Shown here: positions 1 to 58,193 of the stretch, piece by piece
Layout of the letters: each line of letters begins with the position of its first letter
How positions within the stretch are numbered: the stretch's first letter is position 1
Source of the DNA: a virus
Lineage: Duplodnaviria > Heunggongvirae > Uroviricota > Caudoviricetes
DNA length: 58,193 nucleotides
Virus record (IMG/VR): IMGVR_UViG_3300045988_132327
Location: 1 to 58,193 of that record
Direction: 5' to 3' (one strand)
The notes under the pieces: model-generated
The model's database searches: none
The model's input: only the letters and a program-made list of their open reading frames with translations
Told to the model about the DNA's origin: nothing
Made by a program: the position numbers and the translations under genes

Positions 1-156
1 GTAAACGGCGCTCGTAACATTTTAGCGGCGGGGCACGCCGTTCTTGCCTGTGGAGGGATGGTGCAGTCAGGCCGCCCGTTGAAGCAGGAACCCACCGAAA
101 TGATTCAGGCGACAGCCTGAACGTAGCAGGAATCCACGCCCTTCAGAGCGTGGAGG

Positions 157-825
157 ATGTCAAATAGCCGTATTGATGGTTCAGGCTACAGAAACATATG
201 GGTTGTTGGTGATCTGCATGGTTGCTACACCAGATTGATGTCTGAACTTCATCGTGTGGACTTTGACCCGACACAGGATTTACTGATATCGGTTGGCGAC
301 CTTATCGATCGCGACACCGAAAATGTTGAATGCCTGGAGCTATTGCAGATGCCCTGGTTTCGGTCGGTTATGGGAAACCACGAGCGATTAATGATCGATG
401 CGTTAAGCCCAGCTGGAAACGTGAATAACTGGCTAATGAATGGCGGCCAGTGGTTCTTTATGCTGGATAGTGATAAGAAAGTTTTAGCCAGGGCGCTGGT
501 GGAGCTGGTAAGGCAATTGCCTCATATCATTGAGCTGAACACCGGGCAGGAGACTATTGTCATTGCTCATGCTGACTATCCGGATAGAGAGTATCAGTTC
601 GGTAAGGCTGTGCCGCTTTTCAATGTCATCTGGTCGCGCGACCGTGTTAGTGATTCGATAGATGGCATCGGTGAAGAAATTACAGGTGCAGATCGCTTTA
701 TCTTCGGACACACCCCGGCTAAAAGCCCAAAAGCATTCTGGAACCAGCATTATATCGATACTGGTGCTGTATTTTGCGGAAACCTGACGCTAATGCAGGT
801 GAAGGGAGGGCAGCTTAAAGTCTGA
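157..825 (+). CDS. ppp: Ser/Thr protein phosphatase, lambda PPase-like metallophosphoesterase
   Basis: 222 aa; GDLHG, GDLIDRD and GNHE metallophosphatase motifs; ggagg SD upstream of ATG. Confidence 0.85.
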
Positions 826-865
826 TCAAATCATTTACGCACACAAACGCGTTAGAATATTGATT

Positions 866-880
866 TTAGTTTTCTAACAT
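866..880 (-). promoter_or_regulatory. operator-like motif ATGTTAGAAAACTAA (reverse strand)
   Basis: identical 15-mer to 14218..14232 and 24853..24867; between ppp and ORF 922. Confidence 0.5.
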
Positions 881-921
881 ATTATTTTACCGCTCGGAAC
901 AAAACAGAGTCGGTATACATT

Positions 922-1917
922 ATGAGTGCAATAATCACACCTCATTTCGTGAACGGAGCTGGTGTGGCTGTCTTTCCGGTAGACAAGCCCACCAGTAACT
1001 ACATTGGCGCAGGTCGCCGTTTCATTATCTCCCCACTTCCGCGTGAACAGGCTGAAAACACGCCAGATGGCGTAGTGGATCTGAACTATTCGCTGGTTGC
1101 CAACCAGTCTCTGAAACCGTTTTTTCAAAGCGAGCGCGTATTTAACGCGTTGGGCGGTGAAGATTCGCTCGTTCATTGGGTAAGTTCCAATATCCACGAT
1201 TGCCAGGCGCACGATAAGCGCGATTGCAGCCACCAGCTAACCACTCATTTCTATAACGGCTCTGCCGTTCGCCTGTGCTGGAAGCATGATGCGGAATACA
1301 TGATGAAGGGGTACAGCAAGCTGGACGACCAGTTATCCCTGAATCGTGCCAACTGGGTTATGAACTGGGCTGCGAGCGAGTTAAAACTACCGCCAGAACG
1401 CGATCTGAGCATGGTTGAACTCACTTTTTGGGCCATTCGCCGGAATCTGAAAGATGAGCTGCCAGATGAAGCCGGGCGCATTGCATTTTGTCAGCCAAAA
1501 ACTGAAATCCCTACCGGTACGCTGAAAGAATCAGATATCACCTGGGAGCACAGTACCCGCGAGCTGGTGGACATAACCGCAGAGCAGATCGTCAACCTGT
1601 CTGTAGATGAGGATTCCGGCCTGCTTTATATGCGCCGACCAAAAGCGGCCCTCGGTAAAAGCCCAGCTTATCTCAGGTTTGTGGTTTCTCGTCCGTGCAT
1701 CGGATGCGGTGGCAAAGTTAACCACCCGTTCATGTACCGCGCCCGCTCGTTAAACGAACACGACCGCTGGGCTGTTCCTCTTTGCGATGACTGCGCCAGA
1801 AGCGCAGAAAACGATGTCCGGGCATGGGAAAAAGCACATGGCATACGCCTTTACGTAGCCGCCAACCAGCTTTTCGACTTCGCCATCGAGCGCGGAGTGA
1901 TCACGTTCAATAACTGA
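922..1917 (+). CDS. hypothetical phage protein, DUF968-like with C-terminal Cys cluster (CIGCGG...CDDC)
   Basis: 331-aa ORF; family assignment from recalled motif pattern only. Confidence 0.45.
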   Translation: MSAIITPHFVNGAGVAVFPVDKPTSNYIGAGRRFIISPLPREQAENTPDGVVDLNYSLVANQSLKPFFQSERVFNALGGEDSLVHWVSSNIHDCQAHDKRDCSHQLTTHFYNGSAVRLCWKHDAEYMMKGYSKLDDQLSLNRANWVMNWAASELKLPPERDLSMVELTFWAIRRNLKDELPDEAGRIAFCQPKTEIPTGTLKESDITWEHSTRELVDITAEQIVNLSVDEDSGLLYMRRPKAALGKSPAYLRFVVSRPCIGCGGKVNHPFMYRARSLNEHDRWAVPLCDDCARSAENDVRAWEKAHGIRLYVAANQLFDFAIERGVITFNN

Positions 1918-1930
1918 TGGGAACAATGCA

Positions 1931-2224
1931 ATGAGTCAAGGTAATGGTGACGGAGCTGCAAAGTGCAGAATCTCCACTTGTTTGATTAATGACAAAAAAA
2001 TAGAACCGTGCGCGGCGTTGGCACAATCCCTGGAGCAGGATGCTGAATACACGACGCGGAAAGGTCTGCTGAAATACAAAATCTATAACCATGAATTAAT
2101 TCATTCACAAGACCTGATCATGCTGCGGTCTGGTGAATTTTCTAAATCACCGATTCGAGTTTCATTTTGCCCGTTCTGTGGTGAAAGTCTGAAAACGTGG
2201 GAAGCGGAGGCAACCAGTGAATAA
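1931..2224 (+). CDS. hypothetical small protein with CPFCG motif
   Basis: 97-aa ORF, packed immediately after upstream gene. Confidence 0.4.
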   Translation: MSQGNGDGAAKCRISTCLINDKKIEPCAALAQSLEQDAEYTTRKGLLKYKIYNHELIHSQDLIMLRSGEFSKSPIRVSFCPFCGESLKTWEAEATSE

Positions 2225-2861
2225 CCGCTTTTACCTGATGTGCTTGCGTGAAACTGTGGGTAATAACGCCTCATTCCATTGCCATAACGGCAATGGTTAC
2301 AGTTCTGATATCGATCGCGCTCATGTTTACACGCTGGAAGAAGCCCAAAAAGCCTGGAATTGTGGGCGAGATATCGATCAGCCTGTTTGCGCGGATAGCG
2401 TGGATGCAATGGCAGTGTGGCACGTTGATTGCCAGTACATCCCTACAGAAAGCCTGATTGAGTCAGATTGCACTGCGTATGTGGCCTACAAAAAAGGTAG
2501 CTGGAACGGCAACGATGTTTACTGGCTTCAACACGGTGGATTGCCAACAGATGACTTCAGTAAAGCGACCATCTTTAGCGTCGCCAACAAAAACGAACCA
2601 GGAATAGTTTGGTTGCCATTTTCCATTGCTGATGCAGCAAAGCGCCGGACGTTCAATATCAATAAATTTAACCGCAGAACAATGGTTCAGGGCGCAGGTT
2701 TGGTCATGCCTGACTGGTTGAAAAAGCAGAACAGAAGAAAGAAGTCGCGAAGCGGGAAGGTGCGTTGGAATTGTCCGCATTGCGGAAAAATCACCTGGCA
2801 GTACAGCCCATATGATTTTGAAGGCTGTCGTGATTACAACTGTGAAGGATGGCGAGAATGA
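2217..2861 (+). CDS. hypothetical Cys-rich protein with C-terminal zinc-ribbon-like CPHCG...CEGW
   Basis: 214-aa ORF overlapping neighbours by a few nt (operon-like packing). Confidence 0.45.
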   Translation: MNNRFYLMCLRETVGNNASFHCHNGNGYSSDIDRAHVYTLEEAQKAWNCGRDIDQPVCADSVDAMAVWHVDCQYIPTESLIESDCTAYVAYKKGSWNGNDVYWLQHGGLPTDDFSKATIFSVANKNEPGIVWLPFSIADAAKRRTFNINKFNRRTMVQGAGLVMPDWLKKQNRRKKSRSGKVRWNCPHCGKITWQYSPYDFEGCRDYNCEGWRE

Positions 2862-3583
2862 CAATTGACTATCAGGTACTGCGTGAGGCGGCAGAAAAGG
2901 CAACACCAGACGAATGGGTCGCATTTATTTCGCCGGGTACTGGTACATATGCGGTGCATACACCCGGTGATAAACGATGTGGAGACGTTATCAAATGGCC
3001 CGGCTTTGATGGACAGGAAAACGCAGAGAATAACGCTCGTTATGTTGCCGCGTTCAACCCAAAGGTTGCACTGGAGCTGCTTGGTGAAATTAAGCGCCTG
3101 GAGGACACAAATATTGATGCTATGTGTCGAATTGCAGAGCTTGAGACTAATCTCGCGGCGCTGGTGGCGGAGAATGCGGGGCTTAAGGCCTTCAAAACCG
3201 CCGTTTATCAGCAGATGGGCGTCGGATGTGATGCTCCTGAATTCTCCATTACGGTAGGTTTGAGTAACTTACGTCGTTTTGCTGACACACTCCACGCCAT
3301 TGAGCGTGAGTTCTTTACCAAAGAGCTACCTGATGAAGAGCACGAAGGCGAAACATTCAATGAATGTCCACTTAGCTGGGGAATGAGCGTCGAACAGTAC
3401 GTTTCCGAGTTTCGCAAATGCCTGGCTGAAGTGCGGGCGCAGGGGGTAGATATGGCTCGTAACGCGATGATTGATTTTGTTGATGGTGAAGTGGGGCCAA
3501 ACAAGAACGTTCCGGGGCTGATTAGAGGCGCAGAGATATGCGTAAGTATTGCTGAACAGCTTCGCAAAGGAGGCGACCAGTGA
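2849..3583 (+). CDS. Ea22-like family protein, paralog 1
   Basis: 244 aa; N-terminal approximately 85 aa near-identical to next ORF (DYQ.LRE.AEKATPDEWVAFIS..GTYAVHTPGD), then coiled-coil-like region. Confidence 0.55.
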   Translation: MARMTIDYQVLREAAEKATPDEWVAFISPGTGTYAVHTPGDKRCGDVIKWPGFDGQENAENNARYVAAFNPKVALELLGEIKRLEDTNIDAMCRIAELETNLAALVAENAGLKAFKTAVYQQMGVGCDAPEFSITVGLSNLRRFADTLHAIEREFFTKELPDEEHEGETFNECPLSWGMSVEQYVSEFRKCLAEVRAQGVDMARNAMIDFVDGEVGPNKNVPGLIRGAEICVSIAEQLRKGGDQ

Positions 3584-4302
3584 GCAAGATTGACTATCAG
3601 GCGCTGCGTGAGATAGCAGAAAAGGCAACACCAGACGAATGGGTCGCATTTATTTCGACGGATACTGGTACTTATGCGGTGCACACGCCCGGTGATGAAC
3701 GATGTGAAGACGTTATCAAATGGACCGGCTTTGATGGACAGAAAAATGCAGAGAACAACGCTCGTTATGTTGCCGCGTTCAACCCAAAGGTTGCTTTGGC
3801 ACTACTGGATGAACGGGAAAGGAACCAGCAATACATCAAATCCCGTGACCAGGAGAACGAGGATATTGCGCTAACGGTTGGGAGGCTGCGCGTTGAGCTG
3901 GAAGGCAAAGACAGCAAAATAGCCAATCTTACCGCCGAACGCGATGCTCTTCGTGAAGGTGAGATGGGCGACGCTAGGCATAGCAACACACGGGCCGCAG
4001 CTGATATCTACTTCCAACTGGTCGAGGAGTGCGAAATTCCTGCTGGCGGATCTCTGGTCGAGTACGTTGACGATATGCGCGAGAAGCTGGAAGCCGCAGA
4101 GAAGCGCATTGCAGAGTTAGAAAGTGGTTCTCAGGCACAAAAGTTAGTTGAAGCAATCATTGTTGCGATAGAAAACGAACAGGAAAGGCTTTTTGATGAA
4201 GATTACCTAATGGATTCGAAAGAATGCATTGCCGTAATTCGTGAAGAAGTAAAGCGATGGAATGATTCCCGTGCCGCTGGCATTCGCATCAAAGGAGAGT
4301 GA
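3580..4302 (+). CDS. Ea22-like family protein, paralog 2
   Basis: 240 aa; shares N-terminal domain with 2849..3583, divergent C-terminus. Confidence 0.55.
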   Translation: MSKIDYQALREIAEKATPDEWVAFISTDTGTYAVHTPGDERCEDVIKWTGFDGQKNAENNARYVAAFNPKVALALLDERERNQQYIKSRDQENEDIALTVGRLRVELEGKDSKIANLTAERDALREGEMGDARHSNTRAAADIYFQLVEECEIPAGGSLVEYVDDMREKLEAAEKRIAELESGSQAQKLVEAIIVAIENEQERLFDEDYLMDSKECIAVIREEVKRWNDSRAAGIRIKGE

Positions 4303-4303
4303 T

Positions 4304-4453
4304 ATGGCTAAGTACATCGTGACTATCGAAGGATTTAATGATTGCAAGGTTGTTGAGTTTGAAGCAGACACGCCAGAGGATGCCGAAGAAATAGGCAGAG
4401 ACATATTCTATGAAGAATGCAACTACGGCGTATCACCTGCTACAGAGGACTAA
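4304..4453 (+). CDS. hypothetical small acidic protein
   Basis: internal ATG of ORF 4262..4453 preceded by aaaggagag SD; 49 aa. Confidence 0.35.
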   Translation: MAKYIVTIEGFNDCKVVEFEADTPEDAEEIGRDIFYEECNYGVSPATED

Positions 4454-4456
4454 CAC

Positions 4457-4816
4457 ATGACCACTTTAACCGACAAAGAACTGATTAAAGAAATCAAAGA
4501 GCGCATAGGCAGCTTGGACGTTCGAGACAATATTGAGCGCCGTGCTTATGAAATCGCACTGGCATCGCTGGAAGCAGAGCCGGTGGCGTGGATGCGTGAT
4601 GACGCAGATGGTCGTGAGTATAACGCTCGCAATGAATTTTCTGGTGGAGGGGGAGGAGTTCCACTCTACGCCACCCCTCCAGCGCCAGTAGTACCGGAAG
4701 AAAAACCAATGCCTAATCCTCTTAGCATGTACGCGGTTGATGCTGTTGCCGCTATTGCAGAGGTGAGAGGCTGGAACGCCTGCCGTGCCGCTATGCTTCA
4801 GGGGAAAGGAGACTGA
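4457..4816 (+). CDS. hypothetical protein sharing IALASLEAEPV motif with 5026..5658
   Basis: 119-aa ORF. Confidence 0.45.
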   Translation: MTTLTDKELIKEIKERIGSLDVRDNIERRAYEIALASLEAEPVAWMRDDADGREYNARNEFSGGGGGVPLYATPPAPVVPEEKPMPNPLSMYAVDAVAAIAEVRGWNACRAAMLQGKGD

Positions 4817-4817
4817 T

Positions 4818-5015
4818 ATGGATAAAAACACCACTGCTTACTGGAATCTGTCACTTGATACCGAATGCCCAAAATGCGGTCACAATTTCGATCTGCTTTG
4901 TGACGCTGATTTCTGGGAGTTTTCTGGAGCTAAACAGGCATGTGAAGAAATAAAAGGTTACGAAACATGCTGTCCAGAATGTAACCATGAATTTAAAACA
5001 GATTTCGTGTATTGA
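4818..5015 (+). CDS. small zinc-ribbon protein (CPKCG...CCPEC)
   Basis: ATG at 4818 preceded by ggag SD; 65 aa. Confidence 0.45.
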   Translation: MDKNTTAYWNLSLDTECPKCGHNFDLLCDADFWEFSGAKQACEEIKGYETCCPECNHEFKTDFVY

Positions 5016-5025
5016 GGCATAACAA

Positions 5026-5658
5026 ATGACCACTATTACCAGAGAACAGGCACAGAAAATTATTGAAGCAGCCGATGAGGTTATTAGTGCGCTTGCCGGA
5101 ACTAACGAGGATGTTCACCCTGGTAGCGATAACATGCTACGCCTGTGGGATGACCTGAATGACCGTTACGCGCCCCCTGAAGTTGTGCGTGAGCTGGCAC
5201 GAATTGCACTGGCATCACTGGAAGCAGAGCCTGTAAGCCAAACTTACAACTTGCCAGAATTAATCGAAGGGATGGAAGTTTCCATTGATGTAAGCACTTG
5301 TGATGCTGATTTAGGTAATCGCTATTTCGGTACCGTCACCGAGGCGTTAGAACTTGATACAGCCAAGAATGGTTACATCCTCCTAGTTCAGGACGCAGAG
5401 CCAAACTTCGATGTAAATGGCAACTCTCCGGTAATTCCGGGCGGTTGGATAAGCTGTAGTGAGCGAATGCCGGATAGCAAAACAGCCGTTCTTGTTGCCA
5501 GGGAGTTTGACAGGAAAGGTGACTGGCGAATGAAATGGGCGACTTACATCCCGGGGCATCCTGACGCTAATGATGGGTGGATCATTCCTGGGGCGTCGTG
5601 GAAACCGTCACACTGGATGCCGCTACCAGAACCGCCGCAGGAGGTTAACCGTGGCTAA
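5026..5658 (+). CDS. DUF551-like phage protein
   Basis: 210 aa; C-terminal Trp-rich motif (PGGWISCSERMPD ... WMPLPEPP) typical of DUF551 as recalled. Confidence 0.5.
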   Translation: MTTITREQAQKIIEAADEVISALAGTNEDVHPGSDNMLRLWDDLNDRYAPPEVVRELARIALASLEAEPVSQTYNLPELIEGMEVSIDVSTCDADLGNRYFGTVTEALELDTAKNGYILLVQDAEPNFDVNGNSPVIPGGWISCSERMPDSKTAVLVAREFDRKGDWRMKWATYIPGHPDANDGWIIPGASWKPSHWMPLPEPPQEVNRG

Positions 5659-5932
5659 CCTTCAACTGGCAGTTAACGGTGAATATTTCGACCAGATGAA
5701 GTCTGGAGAGAAAACGGAAGAGTATCGCTTGTGTAATGACTACTGGAATAAGCGAATTCTGTTCCGCGAGTATGACCGCCTGATTATCACAAAGGGATAT
5801 CCGAAGCGCGATGATTCCAGCCGCAGAATAGACGTCCCGTATGACGGATATGAAATCAAGACAATCACGCATCCCCACTTCGGCGATAAACCGGTAAAGG
5901 TTTACGCGATAAAGGTAAATATCAATGGCTAA
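5651..5932 (+). CDS. hypothetical small protein, possibly ASCH/PUA-like
   Basis: GTG at 5651 preceded by ggagg SD; 93 aa; fold assignment is a guess. Confidence 0.35.
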   Translation: MANLQLAVNGEYFDQMKSGEKTEEYRLCNDYWNKRILFREYDRLIITKGYPKRDDSSRRIDVPYDGYEIKTITHPHFGDKPVKVYAIKVNING

Positions 5933-6329
5933 ATTTCAAAGAAATATTATTTTTCTGGCAATGTTATCTGCCTGTCATTTATCTCATGCATCGGTTATTG
6001 CTGCGGGAGCTGCGGCAACCGCTGTAATTAGCGCCTCAGCCGCCAGCGAGCATGAGCAACGTACTGCAATCAATGCATCTGCCAATACCACCACGGTATC
6101 AGTAACACAAGAAAAGCCGAATATCGGATTTGTTACTTGTGGCAAGCGATATGGTGAAATGGTTGGCTCTCTTGGTTGCGTAATGTGGCAAGACGACGAC
6201 CGAACAGAAATTCCGTGGAACTCATGGCCTGGCTACATTCTTGGTAAGAAGCTGCCCACCAGCTATGAAGTAAATGCTATTTCGTTCGACCAATATAACA
6301 GTGTTGCAACGGTCTATTTCTCTTATTAA
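5925..6329 (+). CDS. putative secreted protein
   Basis: 134 aa; N-terminal hydrophobic signal-like segment. Confidence 0.45.
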   Translation: MAKFQRNIIFLAMLSACHLSHASVIAAGAAATAVISASAASEHEQRTAINASANTTTVSVTQEKPNIGFVTCGKRYGEMVGSLGCVMWQDDDRTEIPWNSWPGYILGKKLPTSYEVNAISFDQYNSVATVYFSY

Positions 6330-6341
6330 CACGGAGTAATT

Positions 6342-6635
6342 ATGTGGCGCGGTAATAATCATGGTGGAAGCCAGATGATACTTACCGAATATCAGCTCGA
6401 CCACAAAACCAATAAATCACGCTCAGTATATTTGCTTCGGCACAATAGCCGCGTAAGGAATACAGTGCTGGAGCAAAATCTGACCGTTGAAATGGATAAT
6501 TCGGGGAACTTCAAGCCAACAATTTCGCTTGATGATTTTCCGCGTGGTTTAAGCGAAAGAGAAGCCATGCTGAAATTAGCAGAATGGCTTCAGAGGTTAA
6601 GTATTGTTATTGAAGATAACTGGAGTCAACCATAA
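6342..6635 (+). CDS. hypothetical protein
   Basis: 97-aa ORF in co-directional array. Confidence 0.35.
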   Translation: MWRGNNHGGSQMILTEYQLDHKTNKSRSVYLLRHNSRVRNTVLEQNLTVEMDNSGNFKPTISLDDFPRGLSEREAMLKLAEWLQRLSIVIEDNWSQP

Positions 6636-6943
6636 TGAAAAATAATAAATCTTTTGATTTTACCCCATTATTACATGCGGCTTGTGCCGTTTTAGCTCAG
6701 GTGATTATGGGCACATTAACTGGTAACTGGATTTATGGAGCAATAGCAGGGATCACGTTCTTTATTGCGCGCGAACACACCCAGGCTGAATACCGATGGA
6801 TAAACAAGTTCGGGAACGGTAAGCGCAGCAATATGCCCTGGTGGGGCGGTTTCGATCCGCGCGTATGGGATATGGCGAGCTTGCAGGATTTTACCGTCCC
6901 TACTGTCGCCTGCCTTTGGGTTTTGGTTTTTGTGTATCTATGA
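6635..6943 (+). CDS. small integral membrane protein
   Basis: 102 aa; at least two hydrophobic helices. Confidence 0.45.
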   Translation: MKNNKSFDFTPLLHAACAVLAQVIMGTLTGNWIYGAIAGITFFIAREHTQAEYRWINKFGNGKRSNMPWWGGFDPRVWDMASLQDFTVPTVACLWVLVFVYL

Positions 6944-7710
6944 TGGTGATCGATATGAGGATAACTAAAACTCGTTTATTGGACATTATCGCACGAATAG
7001 AAATGTATGGTCACGGTGCTGGATATACGGCAGATGAAGTATTGGCACTTGCCCAAATGGCTTTGGCGGCTTGCAAAGATGATAAAAAAATGAAGTTTAT
7101 CGACTTGTTAGTGAAGGAGCTGCCTAAGTGCGGCGGGTGGCCTTATGGAATGAGTTACTGTTACCTACCCAGTGTCAATTTAATGGCACCATGCGCGACT
7201 TTTGCTTTTGGCTCAGACCACAAAAAAGACACTTTCTTTGGGCGCAATTTTTGTTGTGAGATTGAGCTTCCAATTGGTGACCTTGATAGCGATGAATACC
7301 AGTCAGTTGTCACTCGCGAACAATACGAATCAGCTCTCATAGCGTCGCAGAAAGTCGAGTTCAATGGTGATGAACTTGAAAGTAAGACTTACAGGTTGGA
7401 TTTTGGGCAATGGCTGGAACAGCAACGCGGGAAAATCGATGTGGACTGTGGTTGTGTGTCCACTGAAACATTCATGCACTGGTTGCGGGTAGCTTATGAG
7501 GCTGGGAACCATCCGGTTCTTCCGGATAGTTCCCAACAAGCGCCCAGGAAAAGCGTAAAAACCACTCTGGAAAGAGGCTATCTTGAGGCCGCATTAAAGA
7601 TTAAGCCGGGCCATACGCTAGGCGTCATTGATGCCATGTTGGTTCATGAAATGGCTAAGGCTTTATTGCCGCTGGTGGCTGATAAAATTCCGAATAAGGC
7701 CGATATCTGA
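6940..7710 (+). CDS. hypothetical protein
   Basis: ORF 6841..7710 trimmed to internal ATG at 6940 overlapping upstream stop; followed by terminator. Confidence 0.4.
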   Translation: MMVIDMRITKTRLLDIIARIEMYGHGAGYTADEVLALAQMALAACKDDKKMKFIDLLVKELPKCGGWPYGMSYCYLPSVNLMAPCATFAFGSDHKKDTFFGRNFCCEIELPIGDLDSDEYQSVVTREQYESALIASQKVEFNGDELESKTYRLDFGQWLEQQRGKIDVDCGCVSTETFMHWLRVAYEAGNHPVLPDSSQQAPRKSVKTTLERGYLEAALKIKPGHTLGVIDAMLVHEMAKALLPLVADKIPNKADI

Positions 7711-7720
7711 TCACCATGCT

Positions 7721-7752
7721 AAAATCCCCTCAATTCACAGAGGGGATTTTTG
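7721..7752 (+). terminator. rho-independent terminator
   Basis: hairpin aaaatcccctc-loop-gaggggatttt followed by T-run, after 6940..7710. Confidence 0.6.
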
Positions 7753-8022
7753 TATATGTTGCATAGAGTTTTATGGAAAAGCGTTATTGTCGGCGCGATC
7801 TTGGCTATGTCTGGGTGTGCAATGGTGCAATACAACGACGGTGAAAAGGTAAGCATCCAGTCAGATGGCTGGTATGGGCTGGATAGTCTGCAAAAAACCG
7901 CAGATAAAGCCTGTCAGCAATATGGGAAGTCTAAAGCCGTATATCAGCATAGCGCGAACGCTAATCCCCATCTCGCGCCCGGTACGGGCGTTCAGAACAC
8001 CATTTGGAAATGCGAACCATAA
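7750..8022 (+). CDS. small lipoprotein
   Basis: 90 aa; signal peptide with lipobox-like AMSGC. Confidence 0.5.
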   Translation: MYMLHRVLWKSVIVGAILAMSGCAMVQYNDGEKVSIQSDGWYGLDSLQKTADKACQQYGKSKAVYQHSANANPHLAPGTGVQNTIWKCEP

Positions 8023-8061
8023 TGCTGGTGGCATCTTTGTTACAAAGAGGAACACCTGCTC

Positions 8062-8412
8062 TCAATGCAGGGGATGAGATTTAACGAAATCGATCACCTT
8101 ATCTTGAACTTCGGAAAGAAGGTATTTTTCACGACCCAGGACGTCAGGATATTGACGTTCTGGCCTTACCAGATGCCGGAGCTTCCCATTAAGCAGAATG
8201 GCCTCAGAAAACACTTTTACGCTGTGCTTTATCCCCTCTGTTTCACTTTTCAGCGTCAAAATAAAGCGCAATTGCTTGTTAGCCTGATTCAGATTCAATA
8301 CCCGAATTTGCAGTTCGTCTATGCTATTTCGCAATGGGATTGATGCCACCACACTGGTGCAGTCTCTGATTGTCTGAATTGAACGGCTAACATTGAGAAC
8401 GTTATTGTGCAT
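8062..8412 (-). CDS. hypothetical protein
   Basis: 116-aa ORF opposite to flanking genes. Confidence 0.35.
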   Translation of the reverse strand: MHNNVLNVSRSIQTIRDCTSVVASIPLRNSIDELQIRVLNLNQANKQLRFILTLKSETEGIKHSVKVFSEAILLNGKLRHLVRPERQYPDVLGREKYLLSEVQDKVIDFVKSHPLH

Positions 8413-8444
8413 GTGCCTGATCCACTAACTCCGGGAGGTTTCTT

Positions 8445-8696
8445 GTGTCAGATCGAAATATAGCAGCTAAAAGCCAGGAAGAGCGAGACAAGGTGAACGT
8501 AGACCTTGCCGCCAGCGGCGTTGCTTACAAAGAACGGCTGAATATACCTGTGATTGCAGAGCAGGTGGCCCGTGAGCAACCGGAAAACCTGCGCGCCTAT
8601 TTCATGGAACGGCTACGGCACTACCGGCAGTTAAGCCTCCAGTTGCCAAAAGGGAGCGATCCGGTGTATCAGAACGAGGATGCACCAAAAAAATAA
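8445..8696 (+). CDS. hot: Hot, homolog of DNA polymerase III theta subunit (HolE)
   Basis: 83 aa; [29 protein letters not shown] motif series matches E. coli HolE as recalled; GTG start with gggagg SD. Confidence 0.8.
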
Positions 8697-8780
8697 CGGC
8701 AAGATGGGGGAGAAATGTGATTAGCCCCCAGCGTGGCGCGCCTACAAACCCCGCTTTCACAAACTATGCCTTTTCAATGT

Positions 8781-8800
8781 ATACTGTATAAATAAACAGT
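8781..8800. promoter_or_regulatory. LexA box (SOS operator) TACTGTATAAATAAACAGTA
   Basis: CTGT-N8-ACAG palindrome matching the LexA consensus, about 20 nt upstream of humD. Confidence 0.8.
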
Positions 8801-8819
8801 ATCATTGAGGTAAAACGCT

Positions 8820-9209
8820 ATGGGCTTCCCTTCTCCTGCGGCGGATTATGTTGAAAGCCGAATTTCTCTTGATCAGCAACTAATCAGGCATCCATCAGCA
8901 ACCTACTTCATGCGGGCATCTGATAGCCATCACCGTGAGGGAATATTGCAGGGTGCTTTGCTGGTGGTTGATTCCTCGCTTACTCCGGTTGATGGTTCTC
9001 TGCTTGTGTGCGCTATGGAGGGTGAATATCGCATAAAGAGATACAGGAAGTATCCGCGCCAGCACCTGGAGGATTTAAGCACCGGGAGGAAAGAGGCGTT
9101 ACCAGTGGATGACGATGGATGCACGGGGAGTAATGCTGTTTTTGGTGTGATCACTCATGTCATCAATGATGTCCGAAGTGGGGAATTTGATGATTGTCCG
9201 GTGATTTAA
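8820..9209 (+). CDS. humD: HumD, UmuD-like S24 peptidase-family protein
   Basis: 129 aa; LexA/UmuD C-terminal-domain-like sequence; preceded by LexA box. Confidence 0.75.
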   Translation: MGFPSPAADYVESRISLDQQLIRHPSATYFMRASDSHHREGILQGALLVVDSSLTPVDGSLLVCAMEGEYRIKRYRKYPRQHLEDLSTGRKEALPVDDDGCTGSNAVFGVITHVINDVRSGEFDDCPVI

Positions 9210-9281
9210 GCTGCAAAGTGCTGGTGCTTTATACCTGTGAAGTTTATAGTTGTGTACACATAACGAGTACATGAGGTGTTT

Positions 9282-9503
9282 ATGCAATCCATTAACTTCC
9301 GTACCGCGCGCGGCAACCTTTCTGAAGTGCTCAACAATGTTGAAGCCGGGGAAGAGGTTGAAATCACCCGCAGAGGCCGAGAGCCAGCAGTAATTGTCAG
9401 CAAGGCTACTTTTGAAGCCTACAAAAAAGCGGCGCTGGATGCTGAATTTGCATCCCTGTTTGACACCCTGGACTCCACCAACAAGGAACTGGTTAACCGA
9501 TAA
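9282..9503 (+). CDS. phd: Phd antitoxin (prevent-host-death)
   Basis: 73 aa from ATG 9282; sequence matches P1 Phd as recalled. Confidence 0.9.
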
Positions 9504-9883
9504 TGAGGCATATATCACCGGAAGAACTTATTGCGCTTCATGATGCGAATATAAGCCGCTACGGCGGCCTGCCGGGAATGTCAGATCCGGGTAGGGCAGA
9601 GGCCATTATCGGGAGAGTTCAGGCCAGAGTTGCCTACGAAGAGATCACCGACCTTTTCGAAGTCTCCGCCACCTACCTGGTGGCTACGGCGAGAGGGCAT
9701 ATATTCAATGATGCCAATAAGCGTACCGCGCTAAACAGTGCGCTGCTATTTCTACGCCGTAACGGTATACAGGTATATGATTCTCCCGTGCTGGTGGAAC
9801 TTGCGGTGGGGGCCGCAACTGGTGAAATCCCCGTATCTTCAGTAGCGGAAAAACTACGTGAATTATTTGGTTCCAATATTTGA
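9503..9883 (+). CDS. doc: Doc toxin (death-on-curing, Fic-fold kinase)
   Basis: 126 aa; overlaps phd stop by 1 nt (TAATG); matches P1 Doc as recalled. Confidence 0.9.
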
Positions 9884-9912
9884 AAAGAAGCCCGCTCAAC
9901 CAGGCGGGCTTC
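9881..9912 (-). terminator. hairpin terminator between convergent doc and 9967..10767
   Basis: gaagcccgc-loop-gcgggcttc; U-run on minus-strand side. Confidence 0.5.
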
Positions 9913-9966
9913 CTACTATCACTCAATGATTTTTTCTGCTGTCAGCCAGCTAATTCGGTGATGTTT

Positions 9967-10767
9967 TTAGGCGTCAGCATCCTCCGCTACCTCTGCTTCA
10001 ACATCAGCCACGGCTTCATCGGACGGTTCTTCTTTGGCCTGCTCTGCAATCGCCGCACGGCATTTGGCCCTTGCTGTGGCGATTGCTTCAGCACGCACAT
10101 CATCAGGAATCGTTGACGTGATATACATATCCAGTTCTTCGGCGCGGAACACTGTTTGGTCCAGATATTCGCGTAGCATCCAGGTAAATTCGAAATCACA
10201 CGCGATAATCTCTGCGCTACCTTCTGCACCATTTGGGAAATGAATAAAAGCCTGTTTAGCCAAACCGATAACACGACATGCGGTTGCCAAAACAGCGGCA
10301 ACCAGGTTTACATTTTCACACGCTACGGGCTGATTAACGCCGGAGATTACTCCATTTAACTGTCGGTTATATGGAAGGTAGTTTGAGATGCGTTCTACGC
10401 GCCATGTGCCAGTCAGGCTGCCATTCTTAAAGATAATTGGTGTAACGGATAGCCCAAGCTCGCGTATAAGTCGTTGCGCTATAGCAGGATCATTAAACAT
10501 GTCTAATGCTACACATTCGAAAGACTGTGCAAGGGTAAACAGTTCTTCCAGAGAGTAGTCTTTGCCCCTGGCGGTGATGTAACGATGAACGCCGCTTTCT
10601 GCATCACTCCATATAGCTACGCCATGCTCTTCATTCAGCTCTTCATTAAAGCCGAGATACGTCATGATAGTACGTTCAATCGTGTCAAACGGCAGTGACA
10701 TGTCGGCGTTAACAGCCACCAGCAGGCCATTACGCAAGCGGTATTGAATTGCTTTAGTATTTTCCAC
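9967..10767 (-). CDS. hypothetical protein with acidic C-terminal tail
   Basis: 266-aa ORF, last gene of cre-proximal cluster. Confidence 0.45.
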   Translation of the reverse strand: MENTKAIQYRLRNGLLVAVNADMSLPFDTIERTIMTYLGFNEELNEEHGVAIWSDAESGVHRYITARGKDYSLEELFTLAQSFECVALDMFNDPAIAQRLIRELGLSVTPIIFKNGSLTGTWRVERISNYLPYNRQLNGVISGVNQPVACENVNLVAAVLATACRVIGLAKQAFIHFPNGAEGSAEIIACDFEFTWMLREYLDQTVFRAEELDMYITSTIPDDVRAEAIATARAKCRAAIAEQAKEEPSDEAVADVEAEVAEDADA

Positions 10768-10773
10768 GTTAAA

Positions 10774-11436
10774 TCACTCCACTACAAACCAGTCACATGC
10801 CAGTAAGTCGCCTACAGAAGGCAACCACGGAACAACTACACCTTGTGCATTTTTTAAGGCGAAATAAGCACCATACGGAACGAGATCGCCGGGGAAATAT
10901 CCCTTAATGGCTTCCATTCGTGCCGGGTACTGTCCTTCAGGAACCAGCCAGCAGAATTGGTTTTCGCCGTTCCACCCGCGCCGGGCAACTTTCTTGCCAT
11001 CCTTCAGCCACATCAGCGCGTCAGAAAAGTCGGCTGCTTCAAGGTCGATTTCTTCTTGTAGAGTAGCGATACCGCCAGCAGAAATAGTTACGTCCCTGGC
11101 TGTAATGAATGTCACCCCATTGTGACCTTCAATGCTGAGCGATACCCCATTTTCGGAGGCGTCGTTAACCCGGCTATAGCATTTTTCAAATGCTTTCTCT
11201 GGCACATAGACCAGATAGCCATTTTCAGCAGTGACGAGATATCCTCCTATTTGCGGTCGGAATTTTTCCAAGAACACACCATCAACACGAAGCGTCATTC
11301 CTTTTGGCTCAACGACTTCGATACTGCCAAAAATGGGCGCATAAGCTTTGCCGACAATAACAATATCTTTGATTTTCGATGCCCGAATGATGCTGTGGCA
11401 TTTGTATTTGGGGAACACCTGAAAAGTGCTGACCAT
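10774..11436 (-). CDS. DUF2829-like (Tad2-like) domain fusion protein
   Basis: 220 aa; C-terminal ALMWLKDGKKVARRGWNG...W...DW resembles DUF2829 signature as recalled. Confidence 0.45.
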   Translation of the reverse strand: MVSTFQVFPKYKCHSIIRASKIKDIVIVGKAYAPIFGSIEVVEPKGMTLRVDGVFLEKFRPQIGGYLVTAENGYLVYVPEKAFEKCYSRVNDASENGVSLSIEGHNGVTFITARDVTISAGGIATLQEEIDLEAADFSDALMWLKDGKKVARRGWNGENQFCWLVPEGQYPARMEAIKGYFPGDLVPYGAYFALKNAQGVVVPWLPSVGDLLACDWFVVE

Positions 11437-11450
11437 AATCCTTCCTCTAC

Positions 11451-11945
11451 TTAAAACTTTGCGTACTGAAGCGGTGTACGCTTGATTTCAACGCGGTCTT
11501 CCGATGTGCTACCAAAGCCACCAGCGCCTCGCTCTGTTTCATCGAGTTCATCAACTTCTACCAGCGATACCGGTTCAACACGCTCAAAAATGCCTTGCAT
11601 GACCGCCATTCCTGGCTTGAGGCAAACGCCTTCACCACCGGGATCTGTAATCAGTTTTGCCATGATTTCACCGCGATAATCGGAGTCGATAATTCCTACG
11701 CAGTTAGCCAGGCGAGTATGTTTTTTGCAGCCCAATCCGGAACGCGGATAGAGTTTCAGACACCAGCCGGGCGGGATCTCCATAGCCAGTCCGGTGTACA
11801 CCCACCAGCTTGAGGAAATTGCACCATTGCTATCGACACATGGTTTTATTTCAACAGCCTCAAAATCCATCGCCGCCGATCCGGAGGTGGCATAAGCTGG
11901 AAGTTTTGCTGCCGGATGTAGGCGTTTCACTTTTACGTAAATCAT
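11451..11945 (-). CDS. dut: dUTPase
   Basis: 164 aa; PRSGLG and GIIDSDYRGEI trimeric dUTPase motifs. Confidence 0.75.
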   Translation of the reverse strand: MIYVKVKRLHPAAKLPAYATSGSAAMDFEAVEIKPCVDSNGAISSSWWVYTGLAMEIPPGWCLKLYPRSGLGCKKHTRLANCVGIIDSDYRGEIMAKLITDPGGEGVCLKPGMAVMQGIFERVEPVSLVEVDELDETERGAGGFGSTSEDRVEIKRTPLQYAKF

Positions 11946-12418
11946 TGTTTTTTAGCTCTCTGCGTGAAGGTGTAAACCCGACGTTTGATATGTGGAACGG
12001 TAGGAACAGGAATACAGGAACTTTCAATAACTCCTTGCTCCTCCAGCGATCGCACCGCCCGCAAGAACTGCGACGTGTCGCCGCCAAACTGGCGGGCATA
12101 GGTGCTGCCGTTATGAAGTATTTGAGCTATTACCCGAGCTTTTGTCTGGCTGTCACGATATGCGAATAGCCGCACGGCCTCTTCTGGCGCAATCGATAAC
12201 TGATAGCCTTTACCGGCACGGTGTCGAATGAATCCATGCGCCAGTAGGTTTTTGAGTTCGTTACGAGTGCGAACAGATCCGTAATCCAGGAAGTGTGGAT
12301 TGATAACGACTGGCTTAAACCATTCCGTAGGTGCTTTAGCTAATAGAGCTAACAGCTTCCCGGACAATCCTGGATAGGAAGACGGGTAACAATTCAGAGA
12401 TGGGTAATAAGTTTTCAC
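11942..12418 (-). CDS. hypothetical protein
   Basis: 158-aa ORF, start overlaps upstream gene by 4 nt. Confidence 0.4.
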   Translation of the reverse strand: MKTYYPSLNCYPSSYPGLSGKLLALLAKAPTEWFKPVVINPHFLDYGSVRTRNELKNLLAHGFIRHRAGKGYQLSIAPEEAVRLFAYRDSQTKARVIAQILHNGSTYARQFGGDTSQFLRAVRSLEEQGVIESSCIPVPTVPHIKRRVYTFTQRAKKQ

Positions 12419-12771
12419 CGACGCCCCCTTGCCGGATATCGACCTGCATTAGTATCCGGTGCAATAAAGCCGGTAGTGGGGCGAGTGAAAGCGAGATTAA
12501 TCTTCTCGACCATAGTGCGATAATTTTCCTGATAGTGGGCCAGGAGTTTTTCGGCGGCAATGATGGTTACTTTCCGGACGTAGCTTTCTGCTTCCTCCAG
12601 ATTTCGCCAGTTTTTTTCGAGGGTAAACACAGGGACGGCCTCAAGCCCGGTCATGATGCCGAATACAACGACAGCATGACTGTTCTTAACACCAGCGGCG
12701 AAGGTTACGGTGTAACCATCCACCGTGAAGCGTCTTGATTCCGTGATTTGACTCTGCAAAGCACCCTCCAA
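12415..12771 (-). CDS. hypothetical protein
   Basis: 118-aa ORF, first gene downstream of cre. Confidence 0.4.
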   Translation of the reverse strand: MEGALQSQITESRRFTVDGYTVTFAAGVKNSHAVVVFGIMTGLEAVPVFTLEKNWRNLEEAESYVRKVTIIAAEKLLAHYQENYRTMVEKINLAFTRPTTGFIAPDTNAGRYPARGRR

Positions 12772-12816
12772 AATAGGCGAGGGTACTTTACAGCAAAGAT
12801 ATCAATCTAAAAAGAT

Positions 12817-12831
12817 GTGTTAGAAATTTAA
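12817..12831 (+). promoter_or_regulatory. operator-like motif GTGTTAGAAATTTAA
   Basis: member of dispersed 15-bp motif family; between cre stop and 12415..12771. Confidence 0.45.
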
Positions 12832-12832
12832 T

Positions 12833-13861
12833 TTACGAATCCATCAAGCGGCTATTAGCCCCCACAGACACACCGCCACGGCGCAGATACCGCATAAGTG
12901 TTTCCGGTTTCTTCCAGGTTCCTTCCTGCATGATCTCCACCATAGACACCTGCTTTTCAGCCATATCGATAGCGGCCCCGACACGAGCACTATGCCCGGT
13001 CCACGTCCGGTATCTCCCTTTGTTTGGCGCGGCATCCCTTTTATTCAGCAACACCCAGGCGTCGCTGAATATTTTCTCCATTGCAGGTGCAGTAAGGGGA
13101 GTTGTCGTAATCCTGGCTTTATTGCTACGGTGTATCGGCGGGAACAGCACCGCGTCAGGATGTTCACGAAGCCCGGAAACATCCAGCCAGTCATTCAGCA
13201 CTGCGGTAGTGCGACGGGAAAGCACCTTATCAAGCCCGGCGGCGGTCGTTATTGTCTTCGTGTGTGAAATATGTAGCGTGACAGTGTCACCTGTTTGGTC
13301 CAGATCTCCTACACGAATACGCGAGATTTCCGACATACGCATCAGCGTATTGTATGCAACAAAGAGAAAAGCCCGGTTGCGCAGGTCCACCAGCCGTTCT
13401 GACTTGGACAACAGGACGTCGAGCAGTTTCAGATCGTCCCACCGCAGCGGTATAGCCTGGCCTGTTCGTTCGCCTTTTTCAGTTGCCGCTTCGCGCCGGA
13501 TGCGCCGCATAGCCAGAGAAACACTTTTATCATCCGAAAGTGGCGGAAGGCCACAATGCGAAAGCAGCATGTTCAGCATGGCGTAGTGCTTATCAATGGT
13601 GGTCGAAGCCAGATCGGCATCATGCAGCTGAAGAAAATACTCGCGGGCCATTTCTGGTGAGATCGGAAACCAGGCAAGCTGGCGAGCGTGACACCAGCGC
13701 GCCCAGGAATGAAACACCAACCGGAGGTCGCGCAGAGTATTCGGCGCATAAGCCCCCTGGTCATTCATGAACCGCATAAAGTTTTCTGCGGCTTCCTGGT
13801 ACTCTTTGCCAATGTTGCGCAGAAAACCACCGGAACTGCCAGAGATAATTAATTCACTCAT
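12833..13861 (-). CDS. cre: Cre-like tyrosine site-specific recombinase
   Basis: 342 aa; multiple blocks matching P1 Cre as recalled (VSLAMRRIRRE, RNRAFLFVAYNTLMRMSEISRIRVGDL, WTGHSARVGAA, catalytic Tyr in MRYL). Confidence 0.9.
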   Translation of the reverse strand: MSELIISGSSGGFLRNIGKEYQEAAENFMRFMNDQGAYAPNTLRDLRLVFHSWARWCHARQLAWFPISPEMAREYFLQLHDADLASTTIDKHYAMLNMLLSHCGLPPLSDDKSVSLAMRRIRREAATEKGERTGQAIPLRWDDLKLLDVLLSKSERLVDLRNRAFLFVAYNTLMRMSEISRIRVGDLDQTGDTVTLHISHTKTITTAAGLDKVLSRRTTAVLNDWLDVSGLREHPDAVLFPPIHRSNKARITTTPLTAPAMEKIFSDAWVLLNKRDAAPNKGRYRTWTGHSARVGAAIDMAEKQVSMVEIMQEGTWKKPETLMRYLRRGGVSVGANSRLMDS

Positions 13862-14012
13862 GAAACTATTTCACCTCTATATACAGATGACGCTACGCGA
13901 AAAATATAAAAATGACAGGGTAGCTATAAGTTAATTTTCAAAATACAAGCCTTTGATTCGAGGCACGTATTTTCAGTGATGTCAACACTGTTCATCTACA
14001 CATGATTATAGC

Positions 14013-14046
14013 CTAACTTTAAATAATGCCAATTATCTAAAGTTAG
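14013..14046. other. lox-like recombination site CTAACTTTAAATA-ATGCCAAT-TATCTAAAGTTAG (13-8-13)
   Basis: 13-bp inverted arms (12/13 complementary) around an asymmetric 8-bp spacer, same geometry as loxP; about 150 bp upstream of cre. Confidence 0.55.
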
Positions 14047-14053
14047 AAATTTA
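14039..14053 (+). promoter_or_regulatory. operator-like motif AAGTTAGAAATTTAG (weaker copy)
   Basis: overlaps right arm of lox-like site. Confidence 0.35.
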
Positions 14054-14217
14054 GGAATTTTTTTCCTTTCCGCGCAGATGGGCAATGCATTGCTGGTGTG
14101 GGCTTTAAGTTATGCCTGGCAGTTTTTAAGCAGAATTTTCTAAATTGGATGATAAAAAAATGCATCTTGATCCTTTACTCACCCTGTTATTCGGCATAGA
14201 TTTGTCATAGTAATTTT

Positions 14218-14232
14218 ATGTTAGAAAACTAA
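14218..14232 (+). promoter_or_regulatory. operator-like motif ATGTTAGAAAACTAA
   Basis: identical 15-mer also at 866..880 and 24853..24867 (reverse strand); 15 nt upstream of ORF 14247. Confidence 0.5.
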
Positions 14233-14246
14233 ATCGAGTAGGAATA

Positions 14247-15284
14247 ATGAGTAAGAAGTCGATCGAGAAAGAGTACAAACGGTTCCTGCAAACCGCTGAA
14301 CGGTGGAAAGAGCTGGTGGTCGCAAACTCTGTTTTCCATGATACCAGTTATTCCGGCGAGGAATTCCGCCATGTTGCACTAACACATGATCAGAATGTGC
14401 TAGAAGAAGCTGAAAAGTGCCTCACAGAATGGAAAGCCTTTGTTGACTTGTGCCGTAACGCTGACGGCAAAGCGTCTAACATTGTTGAGTCTGTATATTC
14501 TCCGATCCCATTCATTATCGAGGACACAAATCAAAGCACGCATATTGTTGTGCAAAGCGCGACCACCACCCGCTCATTTACGCGCGAAAATCTGCTCAAA
14601 AAATATGATGCAATTATAAAGAAAAGCCTGAAAAACAAGATATTTTCGCAGATTGTTGGTGCACTTGAAGAAGAGCGCCGTTTTTTCGCATCAGAACCTG
14701 AAGGGGAAGTTTACCGGGCGCGCAAAGATGGATACACAGATGTAGTGCTTACAACAAACATTGAAGGCAGCAATGCTCTGTCACGATTCAGGGTAGGCGC
14801 ACACGGAGCCTTAGTGTTCGCAAAACTTCCGAACACCACAGTGCCCGTTGTTAATAATGTCGGCGAACGTCGCAGCATTACTATTTATTCTGGGGTTGAG
14901 TCGATACCTTGCGGCCTGCTTGGTGACTTTAGTCTCTATCGCGTTCGCGATCTGGAGAAACACCAACCAAGCTATGTTGCGAAGTCATACATCTTGCGAA
15001 ACATCGACATCCGCAATGAGAGCTTAAAGAACAAATCAGCCAAAATGCTTGAGGAAGCCGATCCGGCTATTCGCCATATCATTGAGCGTAAAATACAGAC
15101 AGCACGCGAAGCGATGGCGAGACTGAATAAAATGGATCTGGAGTTGTTAGACGTAATGATGACATCCGGAGATGACCTGACAGGCATAAAACTGACAGAC
15201 GCGCGGAAAAGATACGGTAAAACCATAGAAGAACGTTACGGGTTCACTTTCTCCCAAACACAGCACGCCGCTAAACTCTGGTAA
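14247..15284 (+). CDS. hypothetical protein; positional candidate for C1-like immunity repressor
   Basis: 345 aa; convergent with pacB and divergent from cre across an operator-rich spacer; no recognisable domain. Confidence 0.45.
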   Translation: MSKKSIEKEYKRFLQTAERWKELVVANSVFHDTSYSGEEFRHVALTHDQNVLEEAEKCLTEWKAFVDLCRNADGKASNIVESVYSPIPFIIEDTNQSTHIVVQSATTTRSFTRENLLKKYDAIIKKSLKNKIFSQIVGALEEERRFFASEPEGEVYRARKDGYTDVVLTTNIEGSNALSRFRVGAHGALVFAKLPNTTVPVVNNVGERRSITIYSGVESIPCGLLGDFSLYRVRDLEKHQPSYVAKSYILRNIDIRNESLKNKSAKMLEEADPAIRHIIERKIQTAREAMARLNKMDLELLDVMMTSGDDLTGIKLTDARKRYGKTIEERYGFTFSQTQHAAKLW

Positions 15285-15288
15285 TCAC

Positions 15289-15313
15289 AAGCCCCGCATT
15301 GCCGGGGCTTTAT
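15289..15313 (+). terminator. hairpin terminator
   Basis: gccccg-cattgc-cggggc then TTTAT, just after 14247..15284. Confidence 0.4.
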
Positions 15314-15355
15314 CCGGTGCGCCGTAAAACCCCGTCCTTCAGGGCGTGGAGGATG

Positions 15356-16864
15356 TCAAATATCCAGATCTGGCATTTCTACATCTGCAAGAACCTGATC
15401 GCGGAAGGTAGCCATTTCAGCGCCGATATCTTCATTAGCAGGAACATAGTCCACCAGCATTGTAAAGCAGTAGGTATCCCATCGGTCAGGTGATTTGATG
15501 TTCAGCTTTTGCCGCATGTGCTCCTTGCGCATCATCGCCATCTTCCCTTCTTCATTAAGTAAAAAGGGGATTTTTGACGCTTGCTCTGCCGTTTTAGGGT
15601 CGCTGTCTATTCGCATACGACCTGACTTTATGGCATCGCGAGCCATAATATTTGCGTAGGCACGCTGGTTAACAAAACGCTCCTTGTCTTTGTTCGAAAA
15701 CATGGGTTTCCCCCACCGAATCCGTACCGGATTAGCCCCACGGCGCACCAGCTGCGCACAGGTATCTGAACCAAAACCGTCTGCGTCAACCGCGATTGTA
15801 ATATTCGGGTATTTATCCGGCGTGCATTCGTTGTATATAAAGTCAGCAAAAGCCAGCGGGTCCATAGTCCCTGGCATTTCCATTACCTTAAAGTTAACAA
15901 CACGCCGCTTTTCCCGGTGACCAGACACTTTACAGATATTAAGAACTGACTTGTCTCGCCCGTTACCAACGTCAGCAGTAGCCACCCATCCCCAGTTTTT
16001 CTCCAACAACACCTTGCGCCGCGCAGCGCGATCGCATTCATCACGACCAAGCAAATAGCCGTTAATCTCCCGAGGAAACTGACCAAGAACCTTGACCATG
16101 TACTCAATAGAATCGCGCCCGCCATATTCCAGGAGTTTCTGCCTGATGAATTGTGGTGTGACGAACGGTGATTCTTCTGAGTTAAGAACAATTGCTGTCC
16201 AGATCCCTTTCGGGTTGTCTGGGGTTTTAGCTTGAGAATGGTGCGAATCGTAGAAATAACCACTTGGCCTTGTTGGCTGGGATAGCATCAACATTCGGTT
16301 ATCTTCTTCAGTCAGAGCGCCAGTCATTACGCCGATCGCTTTATCAGATATACCTGATGCTTCATCCAGAATTAGAAGCAAATGTGCCGCGTGCTCCCCC
16401 GCCAGTGCTTCTTCGTTACCGAGTCGATAACCTTTGCAGAGAACTTCCCAGATCCCTTTGCGGGAACGTTCATAAAACATGGTGTCAGACAGGACAAAAT
16501 AGGTCTGTAACCACCCGTGACGCTTAACTGCATTCGCCCAATACTGTTTAACGTATTTGAATACGCCTGTTTTAACCTGGCCTATCTTGTTAGCAACAAT
16601 GATGACACGGGCATCGGGGAACAGAATCAAATAAATCAGCAACAACATAGCCGTTAACGACGATTTCCCTGTACCGTGACCAGAAGTAACAGTGGTTCTG
16701 CTCCCTTTTTGCTGTACGGACTGGATAATCTCCTGCTGCTGGTGGGAGGGAAACATCCCGAAAATATCAACAACAGCCTGGGTAAAGTTGTAGCGGTATT
16801 TGATTACCATATCGCGCCAGCGTGGATCGCTGGTGACGCATTTAATCTTGCGCCCACCAGCCAT
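15356..16864 (-). CDS. pacB: terminase large subunit, PacB-like
   Basis: 502 aa; Walker A GHGTGKSS; start overlaps pacA stop. Confidence 0.8.
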   Translation of the reverse strand: MAGGRKIKCVTSDPRWRDMVIKYRYNFTQAVVDIFGMFPSHQQQEIIQSVQQKGSRTTVTSGHGTGKSSLTAMLLLIYLILFPDARVIIVANKIGQVKTGVFKYVKQYWANAVKRHGWLQTYFVLSDTMFYERSRKGIWEVLCKGYRLGNEEALAGEHAAHLLLILDEASGISDKAIGVMTGALTEEDNRMLMLSQPTRPSGYFYDSHHSQAKTPDNPKGIWTAIVLNSEESPFVTPQFIRQKLLEYGGRDSIEYMVKVLGQFPREINGYLLGRDECDRAARRKVLLEKNWGWVATADVGNGRDKSVLNICKVSGHREKRRVVNFKVMEMPGTMDPLAFADFIYNECTPDKYPNITIAVDADGFGSDTCAQLVRRGANPVRIRWGKPMFSNKDKERFVNQRAYANIMARDAIKSGRMRIDSDPKTAEQASKIPFLLNEEGKMAMMRKEHMRQKLNIKSPDRWDTYCFTMLVDYVPANEDIGAEMATFRDQVLADVEMPDLDI

Positions 16865-18228
16865 TAGTCGTCCTCCGGCGGTTCTATCGCGATATCATCA
16901 TCTCCGGCGTCATATCCTGCGTCTGATGCATCATAATCACCGTAAATTTCAGCCGTAGCCGAAGGGTCAATATCCAACTCTTCGTCGTTGGCCTCGAATT
17001 CCCCAGCCTTACGCTCGCCATTGTGGTCGTAATCTCCGCACCCCAGATCTTCAACAATGGTTGCCACATCCGCCCGGCGCTCTGCCAGCCATTGCGGATG
17101 GTTAGCCTGAAGCGATGCAAACTCCTTCGCTTCTTTGTCCAGCTGTTCATCATCAACATCATTGATGTCAGAAACTGGAGGCTCGAGAAGAGTGATAGCT
17201 TTCGCCGCGCGCGCCGCGAGGATAGCCGGGACACTGACACCCTGACGCTCGATGTATTCAGCAACACCGATATCATCCAGCTCCTCGCGCTCACGCATAC
17301 GTATAGCGGCGGCGATAACTCTGGCTGCGCGTGCGTCAGCGCCAATGCGATATTCAATCTCTTTGCCACGCTGTTCGGCCTGTAGGCGTGCTAATTCGAG
17401 TTTTTCTCTGGCCTCGGCCTCTCTGAATGCTTGCTGGCGAGCACCCTGACGAAGTTTTTCATCACCCTGTCGCAGCTTTTGTTCGGACTGATATATCGCT
17501 GCCAACCTACTGATAAAATCGTTCATGTAGTAGGCCGCGTCACTGATTAGACCGAGCAGTCGCTGCCCAGGGTGCATTCCTTCTGGCTGCTGATCACCCA
17601 GGGCGTCTATCTCCGCCTGTAGGCGTTCGGCCTCCTGATCAACAATGCTTTGGTACTGAAGTGCGCGTTCTTGCGCCATTTGAATTGCTAACCGCAGGTG
17701 CTCTTCTGCGCCGTTCTTCATCATGTCGCGAGCCACACTCGTAGTGGGCAACGTGGCACGCTGCACAGCACCGCCAGGGATCATTGCTGAAGATCCCTCG
17801 GTTTTTGAAGCGCATTTATCTTCGGCGGGGATCATTTTCGCCATTTTTTCGCGCAATGATCTCCTGACAGATTCTTTTATCTCATTGTTATTATTGGTGT
17901 TATTGTCATGATCCGAAGTTTTCTTTCTTGGCATACTTCGGAAAGAACCTGCACCCTGCGAATTGTCAATTTCTGTAAATTTTGTTTTTTCTGCACCCTC
18001 TTCCAGCTTTTTTGTTGCTCTTCCCGCCCGTTTTTTTTCAGGTGATTTGGTGCTTTTTTTTGTTGTCTTTACCTGCGACCGCACCTCATTTTTTTTCATA
18101 TTGAGATGCTTTCTGGCTGTATTGAAGCTAAGGCCATGCTCCTCACAGTATTCCTTTACAGTGATCCCTTTTTCTTCACGCAACGCTATAAAGCGGGCGC
18201 GGTGCTCCTCCCAATTAACCAGACTCAT
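16864..18228 (-). CDS. pacA: terminase small subunit, PacA-like
   Basis: 454 aa; N-terminal HTH-like region; directly upstream of and overlapping pacB. Confidence 0.7.
   Translation of the reverse strand: MSLVNWEEHRARFIALREEKGITVKEYCEEHGLSFNTARKHLNMKKNEVRSQVKTTKKSTKSPEKKRAGRATKKLEEGAEKTKFTEIDNSQGAGSFRSMPRKKTSDHDNNTNNNNEIKESVRRSLREKMAKMIPAEDKCASKTEGSSAMIPGGAVQRATLPTTSVARDMMKNGAEEHLRLAIQMAQERALQYQSIVDQEAERLQAEIDALGDQQPEGMHPGQRLLGLISDAAYYMNDFISRLAAIYQSEQKLRQGDEKLRQGARQQAFREAEAREKLELARLQAEQRGKEIEYRIGADARAARVIAAAIRMREREELDDIGVAEYIERQGVSVPAILAARAAKAITLLEPPVSDINDVDDEQLDKEAKEFASLQANHPQWLAERRADVATIVEDLGCGDYDHNGERKAGEFEANDEELDIDPSATAEIYGDYDASDAGYDAGDDDIAIEPPEDD
17779..17913. other. candidate pac site (GATC cluster within pacA)
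   Basis: five GATC in 135 bp, four in TGATC context; P1 pac lies within pacA and is made of TGATCA/G hexamers (recalled). Confidence 0.4.
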
Positions 18229-18617
18229 AAAGCAACACCACGCTTTTTAACGGCGGCATTCCACAGCTTATTCGCCATGTCCACCAGCTCTCGTTGCTCT
18301 TTTCGCGCCTGTTCGACTGATTTCCTGCTACAGTTTTTAACCAGTAAGCTACCGTATTCAGGCGTGCGCCCGCGCACCTTGAACTGATATCCGTTCAGGC
18401 CATGCAACCAGTATTTCCGTGGGTAAACACGATCATCAAGCTCACAAATAGCTCGGCTTGACCGCACAAAATGCCGAATGATGTTGGTTACACTTACGCG
18501 TGAAACATGAAGGTGAGGATATTTTTCTTTAGCTAGAGTGGTGATTTCGGTGACTGTCAGATAGCAGTCAGCCCTAATCATGATATCCGCAATTTCTGCG
18601 CTGCTGATATGCTCCAT
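18225..18617 (-). CDS. lpa: putative late-promoter activator, Lpa-like
   Basis: 130 aa, immediately upstream of pacA as in P1; assignment positional. Confidence 0.4.
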   Translation of the reverse strand: MEHISSAEIADIMIRADCYLTVTEITTLAKEKYPHLHVSRVSVTNIIRHFVRSSRAICELDDRVYPRKYWLHGLNGYQFKVRGRTPEYGSLLVKNCSRKSVEQARKEQRELVDMANKLWNAAVKKRGVAL

Positions 18618-18694
18618 TAATCCCCCAGGCAGGAAATGACCGAGGGGATGATAATGAGAATGTTATTTCTGTATAGACTGGCAAAAAGTTGGTT

Positions 18695-18709
18695 ATATTA
18701 GAAAATTAA
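18695..18709 (+). promoter_or_regulatory. operator-like motif ATATTAGAAAATTAA (weaker copy)
   Basis: intergenic, upstream region of lpa-like gene. Confidence 0.3.
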
Positions 18710-18725
18710 TTCCATTCATCTAACA

Positions 18726-26817: not shown

Positions 26818-29800
26818 TTAGGCCGCATCGGCGATTATTTTACGCAGTTCATCTACCGAGTAACGCGTAGATACCATCCATGCAGGACGGTCAAAGTTCA
26901 CATCAGCAACCGGGTTTGCTTCAAAATTCCAGAAACGCCCGCCAATCTTCTTAATCGCGTCTTTGGCGTTCCGTATTGTCGAGGAACCTGGCTGGTCGGC
27001 AATGAGATAAACCGCGCCAACGTCTTCGCTGACGCTCCACCAGCGCCCGCGAACACGCGCCTTAGCGCGAATCGGCTTATCATTAACCACAATGATATAG
27101 TCATCATTCGCCGCTTCATCAGCTCTGGCTTCAGCCACTGCCGCCTGCTCTTCTCTTTTGCTTTCAGCCTGCTCAAGCCTTTTCGCGATCTCTGATTCAG
27201 TGGCCCCGCCGTTTTTCAGCGATACATAGTCCTGCCACGTTGCCGATTTGAGCGCATCCGGCAACTCATTCACATAGTCGCCGTCTTTCAACTCACGGGC
27301 GCGACGGGTAGCCATTTCTACCAGGCGATTAACAGAAACAGCATCAGCAAAATCGTCCTTACTAATGTGTTTTTCATCAAATGCATTGATGACAGCCCCA
27401 ACCTTAATCCACTGTGCTGCCGGTGATTCCAAGGGGTTATCAGCCTGAACAATGGCGAGTTTCGCTCCATCTACCCCATTATTCGCCAGCTGTTCCAATG
27501 CCGCCCATCCATCTGCATCACTGAGTGATTTATATTGCTCAAACAATGCATCGCGCCAGGCCACCAGCGCAGAACGTGTTTTTTCGATCTTCGCCTTAAT
27601 TTTCGCGATCTTGACCTGATTAAACATCCGTTCAATATCATCGATATTGCTAAAGGCTTTCATCCTGCCCTGGAATAAACGGTATGCCAGCACGGTCCTC
27701 CAGAATGATTCCAGACCTTCTCCGGACGGTTTACGGAACAAGCTAAGAATATCTTCAGAAGTGACTTTATTAAGCGAACGACCTGACAGACCACGCCCAG
27801 CCATCCAGTTTTCGAACTCCTGGGCAACATCATCCATCGTTGCTTGTGCGCCCCATGCCTGCATTCCCTGGATGTAATCATACCCATACAATGCCTGGAG
27901 GAATCCCTCTCCGTCCACGATATTCAGCGGATTATCACTGGCTTGTATTTTTGCCACTTCACGCTTCAGCGCCTCATTGTTGATATCAGGGTAAATCCAC
28001 TGCTCTGGTGCAATATCCGATGTACGCCCGATTTTCTGTCCTATCATGCCATCATAGGTCGATGACAGCGCGATCTGACCATCATCTGTGCGATAAGCCC
28101 AGTATTTAATAGCTGACCCACCGCCCCATGCATTACCAGGTTTACCAGCAATAACATTCATTACCCCATTGCGAATAGCATCATAGAACTGATCGCGAGT
28201 AAGTATTGTTGATAGCTGGTGGCACTGAACACCACGCGCAGCCGTTGCGCGCGATTCAGCTACCCCCTCTTCAAAAGTTACCGCTTCAATCACAGAGTCA
28301 AACGGCAATGTAACGATTGACCCCGGTGCTCGAGCGTAACGACTTGCTCTATCCAGCCAGGCGATACGGCAGAGGTATTGTGCTTTTTCACCGTCAATTT
28401 TTTCCACCCGGACAATCGCTGTTGTTTCGCGATCATCAATGACTGCACGGTAATAACTACCTTTATGCAACAGGATATTCTTGTCAGTGCGCATATATTC
28501 CTGTGGGTTCTGAATAACATCGATACTGATATCCAGCACACCAGACTTAATAGCGCGCTCCACATCACCACGAGAGCGTTTCATTATGGTATCCGCGTCT
28601 TTTGCCCTGGTGATCGCAAACCGCAGCACCCGCGCACGTTTTCTGTAGCTACTCAACTGCTCAAGCGCGTATTTTTGCCCATTCCTGTTCGTACCCGCTT
28701 TTATCAGGTCGTCAAGATTGCGCTGGTAATACTCTATCTGTTCCATCGCGCTTTTCAGTTCTGTCTCCATCATGCCGATATCTTTTCCGGCGGCGTTTGC
28801 CGCTTTCAGGTAGATATCGAGAGCATTGTTGGCCTCGCGCTGTGCTTTCAGTTTCAGACGTTCTTCACGCTCTTGCGCCTGGCGAGCCATGATTGCGCGG
28901 CGTTCTTCCGGGTTTGCCGCCAGCATAATGGCGCGTTCATCAGCATCATCCGCATCACCATTGGCGATCTCTGACATGTCGGAGGTCATCACCATCTTGA
29001 TCCAATCTTTCTTACGTTTCAGCGTATCCAGACGGAAGTCGTCGAATGTGCCTTTGCCACAATAGTAGTGAACATTGACCTTCTCTTGCGGTGAACCTAC
29101 GCGCGCACCGCGCCCATTTCGTTGGTCGATACTGGCTGGTGTCCAGGGTAGTGTCAGGTGGTGGATATCGGTTGTCCCGATGTGCAGGTTAATACCTACT
29201 TCAGCCTTCTTGTTACAGATTATGATACGCGTGCGACCTTCGTTATAGTCGGCGGCAATACCTTCCATGCCCTCAAGGCCAGCATCATTTTTAGCTGAGA
29301 GATAATCCTCATATTGGGCAAGTTTGCTGTAGTAGGTTTCCCATGCCCCTTCTTTGTATTCACCGTTTTTGTTTGGAGTAGGTTCGGTCGGCTTATTCAC
29401 CTTCTTCAGCTTGATGCCGCCAGCCTGGCTAACTGTCGTTGCATTGATAATGCCAATCTCCTGCTCCGGCATTTGCAGTGCACTGGCGATAATACGGCGC
29501 AGCTTCTGGTGCTGGGCTTTTTCATCAATAAAGACGATCTGCTTACCGTTCTTCAGACCTTCACGAAGATTTTCGATCAGCGCGGCATACTTCGGCGGGA
29601 TGGGGTGCGATACCTGCTGCATATCAATACCGGCAGCCGCAATGGCCTTAAGTATTTCAGCTTCCAGTTCAATGCTGGCACGTATTTCAACATGCGTCGG
29701 ATGTTCACTAAAAGCGGTCTTCACTACCTTGCTGGTACGCGTACTGACCAGCCCGCCAGCGCCGTCTTCCTCGGCCTCATCAACATCATCTGCCACTTTA

Positions 29801-32800
29801 CCGCCAGCTACTTTTGGCAAGGCATCAGCAATAGCTTTTACCTGGTCTGCAAGCTCAACGGGGAACTGGAATGTAATCGCACTGGCATACAGATCCGGGT
29901 CTATAGCAACCTTGTCCATGTCACGGATGATGGAGAAGATGAAATCATCCGGTTTGTCGTTAGTGATATGCCCGTTTTCATCGACTGTCAGCTCATCATT
30001 GCGACTTAACTCCTGAGCACGCTTACGAAGCTCTTCATAAGCAGTCTCCTGCTCCCCTGTCATCGGGATCTGCAAGGTGTTCTCAATGATGTCGGGAATT
30101 TTAACCGTTGCTCCGACATCTGCAGCAGTCTTCAGAGTGGTCCAACGATGGAAAATACCACGCAGGCCGTCAAGGTTCTGGAAGCCCACCAGCCCCTGCT
30201 TCTCTTCCACTTCCCCGGAAATTTTCTGGACCTGAACTGTGGCTGTTTTGCCAAACACACGAACGAAATCATCAGGCGTAATGATGCCCATGCGCATCCA
30301 CTCTTCCTGCGGAATGACAGTAGACAGCATGTTGAAGGCATCAATCGGACTGTTCACCAGCGGAGTTGCCGTCAGCATGACTACACCACGCCCGTTGTTG
30401 CGTTTCATCATGTACGCAGCTTTTACAGCCATGTCGCGGGCCATCTTGGATACTGCCGGGTTAGGCAAATATGCCAGTTGTCCCGCTTCACGCCCGGCAT
30501 TAAAGGAGTTGCGGTAGTTATGCCCCTCGTCGGCAATCACGCTATCGAAGTTCATATCCTCAAAGTACGGGATATTCTGCTTCTTCGTTGTACCGGTATT
30601 CGCGGCCTGATCCTTAATCTTGTTCTTCTTCTGCGCATCACGGTGTTTACCGGACGCCAGGTCAAGACGCCCCATTTCCACAGCATTAAAGACAGCTTGC
30701 TGTGAGTTCTCCTCGATGGTTTTTTCTCGTAGCGGGATAGACGCGAATTGTTCTTTTGTCATGATGACCGTTCGCCAATTTGACGACGGGATCATGTTCA
30801 TGCGCTGAACGATAACGGCGCTGGCGGACTCTTTCACAACATTTCTGGTAAGAGGCTGCCCGTTACTGTCGAGGCGTGGTTCGCCATTTTCATCAAGCAC
30901 CGGCGCGGTCAGAATATTTCCGCTGTCATCACGAACTTCATCCAAACCGATAAACATCATATTGGCGAAGGCATCAGCACTGTAGAAACTCTGTGCCTCG
31001 TGATACCAGTTCTGATAAACCGCCTTCGGAACAACAATACACGTGCGTTTAGTGCGACCTGTTTCGAAGTTATACGCCTCAAGCGCAAGCGCGGTCGTGG
31101 TTTTACCCAGCCCGGTACCAAATCCCATGATGCCGCGCCCATCTTCTGACAAGCGCCGAACTTCTTCATTCTGATAAGTAAGAGGAATGCGCTTTCCACT
31201 AAGCCCTTCCAGGCCAAGCGGTGCGTCAGAATGCGTGAACGGTATGAAACCATTGAATGCGTCGTTATACTCGCGGGCTATCTGATCAGCCTGCGGGTGA
31301 GTGCGTAACCAGTCGTTAAAGCTAACTTCCAGTTGAGCTATTTTATCCAGGTACTCGTTAGCGTTCTGCCCACGCGGTTTAACACCGTTCAGGTAGTTTT
31401 CTAACTGGTTCAGGAAGCCGTCTTTATTGTTGGCCTTCTTGAACTCATTCCCGTTTTTGCCGTTTACGGTTCGTAGCTGATAGCCGGTAAATACCCCGTC
31501 CTTACCTTCGTAATCGTCCGGAGATACCAGAATGCCATCGACGACCTTCAGATCAGGTTCAGTGTACTTAAACTCGTCATAGCCCTGCTCTGCCAGGAAC
31601 TCTTTTATCAAGCGGCGATCCAGCCAGCGGGCATTCAGATTAACGGTGACTTTATTTAGTGGCGTGAAAATACGTTTCTCTTCGATTTTCGCCAACTGAC
31701 GCTCAAAGTTCGCTTTCTGCTCACCTGTTGACGCATCACGCCAGCCCACCAGCAATGCTGTTTTGGTTGCAATATCGCCGCTGGTGGCGCGGTCCATCGG
31801 CAGCAGGCAGCCATACCCATCAATAGCGATATCATCAAATTTCGCCAGGTATTCAAGGGCCGCGTCGTCGTCCTCTGGCAGTTCACCAGCAAACGCCTCA
31901 CGAAAATCTCCCAGCGTTATAGGATTAAGGGCTACATCACTGAAAAGATGTGCTATCACTTGTTCAGGACGTGTAAAGTCAATACCGGCAGCACCATCCG
32001 TTACATCAAGTCGCCCTGCCAGAAGGTCAGAAGTGGAACCATCCTGTTTCACATTGCCAGTGAACGTCATCCAGTTTTTAGCGCCAGCTTCAGCAAGCCC
32101 ATTCAGCTTAATGGCGTGTGGTGGTCCATACTTCGCAACTTCTGCTGCCGCCAGGCGGGATGCATCTGCCAGTTTGTCATCAACGTTCACCCCCAGGTTA
32201 CGCAAATCAAGTGCCTTGTTGATCAACTGCCCTATCAGCGCACCGCGCATAACGCGCTCTCTATCTTTTTCTCGCTGCTTGCCAGCAAAGCGAATCATTG
32301 CTGCCACTTCATCACTGACAACCGATGGATAGTCGGACGCGATCGCCGATATCTGGTCCCATGACAAAGCCAGAATCCCGTTTGTTGACTGGAACGCGAT
32401 CTGCAGATCGCCAAACGTCGAAACACCATATCGACTTACATCAAGCGCGGAGGATTTGGTTGTCGTGTCCTTAACCCATTTCAGACCATCAAACTCATGC
32501 CAGATACCGCCTACAAGGCGTTTATCGCCCACTTTCGCGCCCTGCCATGCCTGAGTAGTTACGCCGAGCAAATCCCAATTGATGCGACTATCAAAGCGAC
32601 GAGATAGCGCGGTTTTCATCGACTCATTGGATACACGACCGTCTTTTTTCACCACCAGGGTATTGCGGAAGCTGGTACGTTCCATGTCGCCGTAAACAAA
32701 TCGCTTCCCTTCGGTTGTAAACCATTTTCCTTTGAGGAAGGTATCCCAAAGGACGTTTGCCGATTTGAGTGTTGAATCATCCGTGTCGGGGATCATCTCC

Positions 32801-33654
32801 AGGAAGGTTTCCGGGTGTTTACGCAATACCCATACGTCCACCACGGTATCTGTACCGGATTCGCTGAACGTACCGGAAGGCATACGATGTGCGCCCAAAA
32901 ATTCCGCTTTACGGCTGACTTTATCGCGCAATTTTTTATATTTCGTACCATCGGTCATGCCATTTGGCACCACCAATACGATAAGCCCACCAGGCTTAAC
33001 CTTGTCGATCGTGCGCAGCACAAAGTAATTGCCAACGTTCTTCTCGTTTGCATATGCCGGATCAAGCCCGGCAACGCCGGAACGCCCTTCACCAAACGGT
33101 ACGTTACCAACAGCGTGGTCATACATTGCATCTTTCGCCGCCAGCGCCTCAAACGCCCCGATATTCACATCGTCTTCCGGGTGCAAAAGCTGGTTTATTC
33201 GACCAGAAATCGGAGACAGTTCGGCGCTGGTCATTATCATGCCCTGCCGTTTTGTCTCCTGGAAAATACCTGTGCCCGCTGATGGTTCCAGTACGTGCCC
33301 GCCATCAATACCGTAGTCAGCAAACAGATCCCATATACCTTCAGCCATAAACTGTGGCGTGTAGTATTCGTATTGGCTGCCCTCACCATCTGTCAGGCCG
33401 CCTTCACCGGTATACCCGGCAAGAATCTGACGTTGTTCGTCAGTTAATTTCGCCCCATCGAAGCCGGGCGGAAGGGAATTAAGAAGATTTACTGCGGCAT
33501 TATTTGCTGCCCGGCGTGTTTTCTGAATACTGACGCCATCGGCTTTCCTGACGCCAAAGGTCGCAACAGCACGTAATTTATGCAACCGACTAACAATTTC
33601 AATCAGTTCGCCTAAGCTGGAGGCTTCACTGATTGAATGAAGTAGTTTGTCCAA
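26818..33654 (-). CDS. darB: DarB-like giant N6-adenine methyltransferase / SF2 helicase fusion (antirestriction)
   Basis: 2278 aa; MTase motifs LEPSAGTGIF and NVPFGE; helicase Walker A GFGTGLGKTT and DEGH box; size matches P1 DarB (about 2255 aa, recalled). Confidence 0.8.
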   Translation of the reverse strand: MDKLLHSISEASSLGELIEIVSRLHKLRAVATFGVRKADGVSIQKTRRAANNAAVNLLNSLPPGFDGAKLTDEQRQILAGYTGEGGLTDGEGSQYEYYTPQFMAEGIWDLFADYGIDGGHVLEPSAGTGIFQETKRQGMIMTSAELSPISGRINQLLHPEDDVNIGAFEALAAKDAMYDHAVGNVPFGEGRSGVAGLDPAYANEKNVGNYFVLRTIDKVKPGGLIVLVVPNGMTDGTKYKKLRDKVSRKAEFLGAHRMPSGTFSESGTDTVVDVWVLRKHPETFLEMIPDTDDSTLKSANVLWDTFLKGKWFTTEGKRFVYGDMERTSFRNTLVVKKDGRVSNESMKTALSRRFDSRINWDLLGVTTQAWQGAKVGDKRLVGGIWHEFDGLKWVKDTTTKSSALDVSRYGVSTFGDLQIAFQSTNGILALSWDQISAIASDYPSVVSDEVAAMIRFAGKQREKDRERVMRGALIGQLINKALDLRNLGVNVDDKLADASRLAAAEVAKYGPPHAIKLNGLAEAGAKNWMTFTGNVKQDGSTSDLLAGRLDVTDGAAGIDFTRPEQVIAHLFSDVALNPITLGDFREAFAGELPEDDDAALEYLAKFDDIAIDGYGCLLPMDRATSGDIATKTALLVGWRDASTGEQKANFERQLAKIEEKRIFTPLNKVTVNLNARWLDRRLIKEFLAEQGYDEFKYTEPDLKVVDGILVSPDDYEGKDGVFTGYQLRTVNGKNGNEFKKANNKDGFLNQLENYLNGVKPRGQNANEYLDKIAQLEVSFNDWLRTHPQADQIAREYNDAFNGFIPFTHSDAPLGLEGLSGKRIPLTYQNEEVRRLSEDGRGIMGFGTGLGKTTTALALEAYNFETGRTKRTCIVVPKAVYQNWYHEAQSFYSADAFANMMFIGLDEVRDDSGNILTAPVLDENGEPRLDSNGQPLTRNVVKESASAVIVQRMNMIPSSNWRTVIMTKEQFASIPLREKTIEENSQQAVFNAVEMGRLDLASGKHRDAQKKNKIKDQAANTGTTKKQNIPYFEDMNFDSVIADEGHNYRNSFNAGREAGQLAYLPNPAVSKMARDMAVKAAYMMKRNNGRGVVMLTATPLVNSPIDAFNMLSTVIPQEEWMRMGIITPDDFVRVFGKTATVQVQKISGEVEEKQGLVGFQNLDGLRGIFHRWTTLKTAADVGATVKIPDIIENTLQIPMTGEQETAYEELRKRAQELSRNDELTVDENGHITNDKPDDFIFSIIRDMDKVAIDPDLYASAITFQFPVELADQVKAIADALPKVAGGKVADDVDEAEEDGAGGLVSTRTSKVVKTAFSEHPTHVEIRASIELEAEILKAIAAAGIDMQQVSHPIPPKYAALIENLREGLKNGKQIVFIDEKAQHQKLRRIIASALQMPEQEIGIINATTVSQAGGIKLKKVNKPTEPTPNKNGEYKEGAWETYYSKLAQYEDYLSAKNDAGLEGMEGIAADYNEGRTRIIICNKKAEVGINLHIGTTDIHHLTLPWTPASIDQRNGRGARVGSPQEKVNVHYYCGKGTFDDFRLDTLKRKKDWIKMVMTSDMSEIANGDADDADERAIMLAANPEERRAIMARQAQEREERLKLKAQREANNALDIYLKAANAAGKDIGMMETELKSAMEQIEYYQRNLDDLIKAGTNRNGQKYALEQLSSYRKRARVLRFAITRAKDADTIMKRSRGDVERAIKSGVLDISIDVIQNPQEYMRTDKNILLHKGSYYRAVIDDRETTAIVRVEKIDGEKAQYLCRIAWLDRASRYARAPGSIVTLPFDSVIEAVTFEEGVAESRATAARGVQCHQLSTILTRDQFYDAIRNGVMNVIAGKPGNAWGGGSAIKYWAYRTDDGQIALSSTYDGMIGQKIGRTSDIAPEQWIYPDINNEALKREVAKIQASDNPLNIVDGEGFLQALYGYDYIQGMQAWGAQATMDDVAQEFENWMAGRGLSGRSLNKVTSEDILSLFRKPSGEGLESFWRTVLAYRLFQGRMKAFSNIDDIERMFNQVKIAKIKAKIEKTRSALVAWRDALFEQYKSLSDADGWAALEQLANNGVDGAKLAIVQADNPLESPAAQWIKVGAVINAFDEKHISKDDFADAVSVNRLVEMATRRARELKDGDYVNELPDALKSATWQDYVSLKNGGATESEIAKRLEQAESKREEQAAVAEARADEAANDDYIIVVNDKPIRAKARVRGRWWSVSEDVGAVYLIADQPGSSTIRNAKDAIKKIGGRFWNFEANPVADVNFDRPAWMVSTRYSVDELRKIIADAA

Positions 33655-33805
33655 AGGATTTCCCCCTCTAAACCGTAAAAAATTCCGCTATGCGGTACGG
33701 TTGAGAGGGTATGGAGAATGTTATTTTCAGGGGGACGATACTACCGTCAAAATCACATACTCCCCATAGTTTGCCTACTTATTAACCCATGACCGGGGGA
33801 AAAAT

Positions 33806-34291
33806 ATGGCAAACATTGAACCTCGCTGGCTAATTGAAGCCCGTAAGCACATTGGCCTGACTGAAATAAAAGGCGCTAAACACAACCCTGAAATCGTTCA
33901 GTTCTGGCGCGACATCAAGCGCGGCGGAATTAAAGACGATGAAACGCCGTGGTGCGCAGCATTTGTCGGTGCAATGCTGGAACGTGTAGGCATCCGCTCA
34001 ACAAGATTTGAGTCGGCAAAATCCTATCTGGATTGGGGCGAGAAATTAGATACACCGGCATACGGATGTATCGTTGTATTTACCCGCGTAGGCGGTGGGC
34101 ACGTAGGCTTCGTTGTCGGACGCCGCGCCAATGGCGATCTGCTTGTCTTGGGTGGGAACCAGGGGGATGCGGTAAATATTCGCGCATTCCCAACATCAAG
34201 AGTGTCTGGCTATCGCTGGCCTGCTGGCGAACCACGCAATACCGCTCTGTTACCAGTCGGAGACGCAGCAACCTCAACTAATGAGGCATGA
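33806..34291 (+). CDS. CHAP/NlpC-P60-like peptidoglycan hydrolase (TIGR02594-like)
   Basis: 161 aa; Cys (PWCAAF) and His (GGGHVGF) catalytic-like motifs. Confidence 0.55.
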   Translation: MANIEPRWLIEARKHIGLTEIKGAKHNPEIVQFWRDIKRGGIKDDETPWCAAFVGAMLERVGIRSTRFESAKSYLDWGEKLDTPAYGCIVVFTRVGGGHVGFVVGRRANGDLLVLGGNQGDAVNIRAFPTSRVSGYRWPAGEPRNTALLPVGDAATSTNEA

Positions 34292-34315
34292 AAAAAGCCC
34301 CGGCCTGGCCGGGGC
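34291..34315 (-). terminator. hairpin terminator between convergent genes
   Basis: gccccggcc-tg-gccggggc with U-run on minus-strand side. Confidence 0.5.
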
Positions 34316-34323
34316 ATCACGCT

Positions 34324-34524
34324 TCAAGTCACGATCCAATCATTACCGACTATATCAGCCGTCGATAAATCAACTTCCCGGATCTGGAGTCCATTAATAC
34401 AAAACCATCCGGTAGTAGAGTAATTATCAGGCCAGGCCCATACACCAACACTCCATGCTTTACGGCGGCACACTTCAGCCTGTCCTTCCCTGATTTTTTT
34501 TACCGCCTGCATGATGTCCATCAC
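34324..34524 (-). CDS. small DUF2829-like protein
   Basis: 66 aa; AVKKIREGQAEVCRRKAWS...W...DW pattern. Confidence 0.35.
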   Translation of the reverse strand: MMDIMQAVKKIREGQAEVCRRKAWSVGVWAWPDNYSTTGWFCINGLQIREVDLSTADIVGNDWIVT

Positions 34525-35228
34525 TCACCTCCCCAACCGATCACCTGGAATTGCCCCATTTTGGGGTGATACCAGCGTTTTCCTCGGTGTTCAGCCTCCG
34601 ACATCATCCGGTTAAAAGCATTCATGAAGGGAGATAAGGCCACGATGGAACGACGCGACAATACCCCCTCTGGAGTTAAAAACTCATGCGTATCGGTGGG
34701 AATCCGGTAAGCGTTGACCAGGTTTCGGCATTTGGCTTCAGTCAGGCCACATTTCGCCGCCAGCTGGCGGTAGCCAATGTAGCCTTCCGGAATATTGCCT
34801 TTCTTGATTTGCTCGAGTGTTTCAGCGACCTGGCTAACCTTTGACTCAACAGCATGAAGCCGCTTTTGCTGCTGAACTGCATTTGCAGCCATTGCGGCGA
34901 TCATCTCTATTTCGGTCAACGGCTGGCGTACTTGTTCTTCCAGTTCGCGCCAGCGGTCCACCAGCCGGGCGGTGAATTCCGGAGAGAGCTGCGCGACGAC
35001 AATAATGCTGTCTCGTTTGCCTTGCTCGCCTTCGAAGACGTAAGCCTCGACACTACGGCGTAGTCCTAAGTTATTGATTTTTTCGAAAACCTGCAATGCA
35101 GGAAGTTGAATAACTCCAGATTTAGCCAGGCGCTCTATTGATATTTTTACGTTATCCGGGCGACTTCCCACCAGTTCCGCGATCTCAATGCTGGTCATTG
35201 ATGGCTTTTCAAGAATGCAGATATCCAT
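34521..35228 (-). CDS. Rha-family phage regulatory protein / antirepressor-like
   Basis: ATG at 35228 sharing one nt with upstream TGA; N-terminal MTSIEIAELVG pRha-type segment. Confidence 0.55.
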   Translation of the reverse strand: MDICILEKPSMTSIEIAELVGSRPDNVKISIERLAKSGVIQLPALQVFEKINNLGLRRSVEAYVFEGEQGKRDSIIVVAQLSPEFTARLVDRWRELEEQVRQPLTEIEMIAAMAANAVQQQKRLHAVESKVSQVAETLEQIKKGNIPEGYIGYRQLAAKCGLTEAKCRNLVNAYRIPTDTHEFLTPEGVLSRRSIVALSPFMNAFNRMMSEAEHRGKRWYHPKMGQFQVIGWGGE

Positions 35229-35650
35229 CAGTGTGCCTCCGCAATTCCGGGATTGGTAATATTGCGATACCAAGGATTAGTGTTTGGTTGTGATGAAGTA
35301 GAGAAACGGCCAGTCAGGACGCCATGTTGATCAGGGATCAGAGAACGGGCTTCTTTTTCAGTTGCGGCAATTGCGAAGTGATCGCAGTGTTTTTGCAGGG
35401 AGTGGAAACGCCAGATAAATTCCGGGCGCGAGCAAGGATTGGCATTAACCATAGTTACGGCCTCATTCGTAGGTTTAACAACCTGCGCCCCGCTGCTAAA
35501 CGGGTGGCAGGACGTGACGGGGTTAGCAGACTGGCACGAATGAAACCAGCAGGCCGAAGCCTCCCCATCACGCCCCACCATAATTCGGGCGTAACGTGGT
35601 TTTACGGACACAAAAATACCGCAATATCGGATATCTGCGGTTGTCCGCAT
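35228..35650 (-). CDS. hypothetical Cys-rich protein
   Basis: 140-aa ORF translationally coupled to Rha-like gene. Confidence 0.4.
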   Translation of the reverse strand: MRTTADIRYCGIFVSVKPRYARIMVGRDGEASACWFHSCQSANPVTSCHPFSSGAQVVKPTNEAVTMVNANPCSRPEFIWRFHSLQKHCDHFAIAATEKEARSLIPDQHGVLTGRFSTSSQPNTNPWYRNITNPGIAEAH

Positions 35651-35798
35651 TCGTATTCAGGCTGCTAAACCCGGTCGCAGAATTTGCTACGACGACATGA
35701 ATATAAGCCTGAAAACATGGAAGATCAACTAAAAATTTCAGCAATGGATGACTTCAGTCGATGATGCAGATCATACATTCCGATTTAGAAACAGCAAA

Positions 35799-35813
35799 TT
35801 AATTTTCTAACAC
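35799..35813 (-). promoter_or_regulatory. operator-like motif GTGTTAGAAAATTAA (reverse strand)
   Basis: about 150 nt upstream of 35228..35650 start. Confidence 0.45.
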
Positions 35814-35866
35814 AAATTATTGAGCGAGCATTTTCCGATCATTGGGATGTTTTGTAGACGCACAGG

Positions 35867-36829
35867 TCATCCCCTAAAGCCAGCCGGGATTGACCAATCC
35901 TCACGGTCAAATTCAGACCGATAGCCACGCTGTTTCATCAGGTCAAAGGCTTCACCAATGGTTGCACACCCCTGGGAGCCAGAATAATCCATTGAGAAAT
36001 CCAGGACACTGGATTGTTTAGGCTTATTCACTGCGGTAGCTGCACTACGTATCCATGCAAATTTTTTTGCCAGCTTTTCAGCGGTACGATACAGAGCCTG
36101 CCGTTTTGCGTGCCCCTCGTCTGAACGACGCTTTGCAGCTCTCGCTTTTGCCGCCGCCAGGCAGTGGTTGGTATGTTCTTCCCTGATTACTGGTTTTTTA
36201 TCCAGTAATCCATTATCCGCTTGGGAACTATCTGCTGGTGAAGCCTTTGGCTGAACCGCGCATGATCTTTCTCTTCTTTTGTCTATAGAGTGACTCTTAT
36301 TTTCTATTGGCTGTTCATTTTGAACATGGGGGGACTTGTTCAATTTGAACAGGGGGTTCCCAGTTTCAAAAAAATACCGAACCTTTGAAATCAACTGCTT
36401 AACCAGTTTTGTGGCGTTCGCAAATTTGATGCCCTGCTTACCCCCTATCTCCATTGCTACATGAATGAAGTGGAGAAATTGTGTTGTAAACCGGTATACG
36501 TTACACACCTGAGCATTGTTATTCGCTACCTGATGTTGCTTAACAAGCATTCCGCACTTCGTCGCTTCAGCAAATGCCCGGCGCACAGTAGAAATACTGC
36601 GTCCTGTAATCTCGGACATATCAGCATATGAGCGACGGATCATGTATTCATCGGTAGCTCCTGCCAGGTTGGCGAACTCGGCAATAATGGCGCTATGTGA
36701 AGGGGAAAGAAAACCGCTATGACGAGCAAAAAAACTCAACTGATGACCTTTGATTTTTTTGTGGTATTCAGTGTTGTTTTTATACTCAGAAGTGTTGAAA
36801 GTTACTGAAATTGAATTTAAAATATTCAC
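35867..36829 (-). CDS. putative RepL-like replication/regulatory protein
   Basis: 320 aa; winged-helix-like segment; internal tandem palindromes resemble an origin; assignment tentative. Confidence 0.4.
   Translation of the reverse strand: MNILNSISVTFNTSEYKNNTEYHKKIKGHQLSFFARHSGFLSPSHSAIIAEFANLAGATDEYMIRRSYADMSEITGRSISTVRRAFAEATKCGMLVKQHQVANNNAQVCNVYRFTTQFLHFIHVAMEIGGKQGIKFANATKLVKQLISKVRYFFETGNPLFKLNKSPHVQNEQPIENKSHSIDKRRERSCAVQPKASPADSSQADNGLLDKKPVIREEHTNHCLAAAKARAAKRRSDEGHAKRQALYRTAEKLAKKFAWIRSAATAVNKPKQSSVLDFSMDYSGSQGCATIGEAFDLMKQRGYRSEFDREDWSIPAGFRG
36311..36355. repeat. two tandem 15-bp palindromes TGTTCAnTTTGAACA each followed by G5, inside the RepL-like ORF
   Basis: 36311..36325 and 36336..36350, 25-bp periodicity. 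Confidence 0.6.
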
Positions 36830-36891
36830 CAGATAGTTCCGTGAAAAAATCTATCTACCGTATAAATCTATGCCAGTGGATTTATACACCC

Positions 36892-36925
36892 AAAAGCCGC
36901 TTCTCAGCGGCTTTTGCTTTTTTTG
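36892..36925. terminator. hairpin terminator, stronger on plus strand
   Basis: aaaagccgc-ttctca-gcggctttt then gcTTTTTTTgg on plus strand; only a short U-run on minus. Confidence 0.5.
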
Positions 36926-37001
36926 GCAATCGCTACCGGAGCAGTGACCGCGATCCTACTCGATCACATCGGACAGGATCAACAGTGTATATAAATACAC
37001 T

Positions 37002-37016
37002 ATGTTAGAAATTTAA
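37002..37016 (+). promoter_or_regulatory. operator-like motif ATGTTAGAAATTTAA
   Basis: intergenic between pro-like and RepL-like genes. Confidence 0.45.
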
Positions 37017-37029
37017 CTTCATTCAGCGG

Positions 37030-38028
37030 TTATGCCCGTCGCGAAACGAAGAGTAATGGGGTAGTATTTTTGCTCTCCTTCGGCGATAACTCCGGCTCTT
37101 TCTTGCCTGATATCGGCAAGCCATAAGTCGCATTTGCCCCAAGAGATTCAAGCATCGCAGCCACTATGCGGGCATCATCTTCAGACTGCATACGGCAGAG
37201 CGCCCGGCGCTGTTCTGCGCTGATAAAAACAGGCATTTCCTGGATAGCTTCACGCAAAATCCGGCGGCATTGCTTTGCATTTTCCCCCTGGCTTTCCATC
37301 ATCGCTGTTTGAGCGCGCAGCTTATCTCGAAGCTGTATGTTTTCCACTTCAAGGAGCATCAATTCTGATTCCAGGGCTTCACGATGTGCAGATTCGAGCA
37401 TGGCTTGCTGATTTTTCATTGCTGAAAAGTGGTGAACCAGATCCGTAGCAGCGTTATCGGTAAAACCTTGTTCGATAAGTGCTGCATGAATAGCCGCATC
37501 GCGCTCTTCTGCTGATTCAAGCATCAGGCTTTTCTTGTCGAGGCTGATATAGTTAGGCACAGTTACGTAATCAAAGCCGTGGAAAGACTTTACCAGGGAT
37601 ACCGATGAATCTGGACCAGATGTAGCCCACGACCAACCACCAGCACCAGAATTAATCATGCCCTGAACAATACGCCCGGTGTCTGTATCCAGTATTTCCT
37701 GCGTATGAGTAACAATGCCGTTGTCGTCAATCGAAATGTCGATAGTCCTGTTTGACGGCACGTTCTCCAATACAACAGGCTTCCCATCTACCATCACAAC
37801 AGAGACTTCCGGCAAGTTCAGGCTTTTCGTTTTGTTATAGTGCATCGCCCGGCGACCATGACCGTAATAACCATACATCTCACCCAGCGCGATACGCTCT
37901 TTTGTTTCTGGCGAGTTGAATGTGTCTCGTACCGACTGAATGACGTAATTTCGGTTGTTCTGCGGTGTGTGTTTGCGGATTTTCTCTACCAGGGAGAAGC
38001 GATCCGTAACAGTATTCAGTGATTGCAT
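37030..38028 (-). CDS. putative prohead protease/scaffold (Pro-like)
   Basis: 332 aa, adjacent to putative portal; C-terminal coiled coil; positional. Confidence 0.4.
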   Translation of the reverse strand: MQSLNTVTDRFSLVEKIRKHTPQNNRNYVIQSVRDTFNSPETKERIALGEMYGYYGHGRRAMHYNKTKSLNLPEVSVVMVDGKPVVLENVPSNRTIDISIDDNGIVTHTQEILDTDTGRIVQGMINSGAGGWSWATSGPDSSVSLVKSFHGFDYVTVPNYISLDKKSLMLESAEERDAAIHAALIEQGFTDNAATDLVHHFSAMKNQQAMLESAHREALESELMLLEVENIQLRDKLRAQTAMMESQGENAKQCRRILREAIQEMPVFISAEQRRALCRMQSEDDARIVAAMLESLGANATYGLPISGKKEPELSPKESKNTTPLLFVSRRA

Positions 38029-38041
38029 TATTTCCCTCCGG

Positions 38042-39724
38042 TTAATTGCTCATCACAAATTTTGCAAAGTTTATTAACTGTTCTGGCGTCCAGTTTTCCG
38101 GATCGTCACCGGACGACAACGGCGCGGATTCGTACATACCATGCTCGTTGTTTTGCTCTGATTCATTCGCCTTAAACTCTTTGATCATGGTGTTGAGAGT
38201 GTCATCGTCGATGTGCAACTGCTCAGTGAACAGATAACGCATAAACGCGTCGCTACCAGCCAGTTTCGGGTTGTTCTGGATCTGGTCCATAATTTGGGAG
38301 ATGACAGCAACAAAGTTGGCGCGTGCATCCAGTTCTCGGTTTTCCTCTTCCTGGATAGCTGTGTTCATTGAGTTGAATTGCACGTCATAAGGGCGGTTTG
38401 TTTCGGTGTAAACCTTGCCGTATTTATAAGCGAGGTGAATGTCCAGAAGCCGATAAATAGTTCGCTGGGCGGCCTGTCTGATCCAGTTCGCACGCAATGC
38501 AGCCTGGATAGCAGTTTGCTGCCAGCCGCCTTCTCCAAGCCCTCCGCTCATCTGATCAGCCCAGCCAAGCATTGTTGCGTCAATGCCGAGGCTTGCAGCA
38601 AGCTGCCGGAGGTGAAACATAACGTCTTCGATACCACTGATATCTGCGGGTATGGATTGCGTATCAATGGTGATGCCGTTCTTCCCGTCTCCCATAACAG
38701 GTATCAGATGGTTAAGCACAGTCGGAATAGCGTTGGCATTAATCGACCTTTGCGCCACCAGGTCACTATGACGCTTCAATGCCTGGCTGACGCCACGCGT
38801 ATAGTTCGCCGCATTAACCGGGTCCAGTGTGTTCGTCGTAAGAGCAATCAGGCGGTCAATTTTGGCTGCATTATTTCGCGTTGATTTCAGCGCGGCGAGC
38901 GAAGCACATAAATTAAGGTAAGGTTCATAGCTGTATTCCAGGAATGAAGTTCCGTAATTCTGCGTCTCCATTAACGGCTTATCAGCCTGATCACTTAACA
39001 GTGAGTACCCTTTTGTGCCGTAGCTAACCGGAATAACTTTATGCTGTGGCGTCCAATAGGGATTTTTCATGGAAACCAGATTCCACGGTTCGGTTATTAC
39101 TCTGCGCAAACTATGCGTATCCAGAATGTAATCACCACTGAAACCTACCAGCTGGCTACCACGATAAAACTCCTGGACGAAGTGTGGCAGAGTGTAATAA
39201 CTGGACTCAATGCCTGTTATCCCCCTGCCCTGTTCAGCATAAGGTCGGACATAAGACACCCCAAAGATCGCCATAATCATGGCCCATGAAGGAAGTCCGT
39301 CATTAATCATCGTCCCCAAATCAGCGGTTAACTCTTCACATCTACTTACTGCCTCGGCATCGGAACCATCCTTTGGCGAAAGGATGAATGCTTGTCCGGT
39401 TTTTTTTGAAGGCGCAAGCGCATGTGCAATGTGAATATTTAAAGCCGTCGAGATAGTCGGGCTTTTAGCCATCGTTTCCAGGATGTTGTACTTTTGCAGG
39501 CGGTCGCCGGGCAGTTCTGCCGAAATTGATACTGTATCTGCCGCGCTTGTCATGCCATCGCTATTGCCACCCAGTATCCCCGGACGTAAAGCGGACAGAC
39601 CAGAACGCGCAACGACACTATGACCGCTCGTAAAAACGACCGGATCGGCAGGCGTGACATCGCCACTGTTGAAGGCTTTCTTCAATGCCGACAGAAAGCC
39701 TTTGTTTTTGTCTTTCGTTGCCAT
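38042..39724 (-). CDS. putative portal protein (Prt-like)
   Basis: 560 aa; positional analogy to P1 prt-pro pair; no motif confirmation. Confidence 0.45.
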   Translation of the reverse strand: MATKDKNKGFLSALKKAFNSGDVTPADPVVFTSGHSVVARSGLSALRPGILGGNSDGMTSAADTVSISAELPGDRLQKYNILETMAKSPTISTALNIHIAHALAPSKKTGQAFILSPKDGSDAEAVSRCEELTADLGTMINDGLPSWAMIMAIFGVSYVRPYAEQGRGITGIESSYYTLPHFVQEFYRGSQLVGFSGDYILDTHSLRRVITEPWNLVSMKNPYWTPQHKVIPVSYGTKGYSLLSDQADKPLMETQNYGTSFLEYSYEPYLNLCASLAALKSTRNNAAKIDRLIALTTNTLDPVNAANYTRGVSQALKRHSDLVAQRSINANAIPTVLNHLIPVMGDGKNGITIDTQSIPADISGIEDVMFHLRQLAASLGIDATMLGWADQMSGGLGEGGWQQTAIQAALRANWIRQAAQRTIYRLLDIHLAYKYGKVYTETNRPYDVQFNSMNTAIQEEENRELDARANFVAVISQIMDQIQNNPKLAGSDAFMRYLFTEQLHIDDDTLNTMIKEFKANESEQNNEHGMYESAPLSSGDDPENWTPEQLINFAKFVMSN

Positions 39725-39907
39725 GAGTCACCGCGAAATGTTTTCAGTTTGCGGCAGCATAATCAGTATGTGATTTTTGATGATGGATCTTTTCAACTAG
39801 AAATATTGGCTGGCCCCTCTCGTAACAAAGTGAAGAATAAAACTTGAATATGCACATTGTGCGCATTAAGATTGAAAAAGTTGACCACTTTGCTGCGGAG
39901 AAATCCC

Positions 39908-40210
39908 ATGAAAAGCTCTTTAATTAATTCCAAATTACACCAACTTGCTATCAAAAATCGAGTTCCTGCATGGTCGGTTTACATGCATATCAGCCGCGCA
40001 TGTCTGAGCAATGAAAACATTTACAATCTGCAAATTCTAAGCCGGGAAGGCAGGACTTTGTTTAGCGTTGCAGAGGATTCCTATAAGGCCTGGGATATGC
40101 TGGATGACGCGTTAAGCCAATACGCGCAAACAGAAGAATGCCAAAAAGAATGGGCCAGGTACTGTGATGAAGGGATGCCATGCTGCGGTCTATTCGGCGC
40201 AGCTCTGTGA
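39908..40210 (+). CDS. hypothetical protein
   Basis: internal ATG of ORF 39857..40210; 100 aa. Confidence 0.35.
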   Translation: MKSSLINSKLHQLAIKNRVPAWSVYMHISRACLSNENIYNLQILSREGRTLFSVAEDSYKAWDMLDDALSQYAQTEECQKEWARYCDEGMPCCGLFGAAL

Positions 40211-40222
40211 ATCGATTCAACG

Positions 40223-40486
40223 ATGATATACTTCGTTGCGAATCACAGCATTGGCAAAGGGCATATTGTGAAACAACTCCCACCAAACACCCCGGAAACT
40301 ATAATTGAAATCCGCCAGCGAATGGGGCTAACGCAAACGGAGTTAGCCCACAAAATGGGGTATCAACTCCGGGCTTGGCAATTCAAAGAAGATAGAAATA
40401 AACCGAGACGCCTTATGGCTGGTGAATTTGAGTACCTGTTATTGCTTGCTGGAGAGCATCCTGAATTTATTCTTACACCACGCTAA
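40223..40486 (+). CDS. XRE-family HTH transcriptional regulator
   Basis: IIEIRQRMGLTQTELAHKMG HTH signature. Confidence 0.55.
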   Translation: MIYFVANHSIGKGHIVKQLPPNTPETIIEIRQRMGLTQTELAHKMGYQLRAWQFKEDRNKPRRLMAGEFEYLLLLAGEHPEFILTPR

Positions 40487-40507
40487 AAAAACCCGCCTGA
40501 CGGCGGG
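40485..40507 (-). terminator. rho-independent terminator
   Basis: cccgcc-tgac-ggcggg with T-run on minus strand; between convergent genes. Confidence 0.6.
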
Positions 40508-40520
40508 ATTATCAATCATA

Positions 40521-40814
40521 TCAATTCACATCAATGTCTTGATATGATTCGCCAGTATCGTCTTCGTCGTCAGGATCTCCTTCCACCTCTGGCCACTCAA
40601 CCTCCCAGCCAACAGTTTCCAGGCTCCGCAGAACAAACACCCCATCGGCATGAATGGTATTCACGATCCCCATTGCGGAATTTGTGTTGATAAAGCGTAA
40701 ATCTTGCGCAATATTTTCTTCCGAAATATCGCCTTCAAATATACGCAATGTGCCGTCATCAGAGCATTCAACAATCCCTCTAATCCCAGCGGGACTCACA
40801 ATGCTATACTTCAT
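40521..40814 (-). CDS. hypothetical acidic protein
   Basis: 97 aa, Asp/Glu-rich C-terminus; last gene of dar-like operon. Confidence 0.4.
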   Translation of the reverse strand: MKYSIVSPAGIRGIVECSDDGTLRIFEGDISEENIAQDLRFINTNSAMGIVNTIHADGVFVLRSLETVGWEVEWPEVEGDPDDEDDTGESYQDIDVN

Positions 40815-43800
40815 TTTGCAACTCCTTCATACATCCCAAGAAAAATTCCAGCACGCCGTCATTGTTTAATACAGAGTTAGTCGCCTGCTCCGGATCGGCA
40901 TACATCTGCAAGGCCATAGAAAAAATCTCAGTCGCCCTGCAATTGCTTAATGCAGGTGGCTTTGATATAAATCTGCCGCTGACAGAACTTACCGTATTTT
41001 CCATATAAATTTTAGACATATATCCATGACTTAGGTCGGTTCGCACCAAATACTCAGCACTGCCACGGCTACCAATATTATGATAAGAAACTTTACCGTT
41101 AGTTTTTGATTTAATGAAGGCTTTGGCCCTCTCCAATAGATGGGGATTTGAATGTTCTATATGGTGACCTATTTCATGCCATAATACACGCTCGTGATCA
41201 CTATTAGCATCAATTGTTATATTCCCATTTCGACTTGTAAAAGCACGAACATTGTTCTTGTGGTTAATATTTTTTAATGTAGATAAAGTCCCTCCTGAAA
41301 TAATATAGGCTTTTTCAATCGTCTCGCGAATACTGTATGCTTTACGGGAGAAAGTTTCATTATCGTGACCACTTAACTGCTCTGCTTCATCAGAAATAGC
41401 AATCCCACGACTCCATTCCTTAGACTGGTCATGTGACACATTTGACGATTCAAGAATCATGTCAAATGCGGCTCTGACTTTTTTATGTACTACATTTTCA
41501 AGCGCATTAGGATAGGCTTTTTGTCCACGTGTTAATGAAGCTATTTCATATAGTTCTGCTTGCAAGTCTTCCGGTATGTCCAGATTAAAAACAAGCATTT
41601 TTTTCAGATCATATCCAATCCCATGATCATTCTGGTGCAAAACCTCAGCAAGGTAGTCAGTGAGTTTTTCCTTATTTGACCTAACTTTATTGATTTGTTC
41701 TATAGTAAAGTCAACACGCTCCTTGATTCCGTAATATGAGGAATGCTCTGCTAATTCCACTATCTCCTTAAGCCTGACAAGTGTCTCAATATACGCATCA
41801 GCGATCTCCTCTGCCGTTAGTTCAGAGCTAACTCCGACACTGGCTGTTATTTTCCTACCAGCCGCCATAATATCGTCGATATTATGCAAGCTCTTTTTGA
41901 ATAACTTCAAAGTATTTTGGATTATGCACACCATCTCTTCTGCGCTTCCAGCTTTATTCATTTCCTTTCTAAATCTTAAAGCTGTTTTCTCTGCAATAGA
42001 CGCTGGAGATTTTAAATAGTTACCTAACCAAACAAGACAACCATTGCGCAATTCATCAATACTAAAGTCATCAGGAATATGTTTTGCTGCATTATGTAAA
42101 ACACGTATAAATTGTTCAGCGGGCACGCCTTCTTCTGATATGTTGCAAAACGTTTCAATATCACAATCAATATTTCTTTCATCTGCGAGCGAAGGAGCTT
42201 CATCTCCTTTTTCAATCGCGTCACGCAGTGCGTTAGCATAAAAATTGCTGCGTTGATAAGACAATAACATCGTTGTTAACACAGCGTCGCTGTATCCATA
42301 ACGTTTAGCCCACTCCTTAATCTCATTAACGGTGACATTGCGAATATAAAAACCAAGTTCCAAAAATACATTGCGCTTTATTTTTTTTGCGGACTCCTTA
42401 ATTTTTTCTGACACCTTCACGATTCGGATCAAGTCCTCCACGCTGGTCGCATCAGCAATTAGCTTTGAAATGTATGGTTCGACATCTCCTGAAACCGATT
42501 CAAACATGGCGAAATTAAGCCCTTTACCTTCGCCATACTCAGCCTCAATTTCATCAGAAACGGCAGATAAAATGCTACGCAGATCGACATCTCCGCCGCC
42601 GAACATATCGCCTAACGCTTGTTGCTGGTGAATAAGTTCATCGTTAATTTTTTGCGCCAGTTTCTTGAAAGCTGCCCCCATTCGCTTAGCGCTTCGGTTG
42701 TTGGCAACAATAAACAGAGCAAGCGCTTCTGCTTCCGGAGTGCTATCTCCAAACAATCCACGCTGTGCGATCACCTCTTCTACTGCCTGACCGTTATCTT
42801 TTGCTTCACGAACAAGGTTAATTGCTTCCTGTAGCGCGGCAATAGCCTGTTTATCCAGACCATTCAATTGCTCTATACCGTCTACCAGTCCGGTTACCGT
42901 GTCATGGTGAACATCACCTGAAAGCGACTGCATTTGCGCAAAATCGCTGGCTGCCGTATTTAATGCGGTAAGAATGTTACGCATTTCCGGATCTGGCTCT
43001 TCCGCCACCAGCCGAACAAGCCTTTCATCCTTGTACGCTTTGGCAAAAATTGCATTCTGGATGCGGTCGATAAGTTGTTTCGTTGGACGCCCATCGGCAG
43101 TAAGCAAACCTGCCGTCGCCGTATCACCTATTTCGCGCAAAAACGCACGAATAAACGCATCATTGGACCGCGCCAGTAGATTTCCATCATCTGAAGGATT
43201 AAATAGCGCCATGACGCTCTCAGTGAGAAATTGCGCATCCGCATACGCTTTTTCACTTGCAGCCATCTCTTGCAGATCGCTGATGTTTGAATCACGGGCA
43301 AATTGTGCGCGGTCTACATCTGTGAGTCTTTCTCGCACCAATACGGGCATAGACATTTGTGAAATGTCGTCAGGATTCAGACCAAACTCTTTTGCATGAT
43401 CGATCAGGTACTGGCGATATTCATCCGCCTGCCCTTGCTCATAGGCACGCCAGATACCCATGCTCCTTCCGTTGCCGGATTCAACAACGTTGTCCGGACC
43501 AACTATCGGCGCTCCGTGGCTGCTCATGCCGGAATCCGTTAATTGTGCCGGGCGTAAATTGGAGGCAATACGGTTAACCTGGAGTTTGCTTGATAGCCGT
43601 GTACGGTCACGTGGCTGGAGTTCTTCCGGGAAGGCCGGATTAATCGTACCGTCAAGGTTGTTCGAAATGATCAGACTGCTGGCATCAACGACCTTAAAAG
43701 CCGTCTTTACCTCTGCCCCTTTACTGGTGACTACGTAACTACTGCGCCCCTGGCGTGTTTCTCGCCTCTCTAATGAAGAAACCAGCGCAATAACACTGTT

Positions 43801-43845
43801 AATGTCTGCTGCTTCGGATAGCGCGGAAGTAACTGACTTGTTCAA
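40804..43845 (-). CDS. large virion-associated protein, DdrB-like, with C-terminal HExxH zinc-metallopeptidase motif
   Basis: 1013 aa; WHEIGHHIEH encoded at 41152..41181; position downstream of darA-like gene. Confidence 0.5.
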   Translation of the reverse strand: MNKSVTSALSEAADINSVIALVSSLERRETRQGRSSYVVTSKGAEVKTAFKVVDASSLIISNNLDGTINPAFPEELQPRDRTRLSSKLQVNRIASNLRPAQLTDSGMSSHGAPIVGPDNVVESGNGRSMGIWRAYEQGQADEYRQYLIDHAKEFGLNPDDISQMSMPVLVRERLTDVDRAQFARDSNISDLQEMAASEKAYADAQFLTESVMALFNPSDDGNLLARSNDAFIRAFLREIGDTATAGLLTADGRPTKQLIDRIQNAIFAKAYKDERLVRLVAEEPDPEMRNILTALNTAASDFAQMQSLSGDVHHDTVTGLVDGIEQLNGLDKQAIAALQEAINLVREAKDNGQAVEEVIAQRGLFGDSTPEAEALALFIVANNRSAKRMGAAFKKLAQKINDELIHQQQALGDMFGGGDVDLRSILSAVSDEIEAEYGEGKGLNFAMFESVSGDVEPYISKLIADATSVEDLIRIVKVSEKIKESAKKIKRNVFLELGFYIRNVTVNEIKEWAKRYGYSDAVLTTMLLSYQRSNFYANALRDAIEKGDEAPSLADERNIDCDIETFCNISEEGVPAEQFIRVLHNAAKHIPDDFSIDELRNGCLVWLGNYLKSPASIAEKTALRFRKEMNKAGSAEEMVCIIQNTLKLFKKSLHNIDDIMAAGRKITASVGVSSELTAEEIADAYIETLVRLKEIVELAEHSSYYGIKERVDFTIEQINKVRSNKEKLTDYLAEVLHQNDHGIGYDLKKMLVFNLDIPEDLQAELYEIASLTRGQKAYPNALENVVHKKVRAAFDMILESSNVSHDQSKEWSRGIAISDEAEQLSGHDNETFSRKAYSIRETIEKAYIISGGTLSTLKNINHKNNVRAFTSRNGNITIDANSDHERVLWHEIGHHIEHSNPHLLERAKAFIKSKTNGKVSYHNIGSRGSAEYLVRTDLSHGYMSKIYMENTVSSVSGRFISKPPALSNCRATEIFSMALQMYADPEQATNSVLNNDGVLEFFLGCMKELQNEV

Positions 43846-43939
43846 AATACACTCCCCTTACATAGAAAGCAGGAAGTGTAAAAAGTGTGTGATTTATGGA
43901 CTTACAGGAAAGTGAAAGGGGCATTTCGCCCCCTTTTGA

Positions 43940-44308
43940 TTACCCGGCATAACCGTTGGCTTTCACCCAGCTTATGGTCTGTTCTTTAGCCTGCTCCAAC
44001 GTAAGGAACTCGCCAACATAGTTTGAGATCCCACGCAGCGCATCAATAAATTCCATTTGTGTGGACTTTGTGAACACACCGCCCAGGAAGTCAGTCACTA
44101 TCTTAGGGACTTCATCTACAACAGGATCAGTCTGTTGTTGCGGTTCCGCTGCCGGTTGCGCGGCAGTCCCCAGGCCCAATTTCAGCATCACATCAACAAT
44201 CTGCTTACCAATGGTGACGCGTTGCAATACTGGCGCAGTTTTCTGCGCCTGCATTAGATCTGATAGCTCTTTACCTAATTTCAGGCGGTCTAAAACAGAG
44301 ATGGTCAT
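43940..44308 (-). CDS. DdrA-like small protein
   Basis: 122 aa, between darA-like and ddrB-like genes. Confidence 0.35.
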   Translation of the reverse strand: MTISVLDRLKLGKELSDLMQAQKTAPVLQRVTIGKQIVDVMLKLGLGTAAQPAAEPQQQTDPVVDEVPKIVTDFLGGVFTKSTQMEFIDALRGISNYVGEFLTLEQAKEQTISWVKANGYAG

Positions 44309-46245
44309 TAAGCACCTCCCTGCTGAATTTCAGCCAGAATGTTGATCAGGTAGTCAACTGCTGCACCCACAGTGGCTTCGTTCTCGTCGTATCGACCTGC
44401 ACTGATTAGAGCGTTTGCTGCTTCCTGCACATGATCAAGTTCAGCACTGATGACCGTCAGATCGCGGGATGTAAACTGCTCCGGCACGGATTTCAGGTAC
44501 TCCAGCGCTTTATCTGCCTCCTGATCAGCTTCACTTGCTGATTCACCAGCTTCTTCTGGCTCCGGCTCCTGTTCTGGTGCTAGTTGTGGTTGTGATTCCG
44601 GCTCAACCACATGCTCTGTTTTTACTTCGCTTGAATGATTTTGAAGGGCGTTATACACGTCCATAATGAAAAGGTTCTCCCCATCACCAAGTGGATACGC
44701 CACATTTGGAAACGCTTTGCGGAAAAGAATTTTCACTTGCGCCTTGAATGTTTTCAGGTCACTGCCAAACAGGTCTACATAGCCATCAATATGTTTCGAC
44801 ATGCTGGACACAACCAATTGGCCTGCAAAATCTTTCAGCTCATCTTCATCAGGAAGATAGAGCAACTCGTACTGGCTGACTTCTTCATCTGTCAGTTTAC
44901 GGTCATACGTAATGATACCGTGACGAGCATATTCGTAATACTGATCAGCCTGGTCAGGACGATCAAGCACGGCTGTATTTCCATCCGGCACCGCACCAAC
45001 ACCCGCCGGGCGCGATTGAAGAGCATAGCGGTATTTGCCTACATGCTGAGCATCTTGCGGAGATGCTGGTTGTGGATCAGAATCTTGTTGTAATTCTGGC
45101 TGTGACTGAACAGTTGGCTCCGGCTGTCCTGGCAACACATCTACTTTGTATTTATCAGCATTATGTTCTCGATAGGCTTTAAGTAGTTTGGTTGCCGCGT
45201 CTGCCAGGCTGCCACCTTTGACGTCACCGACATCAATACTGAAATTACCTTCTGGTGCCGCGATCGTAACGAAGCTATCACCATCTAACGTCACATAATT
45301 TACAACAGCGCCGTTATCCAGCGTAGTTTTACCATCAGTGGCAAGGTTATGTTTTACGTGTCGAAGTTGGTCATTAAAAGTTCTTTCTTTTGCTTTATTC
45401 TTTTTATAAGACAGCAACTTATCTCGTTTTTCCTGCAACTCTGCGTTAAGGACTTTCTGTGCATCAAGTTGTTTCTGCATTTCCGCGAGGGCATTGCGCT
45501 TTTCTGTCAGTCCACGCTGCGCTACTTCCACCCGATCAATCATCATTGACCGTTCTTCAGCCAGCTTATCAGCTTCATTGAGATAACTCTCAATATCCGC
45601 CTTCATTTTGTCCTGTCGCTCTTTTGCCTTCTTGAATTTTGGGCTGTTACGCTCAATCAAATTAGAAAGCGCCTGGCAAACCTGGCTTAAAGAAACATCT
45701 CTCCCGCCGATCGGGGCAACAACGTGAGTTACGTTACGCTTATTAAGTAAAAACTGAAATGCAACCAGTTCATCATTACTCTTGATTTTCGCGCCATCGG
45801 CGGTTGGAGAGTGGAAGATGATACTTGTGCTTTGCCCATCAGTCAGTGGTATCTGTGCTGTTAAAACTGGAATATTAGCTACGCGACGAACACGCCCGAT
45901 AATTGCTCCGCCAATACAATTCCGACCATTTTCATCCGCCCCGGCTTCATCAGTTCCTGCTGATATATTCGTTCCATTCAAGCCACGATTTAGCGCACGC
46001 ACGAAAGCCCGCATTGTTTGTGCAAGCCTAATTCTGGTCGTAGTAATGGCCTCAAACATAGCTTCGTCGGACACAACAAGAATTTCATTGCCCATATAGG
46101 CAAGCTCGATATCTTCTAATGTAGCCGCTTCAAAAATCAGATCATCTTCACTTAAATCCTCCGAAGACCAGCGGCTCGGTGTATAACCAGGAATCGTATC
46201 AGCGAAAGTAGATTGAATATTGATCCGTATGGGATTCTTAATCAT
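44308..46245 (-). CDS. darA: DarA-like antirestriction/head protein
   Basis: 645 aa (P1 DarA about 639 aa, recalled); downstream of lydA-lydB-like genes as in P1. Confidence 0.5.
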   Translation of the reverse strand: MIKNPIRINIQSTFADTIPGYTPSRWSSEDLSEDDLIFEAATLEDIELAYMGNEILVVSDEAMFEAITTTRIRLAQTMRAFVRALNRGLNGTNISAGTDEAGADENGRNCIGGAIIGRVRRVANIPVLTAQIPLTDGQSTSIIFHSPTADGAKIKSNDELVAFQFLLNKRNVTHVVAPIGGRDVSLSQVCQALSNLIERNSPKFKKAKERQDKMKADIESYLNEADKLAEERSMMIDRVEVAQRGLTEKRNALAEMQKQLDAQKVLNAELQEKRDKLLSYKKNKAKERTFNDQLRHVKHNLATDGKTTLDNGAVVNYVTLDGDSFVTIAAPEGNFSIDVGDVKGGSLADAATKLLKAYREHNADKYKVDVLPGQPEPTVQSQPELQQDSDPQPASPQDAQHVGKYRYALQSRPAGVGAVPDGNTAVLDRPDQADQYYEYARHGIITYDRKLTDEEVSQYELLYLPDEDELKDFAGQLVVSSMSKHIDGYVDLFGSDLKTFKAQVKILFRKAFPNVAYPLGDGENLFIMDVYNALQNHSSEVKTEHVVEPESQPQLAPEQEPEPEEAGESASEADQEADKALEYLKSVPEQFTSRDLTVISAELDHVQEAANALISAGRYDENEATVGAAVDYLINILAEIQQGGA

Positions 46246-46874
46246 GCTTCATCCTCCAGACGCGCGATTTCTTCTTTAAGCGCACGCGTCTTAGCTTGTT
46301 CCTGAGACAATGCCGCTTTAACGTTATCCGCATCTTGCATTGCCTTGTCTGACTTGCTTTGGATCTTAGCCAGTTTGTCGTTAGCATTAGCGATATCTTC
46401 ACGAAGCGCATCACGTGATTCTTTCGCTTCAGCTAACTTCTGAGCGTTGGATTTAACCCCTTGTCGCTTCTTATTTCCTTCATCAATATTTTTTGCTGCA
46501 CGAGCAAGTTTTCGAGCTAATGATTTCTGGAAAGATGTTGCTCCGCGATTAAATAAAGCCGCGAGAGACTGCCCCAAAGCCGCCATTGTTTTTACTGGCT
46601 TGAACGGTACTGTTTTACCGTTCAGTTTTATCCCAGATATATCTCCGGTATCGTTAACCTGGACTTCCATTGTCTGTTCATCAATACCAACAAGGGTAAA
46701 CGTGCGTGTCATGATCCCATCTTTCTTCCTGCCATTGCTGGCAGGGATCACCCTCGCTATCTTGTAACCACCTTTGCTGATTTCTTTGACGAGTTTTGCC
46801 AGTCCCTTTTCGTTTAACTCATCATAATTAAGAAGAACATAATTAGCCTTATTCGACATTCCAGTCTCCTTCAC
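46242..46874 (-). CDS. Hdf-like protein
   Basis: 210 aa, coiled-coil C-terminus; upstream of darA-like gene. Confidence 0.35.
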   Translation of the reverse strand: MKETGMSNKANYVLLNYDELNEKGLAKLVKEISKGGYKIARVIPASNGRKKDGIMTRTFTLVGIDEQTMEVQVNDTGDISGIKLNGKTVPFKPVKTMAALGQSLAALFNRGATSFQKSLARKLARAAKNIDEGNKKRQGVKSNAQKLAEAKESRDALREDIANANDKLAKIQSKSDKAMQDADNVKAALSQEQAKTRALKEEIARLEDEA

Positions 46875-47295
46875 GCTTTTCGATCGTAAACTGGCGCTCT
46901 ATGCAGTCATTGATAGGGAAAATGCGATAAAGCGGATTCAGTCGGCAGTTACCGTTAGTCAATGTGACTTTCAGATCCCACTTCGTTGGCTCAAGATATT
47001 TCGTATCGATGAGCAAATACTCTTCTCTCTCACCACGTTTTGAAGCGTCAACTGGTCGCGTTTTCCCTGAAATAACCACAGATGGATTTTTCAGGTCTTG
47101 CAACCAATATTCGATTTGAGCATTGCTAACCCAGCTTCGCTTAACACGTAGCGAAACAGGAAATGCTATAGCGGATTCTTTCACTACAGCGTCACCAATA
47201 CTCAAAATCTCAACACTCTTGCGACGAAAAATGAAACGGTCAATGATGGCAACAAATGCCATGATAAAAATGAAATAATTTCCAAAGTTACCCAT
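46849..47295 (-). CDS. lydB: LydB-like antiholin
   Basis: 148 aa; follows holin-like gene. Confidence 0.45.
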   Translation of the reverse strand: MGNFGNYFIFIMAFVAIIDRFIFRRKSVEILSIGDAVVKESAIAFPVSLRVKRSWVSNAQIEYWLQDLKNPSVVISGKTRPVDASKRGEREEYLLIDTKYLEPTKWDLKVTLTNGNCRLNPLYRIFPINDCIERQFTIEKREGDWNVE

Positions 47296-47621
47296 TATTT
47301 CTCTCCACCTTTTCCCCCATTCGCTATTACGCTTAAGAGATTCAAGACGTTACTAGCTCTGGACTTCAAGCCTTGTAAAATTTCACTACCGTTGTTACTG
47401 GCAATCAGAACAACGCAGAAAATGATACCTTCAGGCCATTCTTGGCTAACCGCCACCCCATACCCCGCAAGCCCGGCTGTTACCGCAGTAAACAATTCAC
47501 TCGCAAGATTGAGCAGGGACGCAGAAATGCGCCCGTCTCTAACTCCGAGAAGGAATACGCCGGTTCCACTTAGTAGGGATGTTATGACTACTACAGCCAG
47601 ATTTTCATAATCTGCAAACAT
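47295..47621 (-). CDS. lydA: holin, LydA-like
   Basis: 108 aa with three hydrophobic helices and charged C-terminus. Confidence 0.5.
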   Translation of the reverse strand: MFADYENLAVVVITSLLSGTGVFLLGVRDGRISASLLNLASELFTAVTAGLAGYGVAVSQEWPEGIIFCVVLIASNNGSEILQGLKSRASNVLNLLSVIANGGKGGEK

Positions 47622-47726
47622 ACCCCTCCAGAAATAACATCTAATGCGCCACTAACTTAGTCAGTTTGTTATTTCCTTACAGGACATCTTCTAGAATCTC
47701 CCCCCTTAACATACAAGGGGGGACAT

Positions 47727-48287
47727 ATGCTTATTGGATACATTCGCGTATCAACTAATGACCAAAACACCGCTTTACAACGAAACGCCCTTGAAAGCGC
47801 AGGATGTGAGCTAATTTTTGAGGATAAGGCGAGCGGCAAAAAGGCTGAACGCCCAGGATTAAAAAAGGTTCTGCGTATTCTTTCCAGAGGTGACACCCTG
47901 GTCGTATGGAAGTTAGATCGTCTTGGGCGCAGCATGCGTCACTTGGTTGTGCTGGTGGAGGAGCTGCGTGACAGAGGAATTAACTTCCGGAGTCTCACCG
48001 ACTCCATCGACACCAGTACACCAATGGGGAGCTTTTTCTTTCACGTAATGGGGGCGCTGGCAGAAATGGAACGTGAGCTTATCGTTGAACGTACACGCGC
48101 TGGACTTGATGCAGCTCGCGCAGAAGGTCGTATAGGTGGGCGTCGGCCTAAATACCAAGAAGAAACATGGCAGCAAATGCGGCGATTGCTGGAGAATGGC
48201 ATCCCCCGTAAGCAGGTTGCAATCATCTATGATGTGGCTGTTTCCACGCTTTATAAGAAGTTTCCGGCGTCGTCATTTCAATCCTAA
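47727..48287 (+). CDS. cin: Cin/Gin/Hin-family serine DNA invertase
   Basis: 186 aa; catalytic YIRVSTNDQ motif, C-terminal HTH; adjacent cix site. Confidence 0.9.
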   Translation: MLIGYIRVSTNDQNTALQRNALESAGCELIFEDKASGKKAERPGLKKVLRILSRGDTLVVWKLDRLGRSMRHLVVLVEELRDRGINFRSLTDSIDTSTPMGSFFFHVMGALAEMERELIVERTRAGLDAARAEGRIGGRRPKYQEETWQQMRRLLENGIPRKQVAIIYDVAVSTLYKKFPASSFQS

Positions 48288-48304
48288 ACCTTGGTTTAAG
48301 AGAA
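48279..48304. other. cix-like crossover site (left) caatcctaaaccTTggtttaagagaa
   Basis: 26-bp site with dyad halves around central TT; overlaps cin stop; inverted copy at 52736..52761. Confidence 0.6.
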
Positions 48305-48334
48305 CTCGGCACAAGCGGCGAAAAGATCCCCCTG

Positions 48335-50281
48335 TTGAGCACGGCTAACACCTGGAGTGAACGCCAGACTTTCAACGGCGGGATCACCGGGACGCTGACG
48401 GGGAACGCCGATACCGCGACGAAATTAAAAACAGCACGGAAGATTAATAACGTGCTGTTTGACGGTTCTAAAGATATTTCTCTGACGCCTGCGAACCTTG
48501 ATGTCACCAGCCTGACGTTTATGAAAAACAACGGCGAAATGCCGGTTGATGCTGATCTGAATACATTTGGTCCCGTTAAGGCTTATCTGGGGATCTGGTC
48601 TAAAGCTACCTCAACTAACGCAACACTGGAGAAAAATTTCCCGGAAGATAATGCTGTCGGTGTGCTTGAGGTTTTTGCTGCCGGCAATTTTGCAGGCACG
48701 CAACGCTTTATCACGAGAGACGGCAATGTATACATGCGTAAACTCGCCAATCAGTGGAATGGTACTGATGGTCCATGGGGCGTATGGCGTCACACTCAAT
48801 CAGCTACCCGCCCTTTGAGTACGACTATAGACCTGAATACGCTTGGAGCCGCCGAACATCTTGGTTTATGGCGTAACAGTAGCTCGGCTATAGCTTCATA
48901 TGAACGCAATTATCCAGAGGAAGGCGGCTTTGCTCAGGGGATGCTTGAGATCCTCGAAGGCGGAAATTATGGAAGAACGCAACGTTATACCACTCGCCGT
49001 GGAAATATGTATGTCCGCTGTCTTGCGGCAAGCTGGGATGCATCAAATCCGCAGTGGGAACCGTGGTTAAGAGTCGGTCATCAGTCAGATAGTCGTTATT
49101 ACGACGGGGATTTGAATGATGTGACTTCACCAGGTATTTACAGCGTTACAGGTAAAGCGACCAACGGTCCAATACTGGACGGAAACGGCGTGACAGTCAT
49201 CGGTATTCTGGAAGTGTTGAGGCGCTTTGATGGTGTTAACGTATGGCAGCGTTATACAACTGCCGGAACAGGTGCAACCCTTAAAGGTCGCACGTTTGAG
49301 CGCGTCTATACCGGCAGCTCGTGGAGCGAATGGCGGGAAGTCTACACCTCGTATTCACTTCCCCTGAATCTGGGTATCGGCGGTGCAGTGGCAAAGCTCA
49401 CCAGCCTGGACTGGCAGACCCACGACTTTGTGCCGGGCAGTCTGATAACCGTTCGGCTTGATAACATGACCAACATTCCCGACGGTATGGACTGGGGCGT
49501 CATTGATGGCAACCTGATAAACATCGCAGTTGGTCCGAGTGATGATTCCGGTACTGGGCGCTCAATGCATGTATGGCGCAGCACTGTAAGTAAAGCGAAT
49601 TACCGCTTTTTTATGGTGCGTATTTCAGGAAATCCGGGAAGCCGCAAGATCACGACAAGACGTGTGCCAATTATCGACGAAGCTCAGACATGGGCGGCGA
49701 AACAAACCTTCAGCGCCGGTATTTCAGGCGAACTGTCCGGCAATGCGGCTACAGCTACAAAGCTGAAAACGCCAAGGACAATTAACGGCGTAAAATTTGA
49801 CGGCTCGGCAGATATTGAAGTCATCCCGGTTGGCGTTCCTTTACCGTGGCCTTCTGCTACTCCGCCGACAGGCTGGCTGAAATGCAACGGTGCTGCCTTT
49901 GATATGACGAAATACCCTCAACTTGCAAAGGCATACCCAACTGGAAAACTACCTGATTTACGTAGTGAGTTTATTCGTGGCTGGGATGACGGGCGTGGTA
50001 TTGATGCAGGACGTGCTTTATTGAGCATTCAGGCAGGGATGCTGGAGAAGCACCGCCATATTGTTGTTGCTAACGATGGGTATGATTCAAAAGAGGAATG
50101 GGAACTGGCGACAATCTTCAGAAGAGCATATACGCAAGGCCGGGGGCTTGATGCTGCCGATGCCGGAGGGACCCTGATTCCATCACCGACACTTCATTCA
50201 CGAGGGAGTATCGGTAATACTGGCGGGAGTGAAACCCGTCCACGAAATATTGCATTTAACTATATCGTGAGGGCTGCATAA
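48335..50281 (+). CDS. alternative tail-fibre variable part (Sv-prime-like), silent in this orientation
   Basis: 648 aa; N-terminus (STANTWSERQTFNGGITG...) near-identical to internal segment of 51473..54190; frame open back to cix. Confidence 0.7.
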   Translation: MSTANTWSERQTFNGGITGTLTGNADTATKLKTARKINNVLFDGSKDISLTPANLDVTSLTFMKNNGEMPVDADLNTFGPVKAYLGIWSKATSTNATLEKNFPEDNAVGVLEVFAAGNFAGTQRFITRDGNVYMRKLANQWNGTDGPWGVWRHTQSATRPLSTTIDLNTLGAAEHLGLWRNSSSAIASYERNYPEEGGFAQGMLEILEGGNYGRTQRYTTRRGNMYVRCLAASWDASNPQWEPWLRVGHQSDSRYYDGDLNDVTSPGIYSVTGKATNGPILDGNGVTVIGILEVLRRFDGVNVWQRYTTAGTGATLKGRTFERVYTGSSWSEWREVYTSYSLPLNLGIGGAVAKLTSLDWQTHDFVPGSLITVRLDNMTNIPDGMDWGVIDGNLINIAVGPSDDSGTGRSMHVWRSTVSKANYRFFMVRISGNPGSRKITTRRVPIIDEAQTWAAKQTFSAGISGELSGNAATATKLKTPRTINGVKFDGSADIEVIPVGVPLPWPSATPPTGWLKCNGAAFDMTKYPQLAKAYPTGKLPDLRSEFIRGWDDGRGIDAGRALLSIQAGMLEKHRHIVVANDGYDSKEEWELATIFRRAYTQGRGLDAADAGGTLIPSPTLHSRGSIGNTGGSETRPRNIAFNYIVRAA

Positions 50282-50883
50282 TGGATAACGCCGTATTAAA
50301 TAGCGAGCTTATTGCCACGAAGGCGGGGAATATTACCGTATATAACTATGATGGTGAAACTCGGGAATATATTTCCACATCAACTGAATATCTTGCTGTT
50401 GGTGTCGGTATCCCTGCATATTCCTGTTTGGATGTCCCTGGCACACATAAGGCGGGTTATGCTGTCTGCCGCTCAGCAGATTTAAACTCATGGGAATATG
50501 TGCCAGACCATCGCGGTGAAATTGTCTATAACACCGAAACGGGAGATGCCAAAGAAATCACTGCACCGGGCGACTATCCTGAAAATACAACCACTATTGC
50601 CCCGTTAACGCCATACGATAAATGGGATGGTGAGAAATGGGTGACGGATGTTGAGGCACAACACGGTGCCGCAGTAGAAGCGGCAGAAGCACAGCGCCAG
50701 TCGCTGATTGATGCAGCTATGGCTTCCATTAGTCTGATTCAACTGAAATTACAGGCTGGACGGAAGCTGACGCAAACGGAATCCACCCGACTAAACGCCG
50801 TGCTGGATTACATTGACGCGATAACGTCAATGGATACCAGCTCTGCGCCGGATGTCACCTGGCCTGAATTGCAAGAGGCGTAA
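50281..50883 (+). CDS. tail-fibre assembly chaperone (U-prime-like)
   Basis: 200 aa, follows Sv-prime inside invertible segment. Confidence 0.65.
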   Translation: MDNAVLNSELIATKAGNITVYNYDGETREYISTSTEYLAVGVGIPAYSCLDVPGTHKAGYAVCRSADLNSWEYVPDHRGEIVYNTETGDAKEITAPGDYPENTTTIAPLTPYDKWDGEKWVTDVEAQHGAAVEAAEAQRQSLIDAAMASISLIQLKLQAGRKLTQTESTRLNAVLDYIDAITSMDTSSAPDVTWPELQEA

Positions 50884-50941
50884 GCCCAACATATGGAGCA
50901 CTGGAGATATCTACTTCCTCCAGTGCATCTGGATATAATTA

Positions 50942-51469
50942 TTATTCTGGTTTATCAGGCCATTGTGGATTTGCGGCATCCACGCGACTGACCAGAACGC
51001 TGTAACGCTCCCAGGCTTCCAGTCGACTACTCTCCTCATCTGTTGCCATATTCAACCTGACTGCGCGCTCCAGCGGCAAAATCACGGATTCAGCTTCGGA
51101 AAGCAAAGTGACTTTTTGCAACTCTGCCTGTTGTTGTAGTTCATCTTGGGTATAAATCCGTTTGATTACAGCGCCATCTTTGAACATCCAGTTACCCGAA
51201 ATATCAGCCCGTCTATTGGCTGTTATATCAGGCAACTCAACAACGCTTAAACCTTCTGGATTAATTGCCGATACATCCTTATCAATAGCAACAATAACTC
51301 CCTCTGCTGTGTAAGCTAGCTTTATTGTATCTTCCTGAAAGTTTTTCACTTCCTCATACCAGTTTTTTCCGTCTTCAGACCATAACCAGATAACATTAAA
51401 ATTCTTTGTTAGCTGATATTGTTCAACGGTTTTTGGATTACCTGCGACAATGTTTTTTAAATGCTGCAT
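50942..51469 (-). CDS. tail-fibre assembly chaperone (U-like), expressed orientation
   Basis: 175 aa immediately downstream of tail-fibre gene. Confidence 0.65.
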
Positions 51470-51472
51470 AAG

Positions 51473-54190
51473 TTACACCTGCGCCACGTTATACCATGTG
51501 CCATTAATGTATTTTTGTATTGGTCTGAATACTGCCGGATCATCGCCATCAACTTCGCCGACAATGCCAAGCCCTGTAATTACATGACCTGATTTCTCAT
51601 ACATCACGCCTCTTTGCATGGTCTGAACAACACGAGTGCCCAGGCGAATATCTCGTACATAGCGAGAATCCGATTCAGCTTTGGTATATGCACCAACATC
51701 TCCCGCAGAGGGTTTGCGGGTTGTGGTATAAAACTCTGACCAGTCAGCCTCAAATCCATAACCATCTCGCGCTGAACGATAATAAATACCGCCGTTCTTA
51801 TAATTCACACGGAACTGAACCGCCGGGCAACTCCCCGCATTCATATTAAAGTGAAGAATCAATGTTGACGCTCCACTAATAGTCGCATTATAAACGCCGC
51901 TATTTGAGTTCCATCCAACAGCTTTGTCATTTCCAACAGTGCTTCCTGTTTGCCCTAAAGCAAATGCAGGTTGTTGATTTTTCGTGTTGTAGTCTCGTCG
52001 CCAGCCAGGGGCGTAATCTGCGCCATGGTTTATATAAGTAAATTGTGCATTAGTAGTTCCGCCACCGTTGGAAGTGCTCGGGGTGGTTACACGGATGGTC
52101 ATGGCACCTTTATGACCCATAACCTCAATAACGCAACCTGCAAGATGAATAGTTCCACAGCCAGTATCGGTAATAATTTTATTATTGCCGTATGACCATG
52201 AACATTTGCACATCCAGTATGGGTGATTGAATGCCCCTTGAGAATCCAGCCATTCAATCAATTGTGCCGTTGTCCAGTTCCCTGCACCTGTACTAATAGA
52301 ACTGTGAAAAGCGCGACATGCACCAATATTTTTTGTGAAGGTATCTTTTCCTGGAATATCTGCGCCGTTCTGGTTTTTCTGTAATGCTCCTGCGGCTAAT
52401 TCTACGGTTTGCTCAAGATTTAAATCTTCCGCCGTTAGCTCAATATTTTTAGAACCATCAAACGAGACGCCGTTGATAGTACATGCTGTCTGCAACTTGG
52501 TCGCTGTCGCTGCATTACCGGTAGTGTTCTGATTACCTGTTTTATTCACACCTGGCAGGTCGATATTGGCACTACCATCGAATGACACACCGCCTATTGT
52601 GCGTGCTGTTTTCAATTTCGTCGCGGTGTCGGCGTTCCCTGTCAGTGCCCCGGTGATCCCGCCGTTAAAAGTCTGGCGCGCACTCCATGTGTTAGCCGTG
52701 CTCAACAGGGGGATCTTTTCACCGCTGGTACCGAGTTCTCTTAAACCAAGGTATTGGATAACGGCAAGGACACTTGTTTTAGCCAGAATATCGCGACCGA
52801 CTGACGTTAAATCAGTCTGGGCAACAGTATCTTTACCGGTAAAGTACGGCAATTTATTTGCGCCAGTTGCAAGCCCCGCAAGTGCGGTTAAAGTTGCGTC
52901 AAGGGGCTGTTTTCCCGCGAGCGCATTTGTCATTGTTGTCGCAAAATTCGGGTCATTACCGAGCGCCTCAGCCAGTTCATTCAGCGTATCCAGAGCTTCA
53001 GGCGAAGAATCTACTAATGCAGATATAGCCGCTCTTACATAAGCGGTCGTGGCAATCTGCGTATTGTTCGTACCCTGTCCCGCAGTCGGCGCAGTAGGAA
53101 CTCCCGTTAATGCAGGGCTTGCCAAAGGTGCTTTAAGAGCAAGGGCATTGTTGATAGTTGTGCTGAAATTCGGGTCGTTATTGATCGCAGCCGCTATTTC
53201 TTTCAGAGTATCCAGTGTTCCCGGAGCGCCATTGATAAGTGCAGATATAGCCGCTCTTACATAAGCGGTCGTGGCAATCTGCGTATTGTTCGTACCCTGT
53301 CCCGCAGTCGGCGCAGTAGGAACTCCCGTTAATGCAGGGCTTGCCAAAGGTGCTTTAAGAGCAAGGGCATTGTTGATAGTTGTGCTGAAATTCGGGTCGT
53401 TATTGATCGCAGCCGCTATTTCTTTCAGAGTATCCAGTGTTCCCGGAGCGCCATTGATAAGTGCAGATATAGCTGCCTTAACAAAGGCTGCATTTGCGAT
53501 CTGCGTGCTGTTTGTGCCTTGCTCTGCCGTCGGCGCGGTTGGTATACCTTTCAGATGAGGGCTATCGATCGGGGCTTTTGTGTCAACCAAATCATGGAGG
53601 GTTTTGACAGCCAAAGGTGTAGCCGCTTTTCTCTCTTCTGTACTGCTTATTTCATTAGAGAACTCAACACCCACAGCACGATTGACACGGTATTTAAGCA
53701 CTATCATTTCTTTAGTCACAGCCGTTGCCCCGCTGGGGACCACAACTCGACATAATTCAATTTGATTCTGCCCAATAGTGTTGTCCGTGCGCGCGTATAT
53801 TCTGGCGGCACTGACAGAAGATGTGCTATCTACCTGTATCGTTTTTACACCATGTTCAAAATTAGCTTCAAGCACAATAATGTTGGTAGCCCCGGCCTTT
53901 ACCGAAACAATCACATCTTCTATTTGCTGAACGGATATCTGAACATTATTTACATCTACTGAAGCAGCCCCCTTACCTTCTGAGTTTTCAGAAGTGATAC
54001 GGACACTCAATCCTGTGCCGGGAACTGGTTCAAATCCGCAGTAAAAACCAGGCAAAACAATATTTTTTAACTTCCTGTTAAGAGCCGAGCTACTATACAG
54101 GTCGAAATATTGAACATCAGCAAGCAGTGGCTGTGTGACACCTGAAGATAGTGTCATTATGCTTTTCGTTTTATCAGCACCCATGATCAT
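51473..54190 (-). CDS. tail fibre protein S (constant part fused to currently selected variable part)
   Basis: 905 aa; three approximately 74-aa tandem repeats; cix site embedded at 52736..52761. Confidence 0.8.
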   Translation of the reverse strand: MIMGADKTKSIMTLSSGVTQPLLADVQYFDLYSSSALNRKLKNIVLPGFYCGFEPVPGTGLSVRITSENSEGKGAASVDVNNVQISVQQIEDVIVSVKAGATNIIVLEANFEHGVKTIQVDSTSSVSAARIYARTDNTIGQNQIELCRVVVPSGATAVTKEMIVLKYRVNRAVGVEFSNEISSTEERKAATPLAVKTLHDLVDTKAPIDSPHLKGIPTAPTAEQGTNSTQIANAAFVKAAISALINGAPGTLDTLKEIAAAINNDPNFSTTINNALALKAPLASPALTGVPTAPTAGQGTNNTQIATTAYVRAAISALINGAPGTLDTLKEIAAAINNDPNFSTTINNALALKAPLASPALTGVPTAPTAGQGTNNTQIATTAYVRAAISALVDSSPEALDTLNELAEALGNDPNFATTMTNALAGKQPLDATLTALAGLATGANKLPYFTGKDTVAQTDLTSVGRDILAKTSVLAVIQYLGLRELGTSGEKIPLLSTANTWSARQTFNGGITGALTGNADTATKLKTARTIGGVSFDGSANIDLPGVNKTGNQNTTGNAATATKLQTACTINGVSFDGSKNIELTAEDLNLEQTVELAAGALQKNQNGADIPGKDTFTKNIGACRAFHSSISTGAGNWTTAQLIEWLDSQGAFNHPYWMCKCSWSYGNNKIITDTGCGTIHLAGCVIEVMGHKGAMTIRVTTPSTSNGGGTTNAQFTYINHGADYAPGWRRDYNTKNQQPAFALGQTGSTVGNDKAVGWNSNSGVYNATISGASTLILHFNMNAGSCPAVQFRVNYKNGGIYYRSARDGYGFEADWSEFYTTTRKPSAGDVGAYTKAESDSRYVRDIRLGTRVVQTMQRGVMYEKSGHVITGLGIVGEVDGDDPAVFRPIQKYINGTWYNVAQV
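52736..52761. other. cix-like crossover site (right), inverted relative to 48279..48304
   Basis: reverse complement ttatccaataccttggtttaagagaa shares 16 nt with left site. Confidence 0.6.
53018..53461. repeat. perfect 222-bp tandem duplication inside tail-fibre constant region (third, diverged copy follows)
   Basis: copy 1 53018..53239, copy 2 53240..53461, identical by eye; in-frame 74-aa repeat. Confidence 0.8.
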
Positions 54191-54633
54191 CCCTCAACTT
54201 GCTCTATTGTCATGAGAATGCTGTAACGCTTACCTTTGTAGAGAGTATCCTGTTGGGCGCAAAGCACACCAAAAGCCTGATCCTCAGCATCGACAAGCAC
54301 AAGCGTGTTAAAGTCGTAAGGCGTGTTATCTGGCATTCTTTCTTGAGGGAATGCTGCGTTGATAGTGATAATCCCATCCACGCTGGACAATATCAGATCG
54401 GAAACAGCAAACTGTTGAGCATCACTCAATTTAAAATCGAGGGGAATGTCAGCAATATTCCAGCCACCAGCACCATTTGCTGTTACCAGTCCAGATTTGC
54501 ACCAATACGCCTTAGAGATAACGAAACGCGCACCTTTCCCGATCGCTGATTCGGCACGACGTGAATAGTAGTAGGAAAGCAATTGTGCCTTATACAGGCT
54601 ATTGCCATCTCTTGCCTTTAAATTTTCTGCCAT
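54187..54633 (-). CDS. tail-fibre-associated protein (R-like)
   Basis: 148 aa directly upstream of fibre gene with 4-nt overlap. Confidence 0.4.
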   Translation of the reverse strand: MAENLKARDGNSLYKAQLLSYYYSRRAESAIGKGARFVISKAYWCKSGLVTANGAGGWNIADIPLDFKLSDAQQFAVSDLILSSVDGIITINAAFPQERMPDNTPYDFNTLVLVDAEDQAFGVLCAQQDTLYKGKRYSILMTIEQVEG

Positions 54634-54729
54634 ACGAACATAGCCCCTTCATAAGCAATGAACCGAAGGAGAGTATGCTCAGTTTGTGATTTCCGTTGTT
54701 CTTCCCCCTGGCGCAGGGGGAGAGAATGA

Positions 54730-55575
54730 TCAAACAGGCGGAAGGTGGTAATCTAAAGGCCAAGCATCTAGTGGGATCACATCAAGATGTAGTTGCTTTT
54801 CTGTCGTTCTGTTCGGCATAGCATCAAATGCAATATTGTCTACCTGGCAGGAGTTATCACTACGGGATAACATATCAGCCATACACTCCGTAACATAAAC
54901 GCCTTCAATTACCGAAACATCTGTAGACAGGCTATTAAGTATTTCTGCCACTTCAGGAAATACAGCACTAAGCCGGAACGAGACACCATCGAAAACAATA
55001 TGCAATGGCAACAAAGGAGCTATTACCGTTTCAAAATCTGATAATAATTTCTGCACAGCAGCTTCTTTATCTTCTTCTCCATATGAACGATATAGCTTGT
55101 TCTGATCAACGACAACCAACCCCCTTGATGTCAGGAAGAACTCACCGAATTGAGCCTGCGCCGTAGGTATCTCAATTTCGGTCGCAAAATATGAGCCATA
55201 AGGGTGTTTTTCTATATTTACAGGAGCATACAGCGGCTCCCAACTAACCGGAATACAACCGAATTCACGCCAGAATGTCTGTTCAATAGGAAGAATAGTA
55301 CCTTTAAAGTGCACTTCATCTAAACGTTGCGCCAGAAGCATTGGTCTGCGGGTCTTATCTTTTTCGGTGATAACGAAAAAACGCCCGTATTCGGCAATGC
55401 GTGCATCCATATCCTCACTGTCCATCGTGAAGAAAGATTTCCTGTTACTTATCCGTGTTAATATTGGTTCTACAGCTTCATTCCAGACATCCTGTAAAGC
55501 GTCTATAAATTCCCCCCAGAGATGAGAATCCTGTTTTACCTTAGTTAACCGTTCCTTAAGCCAATTATCTTTCAT
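54730..55575 (-). CDS. baseplate/tail structural protein
   Basis: 281-aa ORF in tail gene array. Confidence 0.4.
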   Translation of the reverse strand: MKDNWLKERLTKVKQDSHLWGEFIDALQDVWNEAVEPILTRISNRKSFFTMDSEDMDARIAEYGRFFVITEKDKTRRPMLLAQRLDEVHFKGTILPIEQTFWREFGCIPVSWEPLYAPVNIEKHPYGSYFATEIEIPTAQAQFGEFFLTSRGLVVVDQNKLYRSYGEEDKEAAVQKLLSDFETVIAPLLPLHIVFDGVSFRLSAVFPEVAEILNSLSTDVSVIEGVYVTECMADMLSRSDNSCQVDNIAFDAMPNRTTEKQLHLDVIPLDAWPLDYHLPPV

Positions 55576-55585
55576 GCCAACCTCA

Positions 55586-57016
55586 TTACGGATAAGAAAT
55601 GCTGAAAGTAGAAGATTTTACGTCAAGATAAATAAAGTCATTAAAGTAAACAGCATCCTTCATATTTTGTATTTTTATGTCATAAGAGAGAAACATATCC
55701 AACGATTCTATTACGCGCCAAATATCTTTGACTTTTACCTGCGCATAGCATTGCTGGGAATCATCATCACTCTGTAGCAATAAACTGAACGAGGACGAAT
55801 CACGCCCAAAATTATCTTCCAACGCGGCTTTAATGGCATTTTTAGCATCGTCTATCAGAACACTTTTACGTGCAATACCAGTAAAATTTATCGTAAAAGG
55901 CTGTTCATTTGTATCTACATACTCGAACCGCTTGTTCAGTTCATTTGGAACATTCTCCAGGGCTTTAAGAATTTCTGCCTTAAGTTGCTCCTGGCTTACG
56001 CCCGGCTTATGTCCACAAAAGAAAATCTTATTGATGTTACGCACATCAAATCCTGTTATTTTTTCTTGTAACGCTTCACCCCAAACGTTCAGCCATGACG
56101 TACCGTGTACCACGTTCTGGATGAATTGACGGTAATCACCGCCCCATACGACTTGTTCATCATATGCAACATAATACTGTGCGCGATTTCGGGTTTCTTC
56201 TGTTGTTTCCATGCCACCGCCGCCAGTAATGATCGAATCGGTTTTAAACTCCAAAGACTCTATGTATTGGGCAATATTTCCAGCTGGTTCTAACTTTTGT
56301 CCTTCAGCCAAAGTATAGTCGCCAAGGCTAGCCATAACATCAATTCTAACCTGACAACCTGCTGGCGGCATCATACCCATAGAGCCGTCACCAAATTTAA
56401 CGCCAAGTTGTTCAGTTGGCTTATATGCCAATGAATAGTGCTTACTTTTGTCTCTGGACATTCGAAAAAATGGGTTGTAGACCCATTTTTTTTCTACACC
56501 ATTTGTAATAACATAAACATCAAGGCTAGAGACTTCTTTTGTTAATTCTCTGGAAAGCAACAACGTCAGGAATAGCGTTTCCTTTTCAATATCAAATGTA
56601 ACGCTTACGGCTTCGTGCTGTTTGACTTCTACACCAGAAACAGTTTTCCCAGCAGGAACAACCACACTGTTAATAATTGCTAAAGGAGTTTGGTCGCTAG
56701 CAAGCAATTCTGCCCCGGCTGGTAACGTAATATCCCGATCAGTTTTATTGGTTATCGACGTTGTTCCGTATGAAGCACTAACAAATCGTCCCACGTAGCC
56801 ACGGTCTTCAGCAACCGCCAAAATACTTGACCGGCGCGTAGCTGTTGAAATAAGCCCCTCAGTAAGACCACGACTTGCAAATGTACGAGCAATATAAATA
56901 AGCTGTGCTCCGAACACAGCGTGCATCTGCACAAACTGACTGTTTACAAATCGTGACCACCATGTATTTTCATTTAGCTTGGCGTTAAATTTGTCCAGTA
57001 ATTCTGTAATGGTCAC
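55586..57016 (-). CDS. baseplate protein, J-like
   Basis: 476 aa, typical size and position for baseplate J/gp47 family; not motif-verified. Confidence 0.45.
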   Translation of the reverse strand: MTITELLDKFNAKLNENTWWSRFVNSQFVQMHAVFGAQLIYIARTFASRGLTEGLISTATRRSSILAVAEDRGYVGRFVSASYGTTSITNKTDRDITLPAGAELLASDQTPLAIINSVVVPAGKTVSGVEVKQHEAVSVTFDIEKETLFLTLLLSRELTKEVSSLDVYVITNGVEKKWVYNPFFRMSRDKSKHYSLAYKPTEQLGVKFGDGSMGMMPPAGCQVRIDVMASLGDYTLAEGQKLEPAGNIAQYIESLEFKTDSIITGGGGMETTEETRNRAQYYVAYDEQVVWGGDYRQFIQNVVHGTSWLNVWGEALQEKITGFDVRNINKIFFCGHKPGVSQEQLKAEILKALENVPNELNKRFEYVDTNEQPFTINFTGIARKSVLIDDAKNAIKAALEDNFGRDSSSFSLLLQSDDDSQQCYAQVKVKDIWRVIESLDMFLSYDIKIQNMKDAVYFNDFIYLDVKSSTFSISYP

Positions 57017-57387
57017 GCGCCCACCCCGCTTGATTTCTGCATAACAATATCCATGCTTCCACCTTTCGCATAAAAACTAATTAATAAAGAATCTTCAGAA
57101 ATGGATGTACAGCGAATTCCCTGCACATCTAAACCAGGTAGATCTTGTCGTAGTTTTGTCATCATTCTCCCTTCAATAGCCACTTCGACTATGTGCGAAG
57201 TTTCAGAGCCGAATGGTTCATGCTTAAATTCTTCCATTGGATTTCCCCAGGACGGCAACCCATAAACGCTTCCTTCCGGGGTTCGTAACCACTCGTCAAG
57301 GCGAGCCATCCAGGCTGCTGTATTTCCCTCTGCAATAATGACACCGCTTTCGTTCGTTTGAAGTCTTGCGTCTATTTCGTAAAGCAT
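57013..57387 (-). CDS. baseplate wedge protein, gp25/GPW-like
   Basis: 124 aa; overlaps downstream gene start. Confidence 0.45.
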   Translation of the reverse strand: MLYEIDARLQTNESGVIIAEGNTAAWMARLDEWLRTPEGSVYGLPSWGNPMEEFKHEPFGSETSHIVEVAIEGRMMTKLRQDLPGLDVQGIRCTSISEDSLLISFYAKGGSMDIVMQKSSGVGA

Positions 57388-57392
57388 CAGTA

Positions 57393-58193: not shown

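Follow-up and report, generated by a model that had tools for sequence, protein, structure and literature searches.

Three co-directional genes on the minus strand of the viral record IMGVR_UViG_3300045988_132327 very probably encode a D6-like DarB, followed by Ulx and then by a strongly diverged homologue of Lxc/Bof, which is not a Dar protein. The whole 58,193-nt stretch of DNA that was analysed, termed the window here, is, from its sequence, part of a D6-like phage-plasmid (plasmid prophage) of the P1 family. The elements of the locus are as follows.

26818..33654, minus strand: darB homologue, 2278 aa, TTG start
26807..26812, minus strand: AAGGAG, resembling a Shine-Dalgarno element, directly next to the intergenic hairpin on its 5' side
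26789..26806, minus strand: GC hairpin (CGGCCCC-AACC-GGGGCCG) within the darB-ulx spacer of 36 nt, at a distance of 7 nt from the ulx ATG
26347..26781, minus strand: ulx (olxA) homologue by homology to P1 Ulx, 144 aa, ATG start
26084..26344, minus strand: divergent Lxc/Bof-family gene, 86 aa, ATG start, corresponding to D6 orf13 ('hypothetical')
26048..26071, minus strand: terminator-like stem-loop with a weak T tail, 13 nt past the stop of the 86-aa ORF

Relation to phage D6

Over this region, nucleotide identity with Escherichia phage D6 (MF356679, NC_050154) is 98.5%, and orf15, orf14 and orf13 of that phage equal the three window genes in length, order and spacing, with amino-acid identities of 99.1%, 93.8% and 98.8%, respectively. 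The darB-ulx spacer is identical in the two. In the GenBank record of D6, orf15 is entered as "similar to P1 darB", orf14 as "similar to P1 ulx" and orf13 as hypothetical. These annotations of darB and ulx predate the present analysis, and the description of the downstream genes as uncharacterised in a preliminary account of this DNA cannot be maintained. The window is nevertheless a mosaic relative of D6 and not D6 itself. Where the window keeps a full-length ddrB and a homologue of hxr, D6 carries a ddrB fragment of 454 aa together with orf23 and orf24.

DarB and its domains

The 2278-aa ORF exists on the minus strand as first described, and it is a real gene; a chance ORF is excluded. Between darB and D6 orf15 there are 65 synonymous and 20 non-synonymous codon differences, and this ratio points to purifying selection on darB relative to D6. 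The sequence GAGGGGG, a Shine-Dalgarno element, lies about 8 nt upstream of the TTG start codon; no P1 late-promoter consensus was found upstream of the gene. In BLASTP, the protein aligns with P1 DarB (YP_006479) over its full length and collinearly from residue 1 (1518 bits, E 0, 40% identity), the window protein being 23 aa longer and differing in its TTG start. In the PHROG collection, the match to phrog_1685 spans residues 1-2278, and phrog_11801 matches too. P1 DarB is the archetype of the methylase-helicase dyad among the 'polyvalent proteins', and the alignments support placing the window protein in the same family. The initial recognition of the protein as DarB-like is thus upheld by the full-length homology and the PHROG match, and by the presence in the window of all the other Dar components. 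Along the protein, the following regions can be distinguished.

33565..33654, minus strand: residues 1-30, the position of the capsid-targeting sequence of P1 DarB, from alignment to P1
32755..33384, minus strand: N6-adenine methyltransferase domain, residues about 91-300 (EYYTP, LEPSAGTGIF, GNVPFG)
30055..31197, minus strand: SNF2/SF2 helicase N-lobe, residues about 820-1200 (GTGLGKTT, DEGHNYRN, LTATP)
28975..29637, minus strand: helicase C-lobe, residues about 1340-1560 (motif VI, QRNGRGARVG)
26821..28974, minus strand: C-terminal region of about 700-720 aa, from profile search and alignment of homologues

The preliminary description had read an N-terminal N6-adenine methyltransferase (LEPSAGTGIF, NVPFGE) and an SF2 helicase (GxGKT, DEGH) from the sequence and had proposed annotation with profile HMMs as a check. 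The methyltransferase motifs are present as EYYTP (TP motif, residues 96-100), LEPSAGTGIF (motif I, 122-131) and GNVPFGE (motif IV, 183-189), and the helicase motifs as GFGTGLGKTT (844-853), ADEGHNYRN (1041-1049), LTATP (1094-1098) and QRNGRGARVG (1511-1520). The profiles SNF2-rel_dom (E 2.8e-12), ResIII (2.9e-5) and Helicase_C (4e-5) all score above their cut-offs, while N6_Mtase (Pfam), at 20.1 bits, falls marginally below its gathering cut-off of 20.4 bits. A type I HsdM in the PDB matches residues 91-263 (E 9e-4), and the TP motif, methyltransferase motifs I and IV and helicase motifs I, II, III and VI are invariant in seven homologues at 40-54% identity, P1 DarB sharing the complete set. 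The methyltransferase assignment follows from the HsdM match together with this invariance. The first 30 residues align with P1 and are weakly conserved. The C-terminal region has no profile match in Pfam and is poorly conserved among homologues.

The Dar gene set and the proposed antirestriction function

Homologues of all six P1 Dar components are found in the window, and those of Hdf, DarA, DdrA, DdrB and Ulx are 33-48% identical to their P1 counterparts. The four genes that lie apart from the darB locus are listed here.

46242..46874, minus strand: hdf homologue, 210 aa, with a DarA_N domain
44308..46245, minus strand: darA homologue, 645 aa, with DarA_N and DarA_C domains
43940..44308, minus strand: ddrA homologue, 122 aa, by homology to P1
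40804..43845, minus strand: full-length ddrB homologue, 1013 aa, 44% identical to P1 DdrB, with a ddrB-ParB domain

In P1, six Dar proteins are found in the virion, and DarB guards against EcoB and EcoK. The packaging of P1 DarB is aided by Ulx and DdrB, and its first 30 residues suffice for capsid targeting (PMC9024508). An anti-EcoKI effect of plasmid-borne darB was a DNA artefact arising from Chi plus EcoKI sites. By homology, the DarB of the window would likewise have an antirestriction role. On the analogy of P1, the capsid would take up about 40 copies of the approximately 250-kDa protein late in infection, loading being directed by the N-terminal targeting signal and requiring Hdf, DarA, DdrB and Ulx. 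DarB would then be ejected together with the DNA and shield that same molecule in cis from type I restriction of the EcoK/EcoB kind. Most likely, the SNF2-type motor would travel on the duplex as it enters, and the EcoKI/TaqI-like adenine methyltransferase domain would at the same time modify target sites or occlude them. EcoKI sites (8 versus 8.0 expected) and EcoBI sites (11 versus 10.3 expected) are not avoided in the window, and the genome is therefore a target for type I enzymes.

It is possible, though on balance unlikely, that DarB protects without methylating DNA. The SNF2 motor would in that case act as a translocating roadblock or remodeller, displacing or stalling type I enzymes, with the methyltransferase-like domain serving only to bind SAM or DNA. 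Such a role would fit motif IV, which reads NVPF in all seven homologues and not the canonical NPPF/Y, and also the strict cis action of the P1 Dar system, from which the physical-shielding hypothesis was proposed. Moreover, the literature contains no report of methylation by DarB, and its mechanism is called 'not defined' even for P1. Against this, the TP motif, motif I and three residues of motif IV (N, P and F) are unchanged across the homologues, which argues for a selected catalytic pocket, and analysis of the dyad proteins favours methylation coupled to translocation.

Ulx and the darB-ulx spacer

The 144-aa and 86-aa ORFs are present downstream of darB in the same direction, as noted at the outset, and the suggestion that the first of them is Ulx-like is borne out. 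Its product is 48% identical to P1 Ulx (BLASTP, E 7e-46) and matches phrog_1629, 'Ulx-like anti-restriction' (E 7.5e-59). It agrees with P1 Ulx and P7 OlxA in length and position, and ulx lies directly 3' of darB in all of the more than 25 loci examined. These comparisons support its identification as ulx, the product of which would be a helper required for the packaging of DarB.

The spacer between darB and ulx has a layout of its own. The order of Shine-Dalgarno element, GC hairpin and AUG is kept at all 19 loci compared, among which there are 15 distinct hairpin stems, every one paired. In 16 of the 17 distinct spacers, GGAG is separated by 0-1 nt from a GC stem of 6-8 bp on its 3' side, the stem is 5-9 nt from the ATG, and the z-scores of the minimum free energies range from -2.4 to -4.7. 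In the window, folding would cut the distance between the Shine-Dalgarno element and the AUG from 25 nt to 7 nt. The arrangement resembles, in geometry only, the split ribosome-binding site of T4 gene 38/gene 25, where a stable hairpin parts the Shine-Dalgarno element from the AUG and folding brings the spacing down to a functional 5-10 nt; 5-11 nt was taken as the range for initiation regions of this type. T4 belongs to another phage family, and the genes are different ones. Alternatively, the window element could stabilise the mRNA, serve as a processing site or act as an attenuator.

A divergent Lxc/Bof homologue downstream of ulx

The start codon of the 86-aa gene lies 2 nt past the ulx stop, and the stem-loop at 26048..26071 probably marks the 3' end of the darB-ulx-86-aa module. 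The order darB-ulx-lxc is common to P1, JK004 and the window. A member of the family, 79-95 aa in length, directly follows ulx in every locus (P1, JK004, five contigs of metagenomic or genomic origin and 15 genomes from GTDB), often overlapping the ulx stop or lying a few nucleotides from it, and this strict synteny extends to more than 25 loci.

Pairwise searches do not reach the P1 protein: the 86-aa protein had no BLASTP match to P1 Lxc, and tblastn gave matches in D6 only. A first, narrow profile comparison with Lxc was weak (probability 2%). With a profile of the broad family, however, hhalign aligned 68 columns with the Lxc profile (probability 81.6%, E 1.1e-5), and real Lxc sequences outscore 2000 shuffles. 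Iterated jackhmmer searches from the 86-aa protein reached JK004 Lxc in round 2 (E 6.9e-5) and P1 Lxc in round 3 (3.3e-10), and of 2550 ORFs no unrelated one was drawn in. When recognised Lxc sequences were left out of the family HMM, its search of all 1032 six-frame ORFs of P1 matched lxc alone (E 7e-6; next 0.13). P1 Lxc, at 82 aa, shares with the window protein its position after ulx and the conserved columns W, F-L-R/K, V-R and E-W. On these profile comparisons, the 86-aa gene is a very divergent Lxc/Bof homologue and not a known Dar component. The preliminary description had offered it as an UpfA-like partner; this proposal was rejected, as the family HMM, which finds only lxc in P1, has no match on upfA (58222-58614, OP279344).

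The small Lxc/Bof protein of P1 is a co-repressor; it joins C1 and operator DNA in a ternary complex and counteracts Coi. A candidate partner is encoded elsewhere in the window.

14247..15284, plus strand: C1-like prophage repressor, 345 aa, E 6e-8 to P1 C1; C1-like in D6

Identity between the window and P1 in this comparison is 41% for DarB, 46% for Ulx, 20% for C1 and about 17% for the Lxc-like protein. Between JK004 and P1, the corresponding values are 85%, 83%, 76% and 61%. The divergence of the Lxc-like protein tracks that of C1. By analogy with P1, the 86-aa protein may act as a co-repressor, presumably serving the equally diverged C1 at 14247-15284.

A quite improbable alternative is that the 86-aa protein is a third part of the DarB/Ulx sub-system, with a packaging or stabilising role, instead of or besides that of C1 co-repressor. 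The invariable position of the family directly after ulx and the 2-nt gap in the window are in keeping with such a role, although synteny by itself is to be expected among related phage-plasmids. In P1, lxc can be expressed in a lysogen from three constitutive promoters that lie inside ulx (P1lxc, P2lxc and P3lxc), whereas in the window no sigma-70-like promoter matching at least 9 of 12 positions was detected inside ulx (26347-26781, minus strand), by a consensus scan that is insensitive; the 86-aa gene may therefore be co-transcribed with darB and ulx. Weighing on the other side, the family includes P1 Lxc/Bof, an experimentally established C1 co-repressor, the extreme divergence of the protein parallels C1 and not DarB or Ulx, and the paper on the P1 proteome (PMC9024508) does not contain the term 'lxc' at all, whether for a virion protein or otherwise. 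The C1 co-repressor remains the favoured assignment.

There is a similarly slim chance that the darB-ulx-lxc trio is a functional unit beyond inherited gene order, with the 86-aa protein translated from late dar mRNA or even carried in the virion. The 86-aa protein would then have a second, Dar-linked role. The junction of Shine-Dalgarno element, hairpin and AUG would set the output of Ulx, and by coupling that of the Lxc-like protein, relative to the huge DarB message. An entering genome would be shielded from restriction and would also have an early start to repression by C1.

Comparison with defence systems and with the P1 locus

It is very improbable that the large protein is instead a host-benefiting defence enzyme on a prophage, comparable to those of DISARM, Zorya, Dpd or type ISP restriction-modification systems: its helicase C-lobe and methyltransferase partly match models of DrmD, ZorD, DpdE, BrxHII and MTase_II, but only over generic helicase or methyltransferase segments and with scores of 16-45 bits, where the cut-offs in NCBIfam are 500-1100 bits (best NCBIfam match, 44.5 bits against a cut-off of 610; PADLOC, at most 38 bits over short segments), no nuclease domain was detected in it by Pfam profile search, its homology to DarB is collinear from end to end, and the genes that partner it are Dar genes and not those of defence systems.

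The P1 locus has the same succession of darB, ulx and a lxc-family gene, and hdf, darA, ddrA and ddrB are also present in both genomes. The surroundings of the locus differ, in that the window is without res-mod genes downstream and its upstream neighbour is a divergent CHAP-domain hydrolase in place of prt.

The darB region and its relation to phage D6

The darB homolog is followed on the minus strand by two co-directional ORFs:

26818..33654 (-), darB homolog, one uninterrupted 2278-codon ORF with a TTG start
26789-26812 (-), Shine-Dalgarno sequence and GC hairpin in the darB-ulx spacer
26347..26781 (-), ulx homolog, 144 aa
26084..26344 (-), 86-aa ORF

The large ORF of a preliminary description, 26818-33654 and 2278 aa, is present without interruption, but on the minus strand; a GAGGGGG Shine-Dalgarno sequence lies ~8 nt upstream of its start codon. 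In a megablast search, positions 26000-34000 are 98.5% identical to Escherichia phage D6 (MF356679, NC_050154) over 100% of the query, while the match to P1, P7 and SJ46 is limited to a stretch of ~170 nt. In D6, orf15, a CDS equal in length to the window's darB, is annotated "similar to P1 gene darB; defense against restriction", orf14 is "similar to P1 gene ulx", and orf13 is a "hypothetical protein". The corresponding proteins are 99.1% (DarB), 93.8% (Ulx) and 98.8% (86-aa protein) identical. Between the two darB genes, synonymous codon differences outnumber non-synonymous ones by 65 to 20, a sign of purifying selection. By local BLAST of its full length against D6, the window is a mosaic relative, not D6 itself.

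D6-like plasmid prophages are an already described and widespread group. At least 94 E. coli or Salmonella plasmids in PLSDB cover at least 80% of positions 24000-48000, the top match being E. coli p95_MLI121 (97.4%), in which RefSeq names DarB "SNF2-related protein" and both small genes "hypothetical". As DarB and Ulx of D6-like phage-plasmids and their homology to P1 are already annotated in the D6 GenBank record, the main finding is not new. The same record corrects the description of the 144-aa ORF as uncharacterised, whereas the suggestion that its product is Ulx-like holds: it is 46% identical to P1 Ulx, in agreement with the annotation of its D6 counterpart. The assignment of the 86-aa ORF and the hairpin at the darB-ulx junction are small, testable additions.

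DarB as a methylase-helicase protein

DarB has been described as the archetype of a polyvalent-protein "DNA methylase-helicase dyad", in which a SWI2/SNF2 ATPase is fused to an adenine methyltransferase of the EcoKI/TaqI type that carries a TP motif at its N-terminal end (PMC5512222). The motif set of the window's DarB agrees with this description. The motifs quoted in the preliminary description (LEPSAGTGIF, NVPFGE, GxGKT and DEGH) are all found in the protein, at residues 122-131, within GNVPFGE (183-189), GFGTGLGKTT (844-853) and ADEGHNYRN (1041-1049), respectively, and are joined by the further diagnostic motifs EYYTP (96-100), LTATP (1094-1098) and QRNGRGARVG (1511-1520). HMM annotation, proposed there as a check, places the Pfam domains SNF2-rel_dom (E 2.8e-12), ResIII and Helicase_C over their cut-offs and N6_Mtase just under its own (20.1 versus 20.4 bits). 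In a PDB sequence search, residues 91-263 match a type I methyltransferase subunit and the helicase C-lobe matches INO80.

The DarB-like identity is borne out by BLASTP, which aligns the protein with P1 DarB from residue 1 over the full length (40% identity, 1518 bits), and by PHROGs, with a full-length match to phrog_1685 in addition to phrog_11801 and the "DarB-like antirestriction" phrog_10089. Seven homologs with 40-54% identity to the window protein were aligned: the window protein itself, those of P1 and Cronobacter phage JK004, and four from metagenomic or genomic contigs. Helicase motifs I, II, III and VI do not vary among them, and neither do the TP motif and motifs I and IV of the methyltransferase. 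Conservation is poor over the first 50 residues, and the C-terminal ~700 are almost without invariant positions. Matches to the defence-enzyme models DrmD, ZorD, DpdE and BrxHII are short and far below family cut-offs, and no nuclease domain was detected in DarB; a reading of the protein as a defence enzyme was therefore rejected.

Two features of darB loci may be mentioned here. At L012, one of the related loci compared with the window (GCA_026552445.1 contig, 3474-8568), gene calling splits the darB homolog into three genes of 727, 251 and 720 aa, and it may be disrupted or pseudogenised; ulx and the lxc-like gene still lie downstream. In the window, the divergent neighbour just upstream of darB encodes a CHAP-domain peptidoglycan hydrolase (33806-34291, +), whereas in P1 and metagenomic relatives this position is occupied by the portal gene prt.

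The Dar partner set and restriction sites

The Dar system of P1 comprises six virion proteins. Hdf and DarA are incorporated first, and entry of DarB needs DdrB and Ulx; protection against EcoB and EcoK is due to DarB, with Ulx and DdrB, and the first 30 residues of DarB direct a reporter to the capsid (PMC12810830, PMC9024508). The system acts only in cis (PMC12707154). Ordered capsid packaging, co-ejection with the DNA and cis-only protection from type I enzymes are established in P1. Homologs of all P1 Dar components are encoded in the window.

Table. Further Dar homologs in the window (position; length; identity to P1; Pfam domains)
Hdf; 46242..46874; 210 aa; 40%; DarA_N
DarA; 44308..46245; 645 aa; 40%; DarA_N, DarA_C
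DdrA; 43940..44308; 122 aa; 33%; no Pfam domain
DdrB; 40804..43845; 1013 aa; 44% over the whole length; ddrB-ParB

Positions 39777-43845 hold the full-length ddrB (1013 aa) and the gene for a 97-aa Hxr homolog (40521..40814; 41% identity to P1 Hxr). D6, in contrast, retains only the first 454 ddrB codons, followed by the unrelated orf23 and orf24 (DUF4145). The two variants provide a natural comparison for the part played by DdrB in packaging DarB.

From these sequences we infer a Dar function for the D6-type proteins. By analogy with P1, D6-type DarB would most likely be packaged via its N-terminus, helped by Ulx and DdrB, and would enter the cell along with the phage DNA. There its SNF2 motor would translocate on the duplex, and its methyltransferase domain would modify or mask adenines within type I target sites. 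Because motif IV reads NVPF in every homolog aligned, it is also possible, if rather doubtful, that DarB acts as a roadblock independent of methylation. Even in P1, the mechanism of DarB was undefined according to a 2024 study, in which the anti-EcoKI effect of plasmid-borne darB was traced to Chi and EcoKI sites in the DNA, not to the protein; Chi enrichment underlies this plasmid artefact in darB antirestriction assays (PMC11109961).

EcoKI sites (AACN6GTGC) occur 8 times in the window, against 8.0 expected, and EcoBI sites (TGAN8TGCT) 11 times, against 10.3 expected. At such chance frequencies, type I restriction is not escaped through loss of sites, which fits reliance on a protein-based countermeasure. 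The window has 34 copies of Chi (GCTGGTGG) where shuffles predict 1.75, and six of the copies lie inside darB (at 27037, 27561, 28215, 30186, 31746 and 31780); Chi enrichment has likewise been reported for P1 (PMC11109961).

The gene downstream of ulx

In P1 the gene order is darB-ulx-lxc, and that of JK004 is identical. The lxc (bof) product is an 82-aa co-repressor that acts against Coi and stabilises the binding of the repressor C1 to its operators (PMC8546580). Simple searches did not connect the window's 86-aa protein with it. BLASTP gave no alignment with P1 Lxc, tblastn against all phage records found D6 only, and a shallow six-sequence profile reached an hhalign probability of 2% against Lxc. 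An AlphaFold model (pLDDT 72.7) compared with BFVD by Foldseek returned nothing at E <= 0.001, and Lxc was not among the structures retrieved. Most sequences from a homolog search with P1 Lxc were near-identical or frameshifted copies, and contributed little to a profile. Smith-Waterman alignment with JK004 Lxc scored above composition-matched shuffles (z 4.9-5.8).

An informative profile required an exhaustive representative search and additional loci. Searched with HMMER against 1.8 billion representatives, the family profile recovered 11 proteins, 10 of them of 84-94 aa. All five distant members looked up, on contigs of 17-105 kb, lie directly 3' of genes for DarB-like (2230-2300 aa) and Ulx-like (142-150 aa) proteins. 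A scan with the Ulx alignment added 15 loci from GTDB genomes of Pantoea, Enterobacter, Citrobacter, Xenorhabdus, Serratia, Erwinia and Escherichia, each with an ORF of 79-95 aa directly after ulx; these sequences form a gradient from D6-like to P1-like.

The enlarged family profile matches the Lxc profile with an hhalign probability of 81.6% (E 1.1e-5, 68 columns), and while the best of 2000 shuffles scores 6.4 bits, real Lxc sequences reach 18.0 and 11.4. Started from the window's protein and run on the family loci with 2550 background ORFs, jackhmmer recruited JK004 Lxc in its second round (E 6.9e-5) and P1 Lxc in its third (E 3.3e-10), and converged with zero unrelated ORFs recruited. Finally, an HMM from which every recognised Lxc had been left out picked only lxc (E 7e-6; next 0.13) from all 1032 six-frame ORFs of a complete P1 genome. 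UpfA was not matched among these ORFs, and the earlier proposal of a UpfA-like partner is accordingly abandoned.

On this sequence evidence, we take the 86-aa gene to be a divergent Lxc/Bof gene of the D6 group. A C1-like prophage repressor of 345 aa is encoded at 14247-15284 (+), with 20% identity to P1 C1 (E 6e-8). Identity between the window and P1 is 46% for Ulx, 41% for DarB, 20% for C1 and 17% for the Lxc-like protein; between JK004 and P1 it is 85% for DarB, 83% for Ulx, 76% for C1 and 61% for Lxc. The C1-like repressor and the Lxc-like protein are equally diverged, structural and Dar proteins being at 40-48% identity. This level of divergence fits an immunity protein; the most probable role of the 86-aa protein is that of a co-repressor to the C1-like protein.

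The strict linkage of darB, ulx and the 86-aa gene might instead reflect a Dar-related role of the last. The failure to find a promoter-like site inside ulx keeps this idea alive, but the P1 virion-proteome paper (PMC9024508) makes no mention of Lxc, and we regard such a role as very improbable. With the co-repressor assignment, D6 orf13 and its RefSeq copies, so far "hypothetical", can be named as putative co-repressors of the Lxc/Bof family, and D6 would gain its missing immunity component. A family previously credited only to close relatives of P1 now extends to Pantoea, Xenorhabdus, Serratia, Erwinia and other P1-like elements.

The darB-ulx spacer and transcription signals

The 36-nt darB-ulx spacer reads AAGGAG-CGGCCCC-AACC-GGGGCCG-AATTTGA-ATG, with 7 nt from the hairpin to the ulx ATG; the Shine-Dalgarno/hairpin motif is found only once in the window. 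The same design, a GGAG, a GC stem of 6-8 bp, a loop of 3-5 nt and a distance of 5-9 nt from there to the ATG, recurs at 19 of 19 loci examined (hairpin loci listed: L003, L006, L007, L009, L011, L013 and L016-L029), with 15 different stem sequences. The loops are often GNRA, and UUCG in P1; a U-run is absent. MAFFT with RNAalifold misaligned the hairpins and predicted no structure, so the spacers were aligned on each sequence's own predicted stem; the resulting 96 of 96 paired cells are partly circular, since the stems were taken from each sequence's own fold. Independent evidence for the hairpin comes from the stem diversity and from per-locus folding energies, which lie 2.4-4.7 standard deviations below shuffles.

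Formation of the hairpin would shorten the distance between Shine-Dalgarno sequence and AUG from 25 nt to 7 nt. Such an arrangement has been proven for T4 genes 38 and 25 (PMC3014915), and the darB-ulx spacer has the same geometry. By this analogy the hairpin is a candidate split ribosome-binding site, and a candidate second natural example of one. Other possible roles are those of an mRNA stabiliser, an attenuator or a processing site.

The P1 late-promoter consensus AAGTKAYT-N5-TANNNT occurs 4 times in the window, against 3.2 expected, with no copy upstream of darB, and sigma-70 and terminator scans gave counts not over shuffle expectation. A weak terminator-like stem-loop lies at 26048-26071 (-), 13 nt after the lxc-like stop codon, and a strong one, with 8 GC pairs and TTTTTT, lies upstream at 34297-34315 (-), where it separates the hydrolase gene from the 34324..34524 ORF; the two may mark the limits of a darB-ulx-lxc transcription unit.

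Follow-up and report, generated by a model that had tools for sequence, protein, structure and literature searches.

A predicted cis-antisense RNA opposite the repL leader of D6-type phage-plasmids

Introduction

CopA/CopT of R1, RNAI of the IncB/IncIalpha plasmids and RNAI/II of pT181 and pIP501 are short, constitutive, structured cis-antisense RNAs. Plasmid copy-number RNAs of this kind pair with the leader of the replication-initiator mRNA, and an accessible loop of the RNA makes the first contact. In phage P1, kilA is the first gene of the C1-controlled kilA-repL operon (GenBank AF234172). The same record lists an antisense promoter called PaskilA (formerly P53as), with its -10 (49923-28) and -35 (49946-51) hexamers inside kilA, together with an antisense transcription start 19 nt inside that gene and three Dam sites at the kilA promoter (GenBank AF234172). 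The C4 RNA of the P1/P7 immI region (RF01695) is also a phage-plasmid regulatory RNA; it is released by processing of RNA from the strand that also specifies its target, and it acts through separate a/b sites.

We analyzed a stretch of 58,193 nt of caudoviral DNA (IMG/VR record IMGVR_UViG_3300045988_132327), hereafter referred to as the window. The region between positions 35800 and 38100 displays 98.4% identity to Escherichia phage D6, a P1-like phage-plasmid. The original prediction for this DNA was that the gap upstream from a RepL-like gene specifies a short plus-strand transcript antisense to the leader of that gene, by analogy with antisense control in P1. A full-text search of the literature other than Gilcrease & Casjens 2018 (on the D6 genome), Heinrich et al. 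1995 and Lobocka et al. 2004 turned up no account of such an RNA for D6-like elements. We report here the signals found in this gap, their conservation among related plasmids and their resemblance to the antisense system of P1.

Results

The minus strand of the window carries, in this order, the portal gene (38042-39724), the head protease gene pro (37030-38028, with its stop codon at 37030-37032), a gap of 200 bp (36830-37029), a repL-like gene for a lytic replication initiator of 320 aa (35867-36829), the C4 antisense RNA with its a1/b1 target sites, icd and the antirepressor gene. The C4 element was located with Rfam at 35500-35706 (C4 copy at 35500-35585; 71.9 and 52.2 bits), and the Rfam search of the whole window at gathering thresholds identified only tRNAs, C4 and c4-a1b1. 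No feature is annotated in the gap in the D6 GenBank record or in the one RefSeq plasmid record checked. The product of the repL-like gene, the presumed antisense target, displays 97% identity to D6 orf20, which is annotated as a “lytic replication protein”. The tblastn matches of this protein included the RepL proteins of P1, P7 and their relatives, with 27% identity to P1 RepL over 92% of the length (E about 1e-15 to 1e-16), and Pfam gave only a weak, sub-threshold match to HTH_36. Judging from these comparisons, the RepL of the window is a distant member of the P1 RepL type. The translation start region of the gene (36827-36840, minus strand) consists of a GTG start codon (36829-36827), for which several relatives have ATG, and a weak Shine-Dalgarno sequence, GGAA (36840-36837), at the place of which a distant clade of relatives has AAGGA or AAGG.

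The gap contains an intrinsic terminator on the plus strand (36891-36924), with a perfect 11-bp stem including six GC pairs (CAAAAGCCGCT/AGCGGCTTTTG, 36891-36901 with 36906-36916), the loop TCTC, a C residue and a run of seven T residues (36918-24). On this strand, it has the GC-rich stem, short (4 nt) loop and U-tract 3' of the stem of a Rho-independent terminator. Both strands were scanned for strict terminators, defined as a perfect stem of at least 8 bp with at least three GC pairs and at least six T residues within the next 9 nt. Three such terminators were found in the 58-kb window, the hairpin at 36891-36916 being the only one on the plus strand, and shuffled sequences contained 0-1 per shuffle (mean of about 0.1 for 30 shuffles). 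The scan made no minus-strand call at this hairpin, bearing out the claim that it is followed by a T-run on the plus strand only. It had also been correctly noted that no plus-strand protein gene precedes the hairpin, the sole plus-strand ORF being one of 65 aa with a TTG start (36811-37008).

A candidate promoter, hereafter referred to as P_as (TTGAAA-17-TAAAAT, 36795-36823, plus strand), lies about 70 nt upstream from the terminator, inside repL codons 3-12, and is directed away from repL. In the promoter scan, it matched the sigma-70 consensus at 10 of 12 positions, with the ideal spacer of 17 bp. The -35 hexamer TTGAAA (36795-36800) falls within codons 10-12 (T-F-N) of repL, and the -10 hexamer TAAAAT (36818-36823) within codons 3-4 (I-L). 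Sites scoring at least 10/12 were rare, with only four, including P_as, in the whole 58-kb window on both strands, and the chance expectation of such a promoter in the 150 nt upstream from the terminator was about 0.005. This promoter did not feature in the original prediction. None of the 11 copies in the window of the operator-like motif described below (up to three mismatches) overlaps P_as, suggesting that synthesis of the antisense RNA would be constitutive.

Together, P_as and the terminator define a predicted cis-antisense RNA of about 95 nt on the plus strand (about 36830-36924). We infer that its 5' end lies 7 nt past the -10 hexamer and its 3' end within the T-run. The predicted 5' end is 1 nt away from the repL start codon, and the RNA is fully complementary to the repL 5' leader. 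Folding of the 96-nt sequence gave three hairpins, with a minimum free energy (MFE) of -33.2 kcal/mol against a shuffle mean of -13.7 (z = -7.4), and none of 200 shuffled sequences was as stable. Hairpin 1 (36831-36856) has a 6-bp stem, AGAUAG/CUAUCU, and a 14-nt loop opening with an anti-Shine-Dalgarno sequence, UUCC (36837-36840), the complement of the weak repL Shine-Dalgarno GGAA; the predicted probability of this sequence being unpaired in the RNA of the window is 0.80-1.0. Hairpin 2 (36860-36887) has a 12-bp stem and the loop GCCA. It includes two G·U pairs, which are possible only on the plus strand, the opposite strand having A·C mismatches at these places. The terminator (36891-36924) forms hairpin 3. 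The difference in folding energy between the plus and minus strands of the window was only 1.2 kcal/mol, with a z-score of -5.3 for the minus-strand RNA. A covariance model of the antisense RNA identified a single copy in the window (122.6 bits). No Rfam 15 family corresponded to this RNA, the best overlapping models being rnk_pseudo (21.6 bits, E = 1.5) and STnc50 (20.6 bits, E = 3.6), with scores far below their thresholds. Targets in trans were also considered and rejected: complementary 11-mers occurred four times elsewhere in the window, versus about 2.4 expected, and for the one upstream from c1 (at 14193) the duplex energy was no better than that of 72% of random windows.

The gap is carried by 118 plasmids from E. 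coli, Salmonella and Shigella. Among complete E. coli genomes, it was present in 97 of 5426 (about 1.8%), always on a plasmid. When genomes, viral contigs and metagenomes were searched with RepL, only two clades emerged, the D6 type and a divergent type; the RepL-based scan of genome contigs detected no more distant relatives, and the viral and metagenome contigs gave the same two clades. In the tblastn search of plasmids, the RepL matches comprised D6-type sequences (at least 90% identity), nine intermediate records and P1-type sequences (about 27%). The divergent clade, from plasmids of S. dysenteriae and E. fergusonii, has a RepL with 65% identity at the protein level, 70% at the nucleotide level and 50% at third codon positions. 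Searches with the DNA pattern of hairpin 2 and the terminator also matched nine environmental contigs and L077, all in unrelated contexts, and these were rejected as chance matches.

The promoter and the terminator are both conserved in the divergent clade, in which the same scans independently called a 10/12 promoter and an equivalent plus-strand terminator. All 12 positions of the two P_as hexamers are identical between the clades (p about 0.013 at the repL base rate), a conservation to which protein constraint could contribute, as the hexamers overlap conserved RepL residues (ILNS and TFN). The 17-bp spacer differs at six positions in the distant clade and varies at three within the D6 type, and there is no variable site in the hexamers among the 21 distinct D6-type sequences. 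Within the RNA, for 67 D6-type loci corresponding to these 21 distinct sequences, 3 of 58 stem positions were variable, versus 9 of 37 unpaired positions (Fisher p = 0.01). Variation in hairpin 1 was confined to the loop in the D6-type clade. In hairpin 2, the loop was the most variable spot, three sequences had U-A in place of one U·G pair, and the core ATAAATC/GATTTAT was unchanged across both clades.

The divergent clade retains the hairpin 2 core and the terminator stem, and the 5' part of the RNA is replaced, giving a predicted transcript of about 139 nt with four hairpins. Its anti-Shine-Dalgarno sequence lies in an unpaired 5' tail (probability 0.57-1.0, and at least 0.96 at all positions but one). 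This element is thus mostly unpaired in all three lineages, despite the differences in 5' structure. The plus strand was also predicted to fold better than the minus strand in the S. dysenteriae (MFE of -51.1 vs. -42.0 kcal/mol; z of -7.5 vs. -4.5) and E. fergusonii sequences (-51.2 vs. -38.2 kcal/mol; -8.5 vs. -3.2), this difference of 9-13 kcal/mol being due to G·U pairs. One hairpin differs between these two sequences by a G·U to A-U and a U-A to U·G change, both of which keep pairing on the plus strand only. A plain MAFFT alignment revealed no covariation, as hairpin 2 and the terminator have stems with almost no sequence variation. In a covariance-model-guided alignment, seven pairs were altered on both sides (none of 500 shuffles reached seven, and slid controls gave no more than three), all of these changes coming from one divergent lineage in an alignment fitted to the model, with the homology of hairpin 1 between the clades uncertain. 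This covariation was therefore treated as supportive only.

Upstream from the terminator on the minus strand, two candidate repL promoters were identified, both weak matches to the consensus. The first, P_B (TTGATC-18-TAGGAT, 36953-36982, with hexamers at 36982-36977 and 36958-36953), matches at 8 of 12 positions and is equal in quality to the annotated PkilA of P1 (TGGATC-17-TCTAAT). It is the best conserved of the candidates: in the two clades, its hexamers show no variation or almost none, and its spacer has a fixed length of 18 bp with 10 of 18 positions variable. Transcription of repL from P_B would start near position 36945. The second and weaker possibility, P_A (TTAAAT-17-TATATA, 36988-37016, 7/12), has a -35 hexamer overlapping the operator-like motif, and its hexamers vary among relatives. 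With either promoter, the repL leader would span the entire antisense RNA. P_B overlaps, in its -10 hexamer, spacer and -35 hexamer, a cluster of three GATC (Dam) sites (36952, 36962 and 36977) within 29 bp (36952-36980), against a background of 0.36 per 100 bp; one or two of these sites are kept in the distant clade. An A/T-rich palindrome, GTGTATATAAATACAC (36985-37000), which holds the -10 hexamer of P_A, lies between the operator-like motif and P_B. It is kept in most relatives, with its symmetry broken in one group (L004). P_B is located about 20 bp from the operator-like motif.

The operator-like motif of the gap, ATGTTAGAAATTTAA (37002-37016, plus strand), has 11 copies in the window when up to three mismatches are allowed, versus 2.5 expected, and none of 100 shuffled sequences reached 11. 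Copies lie upstream from c1 (two), lpa, c4, repL and pmgS, and the motif is conserved in both clades. The P1 operator consensus, ATTGCTCTAATAAATTT, had no match in the window with up to three mismatches, and the C1-like protein of the window is only remotely related to P1 C1 (NCBIfam E = 3.8e-5, well short of the cut-off), in keeping with an altered operator sequence. As in P1, the motif is asymmetric, about 15-17 bp long, and found at many intergenic sites upstream from c1, c4, lpa and the lytic replicon. Given that c1, c4, lpa and repL are the genes under C1 control in P1, that the P1 consensus is absent and that the C1-like protein is divergent, we take the motif to be the presumed D6-type C1 operator. 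The over-representation of the motif indicates that the operator-like motif originally noted is genuine; its assignment to a small-RNA unit did not hold, as it lies in the minus-strand repL promoter region. Its distance from the neighboring gene also required correction, from 25 bp to 13 nt between the end of the motif and the pro stop codon. Control of the small RNA by this operator was rejected, because the motif is 77 bp past the RNA 3' end and no copy overlaps P_as.

The same scan applied to P1 identified a 10/12 promoter at PaskilA and, about 180 nt downstream, an antisense-strand terminator with a 13-bp stem and a T-run. This length agrees with the 180-base P1 antisense RNA that Heinrich et al. 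reportedly described in 1995. The two loci are alike in several respects. In both, a promoter in the 5' coding end of the gene that opens the repressor-controlled lytic replicon is directed backwards, and a strong intrinsic terminator on the antisense strand delimits a short RNA. This RNA is antisense to the ribosome-binding region of the gene (with the predicted start, in the case of the window), the antisense promoter has no C1 operator, and a GATC cluster is present at the sense promoter. The analogy with P1 put forward in the original prediction is thus supported as regards layout, the P1 record containing an antisense promoter in the equivalent position. The P1 RNA has been shown experimentally, whereas that of the D6 type is predicted. 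The two RNAs also differ in length (about 95 nt here, about 180 nt in P1) and in target, which is repL itself here and kilA in P1, because D6-type elements have no kilA. There was no sequence homology between them (local alignment score of 17, versus a shuffle mean of 17.5), and the covariance model of the D6-type RNA found nothing in the P1 locus. The D6-type RNA is therefore most likely a functional analogue, rather than a homologue, of the P53as RNA of P1. Finally, the P1 antisense transcript crosses P53 and Op53 and terminates upstream from both, whereas the predicted transcript here would not leave the leader: its terminator ends at 36924, which places the candidate promoters (36953-37016) another 28-60 bp away and the operator (37002-37016) outside the transcript as well. 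This geometry makes promoter occlusion unlikely and favors the RNA itself as the effector.

Discussion

The promoter, fold, conservation pattern and strand bias described above support, at the level of sequence, the predicted short plus-strand transcript antisense to the repL leader. We consider it probable that the gap is a sense/antisense control module for RepL, in which a cis-antisense RNA of about 95 nt restrains repL. According to this model, P_as, in the first dozen codons of repL, would fire away from the gene, and the terminator would halt the transcript after about 95 nt. The repL mRNA would have to start further upstream, in the promoter/operator block at 36953-37016, and the antisense RNA would thus be complementary to nearly the whole repL leader, with its anti-Shine-Dalgarno sequence exposed in a loop. 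The RNA would build up in a lysogen and pair with leaky repL transcripts, blocking ribosome binding and probably prompting cleavage of the duplex, and polymerases converging over the 95-bp overlap may contribute transcriptional interference. Upon loss of the C1-type repressor, repL transcription would exceed that of the antisense RNA and replication would fire. The antisense RNA would thus set a threshold, acting as a brake on runaway phage replication. A bolder version of this scheme, which we regard as unlikely, is that P_B escapes the C1-type repressor, and that the antisense RNA and partial termination of sense transcripts at the shared bidirectional hairpin are the main brake on RepL in lysogens, with firing coupled to the methylation or replication state rather than to loss of the repressor alone.

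Of the explanations that dispense with a functional antisense RNA, the one that best survives is that the hairpin serves mainly as a minus-strand terminator or insulator against prt-pro read-through, or as an attenuator in the repL leader, with the plus-strand T-run and promoter-like site being incidental. An invariant AAAA 5' of the stem gives a minus-strand hairpin ending in UUUU, at which some termination would be possible, and no other minus-strand terminator was called between the pro stop codon and repL. In addition, the equivalent hairpin of P1 is a sense-strand one that directly follows the stop codon of ant. However, GGGTGTAT follows the stem on the minus strand, where the only T residues are the four inside the extended stem; these four U residues are followed by GGGUG in the RNA, at which the scan made no call. 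Moreover, the hairpin lies downstream from the conserved operator/promoter block rather than between this block and pro, and this explanation leaves the 10/12 promoter, the way in which that promoter is conserved and the G·U strand bias unaccounted for. We therefore consider it improbable as the main function of the hairpin.

It is also doubtful, to a slightly greater extent, that the structure functions only as the leader of the repL mRNA, acting in cis on translation or stability, for example by hiding or exposing the weak Shine-Dalgarno sequence, with the plus-strand RNA absent or irrelevant. The minus-strand RNA does fold above background, as indicated by its z-score, and the Shine-Dalgarno sequence lies in a hairpin loop on this strand too. 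Nevertheless, the plus strand folds better in every lineage, by the wide margin noted above in the distant clade, between-lineage substitutions keep pairing on the plus strand only, and a leader structure of this kind needs neither a plus-strand T-run nor a plus-strand promoter. The inverted repeats might alternatively be protein sites at the DNA level, involved in RepL autoregulation, binding host factors or forming part of an origin, rather than RNA elements. The A/T-rich inverted repeats share a common core, GTATAAAT, at 36860, 36879 and 36985, there is a DnaA-box-like match (8/9) at 36883 (TTATACACC), and the GATC cluster is nearby. This possibility is very unlikely, given that the resemblance between hairpin 2 and the palindrome is lost in the distant clade, that the G·U asymmetry is meaningless for double-stranded DNA and that the lytic origin of P1 lies inside repL, not upstream from it (GenBank AF234172 annotation). 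Finally, a small protein is scarcely conceivable. The 65-aa ORF exists, but it has a TTG start upstream from the predicted transcription start, continues past the terminator and is disrupted by frame-breaking indels (a net change of -2 in the L004 group and an insertion of 43 nt in the distant clade). The AUG of a shorter ORF inside the RNA, at 36870, has no Shine-Dalgarno sequence and is absent from the distant clade.

As a cis-antisense RNA facing the leader of a replication initiator, the predicted D6-type RNA is comparable with the plasmid copy-number RNAs, to which the Rfam search revealed no homology. These RNAs set the steady-state copy number, whereas that of the D6 type would face a lytic-cycle initiator that is also controlled by a repressor, and it has no evident counterpart of the leader peptide and pseudoknot of R1 and IncB or of the antisense-induced attenuator of pT181. 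C4 is likewise a regulatory RNA of phage-plasmids, encoded in the same neighborhood, with a copy just downstream from repL in the window. Unlike C4, the repL antisense RNA would be produced from the strand opposite its target, to which it is fully complementary, and it has no match in Rfam.

If the predicted RNA is real, two phage-plasmid lineages with unrelated regulatory DNA and RepL proteins that are only distantly similar (27% identity) have retained or reinvented antisense control of the initiator of lytic replication. This would argue that the repressor alone is insufficient to silence a lytic replicon inside a plasmid prophage. Should P_B prove to be independent of the repressor, the module would constitute an RNA threshold switch that governs the lytic replication of a phage-plasmid independently of the repressor. 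The predicted antisense RNA, a feature missed by annotation pipelines, provides a defined element of 95 nt for studies of the way in which D6-type elements avoid runaway replication.

Operator-like sites and associated promoters

Eleven operator-like sites matching the consensus (A/G)TGTTAGAAA(A/T)(T/C)TAA were found in the window, at positions 866, 12817, 14040, 14218, 18695, 23448, 23604, 24853, 25950, 35799 and 37002. Most are intergenic, lying upstream of c1 (two sites), lpa, c4, repL and pmgS, and this family presumably constitutes the operator set of a D6-type C1 repressor; the P1 operator consensus had no match anywhere in the window. The window's highest-scoring sigma-70 match, TTGGCA-16-TATAAT (11/12; about 14004-14032, minus strand), is located between cre and c1, adjoins the operator-like site at 14040-14054 and is probably a repressor-controlled promoter directed at cre. 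Upstream of lpa, the site at 18695-18709 (plus strand) is accompanied, about 10 bp away, by a second, inverted TGTTAGA, and the resulting pair (18695-18733) resembles a bivalent operator.

tRNA genes

Four tRNA genes (window 20147-22380; D6 record 6084-7850) were assigned to the minus strand by ARAGORN, whereas the GenBank record of D6 lists three, on the plus strand. One tRNA-Met gene (window 20147-20222; D6 6084-6159) is not annotated in D6, and the position in D6 corresponding to tRNA-Arg(tct) (window 22304-22380) is occupied by tRNA-Asn(gtt).

The repL control region

Several plasmids, including pRHBSTW-00605_3 of E. marmotae, cease to resemble the window precisely where the operator motif upstream of repL has its outer limit (37016/37017), which suggests that the repL control module and the head-gene module (pro) meet at a mosaic recombination boundary. 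A 29-bp stretch (36952-36980) contains three GATC sites that overlap the hexamers of the candidate repL promoter, an arrangement reminiscent of the three annotated Dam sites of the P1 kilA promoter; the divergent clade retains just one or two of the three.

In this clade, represented by loci L002 and L003 (positions 100-1630) from E. fergusonii and S. dysenteriae plasmids, repL is directly followed by a TIGR02594 gene (peptidoglycan-hydrolase-like). Neither locus has an icd or antirepressor gene beside repL, and an immI-like region is therefore either absent or located elsewhere.

In the window, the stretch immediately downstream of repL (35500-35706, minus strand, as for repL) holds a genuine C4 antisense RNA (RF01695, 71.9 bits) together with the a1/b1 element that this RNA targets (RF03163, 52.2 bits); the single RefSeq record examined carries no RNA annotation at this site. 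The module order (repL followed by c4-icd-ant) is therefore the reverse of that in P1, in which c4-icd-ant precedes kilA-repL. No terminator was called between repL and the C4 and a1/b1 elements in the window, and the immunity operon may be reached by read-through of repL transcription.

Follow-up and report, generated by a model that had tools for sequence, protein, structure and literature searches.

The question that this locus raises is whether a serine invertase gene located beside two opposed tail-fibre gene ends forms a working inversion switch, and of which kind. The analysed sequence, here referred to as the window, is a stretch of 58,193 nucleotides with a phage D6-like backbone (96.2% identity over the 24.6 kb upstream). 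It very probably contains a working Cin/cix switch with two inversion sites, built like the P1 C segment, on a phage D6-like, P1-type phage-plasmid. The switch is a textbook system of an already known kind and leaves the established model unchanged. The features of the locus are listed in Table 1.

Table 1. Features of the invertible tail-fibre region and its flanks in the window.
Feature	Coordinates	Strand	Description
cin	47727..48287	+	Serine DNA invertase, 186 aa (ORF call); TAA stop 48285..48287
sis (predicted)	47745..47816		Recombinational enhancer within the 5' part of cin; homology only
cixL	48279..48304		26 bp, CAATCCTAAACCTTGGTTTAAGAGAA; core TT 48291..48292; cin stop in outer half
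Inverted repeat, left arm	48281..48438		158 nt, 91%; codes for the initial ~50 residues that the two variable parts share
Sv'	48290..50281	+	Silent variable part, 663 codons from the crossover
U'	50281..50883	+	Chaperone for Sv' (tail-fibre assembly), 200 aa; Caudo_TAP 5.8e-31
Hairpin, terminator-like	50919..50933	+	In the 58-bp spacer between convergent U' and U; weak significance
U	50942..51469	-	Chaperone for the expressed fibre, 175 aa; Caudo_TAP 6.5e-34
Sv	51473..52750	-	Expressed variable part of S, 425 codons; gp37_C-type tip
Inverted repeat, right arm	52602..52759		158 nt, 91% versus left arm
cixR	52736..52761		26 bp, TTCTCTTAAACCAAGGTATTGGATAA; core AA 52748..52749; inside gene S
Sc	52751..54190	-	Constant N-terminal part of S, 480 aa, outside the segment
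Tandem repeats in Sc	52917..53582		222-nt (74 aa) units
R	54187..54633	-	Opens the fixed R-S-U tail-fibre operon

The invertase contains a Resolvase domain in its N-terminal catalytic part (1.8e-50) and an HTH_7 domain at its C-terminus (3.2e-18), as identified by Pfam, and the catalytic Ser9 is conserved. This size and architecture is that of the invertases of Din-family switches (~185-190 aa, Resolvase plus HTH, with a serine nucleophile). The protein is 97% identical to P1 Cin, from which it differs at 5 positions over its whole length, and 98% identical to D6 Cin. The best match among solved structures was Gin, over the full length (E 6e-88).

The two cix sites are identical at 26/26 positions to the published cixL (opposite strand) and cixR of P1 (PMC3241671 Table 3), and also to those of the P1 and D6 records. 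They follow the Din-family pattern TTC---AAAC- -A -GTTT---GAA as two inverted 26-bp imperfect dyads, and cixR differs from cixL by 4 mismatches, all of which are in the half outside the segment. With TT (48291-2) and AA (52748-9) as central dinucleotides, the cores match and the two sites are inverted relative to each other. The cixL 26-mer occurred once in the window when up to 3 mismatches were allowed, with 0 expected from 100 shuffles, and a core pattern scan of the 58-kb window recovered no further cix-like sites, the weak hits at 3194 and 13108 being at chance level. The earlier note on this DNA had described cin as ending within a 26-bp dyad, with an inverted copy inside the tail-fibre gene. 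Its positions and sequences for both sites agree with those in Table 1; the dyad symmetry is present but imperfect, with 16/26 positions self-complementary in each site.

The putative sis element was placed by an ungapped alignment, in which 68/72 positions are identical to the 72-bp sequence annotated in P1 as the "enhancer of Cin-mediated C-segment inversion". As candidate Fis sites, its two ends offer only G-N13-C 15-mers that lie 49 bp apart, one of which is not conserved in P1. No P1-type late promoter was found upstream of R; the promoter of the R-S-U operon should be located upstream of R, outside the segment.

The whole S gene (51473..54190) encodes a protein of 905 aa. Its expressed variable part, Sv, shows 81% amino acid identity to P1 Sv' and 93.5% identity to the fibre of the Mu-like Yersinia phage vB_YpM_6, while U is 82% identical to P1 U and 57% identical to P1 U'. 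Unlike in P1, a homologue of P1 Sv', and not of P1 Sv, is paired in the window with a P1 U-like chaperone, and the naming of S and S' is arbitrary here. The silent part, Sv', lacks its own start codon at the junction and consists of a junction motif, a P2 H-like body (residues 69-516, with 93% amino acid identity to P2 H), a second copy of the junction motif (residues 448-511) and a Collar-domain tip (Pfam, 5e-14) whose identity to phage records does not exceed 67.5%. No cix-like sequence was found before the internal copy of the junction motif. U' shares 85-89% identity with Tfa proteins from P2-like and from lambdoid phages. Neither U' nor residues 69-663 of Sv' had a counterpart in the P1 or D6 segments, and in this respect the cassette content is not that of P1, whose Sv/U and Sv'/U' cassettes are homologues of Mu S/U and S'/U'. 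The hairpin between the two chaperone genes comes from a consensus scan only, in which the number of hits was not above shuffle expectation.

In the expressed fibre the junction reads ...IQY|LGLRELGTSGEKIPLLSTANTWSARQTF and in the silent frame ...ILN|LGLRELGTSGEKIPLLSTANTWSERQTF. In silico inversion left cin unchanged and produced an uninterrupted S' fusion of 1143 aa; the silent ORF is no pseudogene, and it represents a real second end for the fibre. R and Sc are located outside the segment, two opposed fibre ends with their chaperones are located inside, and both fusions are in frame, which is the layout of a P1-type C segment. These results bear out the earlier note, which started the similarity between the expressed and silent parts at the site (the exact start is the Leu codon CTT with the core) and estimated a segment of roughly 4.46 kb (the measured crossover-to-crossover distance is 4457 bp). 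It had also predicted that inversion fuses the constant part to the silent part and swaps the chaperone; the in-frame 1143-aa product was obtained in silico and is encoded in relatives, and each variable end has its own Caudo_TAP gene inside the segment. The unrelated tip domains, gp37_C versus Collar, suggest that inversion would change the host range.

We compared the window to 10 public contigs that encode an identical Cin, a protein listed in 133 blocks of the collection; these are separate assemblies, taken from NCBI isolate assemblies and ENA metagenomes. The orientation of the window was found in three of them (L003, L009, L011) and the inverted orientation in the other seven (L004-L008, L010, L012), so that the detection of only one orientation, which had been named as a refuting outcome, is not what these identical-Cin contigs present. 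In the inverted contigs, DNA identity over 48281..52759 ranged from 96.4 to 99.8% and was at least 99.7% in 5/7. After normalisation for orientation, segments with 0 differences were seen in both groups (L003 and L011 in orientation A; L005, L008 and L010 in orientation B), and L008 and L010 encode the predicted fusion, with 1140/1141 residues identical. Three pairs of nearest neighbours with identical or nearly identical flanks were discordant in orientation, namely L011 and L007, the window and L003 versus L004, and L009 and L006, from which it follows that at least three independent flips have occurred. When L006 was inverted in silico, its differences from L009 fell from 3103 to 90 over 16.6 kb. 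The segment is real and very probably working, with near-identical relatives in both orientations, which across separate contigs is the pattern of a Din-family switch.

The cix sites sit at the head of the 158-nt inverted repeat, whose two arms differ at 14 SNP positions, and these made it possible to locate the exchange. In 7/7 inverted contigs the transition from one set of arm alleles to the other falls between 48287 and 48310 on the cin side, and at the matching point beside Sc. All repeat-arm SNPs move together with the segment, and the crossover is thereby confined to the 22-bp interval 48288..48309 that contains the cix core; the interval is identical in both arms, which sets the resolution limit, and both junctions are reciprocal. 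At this 22-bp resolution, the seven inverted contigs are consistent with strand exchange at the central 2 bp. The one exception to the reciprocal pattern is a patch at 48310..48319 in L006 and L009, which carries the same alleles on both arms.

Repeats of this length and similarity could also recombine by a RecA-dependent homologous route that is not site-specific, and the patch shared by L006 and L009 indicates that some homologous gene conversion acts on the repeat, so that homologous exchange does touch the arms. As the source of the inversions this route is nevertheless very improbable. None of the seven inverted contigs has a crossover deeper in the repeat, and the stretch in which all exchanges occurred is only ~15% of the repeat and is shorter than a 32-bp identical stretch further in; by our own calculation, crossovers distributed uniformly along the repeat would give such an outcome in at least three independent events with a probability of ~0.003. 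It is more improbable still, to the point of being scarcely credible, that the two orientations were created during assembly from the inverted repeat. The assemblies are mostly short-read, and three contigs have 100-N scaffold gaps nearby, but these gaps lie within the 222-nt tandem repeats of Sc and not at the cix junctions. Both junctions are contiguous in 10/10 contigs from the independent sources given above, and a mis-join would not give arm SNPs that are partitioned consistently and reciprocally at both junctions.

Residue 102 of the window Cin is a serine, and the corresponding residue is an arginine in P1 Cin, D6 Cin and Gin. Arg102 was also found in 13/13 other enterobacterial invertase homologues (49-83% identity), and a 40-mer with the Arg codon was present in 211 PLSDB plasmids, as compared to 0 for the Ser version. 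The identical Ser102 protein was recovered in 133 blocks of the collection. The residue is part of an MGRFFFH motif at the start of helix E and aligns with residue 105 of the gamma-delta/Tn3 resolvase. The activated "NM" resolvase carries six changes, among them Q105L. We consider it a tentative and rather unlikely suggestion that Cin(Ser102) is a natural regulatory variant, which might alter the switching rate, or loosen the need for Fis and the enhancer, in this lineage of wild phage-plasmids.

Such an otherwise invariant arginine could also mean that the Ser102 protein is inactive, or nearly so, and that the flips in the relatives were made in trans by a Din-family invertase of the host, such as the Pin type of a cryptic prophage. 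It is well established that Gin, Cin, Pin and Hin complement one another in trans, and a host invertase could for this reason have done the flipping. We regard this explanation as distinctly unlikely, though less so than homologous recombination. The presence of the identical protein in 133 blocks argues against a sequencing error or a dead end, and the flips, of which there are at least three, all occurred on backgrounds that carry Ser102. Moreover, the 186-aa ORF, Ser9 included, is undamaged and differs little from P1 Cin, and the equivalent position in the resolvase, 105, is regulatory and not catalytic (PMC2794168). From its sequence, we infer that the Ser102 allele itself is probably capable of catalysing the inversion.

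The Cin/cix switch of the window was compared to the known systems, of which the P1 C segment (Cin, cixL/cixR, sis) is reportedly known from Iida, Hiestand-Nauer and co-workers, with an annotation by Lobocka et al. 2004. The window shares with P1 (AF234172) the gene order lydA - cin - cixL - Sv' - U' - U - Sv - cixR - Sc - R - 16, the cin stop inside cixL, the position of the predicted enhancer and the 222-nt repeats in Sc, in addition to the near-identical Cin and the identical sites. In contrast, the segment is 4256 bp in P1 and 4457 bp in the window, Ser102 is specific to the window Cin in this comparison, and the silent cassette of the window, with its P2 H-like body, Collar tip and 200-aa Tfa-type chaperone, is unmatched in P1. 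R and Sc are only 44% and 57% identical to their P1 homologues, as compared to 96.6% and 87.5% for those of D6, and the Pfam domain Phage_P1_tail_fiber_R was identified on R of the relatives. The invertible segment of phage D6 (NC_050154), which was annotated by homology with P1, has the same gene order as the window, and the two share a region upstream of cin that differs from P1. The D6 segment, however, carries P1-like Sv'/U' and Sv/U cassettes; the Collar-tip cassette and the U' gene of the window are absent, and the identity between the window Sv and D6 Sv' is 74%. Among phage, PLSDB plasmid and complete E. coli genome records, none covered 80% or more of this region.

The more distant systems have fewer features in common with the window. 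The Mu invertible segment is ~3 kb. Like the window, the G segment of phage Mu (Gin/gix) has an invertase beside two opposed fibre ends with their chaperones, and the similarity extends to the Gin structure and the Mu-like Yersinia fibre described above, but the gix sites have a GA core and different half-sites (PMC3241671), and the window backbone is of the P1/D6 type, not that of Mu. Min of plasmid p15B, which has six mix sites, is a Din-family invertase that acts on tail-fibre gene ends on a P1-related plasmid; p15B and the shufflons differ in having more than two sites and several cassettes, as compared to two sites in the 58 kb of the window, which thus does not have the organisation of a multiple-inversion system. 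The Hin/hix system of Salmonella flagellar phase variation belongs to the same recombinase family and has the same 26-bp site architecture around an AA core, and its enhancer lies within the gene for the invertase (PMC3798978). Hin inverts a promoter and its own gene, while the invertase of the window is located outside the segment and the coding 3' end is exchanged.

By analogy with P1, Hin and Gin, Cin dimers would bind cixL, which overlaps the cin stop, and cixR inside S, and synapsis of the sites would be aided by, and probably depend on, an enhancer near the 5' end of cin to which Fis is bound. As in other Din-family switches, the reaction would be expected to need negative supercoiling as well and to be confined to inverted sites in cis. 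Both sites would be cut at the central 2 bp (TT/AA), one half would rotate by 180 degrees and the ends would be religated, with inversion of the 4457 bp as the outcome. The promoter, probably a late promoter, as well as R and Sc would stay fixed, and either Sv and U or Sv' and U' would be brought downstream in frame. The present state would yield a fibre of 905 aa that has a gp37_C-type tip, together with the chaperone of 175 aa, and the other state the 1143-aa fibre with a P2 H-like body, a Collar-domain tip and the 200-aa chaperone. A lysogen population would then release particles of two receptor specificities.

Judged by sequence similarity, the machinery is the same as in the P1 C segment and the cargo is different. 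What is new is the cassette pair, which combines in one mosaic a P2 H-like body, a Collar tip and a tip of the P1-Sv'/Mu-like type. The cargo has been replaced module by module from P2-like, Mu-like and lambdoid phages, with the recombinase, sites and putative enhancer almost unchanged, which matters when the host range of P1-type transducing phages is to be predicted or engineered. For annotation, the gain is that the switch of a D6-like phage-plasmid now has exact boundaries, a defined crossover point and a known current state. Comparison of the relatives, with identical segments in both orientations and at least three countable flips, supports active Cin-type switching in wild P1/D6-like plasmids.

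The fixed part of the fibre also varies. Two of the repeat copies in Sc, within 53018..53480, are 99% alike, and the copy number differs among the relatives, in which S is 829 or 1067 aa, 74 aa fewer. Repeats of ~222 nt are found at the same place in P1, where they are termed "repeated elements b1/b2".

The invertible segment belongs to a Cin/cix switch of the P1 C-segment type that is in working order and is carried by a D6-like phage-plasmid; the cassette content is new and the mechanism is known. Upstream of the region, 24.6 kb have 96.2% identity to phage D6 (coverage 89%), which identifies the element as a D6-like, P1-type phage-plasmid. The gene order around the segment is that of P1 and D6, with homologs of lydA, lydB, hdf and darA beyond the segment on the cin side, and Sc, the constant part of the tail fiber gene S (to 54190), followed by R and homologs of gene 16 and bplA on the other side. 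The segment itself contains four genes, organized as two convergent pairs: the expressed variable end of the fiber, Sv, with its chaperone gene U, and the silent pair Sv' and U'.

Genes and recombination sites in and beside the invertible segment
Feature	Position	Strand	Description
cin	47727..48287	+	186-codon ORF; TAA stop 48285..48287
cixL (left 26-mer)	48279..48304		CAATCCTAAACCTTGGTTTAAGAGAA
Sv'	48290..50281	+	
U'	50281..50883	+	Caudo_TAP tail fiber assembly protein
U	50942..51469	-	Caudo_TAP tail fiber assembly protein
Sv (variable end of S)	51473..52750	-	
cixR (right 26-mer)	52736..52761		TTCTCTTAAACCAAGGTATTGGATAA

Cin contains a catalytic resolvase domain and an HTH domain of the resolvase type; identities are 97% with P1 Cin and 98% with D6 Cin, and among proteins of solved structure the Mu Gin invertase is closest. 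The earlier note had placed the end of cin inside a 26-bp site with an inverted copy in the tail fiber gene, about 4.46 kb away, and all three statements were confirmed: the stop codon lies within cixL, cixR is located in S, and the two crossover points are separated by 4457 bp. In the P1 and D6 records, cixL and cixR are base for base the same as the two 26-mers here, which also match the cixL and cixR entries in a published table of Din-family sites (PMC3241671). When compared on one strand, the two sites have the segment-side half in common, and all four differences are in the outer half. The central dinucleotides are TT (48291-2) and AA (52748-9), which shows that the sites are in inverted orientation and that their cores match. 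The sites head the only long inverted repeat in the region (48281..48438 and 52602..52759), which is 158 nt long and 91% complementary. The cixL sequence was found once in the window at up to 3 mismatches, as compared to no occurrence in 100 shuffled sequences. A looser scan with the core pattern (2 mismatches) recovered the two known cix sites and two chance-level matches far away; a Min-like multi-cassette system with additional cix-like sites was rejected, since only the two known sites were beyond chance.

Positions 47745..47816 are the ungapped counterpart of the 72-bp enhancer of C-segment inversion in the P1 annotation, with 68 of the 72 bases identical. A search for Fis sites in this element as G-N13-C 15-mers gave an ambiguous pattern, and its assignment as an enhancer is by homology to the P1 annotation. 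The sequence upstream of cin that holds the promoter and RBS (47622..47726) is identical to D6 and unrelated to the P1cin/P2cin promoter region of P1, and the expression signals of cin in this lineage thus differ from those in P1.

The crossover is located in a Leu codon (CTT) of S, in the context ...IQY-LGLREL.... On the silent side, the same Leu codon opens LGLRELGTSGEKIPLLSTANTW..., and the frame before it contains stops and has no start codon. Inversion of 48292..52748 in silico left cin unchanged and converted the 905-aa S into an uninterrupted S' of 1143 aa, followed by U', in accordance with the proposal that inversion fuses the constant part of the fiber to the alternative end and exchanges the chaperone. 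The predicted S' fusion is encoded by two public contigs, L008 and L010, with 1140 of 1141 residues identical.

These contigs come from an exact-sequence look-up of Cin in a public assembly collection, which returned 133 blocks, and orientations were scored in the ten contigs listed with long flanks (L003-L012), whose source assemblies include GCA_918371105.1, GCA_016445885.1 and GCA_051405015.1. Detection of only one orientation had been named as an observation that would speak against a switch, but both were found: three contigs (L003, L009 and L011) have the orientation of the window (A) and seven (L004-L008, L010 and L012) have the inverted segment (B). The reverse-strand alignment of the inverted contigs covers exactly 48281..52759, at 96.4-99.8% identity (at least 99.7% in five of the seven). 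Once the orientation was normalized, the 4457-bp segments of L003, L011, L005, L008 and L010 were identical. Left and right flanks are identical in L011 (A) and L007 (B), the flanks of L009 (A) and L006 (B) are also identical, and L004 (B) has a single flank difference from the window and L003 (A). At least three independent flips are therefore needed to account for these three pairs of nearest neighbors in opposite orientation. When L006 was inverted computationally at its cix cores, 90 differences from L009 remained across 16.6 kb, as compared to 3103 before.

The positions of the exchanges bear on whether the flips were made at cix or by RecA-type recombination between the arms of the repeat, which can be told apart at 12 positions inside the core and at 2 outside it. 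In all seven inverted contigs, left-arm alleles give way to right-arm alleles between 48287 and 48310 at the cin-side junction, and the reciprocal exchange is seen at the Sc-side junction in six of the seven, L006 deviating only by a gene-conversion patch. This 22-bp stretch holds the cix core, represents about 15% of the repeat and is shorter than a 32-bp identical stretch further in. Because all exchanges fall within it, an outcome with a probability of about 0.003 for three independent events of uniform homologous crossover (our own calculation from the arm SNPs), the arm alleles speak for site-specific exchange at cix rather than RecA-type recombination. L006 and L009, which are in opposite orientations, have one variant Sv arm in common, with the Sv'-arm alleles at its first three SNPs (48310, 48313 and 48319); this variant reflects gene conversion over a short patch of the inverted repeats, and the patch travels with the segment.

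Codon 102 of cin is AGC (Ser; 48030..48032), in the motif MG(R)FFFH, where P1, D6 and Gin have Arg. Arg is also present in 13 of 13 invertase homologs (49-83% identity) encoded beside Collar-type fiber genes in other Enterobacterales, a sample taken from the loci found in the Collar-tip search of species-representative genomes. Among the PLSDB plasmids, a 40-mer with the Arg codon was found in 211 and the corresponding 40-mer with the Ser codon in none. Residue 102 aligns with residue 105 of the gamma-delta/Tn3 resolvase, and Q105L is one of six mutations in the activated NM resolvase (PMC2794168). Nothing on Hin Arg103 or on Arg102 of Gin or Cin was found in the Hin papers that were consulted. 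The allele is widespread, with an identical protein in 133 blocks, and it is carried by all contigs that show flips, for which reason Ser102 Cin is probably active. If the Ser102 protein were inactive, the segment could have been flipped in trans, since related invertases can act in this manner.

In a model built on the present results and on what is established for Cin, Gin and Hin, dimers of Cin would bind to cixL and cixR, and the sites would be brought into synapsis at the Fis-bound enhancer within cin. Ser9 would act as the nucleophile that cleaves the central 2 bp of both sites; rotation of one half of the tetramer would follow, and religation would leave the segment inverted. Transcription of R-S-U from outside would enter whichever variable end and chaperone faces it. 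Fis, supercoiling and catalysis by this Cin allele are presumed to have roles in the switch. The P1 late promoter LPs motif (AAGTTACTT-N4-TACAAT) had no match near 54634..54729, upstream of R, and its window-wide count was at the level of chance. In the region, scans for generic sigma-70 promoters and for terminators gave no more hits than shuffled sequence, and the terminator scan, at this level, includes a weak hairpin between U' and U.

The expressed variable part is homologous to P1 Sv' rather than to P1 Sv (81% amino acid identity over residues 65-425), and it is 93.5% identical to the fiber of a Mu-like Yersinia phage, whereas its chaperone is more similar to P1 U (82%) than to P1 U' (57%). 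The pairing at 50942..52750 is thus mixed relative to P1, with an Sv'-type fiber end and a U-type chaperone. The final 65 residues of the expressed fiber match P1 Sv (78%) as well as P1 Sv'. The silent Sv' is a composite of a junction motif (1-65), a P2 H-like body (93% amino acid identity over residues 69-516), a second junction motif (448-511) and a Collar-domain tip. Best identity to the tip was at most 67.5% in the phage collection, and in the species-representative genomes the tip was most similar to two contigs of Escherichia sp. MOD1-EC7003 (82-85%), all others being at about 50%. U' shows 85-89% identity to Tfa proteins from P2-like and lambdoid phages, and nothing in the P1 or D6 segments matches it.

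The junction motif (..TW..QTF.GGI.G.L.GNA.TATKL...R.I.G..FDGS..) is conserved, about 60 aa long and also present in two copies in the expressed Sv. Modular replacement of fiber ends is a known phenomenon, and the P2 H-like body is placed between the motifs of Sv' as if recombination at the motif had brought in a whole module; the internal motif copies have no cix-like site in front. In the collections of phages, PLSDB plasmids and complete E. coli genomes, no record covered at least 80% of the 6.7-kb region or contained the same pair of cassettes, and the lineage with these cassettes was found only via the exact-protein look-up of Cin.

The shaft of the fiber also varies. Sc carries 222-nt (74-aa) tandem repeats at 52917..53582, of which two copies in 53018..53480 are 99% identical. 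Relatives that are one copy short encode an S of 829 rather than 903-905 aa, or an S' of 1067 rather than 1141 aa, and 100-N gaps in three assemblies fall exactly in these repeats. The repeats represent a copy-number polymorphism in fiber shaft length, in the same place as the repeated elements b1/b2 of P1. Elsewhere in the window, a cluster of phage tRNA genes is located on the minus strand at 20147..22380 (Met(cat), Ser(tga), Thr(tgt) and Arg(tct)), in which tRNA-Ser (21685..21771) was called by ARAGORN and not by Rfam at the gathering threshold. A P1-type immI immunity region was recognized by Rfam from the C4 antisense RNA and the a1/b1 target elements (35500..35585 and 35654..35706, minus strand).

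What the first reader, a model, noticed from the sequence alone, without database searches (positions are those of the whole stretch)
53018..53461. Perfect 222-bp tandem duplication inside the tail-fibre constant region
Two identical 222-bp copies (53018..53239, 53240..53461) followed by a diverged third give three in-frame approximately 74-aa repeats. Perfect identity implies a very recent duplication or ongoing concerted evolution; copy number probably varies between isolates, changing fibre length. This is also a likely assembly-collapse hotspot.
Basis: seen in the sequence. Interest (0 to 1): 0.45.

Follow-up and report, generated by a model that had tools for sequence, protein, structure and literature searches.

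The report
Fresh repeat duplication in tail-fibre shaft
A D6/P1-type phage-plasmid has very recently gained one extra 74-amino-acid module in the shaft of its tail-fibre protein by a slip between two old repeats; this kind of module-number variation is common and already known in these phages, so the finding is real but ordinary.

Summary
In detail: 53018..53239 and 53240..53461 are identical, and the exact period-222 match runs 234 bp (456 bp of perfect tandem). It lies in the constant part (Sc) of tail-fibre gene S (51473..54190, minus strand) of a D6-type P1-like phage-plasmid, upstream of cixR. In reading phase the array is three 74-aa units, A, B and C. B is an exact chimera: the head of C plus the tail of A, joined at a 12-nt patch (GCTATATCTGCA). 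A and C are the 222-bp "repeated elements b1 and b2" already annotated in phage P1. Three other assemblies carry an S gene 2496/2496 nt identical to this one minus unit B; one of them differs from the window at only 5 positions in about 12.3 kb. So this is one recent, in-register unequal exchange or replication slip at the longest in-register identity between b1 and b2. An independent complete E. coli plasmid (pPSS-10_3) carries the identical unit B. Unit number varies among relatives (2, 3, 4, about 10) through independent events. One caveat: the window is a low-coverage short-read contig, so the exact copy number and the perfect identity partly depend on the assembler. The interest of the finding is low.

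The parts
51473..54190 (-). Tail-fibre gene S (905 aa from the first ATG; gene callers start at 54184, giving 903 aa). It consists of constant part Sc plus the currently joined variable part Sv.
   Evidence: ORF list and translation; megablast to S of P7, D6 and P1; Pfam Phage_fiber_2 and gp37_C.
52749..54190 (-). Sc, the constant N-terminal part of S (about 480 aa), shared by both alternative fibres.
   Evidence: The outer end of the inverted repeat is at 52759; D6's annotated cixR 20-mer maps to 52739..52758.
53342..53563 (-). Unit A (aa 210-283), the b1-type 222-bp element.
   Evidence: Its head and tail are 89% and 91% identical to P1 b1, against 66% and 62% to P1 b2. It is identical to unit A of the 2-unit allele.
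53120..53341 (-). Unit B (aa 284-357), the extra unit. It is an exact chimera: nt 1-102 equal unit C and nt 91-222 equal unit A.
   Evidence: It is absent from L087, L088 and L089 and 222/222 identical in plasmid NZ_AP027688.1.
52898..53119 (-). Unit C (aa 358-431), the b2-type 222-bp element.
   Evidence: Its head and tail are 83% and 81% identical to P1 b2. It is identical to unit C of the 2-unit allele.
53018..53473 (.).
53462..53473 (-). 12-nt patch GCTATATCTGCA in unit A (offsets 90-101).
53240..53251 (-). 12-nt patch in unit B; this is the exchange junction.
53018..53029 (-). 12-nt patch in unit C.
52739..52758 (.). cixR, the Cin recombination site at the Sc/Sv junction.
   Evidence: Same sequence as the annotated cixR of phage D6; it lies at the outer end of inverted-repeat arm 52602-52759.
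48281..48438 (.). Left inverted-repeat arm of the invertible C segment (contains cixL).
   Evidence: 158 nt, 91% complementary to 52602-52759.
47727..48287 (+). cin, a serine invertase (186 aa).
   Evidence: Pfam Resolvase plus HTH_7.
48335..50281 (+). Sv', the alternative variable fibre part, joined to Sc after inversion.
   Evidence: ORF lacking its own N-terminal part, with a Pfam Collar domain; the layout matches P1, D6 and P7.
50281..50883 (+). U', tail-fibre assembly protein for Sv'.
   Evidence: Pfam Caudo_TAP.
50942..51469 (-). U, tail-fibre assembly protein for Sv.
   Evidence: Pfam Caudo_TAP.
54187..54633 (-). R, the P1 gpR homologue upstream of S.
   Evidence: Precomputed Pfam hit PF26881 Phage_P1_tail_fiber_R; synteny with P1 and D6.

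Best explanation
This is a recent in-frame tandem duplication of one 222-bp (74-aa) shaft module in Sc, the constant part of the P1/D6-type tail-fibre gene S. The parental allele had two diverged modules 64% identical to each other: A (P1's 'repeated element b1') and C ('b2'). A single in-register misalignment between A and C resolved inside GCTATATCTGCA, their longest shared in-register stretch at 12 nt. The misalignment could have been replication slippage or template switching, or unequal exchange between sister or co-resident plasmid copies. The product is A-B-C, where B is the head of C joined to the tail of A. Because the exchange was exactly one period out of register, B is a complete module, and no new junction is created in the protein other than the chimeric combination. 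The inferred consequence is a trimeric fibre shaft one module longer. Because the change is in Sc, it applies to both alternative fibres that Cin inversion produces (Sc-Sv and Sc-Sv'). The new 234-bp perfect direct repeat should make the allele unstable, prone to contract back to two units or expand further. Shown here: the anatomy, the pre-duplication allele, the shared junction, and the copy-number polymorphism. Inferred: the molecular route of the exchange, the change in fibre length, and any effect on adsorption.
For: The two 222-bp copies are exactly identical, with a 234-bp exact lag-222 run. Unit B is identical to C over nt 1-102 and to A over nt 91-222, overlapping in a 12-nt patch; A and C are 64% identical. 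A matches b1 and C matches b2 of P1, P7 and D6, and b1 and b2 are annotated as 222-bp repeats in P1 records M81956 and AF234172. Protein P0005 (829 aa, E. coli) equals the window's S minus unit B with 0 mismatches. The S genes of L087, L088 and L089 are 2496/2496 nt identical to the window's gene minus B; in them both A and C carry the 12-nt patch, and 12 nt is the longest exact lag-222 run. L088 differs from the window at 5 positions in about 12.3 kb apart from the 222 bp. The independent complete plasmid NZ_AP027688.1 (pPSS-10_3) has the same three-unit layout and a unit B that is 222/222 identical. Relatives carry 2, 3, 4 or about 10 units, with mosaic middle units at different breakpoints, so such events recur.
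Against: The window is a short-read, roughly 8x-coverage SPAdes-style contig. A perfect tandem with a unit longer than k forms a loop in the assembly graph, so the number of traversals and the identity of the two copies are not independently established. The exact 903-aa product is on record only for this contig. The 35-nt chimeric junction was not found in IMG/VR, GTDB representative genomes or JGI metagenomes. The direction of change (2 to 3 units rather than 3 to 2) rests on B being a chimera and on 2-unit outgroups; the 2-unit contigs could in principle be revertants or collapsed assemblies. No structural or functional data on fibre length were obtained, because the AlphaFold monomer model was unusable.
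Confidence: 0.8

Rival explanations
1. Assembly artefact. The real replicon in this sample has two units, like L087, L088 and L089. The extra unit would come from the assembler traversing a graph loop created by chimeric reads or by a second, pPSS-10_3-like strain in the same sample.
For: The contig name shows a short-read assembly at about 7.8x k-mer coverage. The 2-unit allele with otherwise identical sequence is on 5 contigs, whereas the 3-unit product is on record only for this contig. Unit B of pPSS-10_3 is made entirely of k-mers compatible with the window's A and C, so a mixture could close the loop.
Against: A loop requires real reads across the chimeric junction. Assemblers usually collapse tandem repeats rather than invent them. 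The same unit B exists in an independent complete plasmid, so the allele exists in nature. This scenario needs two related plasmids in one sample.
Confidence: 0.1
2. The duplication is real, but the true array in this replicon is longer (4 or more units, or heterogeneous), and the short-read assembly collapsed it to a single loop traversal.
For: The perfect tandem is 456 bp, longer than typical short reads. 4-unit alleles with 113-126-aa exact runs exist in relatives.
Against: There is no positive evidence. pPSS-10_3, which has the same event, has three units.
Confidence: 0.08
3. An old three-unit array kept identical by ongoing gene conversion (concerted evolution), rather than a recent duplication.
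For: pPSS-10_3 differs from the window at unit-A offsets 96 and 113 and unit-C offsets 40 and 50. At A96 and C40 pPSS-10_3 has the state seen in outgroup b1 or b2 units while the window has the state of B. Taken alone, that could look like homogenisation in the window's lineage.
Against: The 2-unit allele already has the window's states at all those sites (T, C, G, G), so no conversion is needed; the pPSS-10_3 differences are secondary. The widespread older 3-unit alleles have clearly diverged units and show no homogenisation. B is an exact two-part chimera with one switch point.
Confidence: 0.02

Closest known systems
'Repeated elements b1 and b2' in Sc of phage P1 gene S (GenBank M81956 and AF234172 feature tables; from memory, described by Sandmeier, Iida and Arber, J Bacteriol 1992, a paper not held in the library)
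   Same: Same gene, same position upstream of cixR, same 222-bp/74-aa period. Unit A is 89-91% identical to P1 b1 and unit C 81-83% identical to P1 b2.
   Different: P1, P7 and D6 have two units that are about 60% identical to each other at DNA level. Here there is a third unit, an exact b2-head/b1-tail chimera with no substitutions. The N-terminal part of Sc is D6-type, not P1-type: the array starts at aa 210-211 rather than 294.
Quasi-repeats of the T4 long and short tail fibres (gp34, gp12, gp37), Pfam PF03406 Phage_fiber_2
   Same: A repeated shaft module in a trimeric fibre. In gp34 a rod about 400 A long correlates with seven quasi-repeats, each an alpha-helix plus beta-sheet motif (PMC3004832). 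The S protein passes the PF03406 cut-off.
   Different: The T4 repeats are old and diverged, and their number is fixed in the reference phage. Here one unit was added so recently that no substitution has occurred. The 74-aa unit also carries a second motif (..AP..LDTL.E.A.A...DPNF..) that matches other solved fibres (9d93 gp4, 6v8i gp68).
Short-homology tandem duplication and deletion in E. coli replicons (replication slippage or unequal sister-strand exchange between close direct repeats; own knowledge, e.g. work of Lovett and colleagues)
   Same: The exchange resolved within a 12-nt identity between two sequences 222 bp apart. The product is an exact in-register duplication with no other change.
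   Different: The route (RecA-dependent or not, host or phage recombination functions) was not tested here.
Variation in shaft-repeat number in other viral fibres, e.g. the adenovirus fibre shaft (own knowledge)
   Same: Fibre length is set by the number of tandem shaft modules and differs between related viruses.
   Different: Unrelated protein fold and host. No phenotype has been measured here.

Membership tests
P1-type Sc 'repeated element b' array | 222-bp (74-aa) period, in frame | tested here: met
   TRF period 222; three 74-aa HMM hits back to back.
P1-type Sc 'repeated element b' array | Located in the constant part of S, upstream of cixR | tested here: met
   Array at 52898..53563; cixR at 52739..52758; inverted repeats.
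P1-type Sc 'repeated element b' array | Sequence homology to the annotated b1 and b2 of P1 | tested here: met
   Unit A is 89/91% (head/tail) identical to P1 b1 and unit C 83/81% to P1 b2; the cross-comparisons give 55-67%.
P1-type Sc 'repeated element b' array | Preceded by an a-type element (a0/a1 in P1) | tested here: inconclusive
   aa 176-207, just upstream of the array, give the Pfam Phage_fiber_2 hit and resemble the end of P1 a1 (..AATPKAVKSIKDLADTK). No formal alignment was made. P1-type and D6-type Sc differ in this region.
Cin-type invertible tail-fibre (C-segment) system of P1, P7 and D6 | Serine invertase gene adjacent to the segment | tested here: met
   47727..48287, Pfam Resolvase plus HTH_7.
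Cin-type invertible tail-fibre (C-segment) system of P1, P7 and D6 | Inverted repeats with cix sites bounding two opposed Sv/U sets | tested here: met
   158-nt inverted repeats with 4163 nt between the arms; Sv/U on the minus strand and Sv'/U' on the plus strand; cixR identical in sequence to the D6 annotation.
Cin-type invertible tail-fibre (C-segment) system of P1, P7 and D6 | Actual inversion of the segment | not testable with these tools
   Needs reads or an experiment. Indirect hint: many database S proteins are 'partial' and end at or just after the Sc/Sv boundary, e.g. at 477 aa.
D6-like phage-plasmid | Genome-scale nucleotide similarity to phage D6 | tested here: met
   Window 20000..44000 is 97.3% identical to MF356679 over 83% of its length.
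Pfam PF03406 Phage_fiber_2 | Whole-protein score above the gathering cut-off | tested here: met
   27.7 bits against a cut-off of 22.
Contingency (phase-variable repeat) locus | High-frequency reversible change in repeat number with a selectable phenotype | not testable with these tools
   Only population-level polymorphism and recurrent independent events were shown. No rates or phenotypes are available.

The most novel reading that the evidence does not exclude
The b-repeat array in Sc might be more than passive repeat drift. It could work as a fast, reversible length switch for P1/D6-type tail fibres. A rare short-homology expansion creates a long perfect repeat, which then expands and contracts at high frequency. 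A lysogen population would then continually produce virions with fibres of different reach. This would be a second diversity generator layered on Cin inversion, acting on both alternative tips at once.
Probability: 0.12. Interest if true: 0.45.

Novelty: new member of a known kind. Interest (0 to 1): 0.2.

Why it matters
The value is mainly as a clean textbook example. It is an effectively isogenic pair of phage-plasmids, differing at 5 positions in about 12.3 kb, with two versus three tail-fibre shaft modules. The exact exchange point is identified, and the pre-duplication allele is still circulating. That pair could be used to measure what one shaft module does to fibre length, adsorption rate and host range, and how unstable a 234-bp perfect repeat is in a low-copy plasmid prophage. 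In practical terms, it warns that the S genes of P1/D6-like elements in short-read assemblies may have the wrong module number. It does not reveal a new kind of system.

Tried and rejected
(1) An AlphaFold2 monomer model of aa 170-445 gave mean pLDDT 34.6 and pTM 0.20, and was all-helical at low confidence. It was unusable, so no fold search was run and no module length could be measured. (2) The idea that P1's 132-bp element a1 is an older partial b-unit with the same breakpoint was rejected: a1 is at most 39% identical to any in-register part of b1 or b2, and a0/a1 form a different repeat family. (3) Exact scans for the 35-nt chimeric junction in IMG/VR, GTDB representative genomes and JGI metagenomes found nothing; the only other carrier came from BLAST against plasmids and complete E. 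coli genomes. (4) Homogenisation by gene conversion in the window's lineage was suggested by the pPSS-10_3 comparison but rejected once the 2-unit allele was found to carry the window's states already. (5) Literature searches for a description of Sc repeat-number variation in P1/D6-like elements found none in the held library; Lobocka 2004 (PMC523184) is not held; a search for the paper behind PDB 9d93 returned no phage-structure paper among the five listed. (6) A sequence search of Sc against the PDB gave only one partial hit, 9d93. A profile of the unit added 6v8i and 9k09, each covering only half of the unit.
Full report
OBSERVATION. Tandem Repeats Finder reports period 222, 2.1 copies, 99% matches, score 912. 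The exact period-222 identity is 234 bp long (53018..53251 = 53240..53473), so 456 bp are perfectly tandem. Beyond that block, the period-222 identity falls to roughly 50-75% per 37-nt bin for about 110-150 bp on each side, and then to background. This is the only long-period tandem array in the window.

CONTEXT. The array lies in a 905-aa minus-strand ORF, 51473..54190. The locus has the full layout of the P1/P7/D6 invertible tail-fibre operon:
- a serine invertase, cin, at 47727..48287 (+);
- an N-terminally incomplete fibre ORF with a Collar domain, Sv', at 48335..50281 (+);
- two opposed Caudo_TAP assembly genes, U' at 50281..50883 (+) and U at 50942..51469 (-);
- S itself, followed upstream by the gpR homologue at 54187..54633 (-).
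158-nt inverted repeats at 48281-48438 and 52602-52759 bound the segment. The 20-nt cixR annotated in phage D6 maps to 52739..52758. The constant part Sc is therefore about 52749..54190, and the duplication sits 270 bp or more inside it. Window 20000..44000 is 97.3% identical to phage D6 over 83% of its length, so the element is a D6-type P1-like phage-plasmid.

ANATOMY. In the protein's own phase there are three 74-aa units: A (aa 210-283, 53342..53563), B (aa 284-357, 53120..53341) and C (aa 358-431, 52898..53119). A and C are 64% identical at DNA level. B is identical to C over its first 102 nt and identical to A over its last 132 nt. The two parts overlap in a 12-nt patch, GCTATATCTGCA, which encodes A-I-S-A. 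B is thus an exact two-part chimera with a single switch point.

PRIOR KNOWLEDGE. P1's GenBank records already annotate two 222-bp "repeated elements" b1 and b2 (plus a0 and a1) in Sc (M81956; AF234172). Unit A is 89/91% (head/tail) identical to P1 b1, and unit C is 83/81% identical to P1 b2. The same correspondence holds for P7, D6 and IMG/VR relatives. The repeat family is therefore known. What is particular to this window is the third unit.

THE PRE-DUPLICATION ALLELE EXISTS. Deleting unit B from the window's protein gives exactly P0005, an 829-aa E. coli tail-fibre protein, with 0 mismatches over 829 aa. P0005 is encoded on five contigs of 90-95 kb, of which three were read: L087 (GCA_032143795.1), L088 (ENA ERZ27272433 k119_70237) and L089 (GCA_021028215.4). 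In all three the S gene is 2496/2496 nt identical to the window's gene minus B. Units A and C both carry the 12-nt patch, and 12 nt is the longest exact in-register match between them. Outside the gene, L088 differs from the window at only 5 positions in about 12.3 kb. L087 and L089 diverge in the baseplate region. The simplest history is one in-register misalignment between b1 and b2, resolved in their longest shared stretch, with no substitutions since. Whether this was replication slippage or template switching, or unequal exchange between sister or co-resident copies, is an inference from general knowledge of short-homology rearrangements. It was not tested here.

INDEPENDENT OCCURRENCE. 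BLAST of unit B finds one record with 100% identity in PLSDB and among 5,426 complete E. coli genomes: NZ_AP027688.1, plasmid pPSS-10_3 of E. coli PSS-10 (human faeces, Ecuador). It aligns with window 52602..57911 in a single block at 98.1% identity with almost no gaps, so it has the same three-unit layout. Elsewhere it is 94-97% identical and has a different invertible-segment content. Its copies are not perfect: the longest exact lag-222 run is 148 bp. It differs from the window at unit-A offsets 96 and 113 and at unit-C offsets 40, 50 and 109, while B is identical. B of pPSS-10_3 is not a chimera of that plasmid's own A and C, so it descends from the same event, with later patch-wise change in A and C towards states seen in other alleles. 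The 3-unit allele is thus real, has spread, and has had time to diverge slightly in one lineage.

COPY-NUMBER VARIATION. Among 80 IMG/VR loci plus P1, P7 and D6, 74 have two units. In these, adjacent units are 54-83% identical at DNA level and exact lag-222 runs are 27 bp or less. Five other loci have three units (L002, L004, L006, L031, L032). L003 has four, with a 337-bp exact run. L037 has nine or ten. Among the 120 protein clusters closest to this Sc, 43 have two units, 71 have three and 6 have four. This sample is biased towards three because the query has three. The widespread 3-unit alleles have three clearly diverged units, pointing to an old expansion. All six 4-unit alleles have 113-126-aa exact runs, pointing to recent events. 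The extra units in L003, L004, L006 and L031 are mosaics with different switch points, so expansions have occurred repeatedly and independently. Several Sv tip types occur with 2, 3 or 4 units, so shaft length and receptor tip assort independently.

PROVENANCE AND CAVEAT. The exact 903-aa product is on record only on ENA ERZ1303606 NODE_291_length_58193_cov_7.826052, which is this window. The name indicates a SPAdes-type short-read assembly at about 8x k-mer coverage. In a de Bruijn graph, a perfect tandem with a unit longer than k is a simple loop. The chimeric-junction k-mers must come from reads, so at least one extra unit is supported. However, the number of traversals (three units or more) and the identity of the two copies (both read off one edge, with small bubbles popped) are assembler-dependent. 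Two points reduce the concern. Unit B is confirmed base for base by pPSS-10_3. Units A and C are confirmed by the 2-unit contigs. Conversely, the 2-unit contigs may themselves be short-read assemblies (k119 is a MEGAHIT-style name), so collapse there cannot be formally excluded. Even so, two units is the state in P1, P7 and D6.

LIKELY CONSEQUENCE (INFERRED). A profile of the unit matches solved phage fibre proteins in two halves. The head (aa 1-32) matches 9k09 "Tail fiber protein". The tail (aa 26-71..AP..LDTL.E.A.A...DPNF..) matches 9d93 "Tail collar fibers gp4" (E = 2e-11) and 6v8i "Fiber Upper gp68". The exchange point lies at the boundary between the two halves, and the duplication is exactly one period, so B should fold as a normal module. 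In T4 gp34, a rod about 400 A long correlates with seven quasi-repeats of an alpha-helix plus beta-sheet motif (PMC3004832). By analogy, one extra unit would add several nanometres to the shaft. Because the change is in Sc, it would apply to both Cin-selected fibre forms. The monomer AlphaFold model was unusable (pLDDT 34.6), so no length was measured. The 234-bp perfect direct repeat should be prone to deletion or further expansion by homologous recombination. This expectation comes from general knowledge and is untested here.

VERDICT. The feature is a new allele of a known repeat array, produced by an ordinary mechanism in a gene family where module-number variation is common. Its main merit is the unusually clean reconstruction: an exact chimera, an identified 12-nt exchange patch, and a surviving parental allele on an almost identical backbone. 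Interest is low (0.2).

Noticed in passing
database proteins P0013, P0017, P0020, P0023, P0024, P0030 and others: Many public S proteins of D6/P1-like plasmids are annotated 'partial' and end at or shortly after residue 477, the Sc/Sv boundary. Short-read contigs seem to break at the Cin-invertible segment, presumably because both orientations are present in the culture, rather than at the b-repeat array.
   Followed up: no
NZ_AP027688.1 (pPSS-10_3), L085/L086; corresponds to window 52898..53563: In this plasmid, units A and C differ from the window at five sites while B is identical. At unit-A offset 96 and unit-C offset 40 the plasmid has the state typical of other b1 or b2 alleles. This suggests patch-wise recombination with other Sc alleles after the duplication. 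Its S gene runs across the start of the circular record, and the PLSDB gene table lists no gene there.
   Followed up: partly
L001 (M81956.1), record positions 2005..2226: The old P1 record gives 'crossover site for site-specific DNA inversion cixR' the same coordinates as repeated element b2. AF234172 places cixR at the Sc/Sv junction, about 160 bp away. This looks like a feature-table error in M81956.
   Followed up: partly
L037 (IMGVR_UViG_3300027796_000310), protein residues about 112-816: A related fibre gene carries nine or ten consecutive 74-aa units, with adjacent units 68-86% identical at DNA level. It is the longest array seen in this survey.
   Followed up: no
L003 (IMGVR_UViG_2579778873_000001) and proteins P0001-P0003, P0052, P0054, P0057: These 4-unit Sc alleles have long exact repeats (a 337-bp run in L003; 113-126-aa runs in the proteins). 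They are further recent duplications, on both D6-type and P1-type Sc backgrounds.
   Followed up: partly
window 20147..22380: A cluster of four tRNA genes on the minus strand: Met (CAT), Ser (TGA), Thr (TGT) and Arg (TCT). P1-type relatives annotate Met, Thr and Asn tRNAs in the matching region, so the tRNA set seems to differ.
   Followed up: no
window 55000..58193: The baseplate genes upstream of R are mosaic among otherwise near-identical plasmids. L087 has about 200 differences between 55000 and 57500. L089 and pPSS-10_3 diverge sharply from about 57400 onward. L088 is nearly identical throughout.
   Followed up: partly
window 48281..48438 and 52602..52759: The inverted repeats of the invertible segment are only 158 nt long and 91% complementary. 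From memory, P1's are about 0.6 kb. All three 2-unit relatives (L087-L089) show the same 158-nt match with 14 mismatches.
   Followed up: no
window 26818..33654 (-): A very long ORF (2278 aa). The matching stretch of phage D6 includes genes annotated 'defense against restriction' and 'DEAD/DEAH box helicase family protein', so this may be a DarB-like gene. It was not examined.
   Followed up: no
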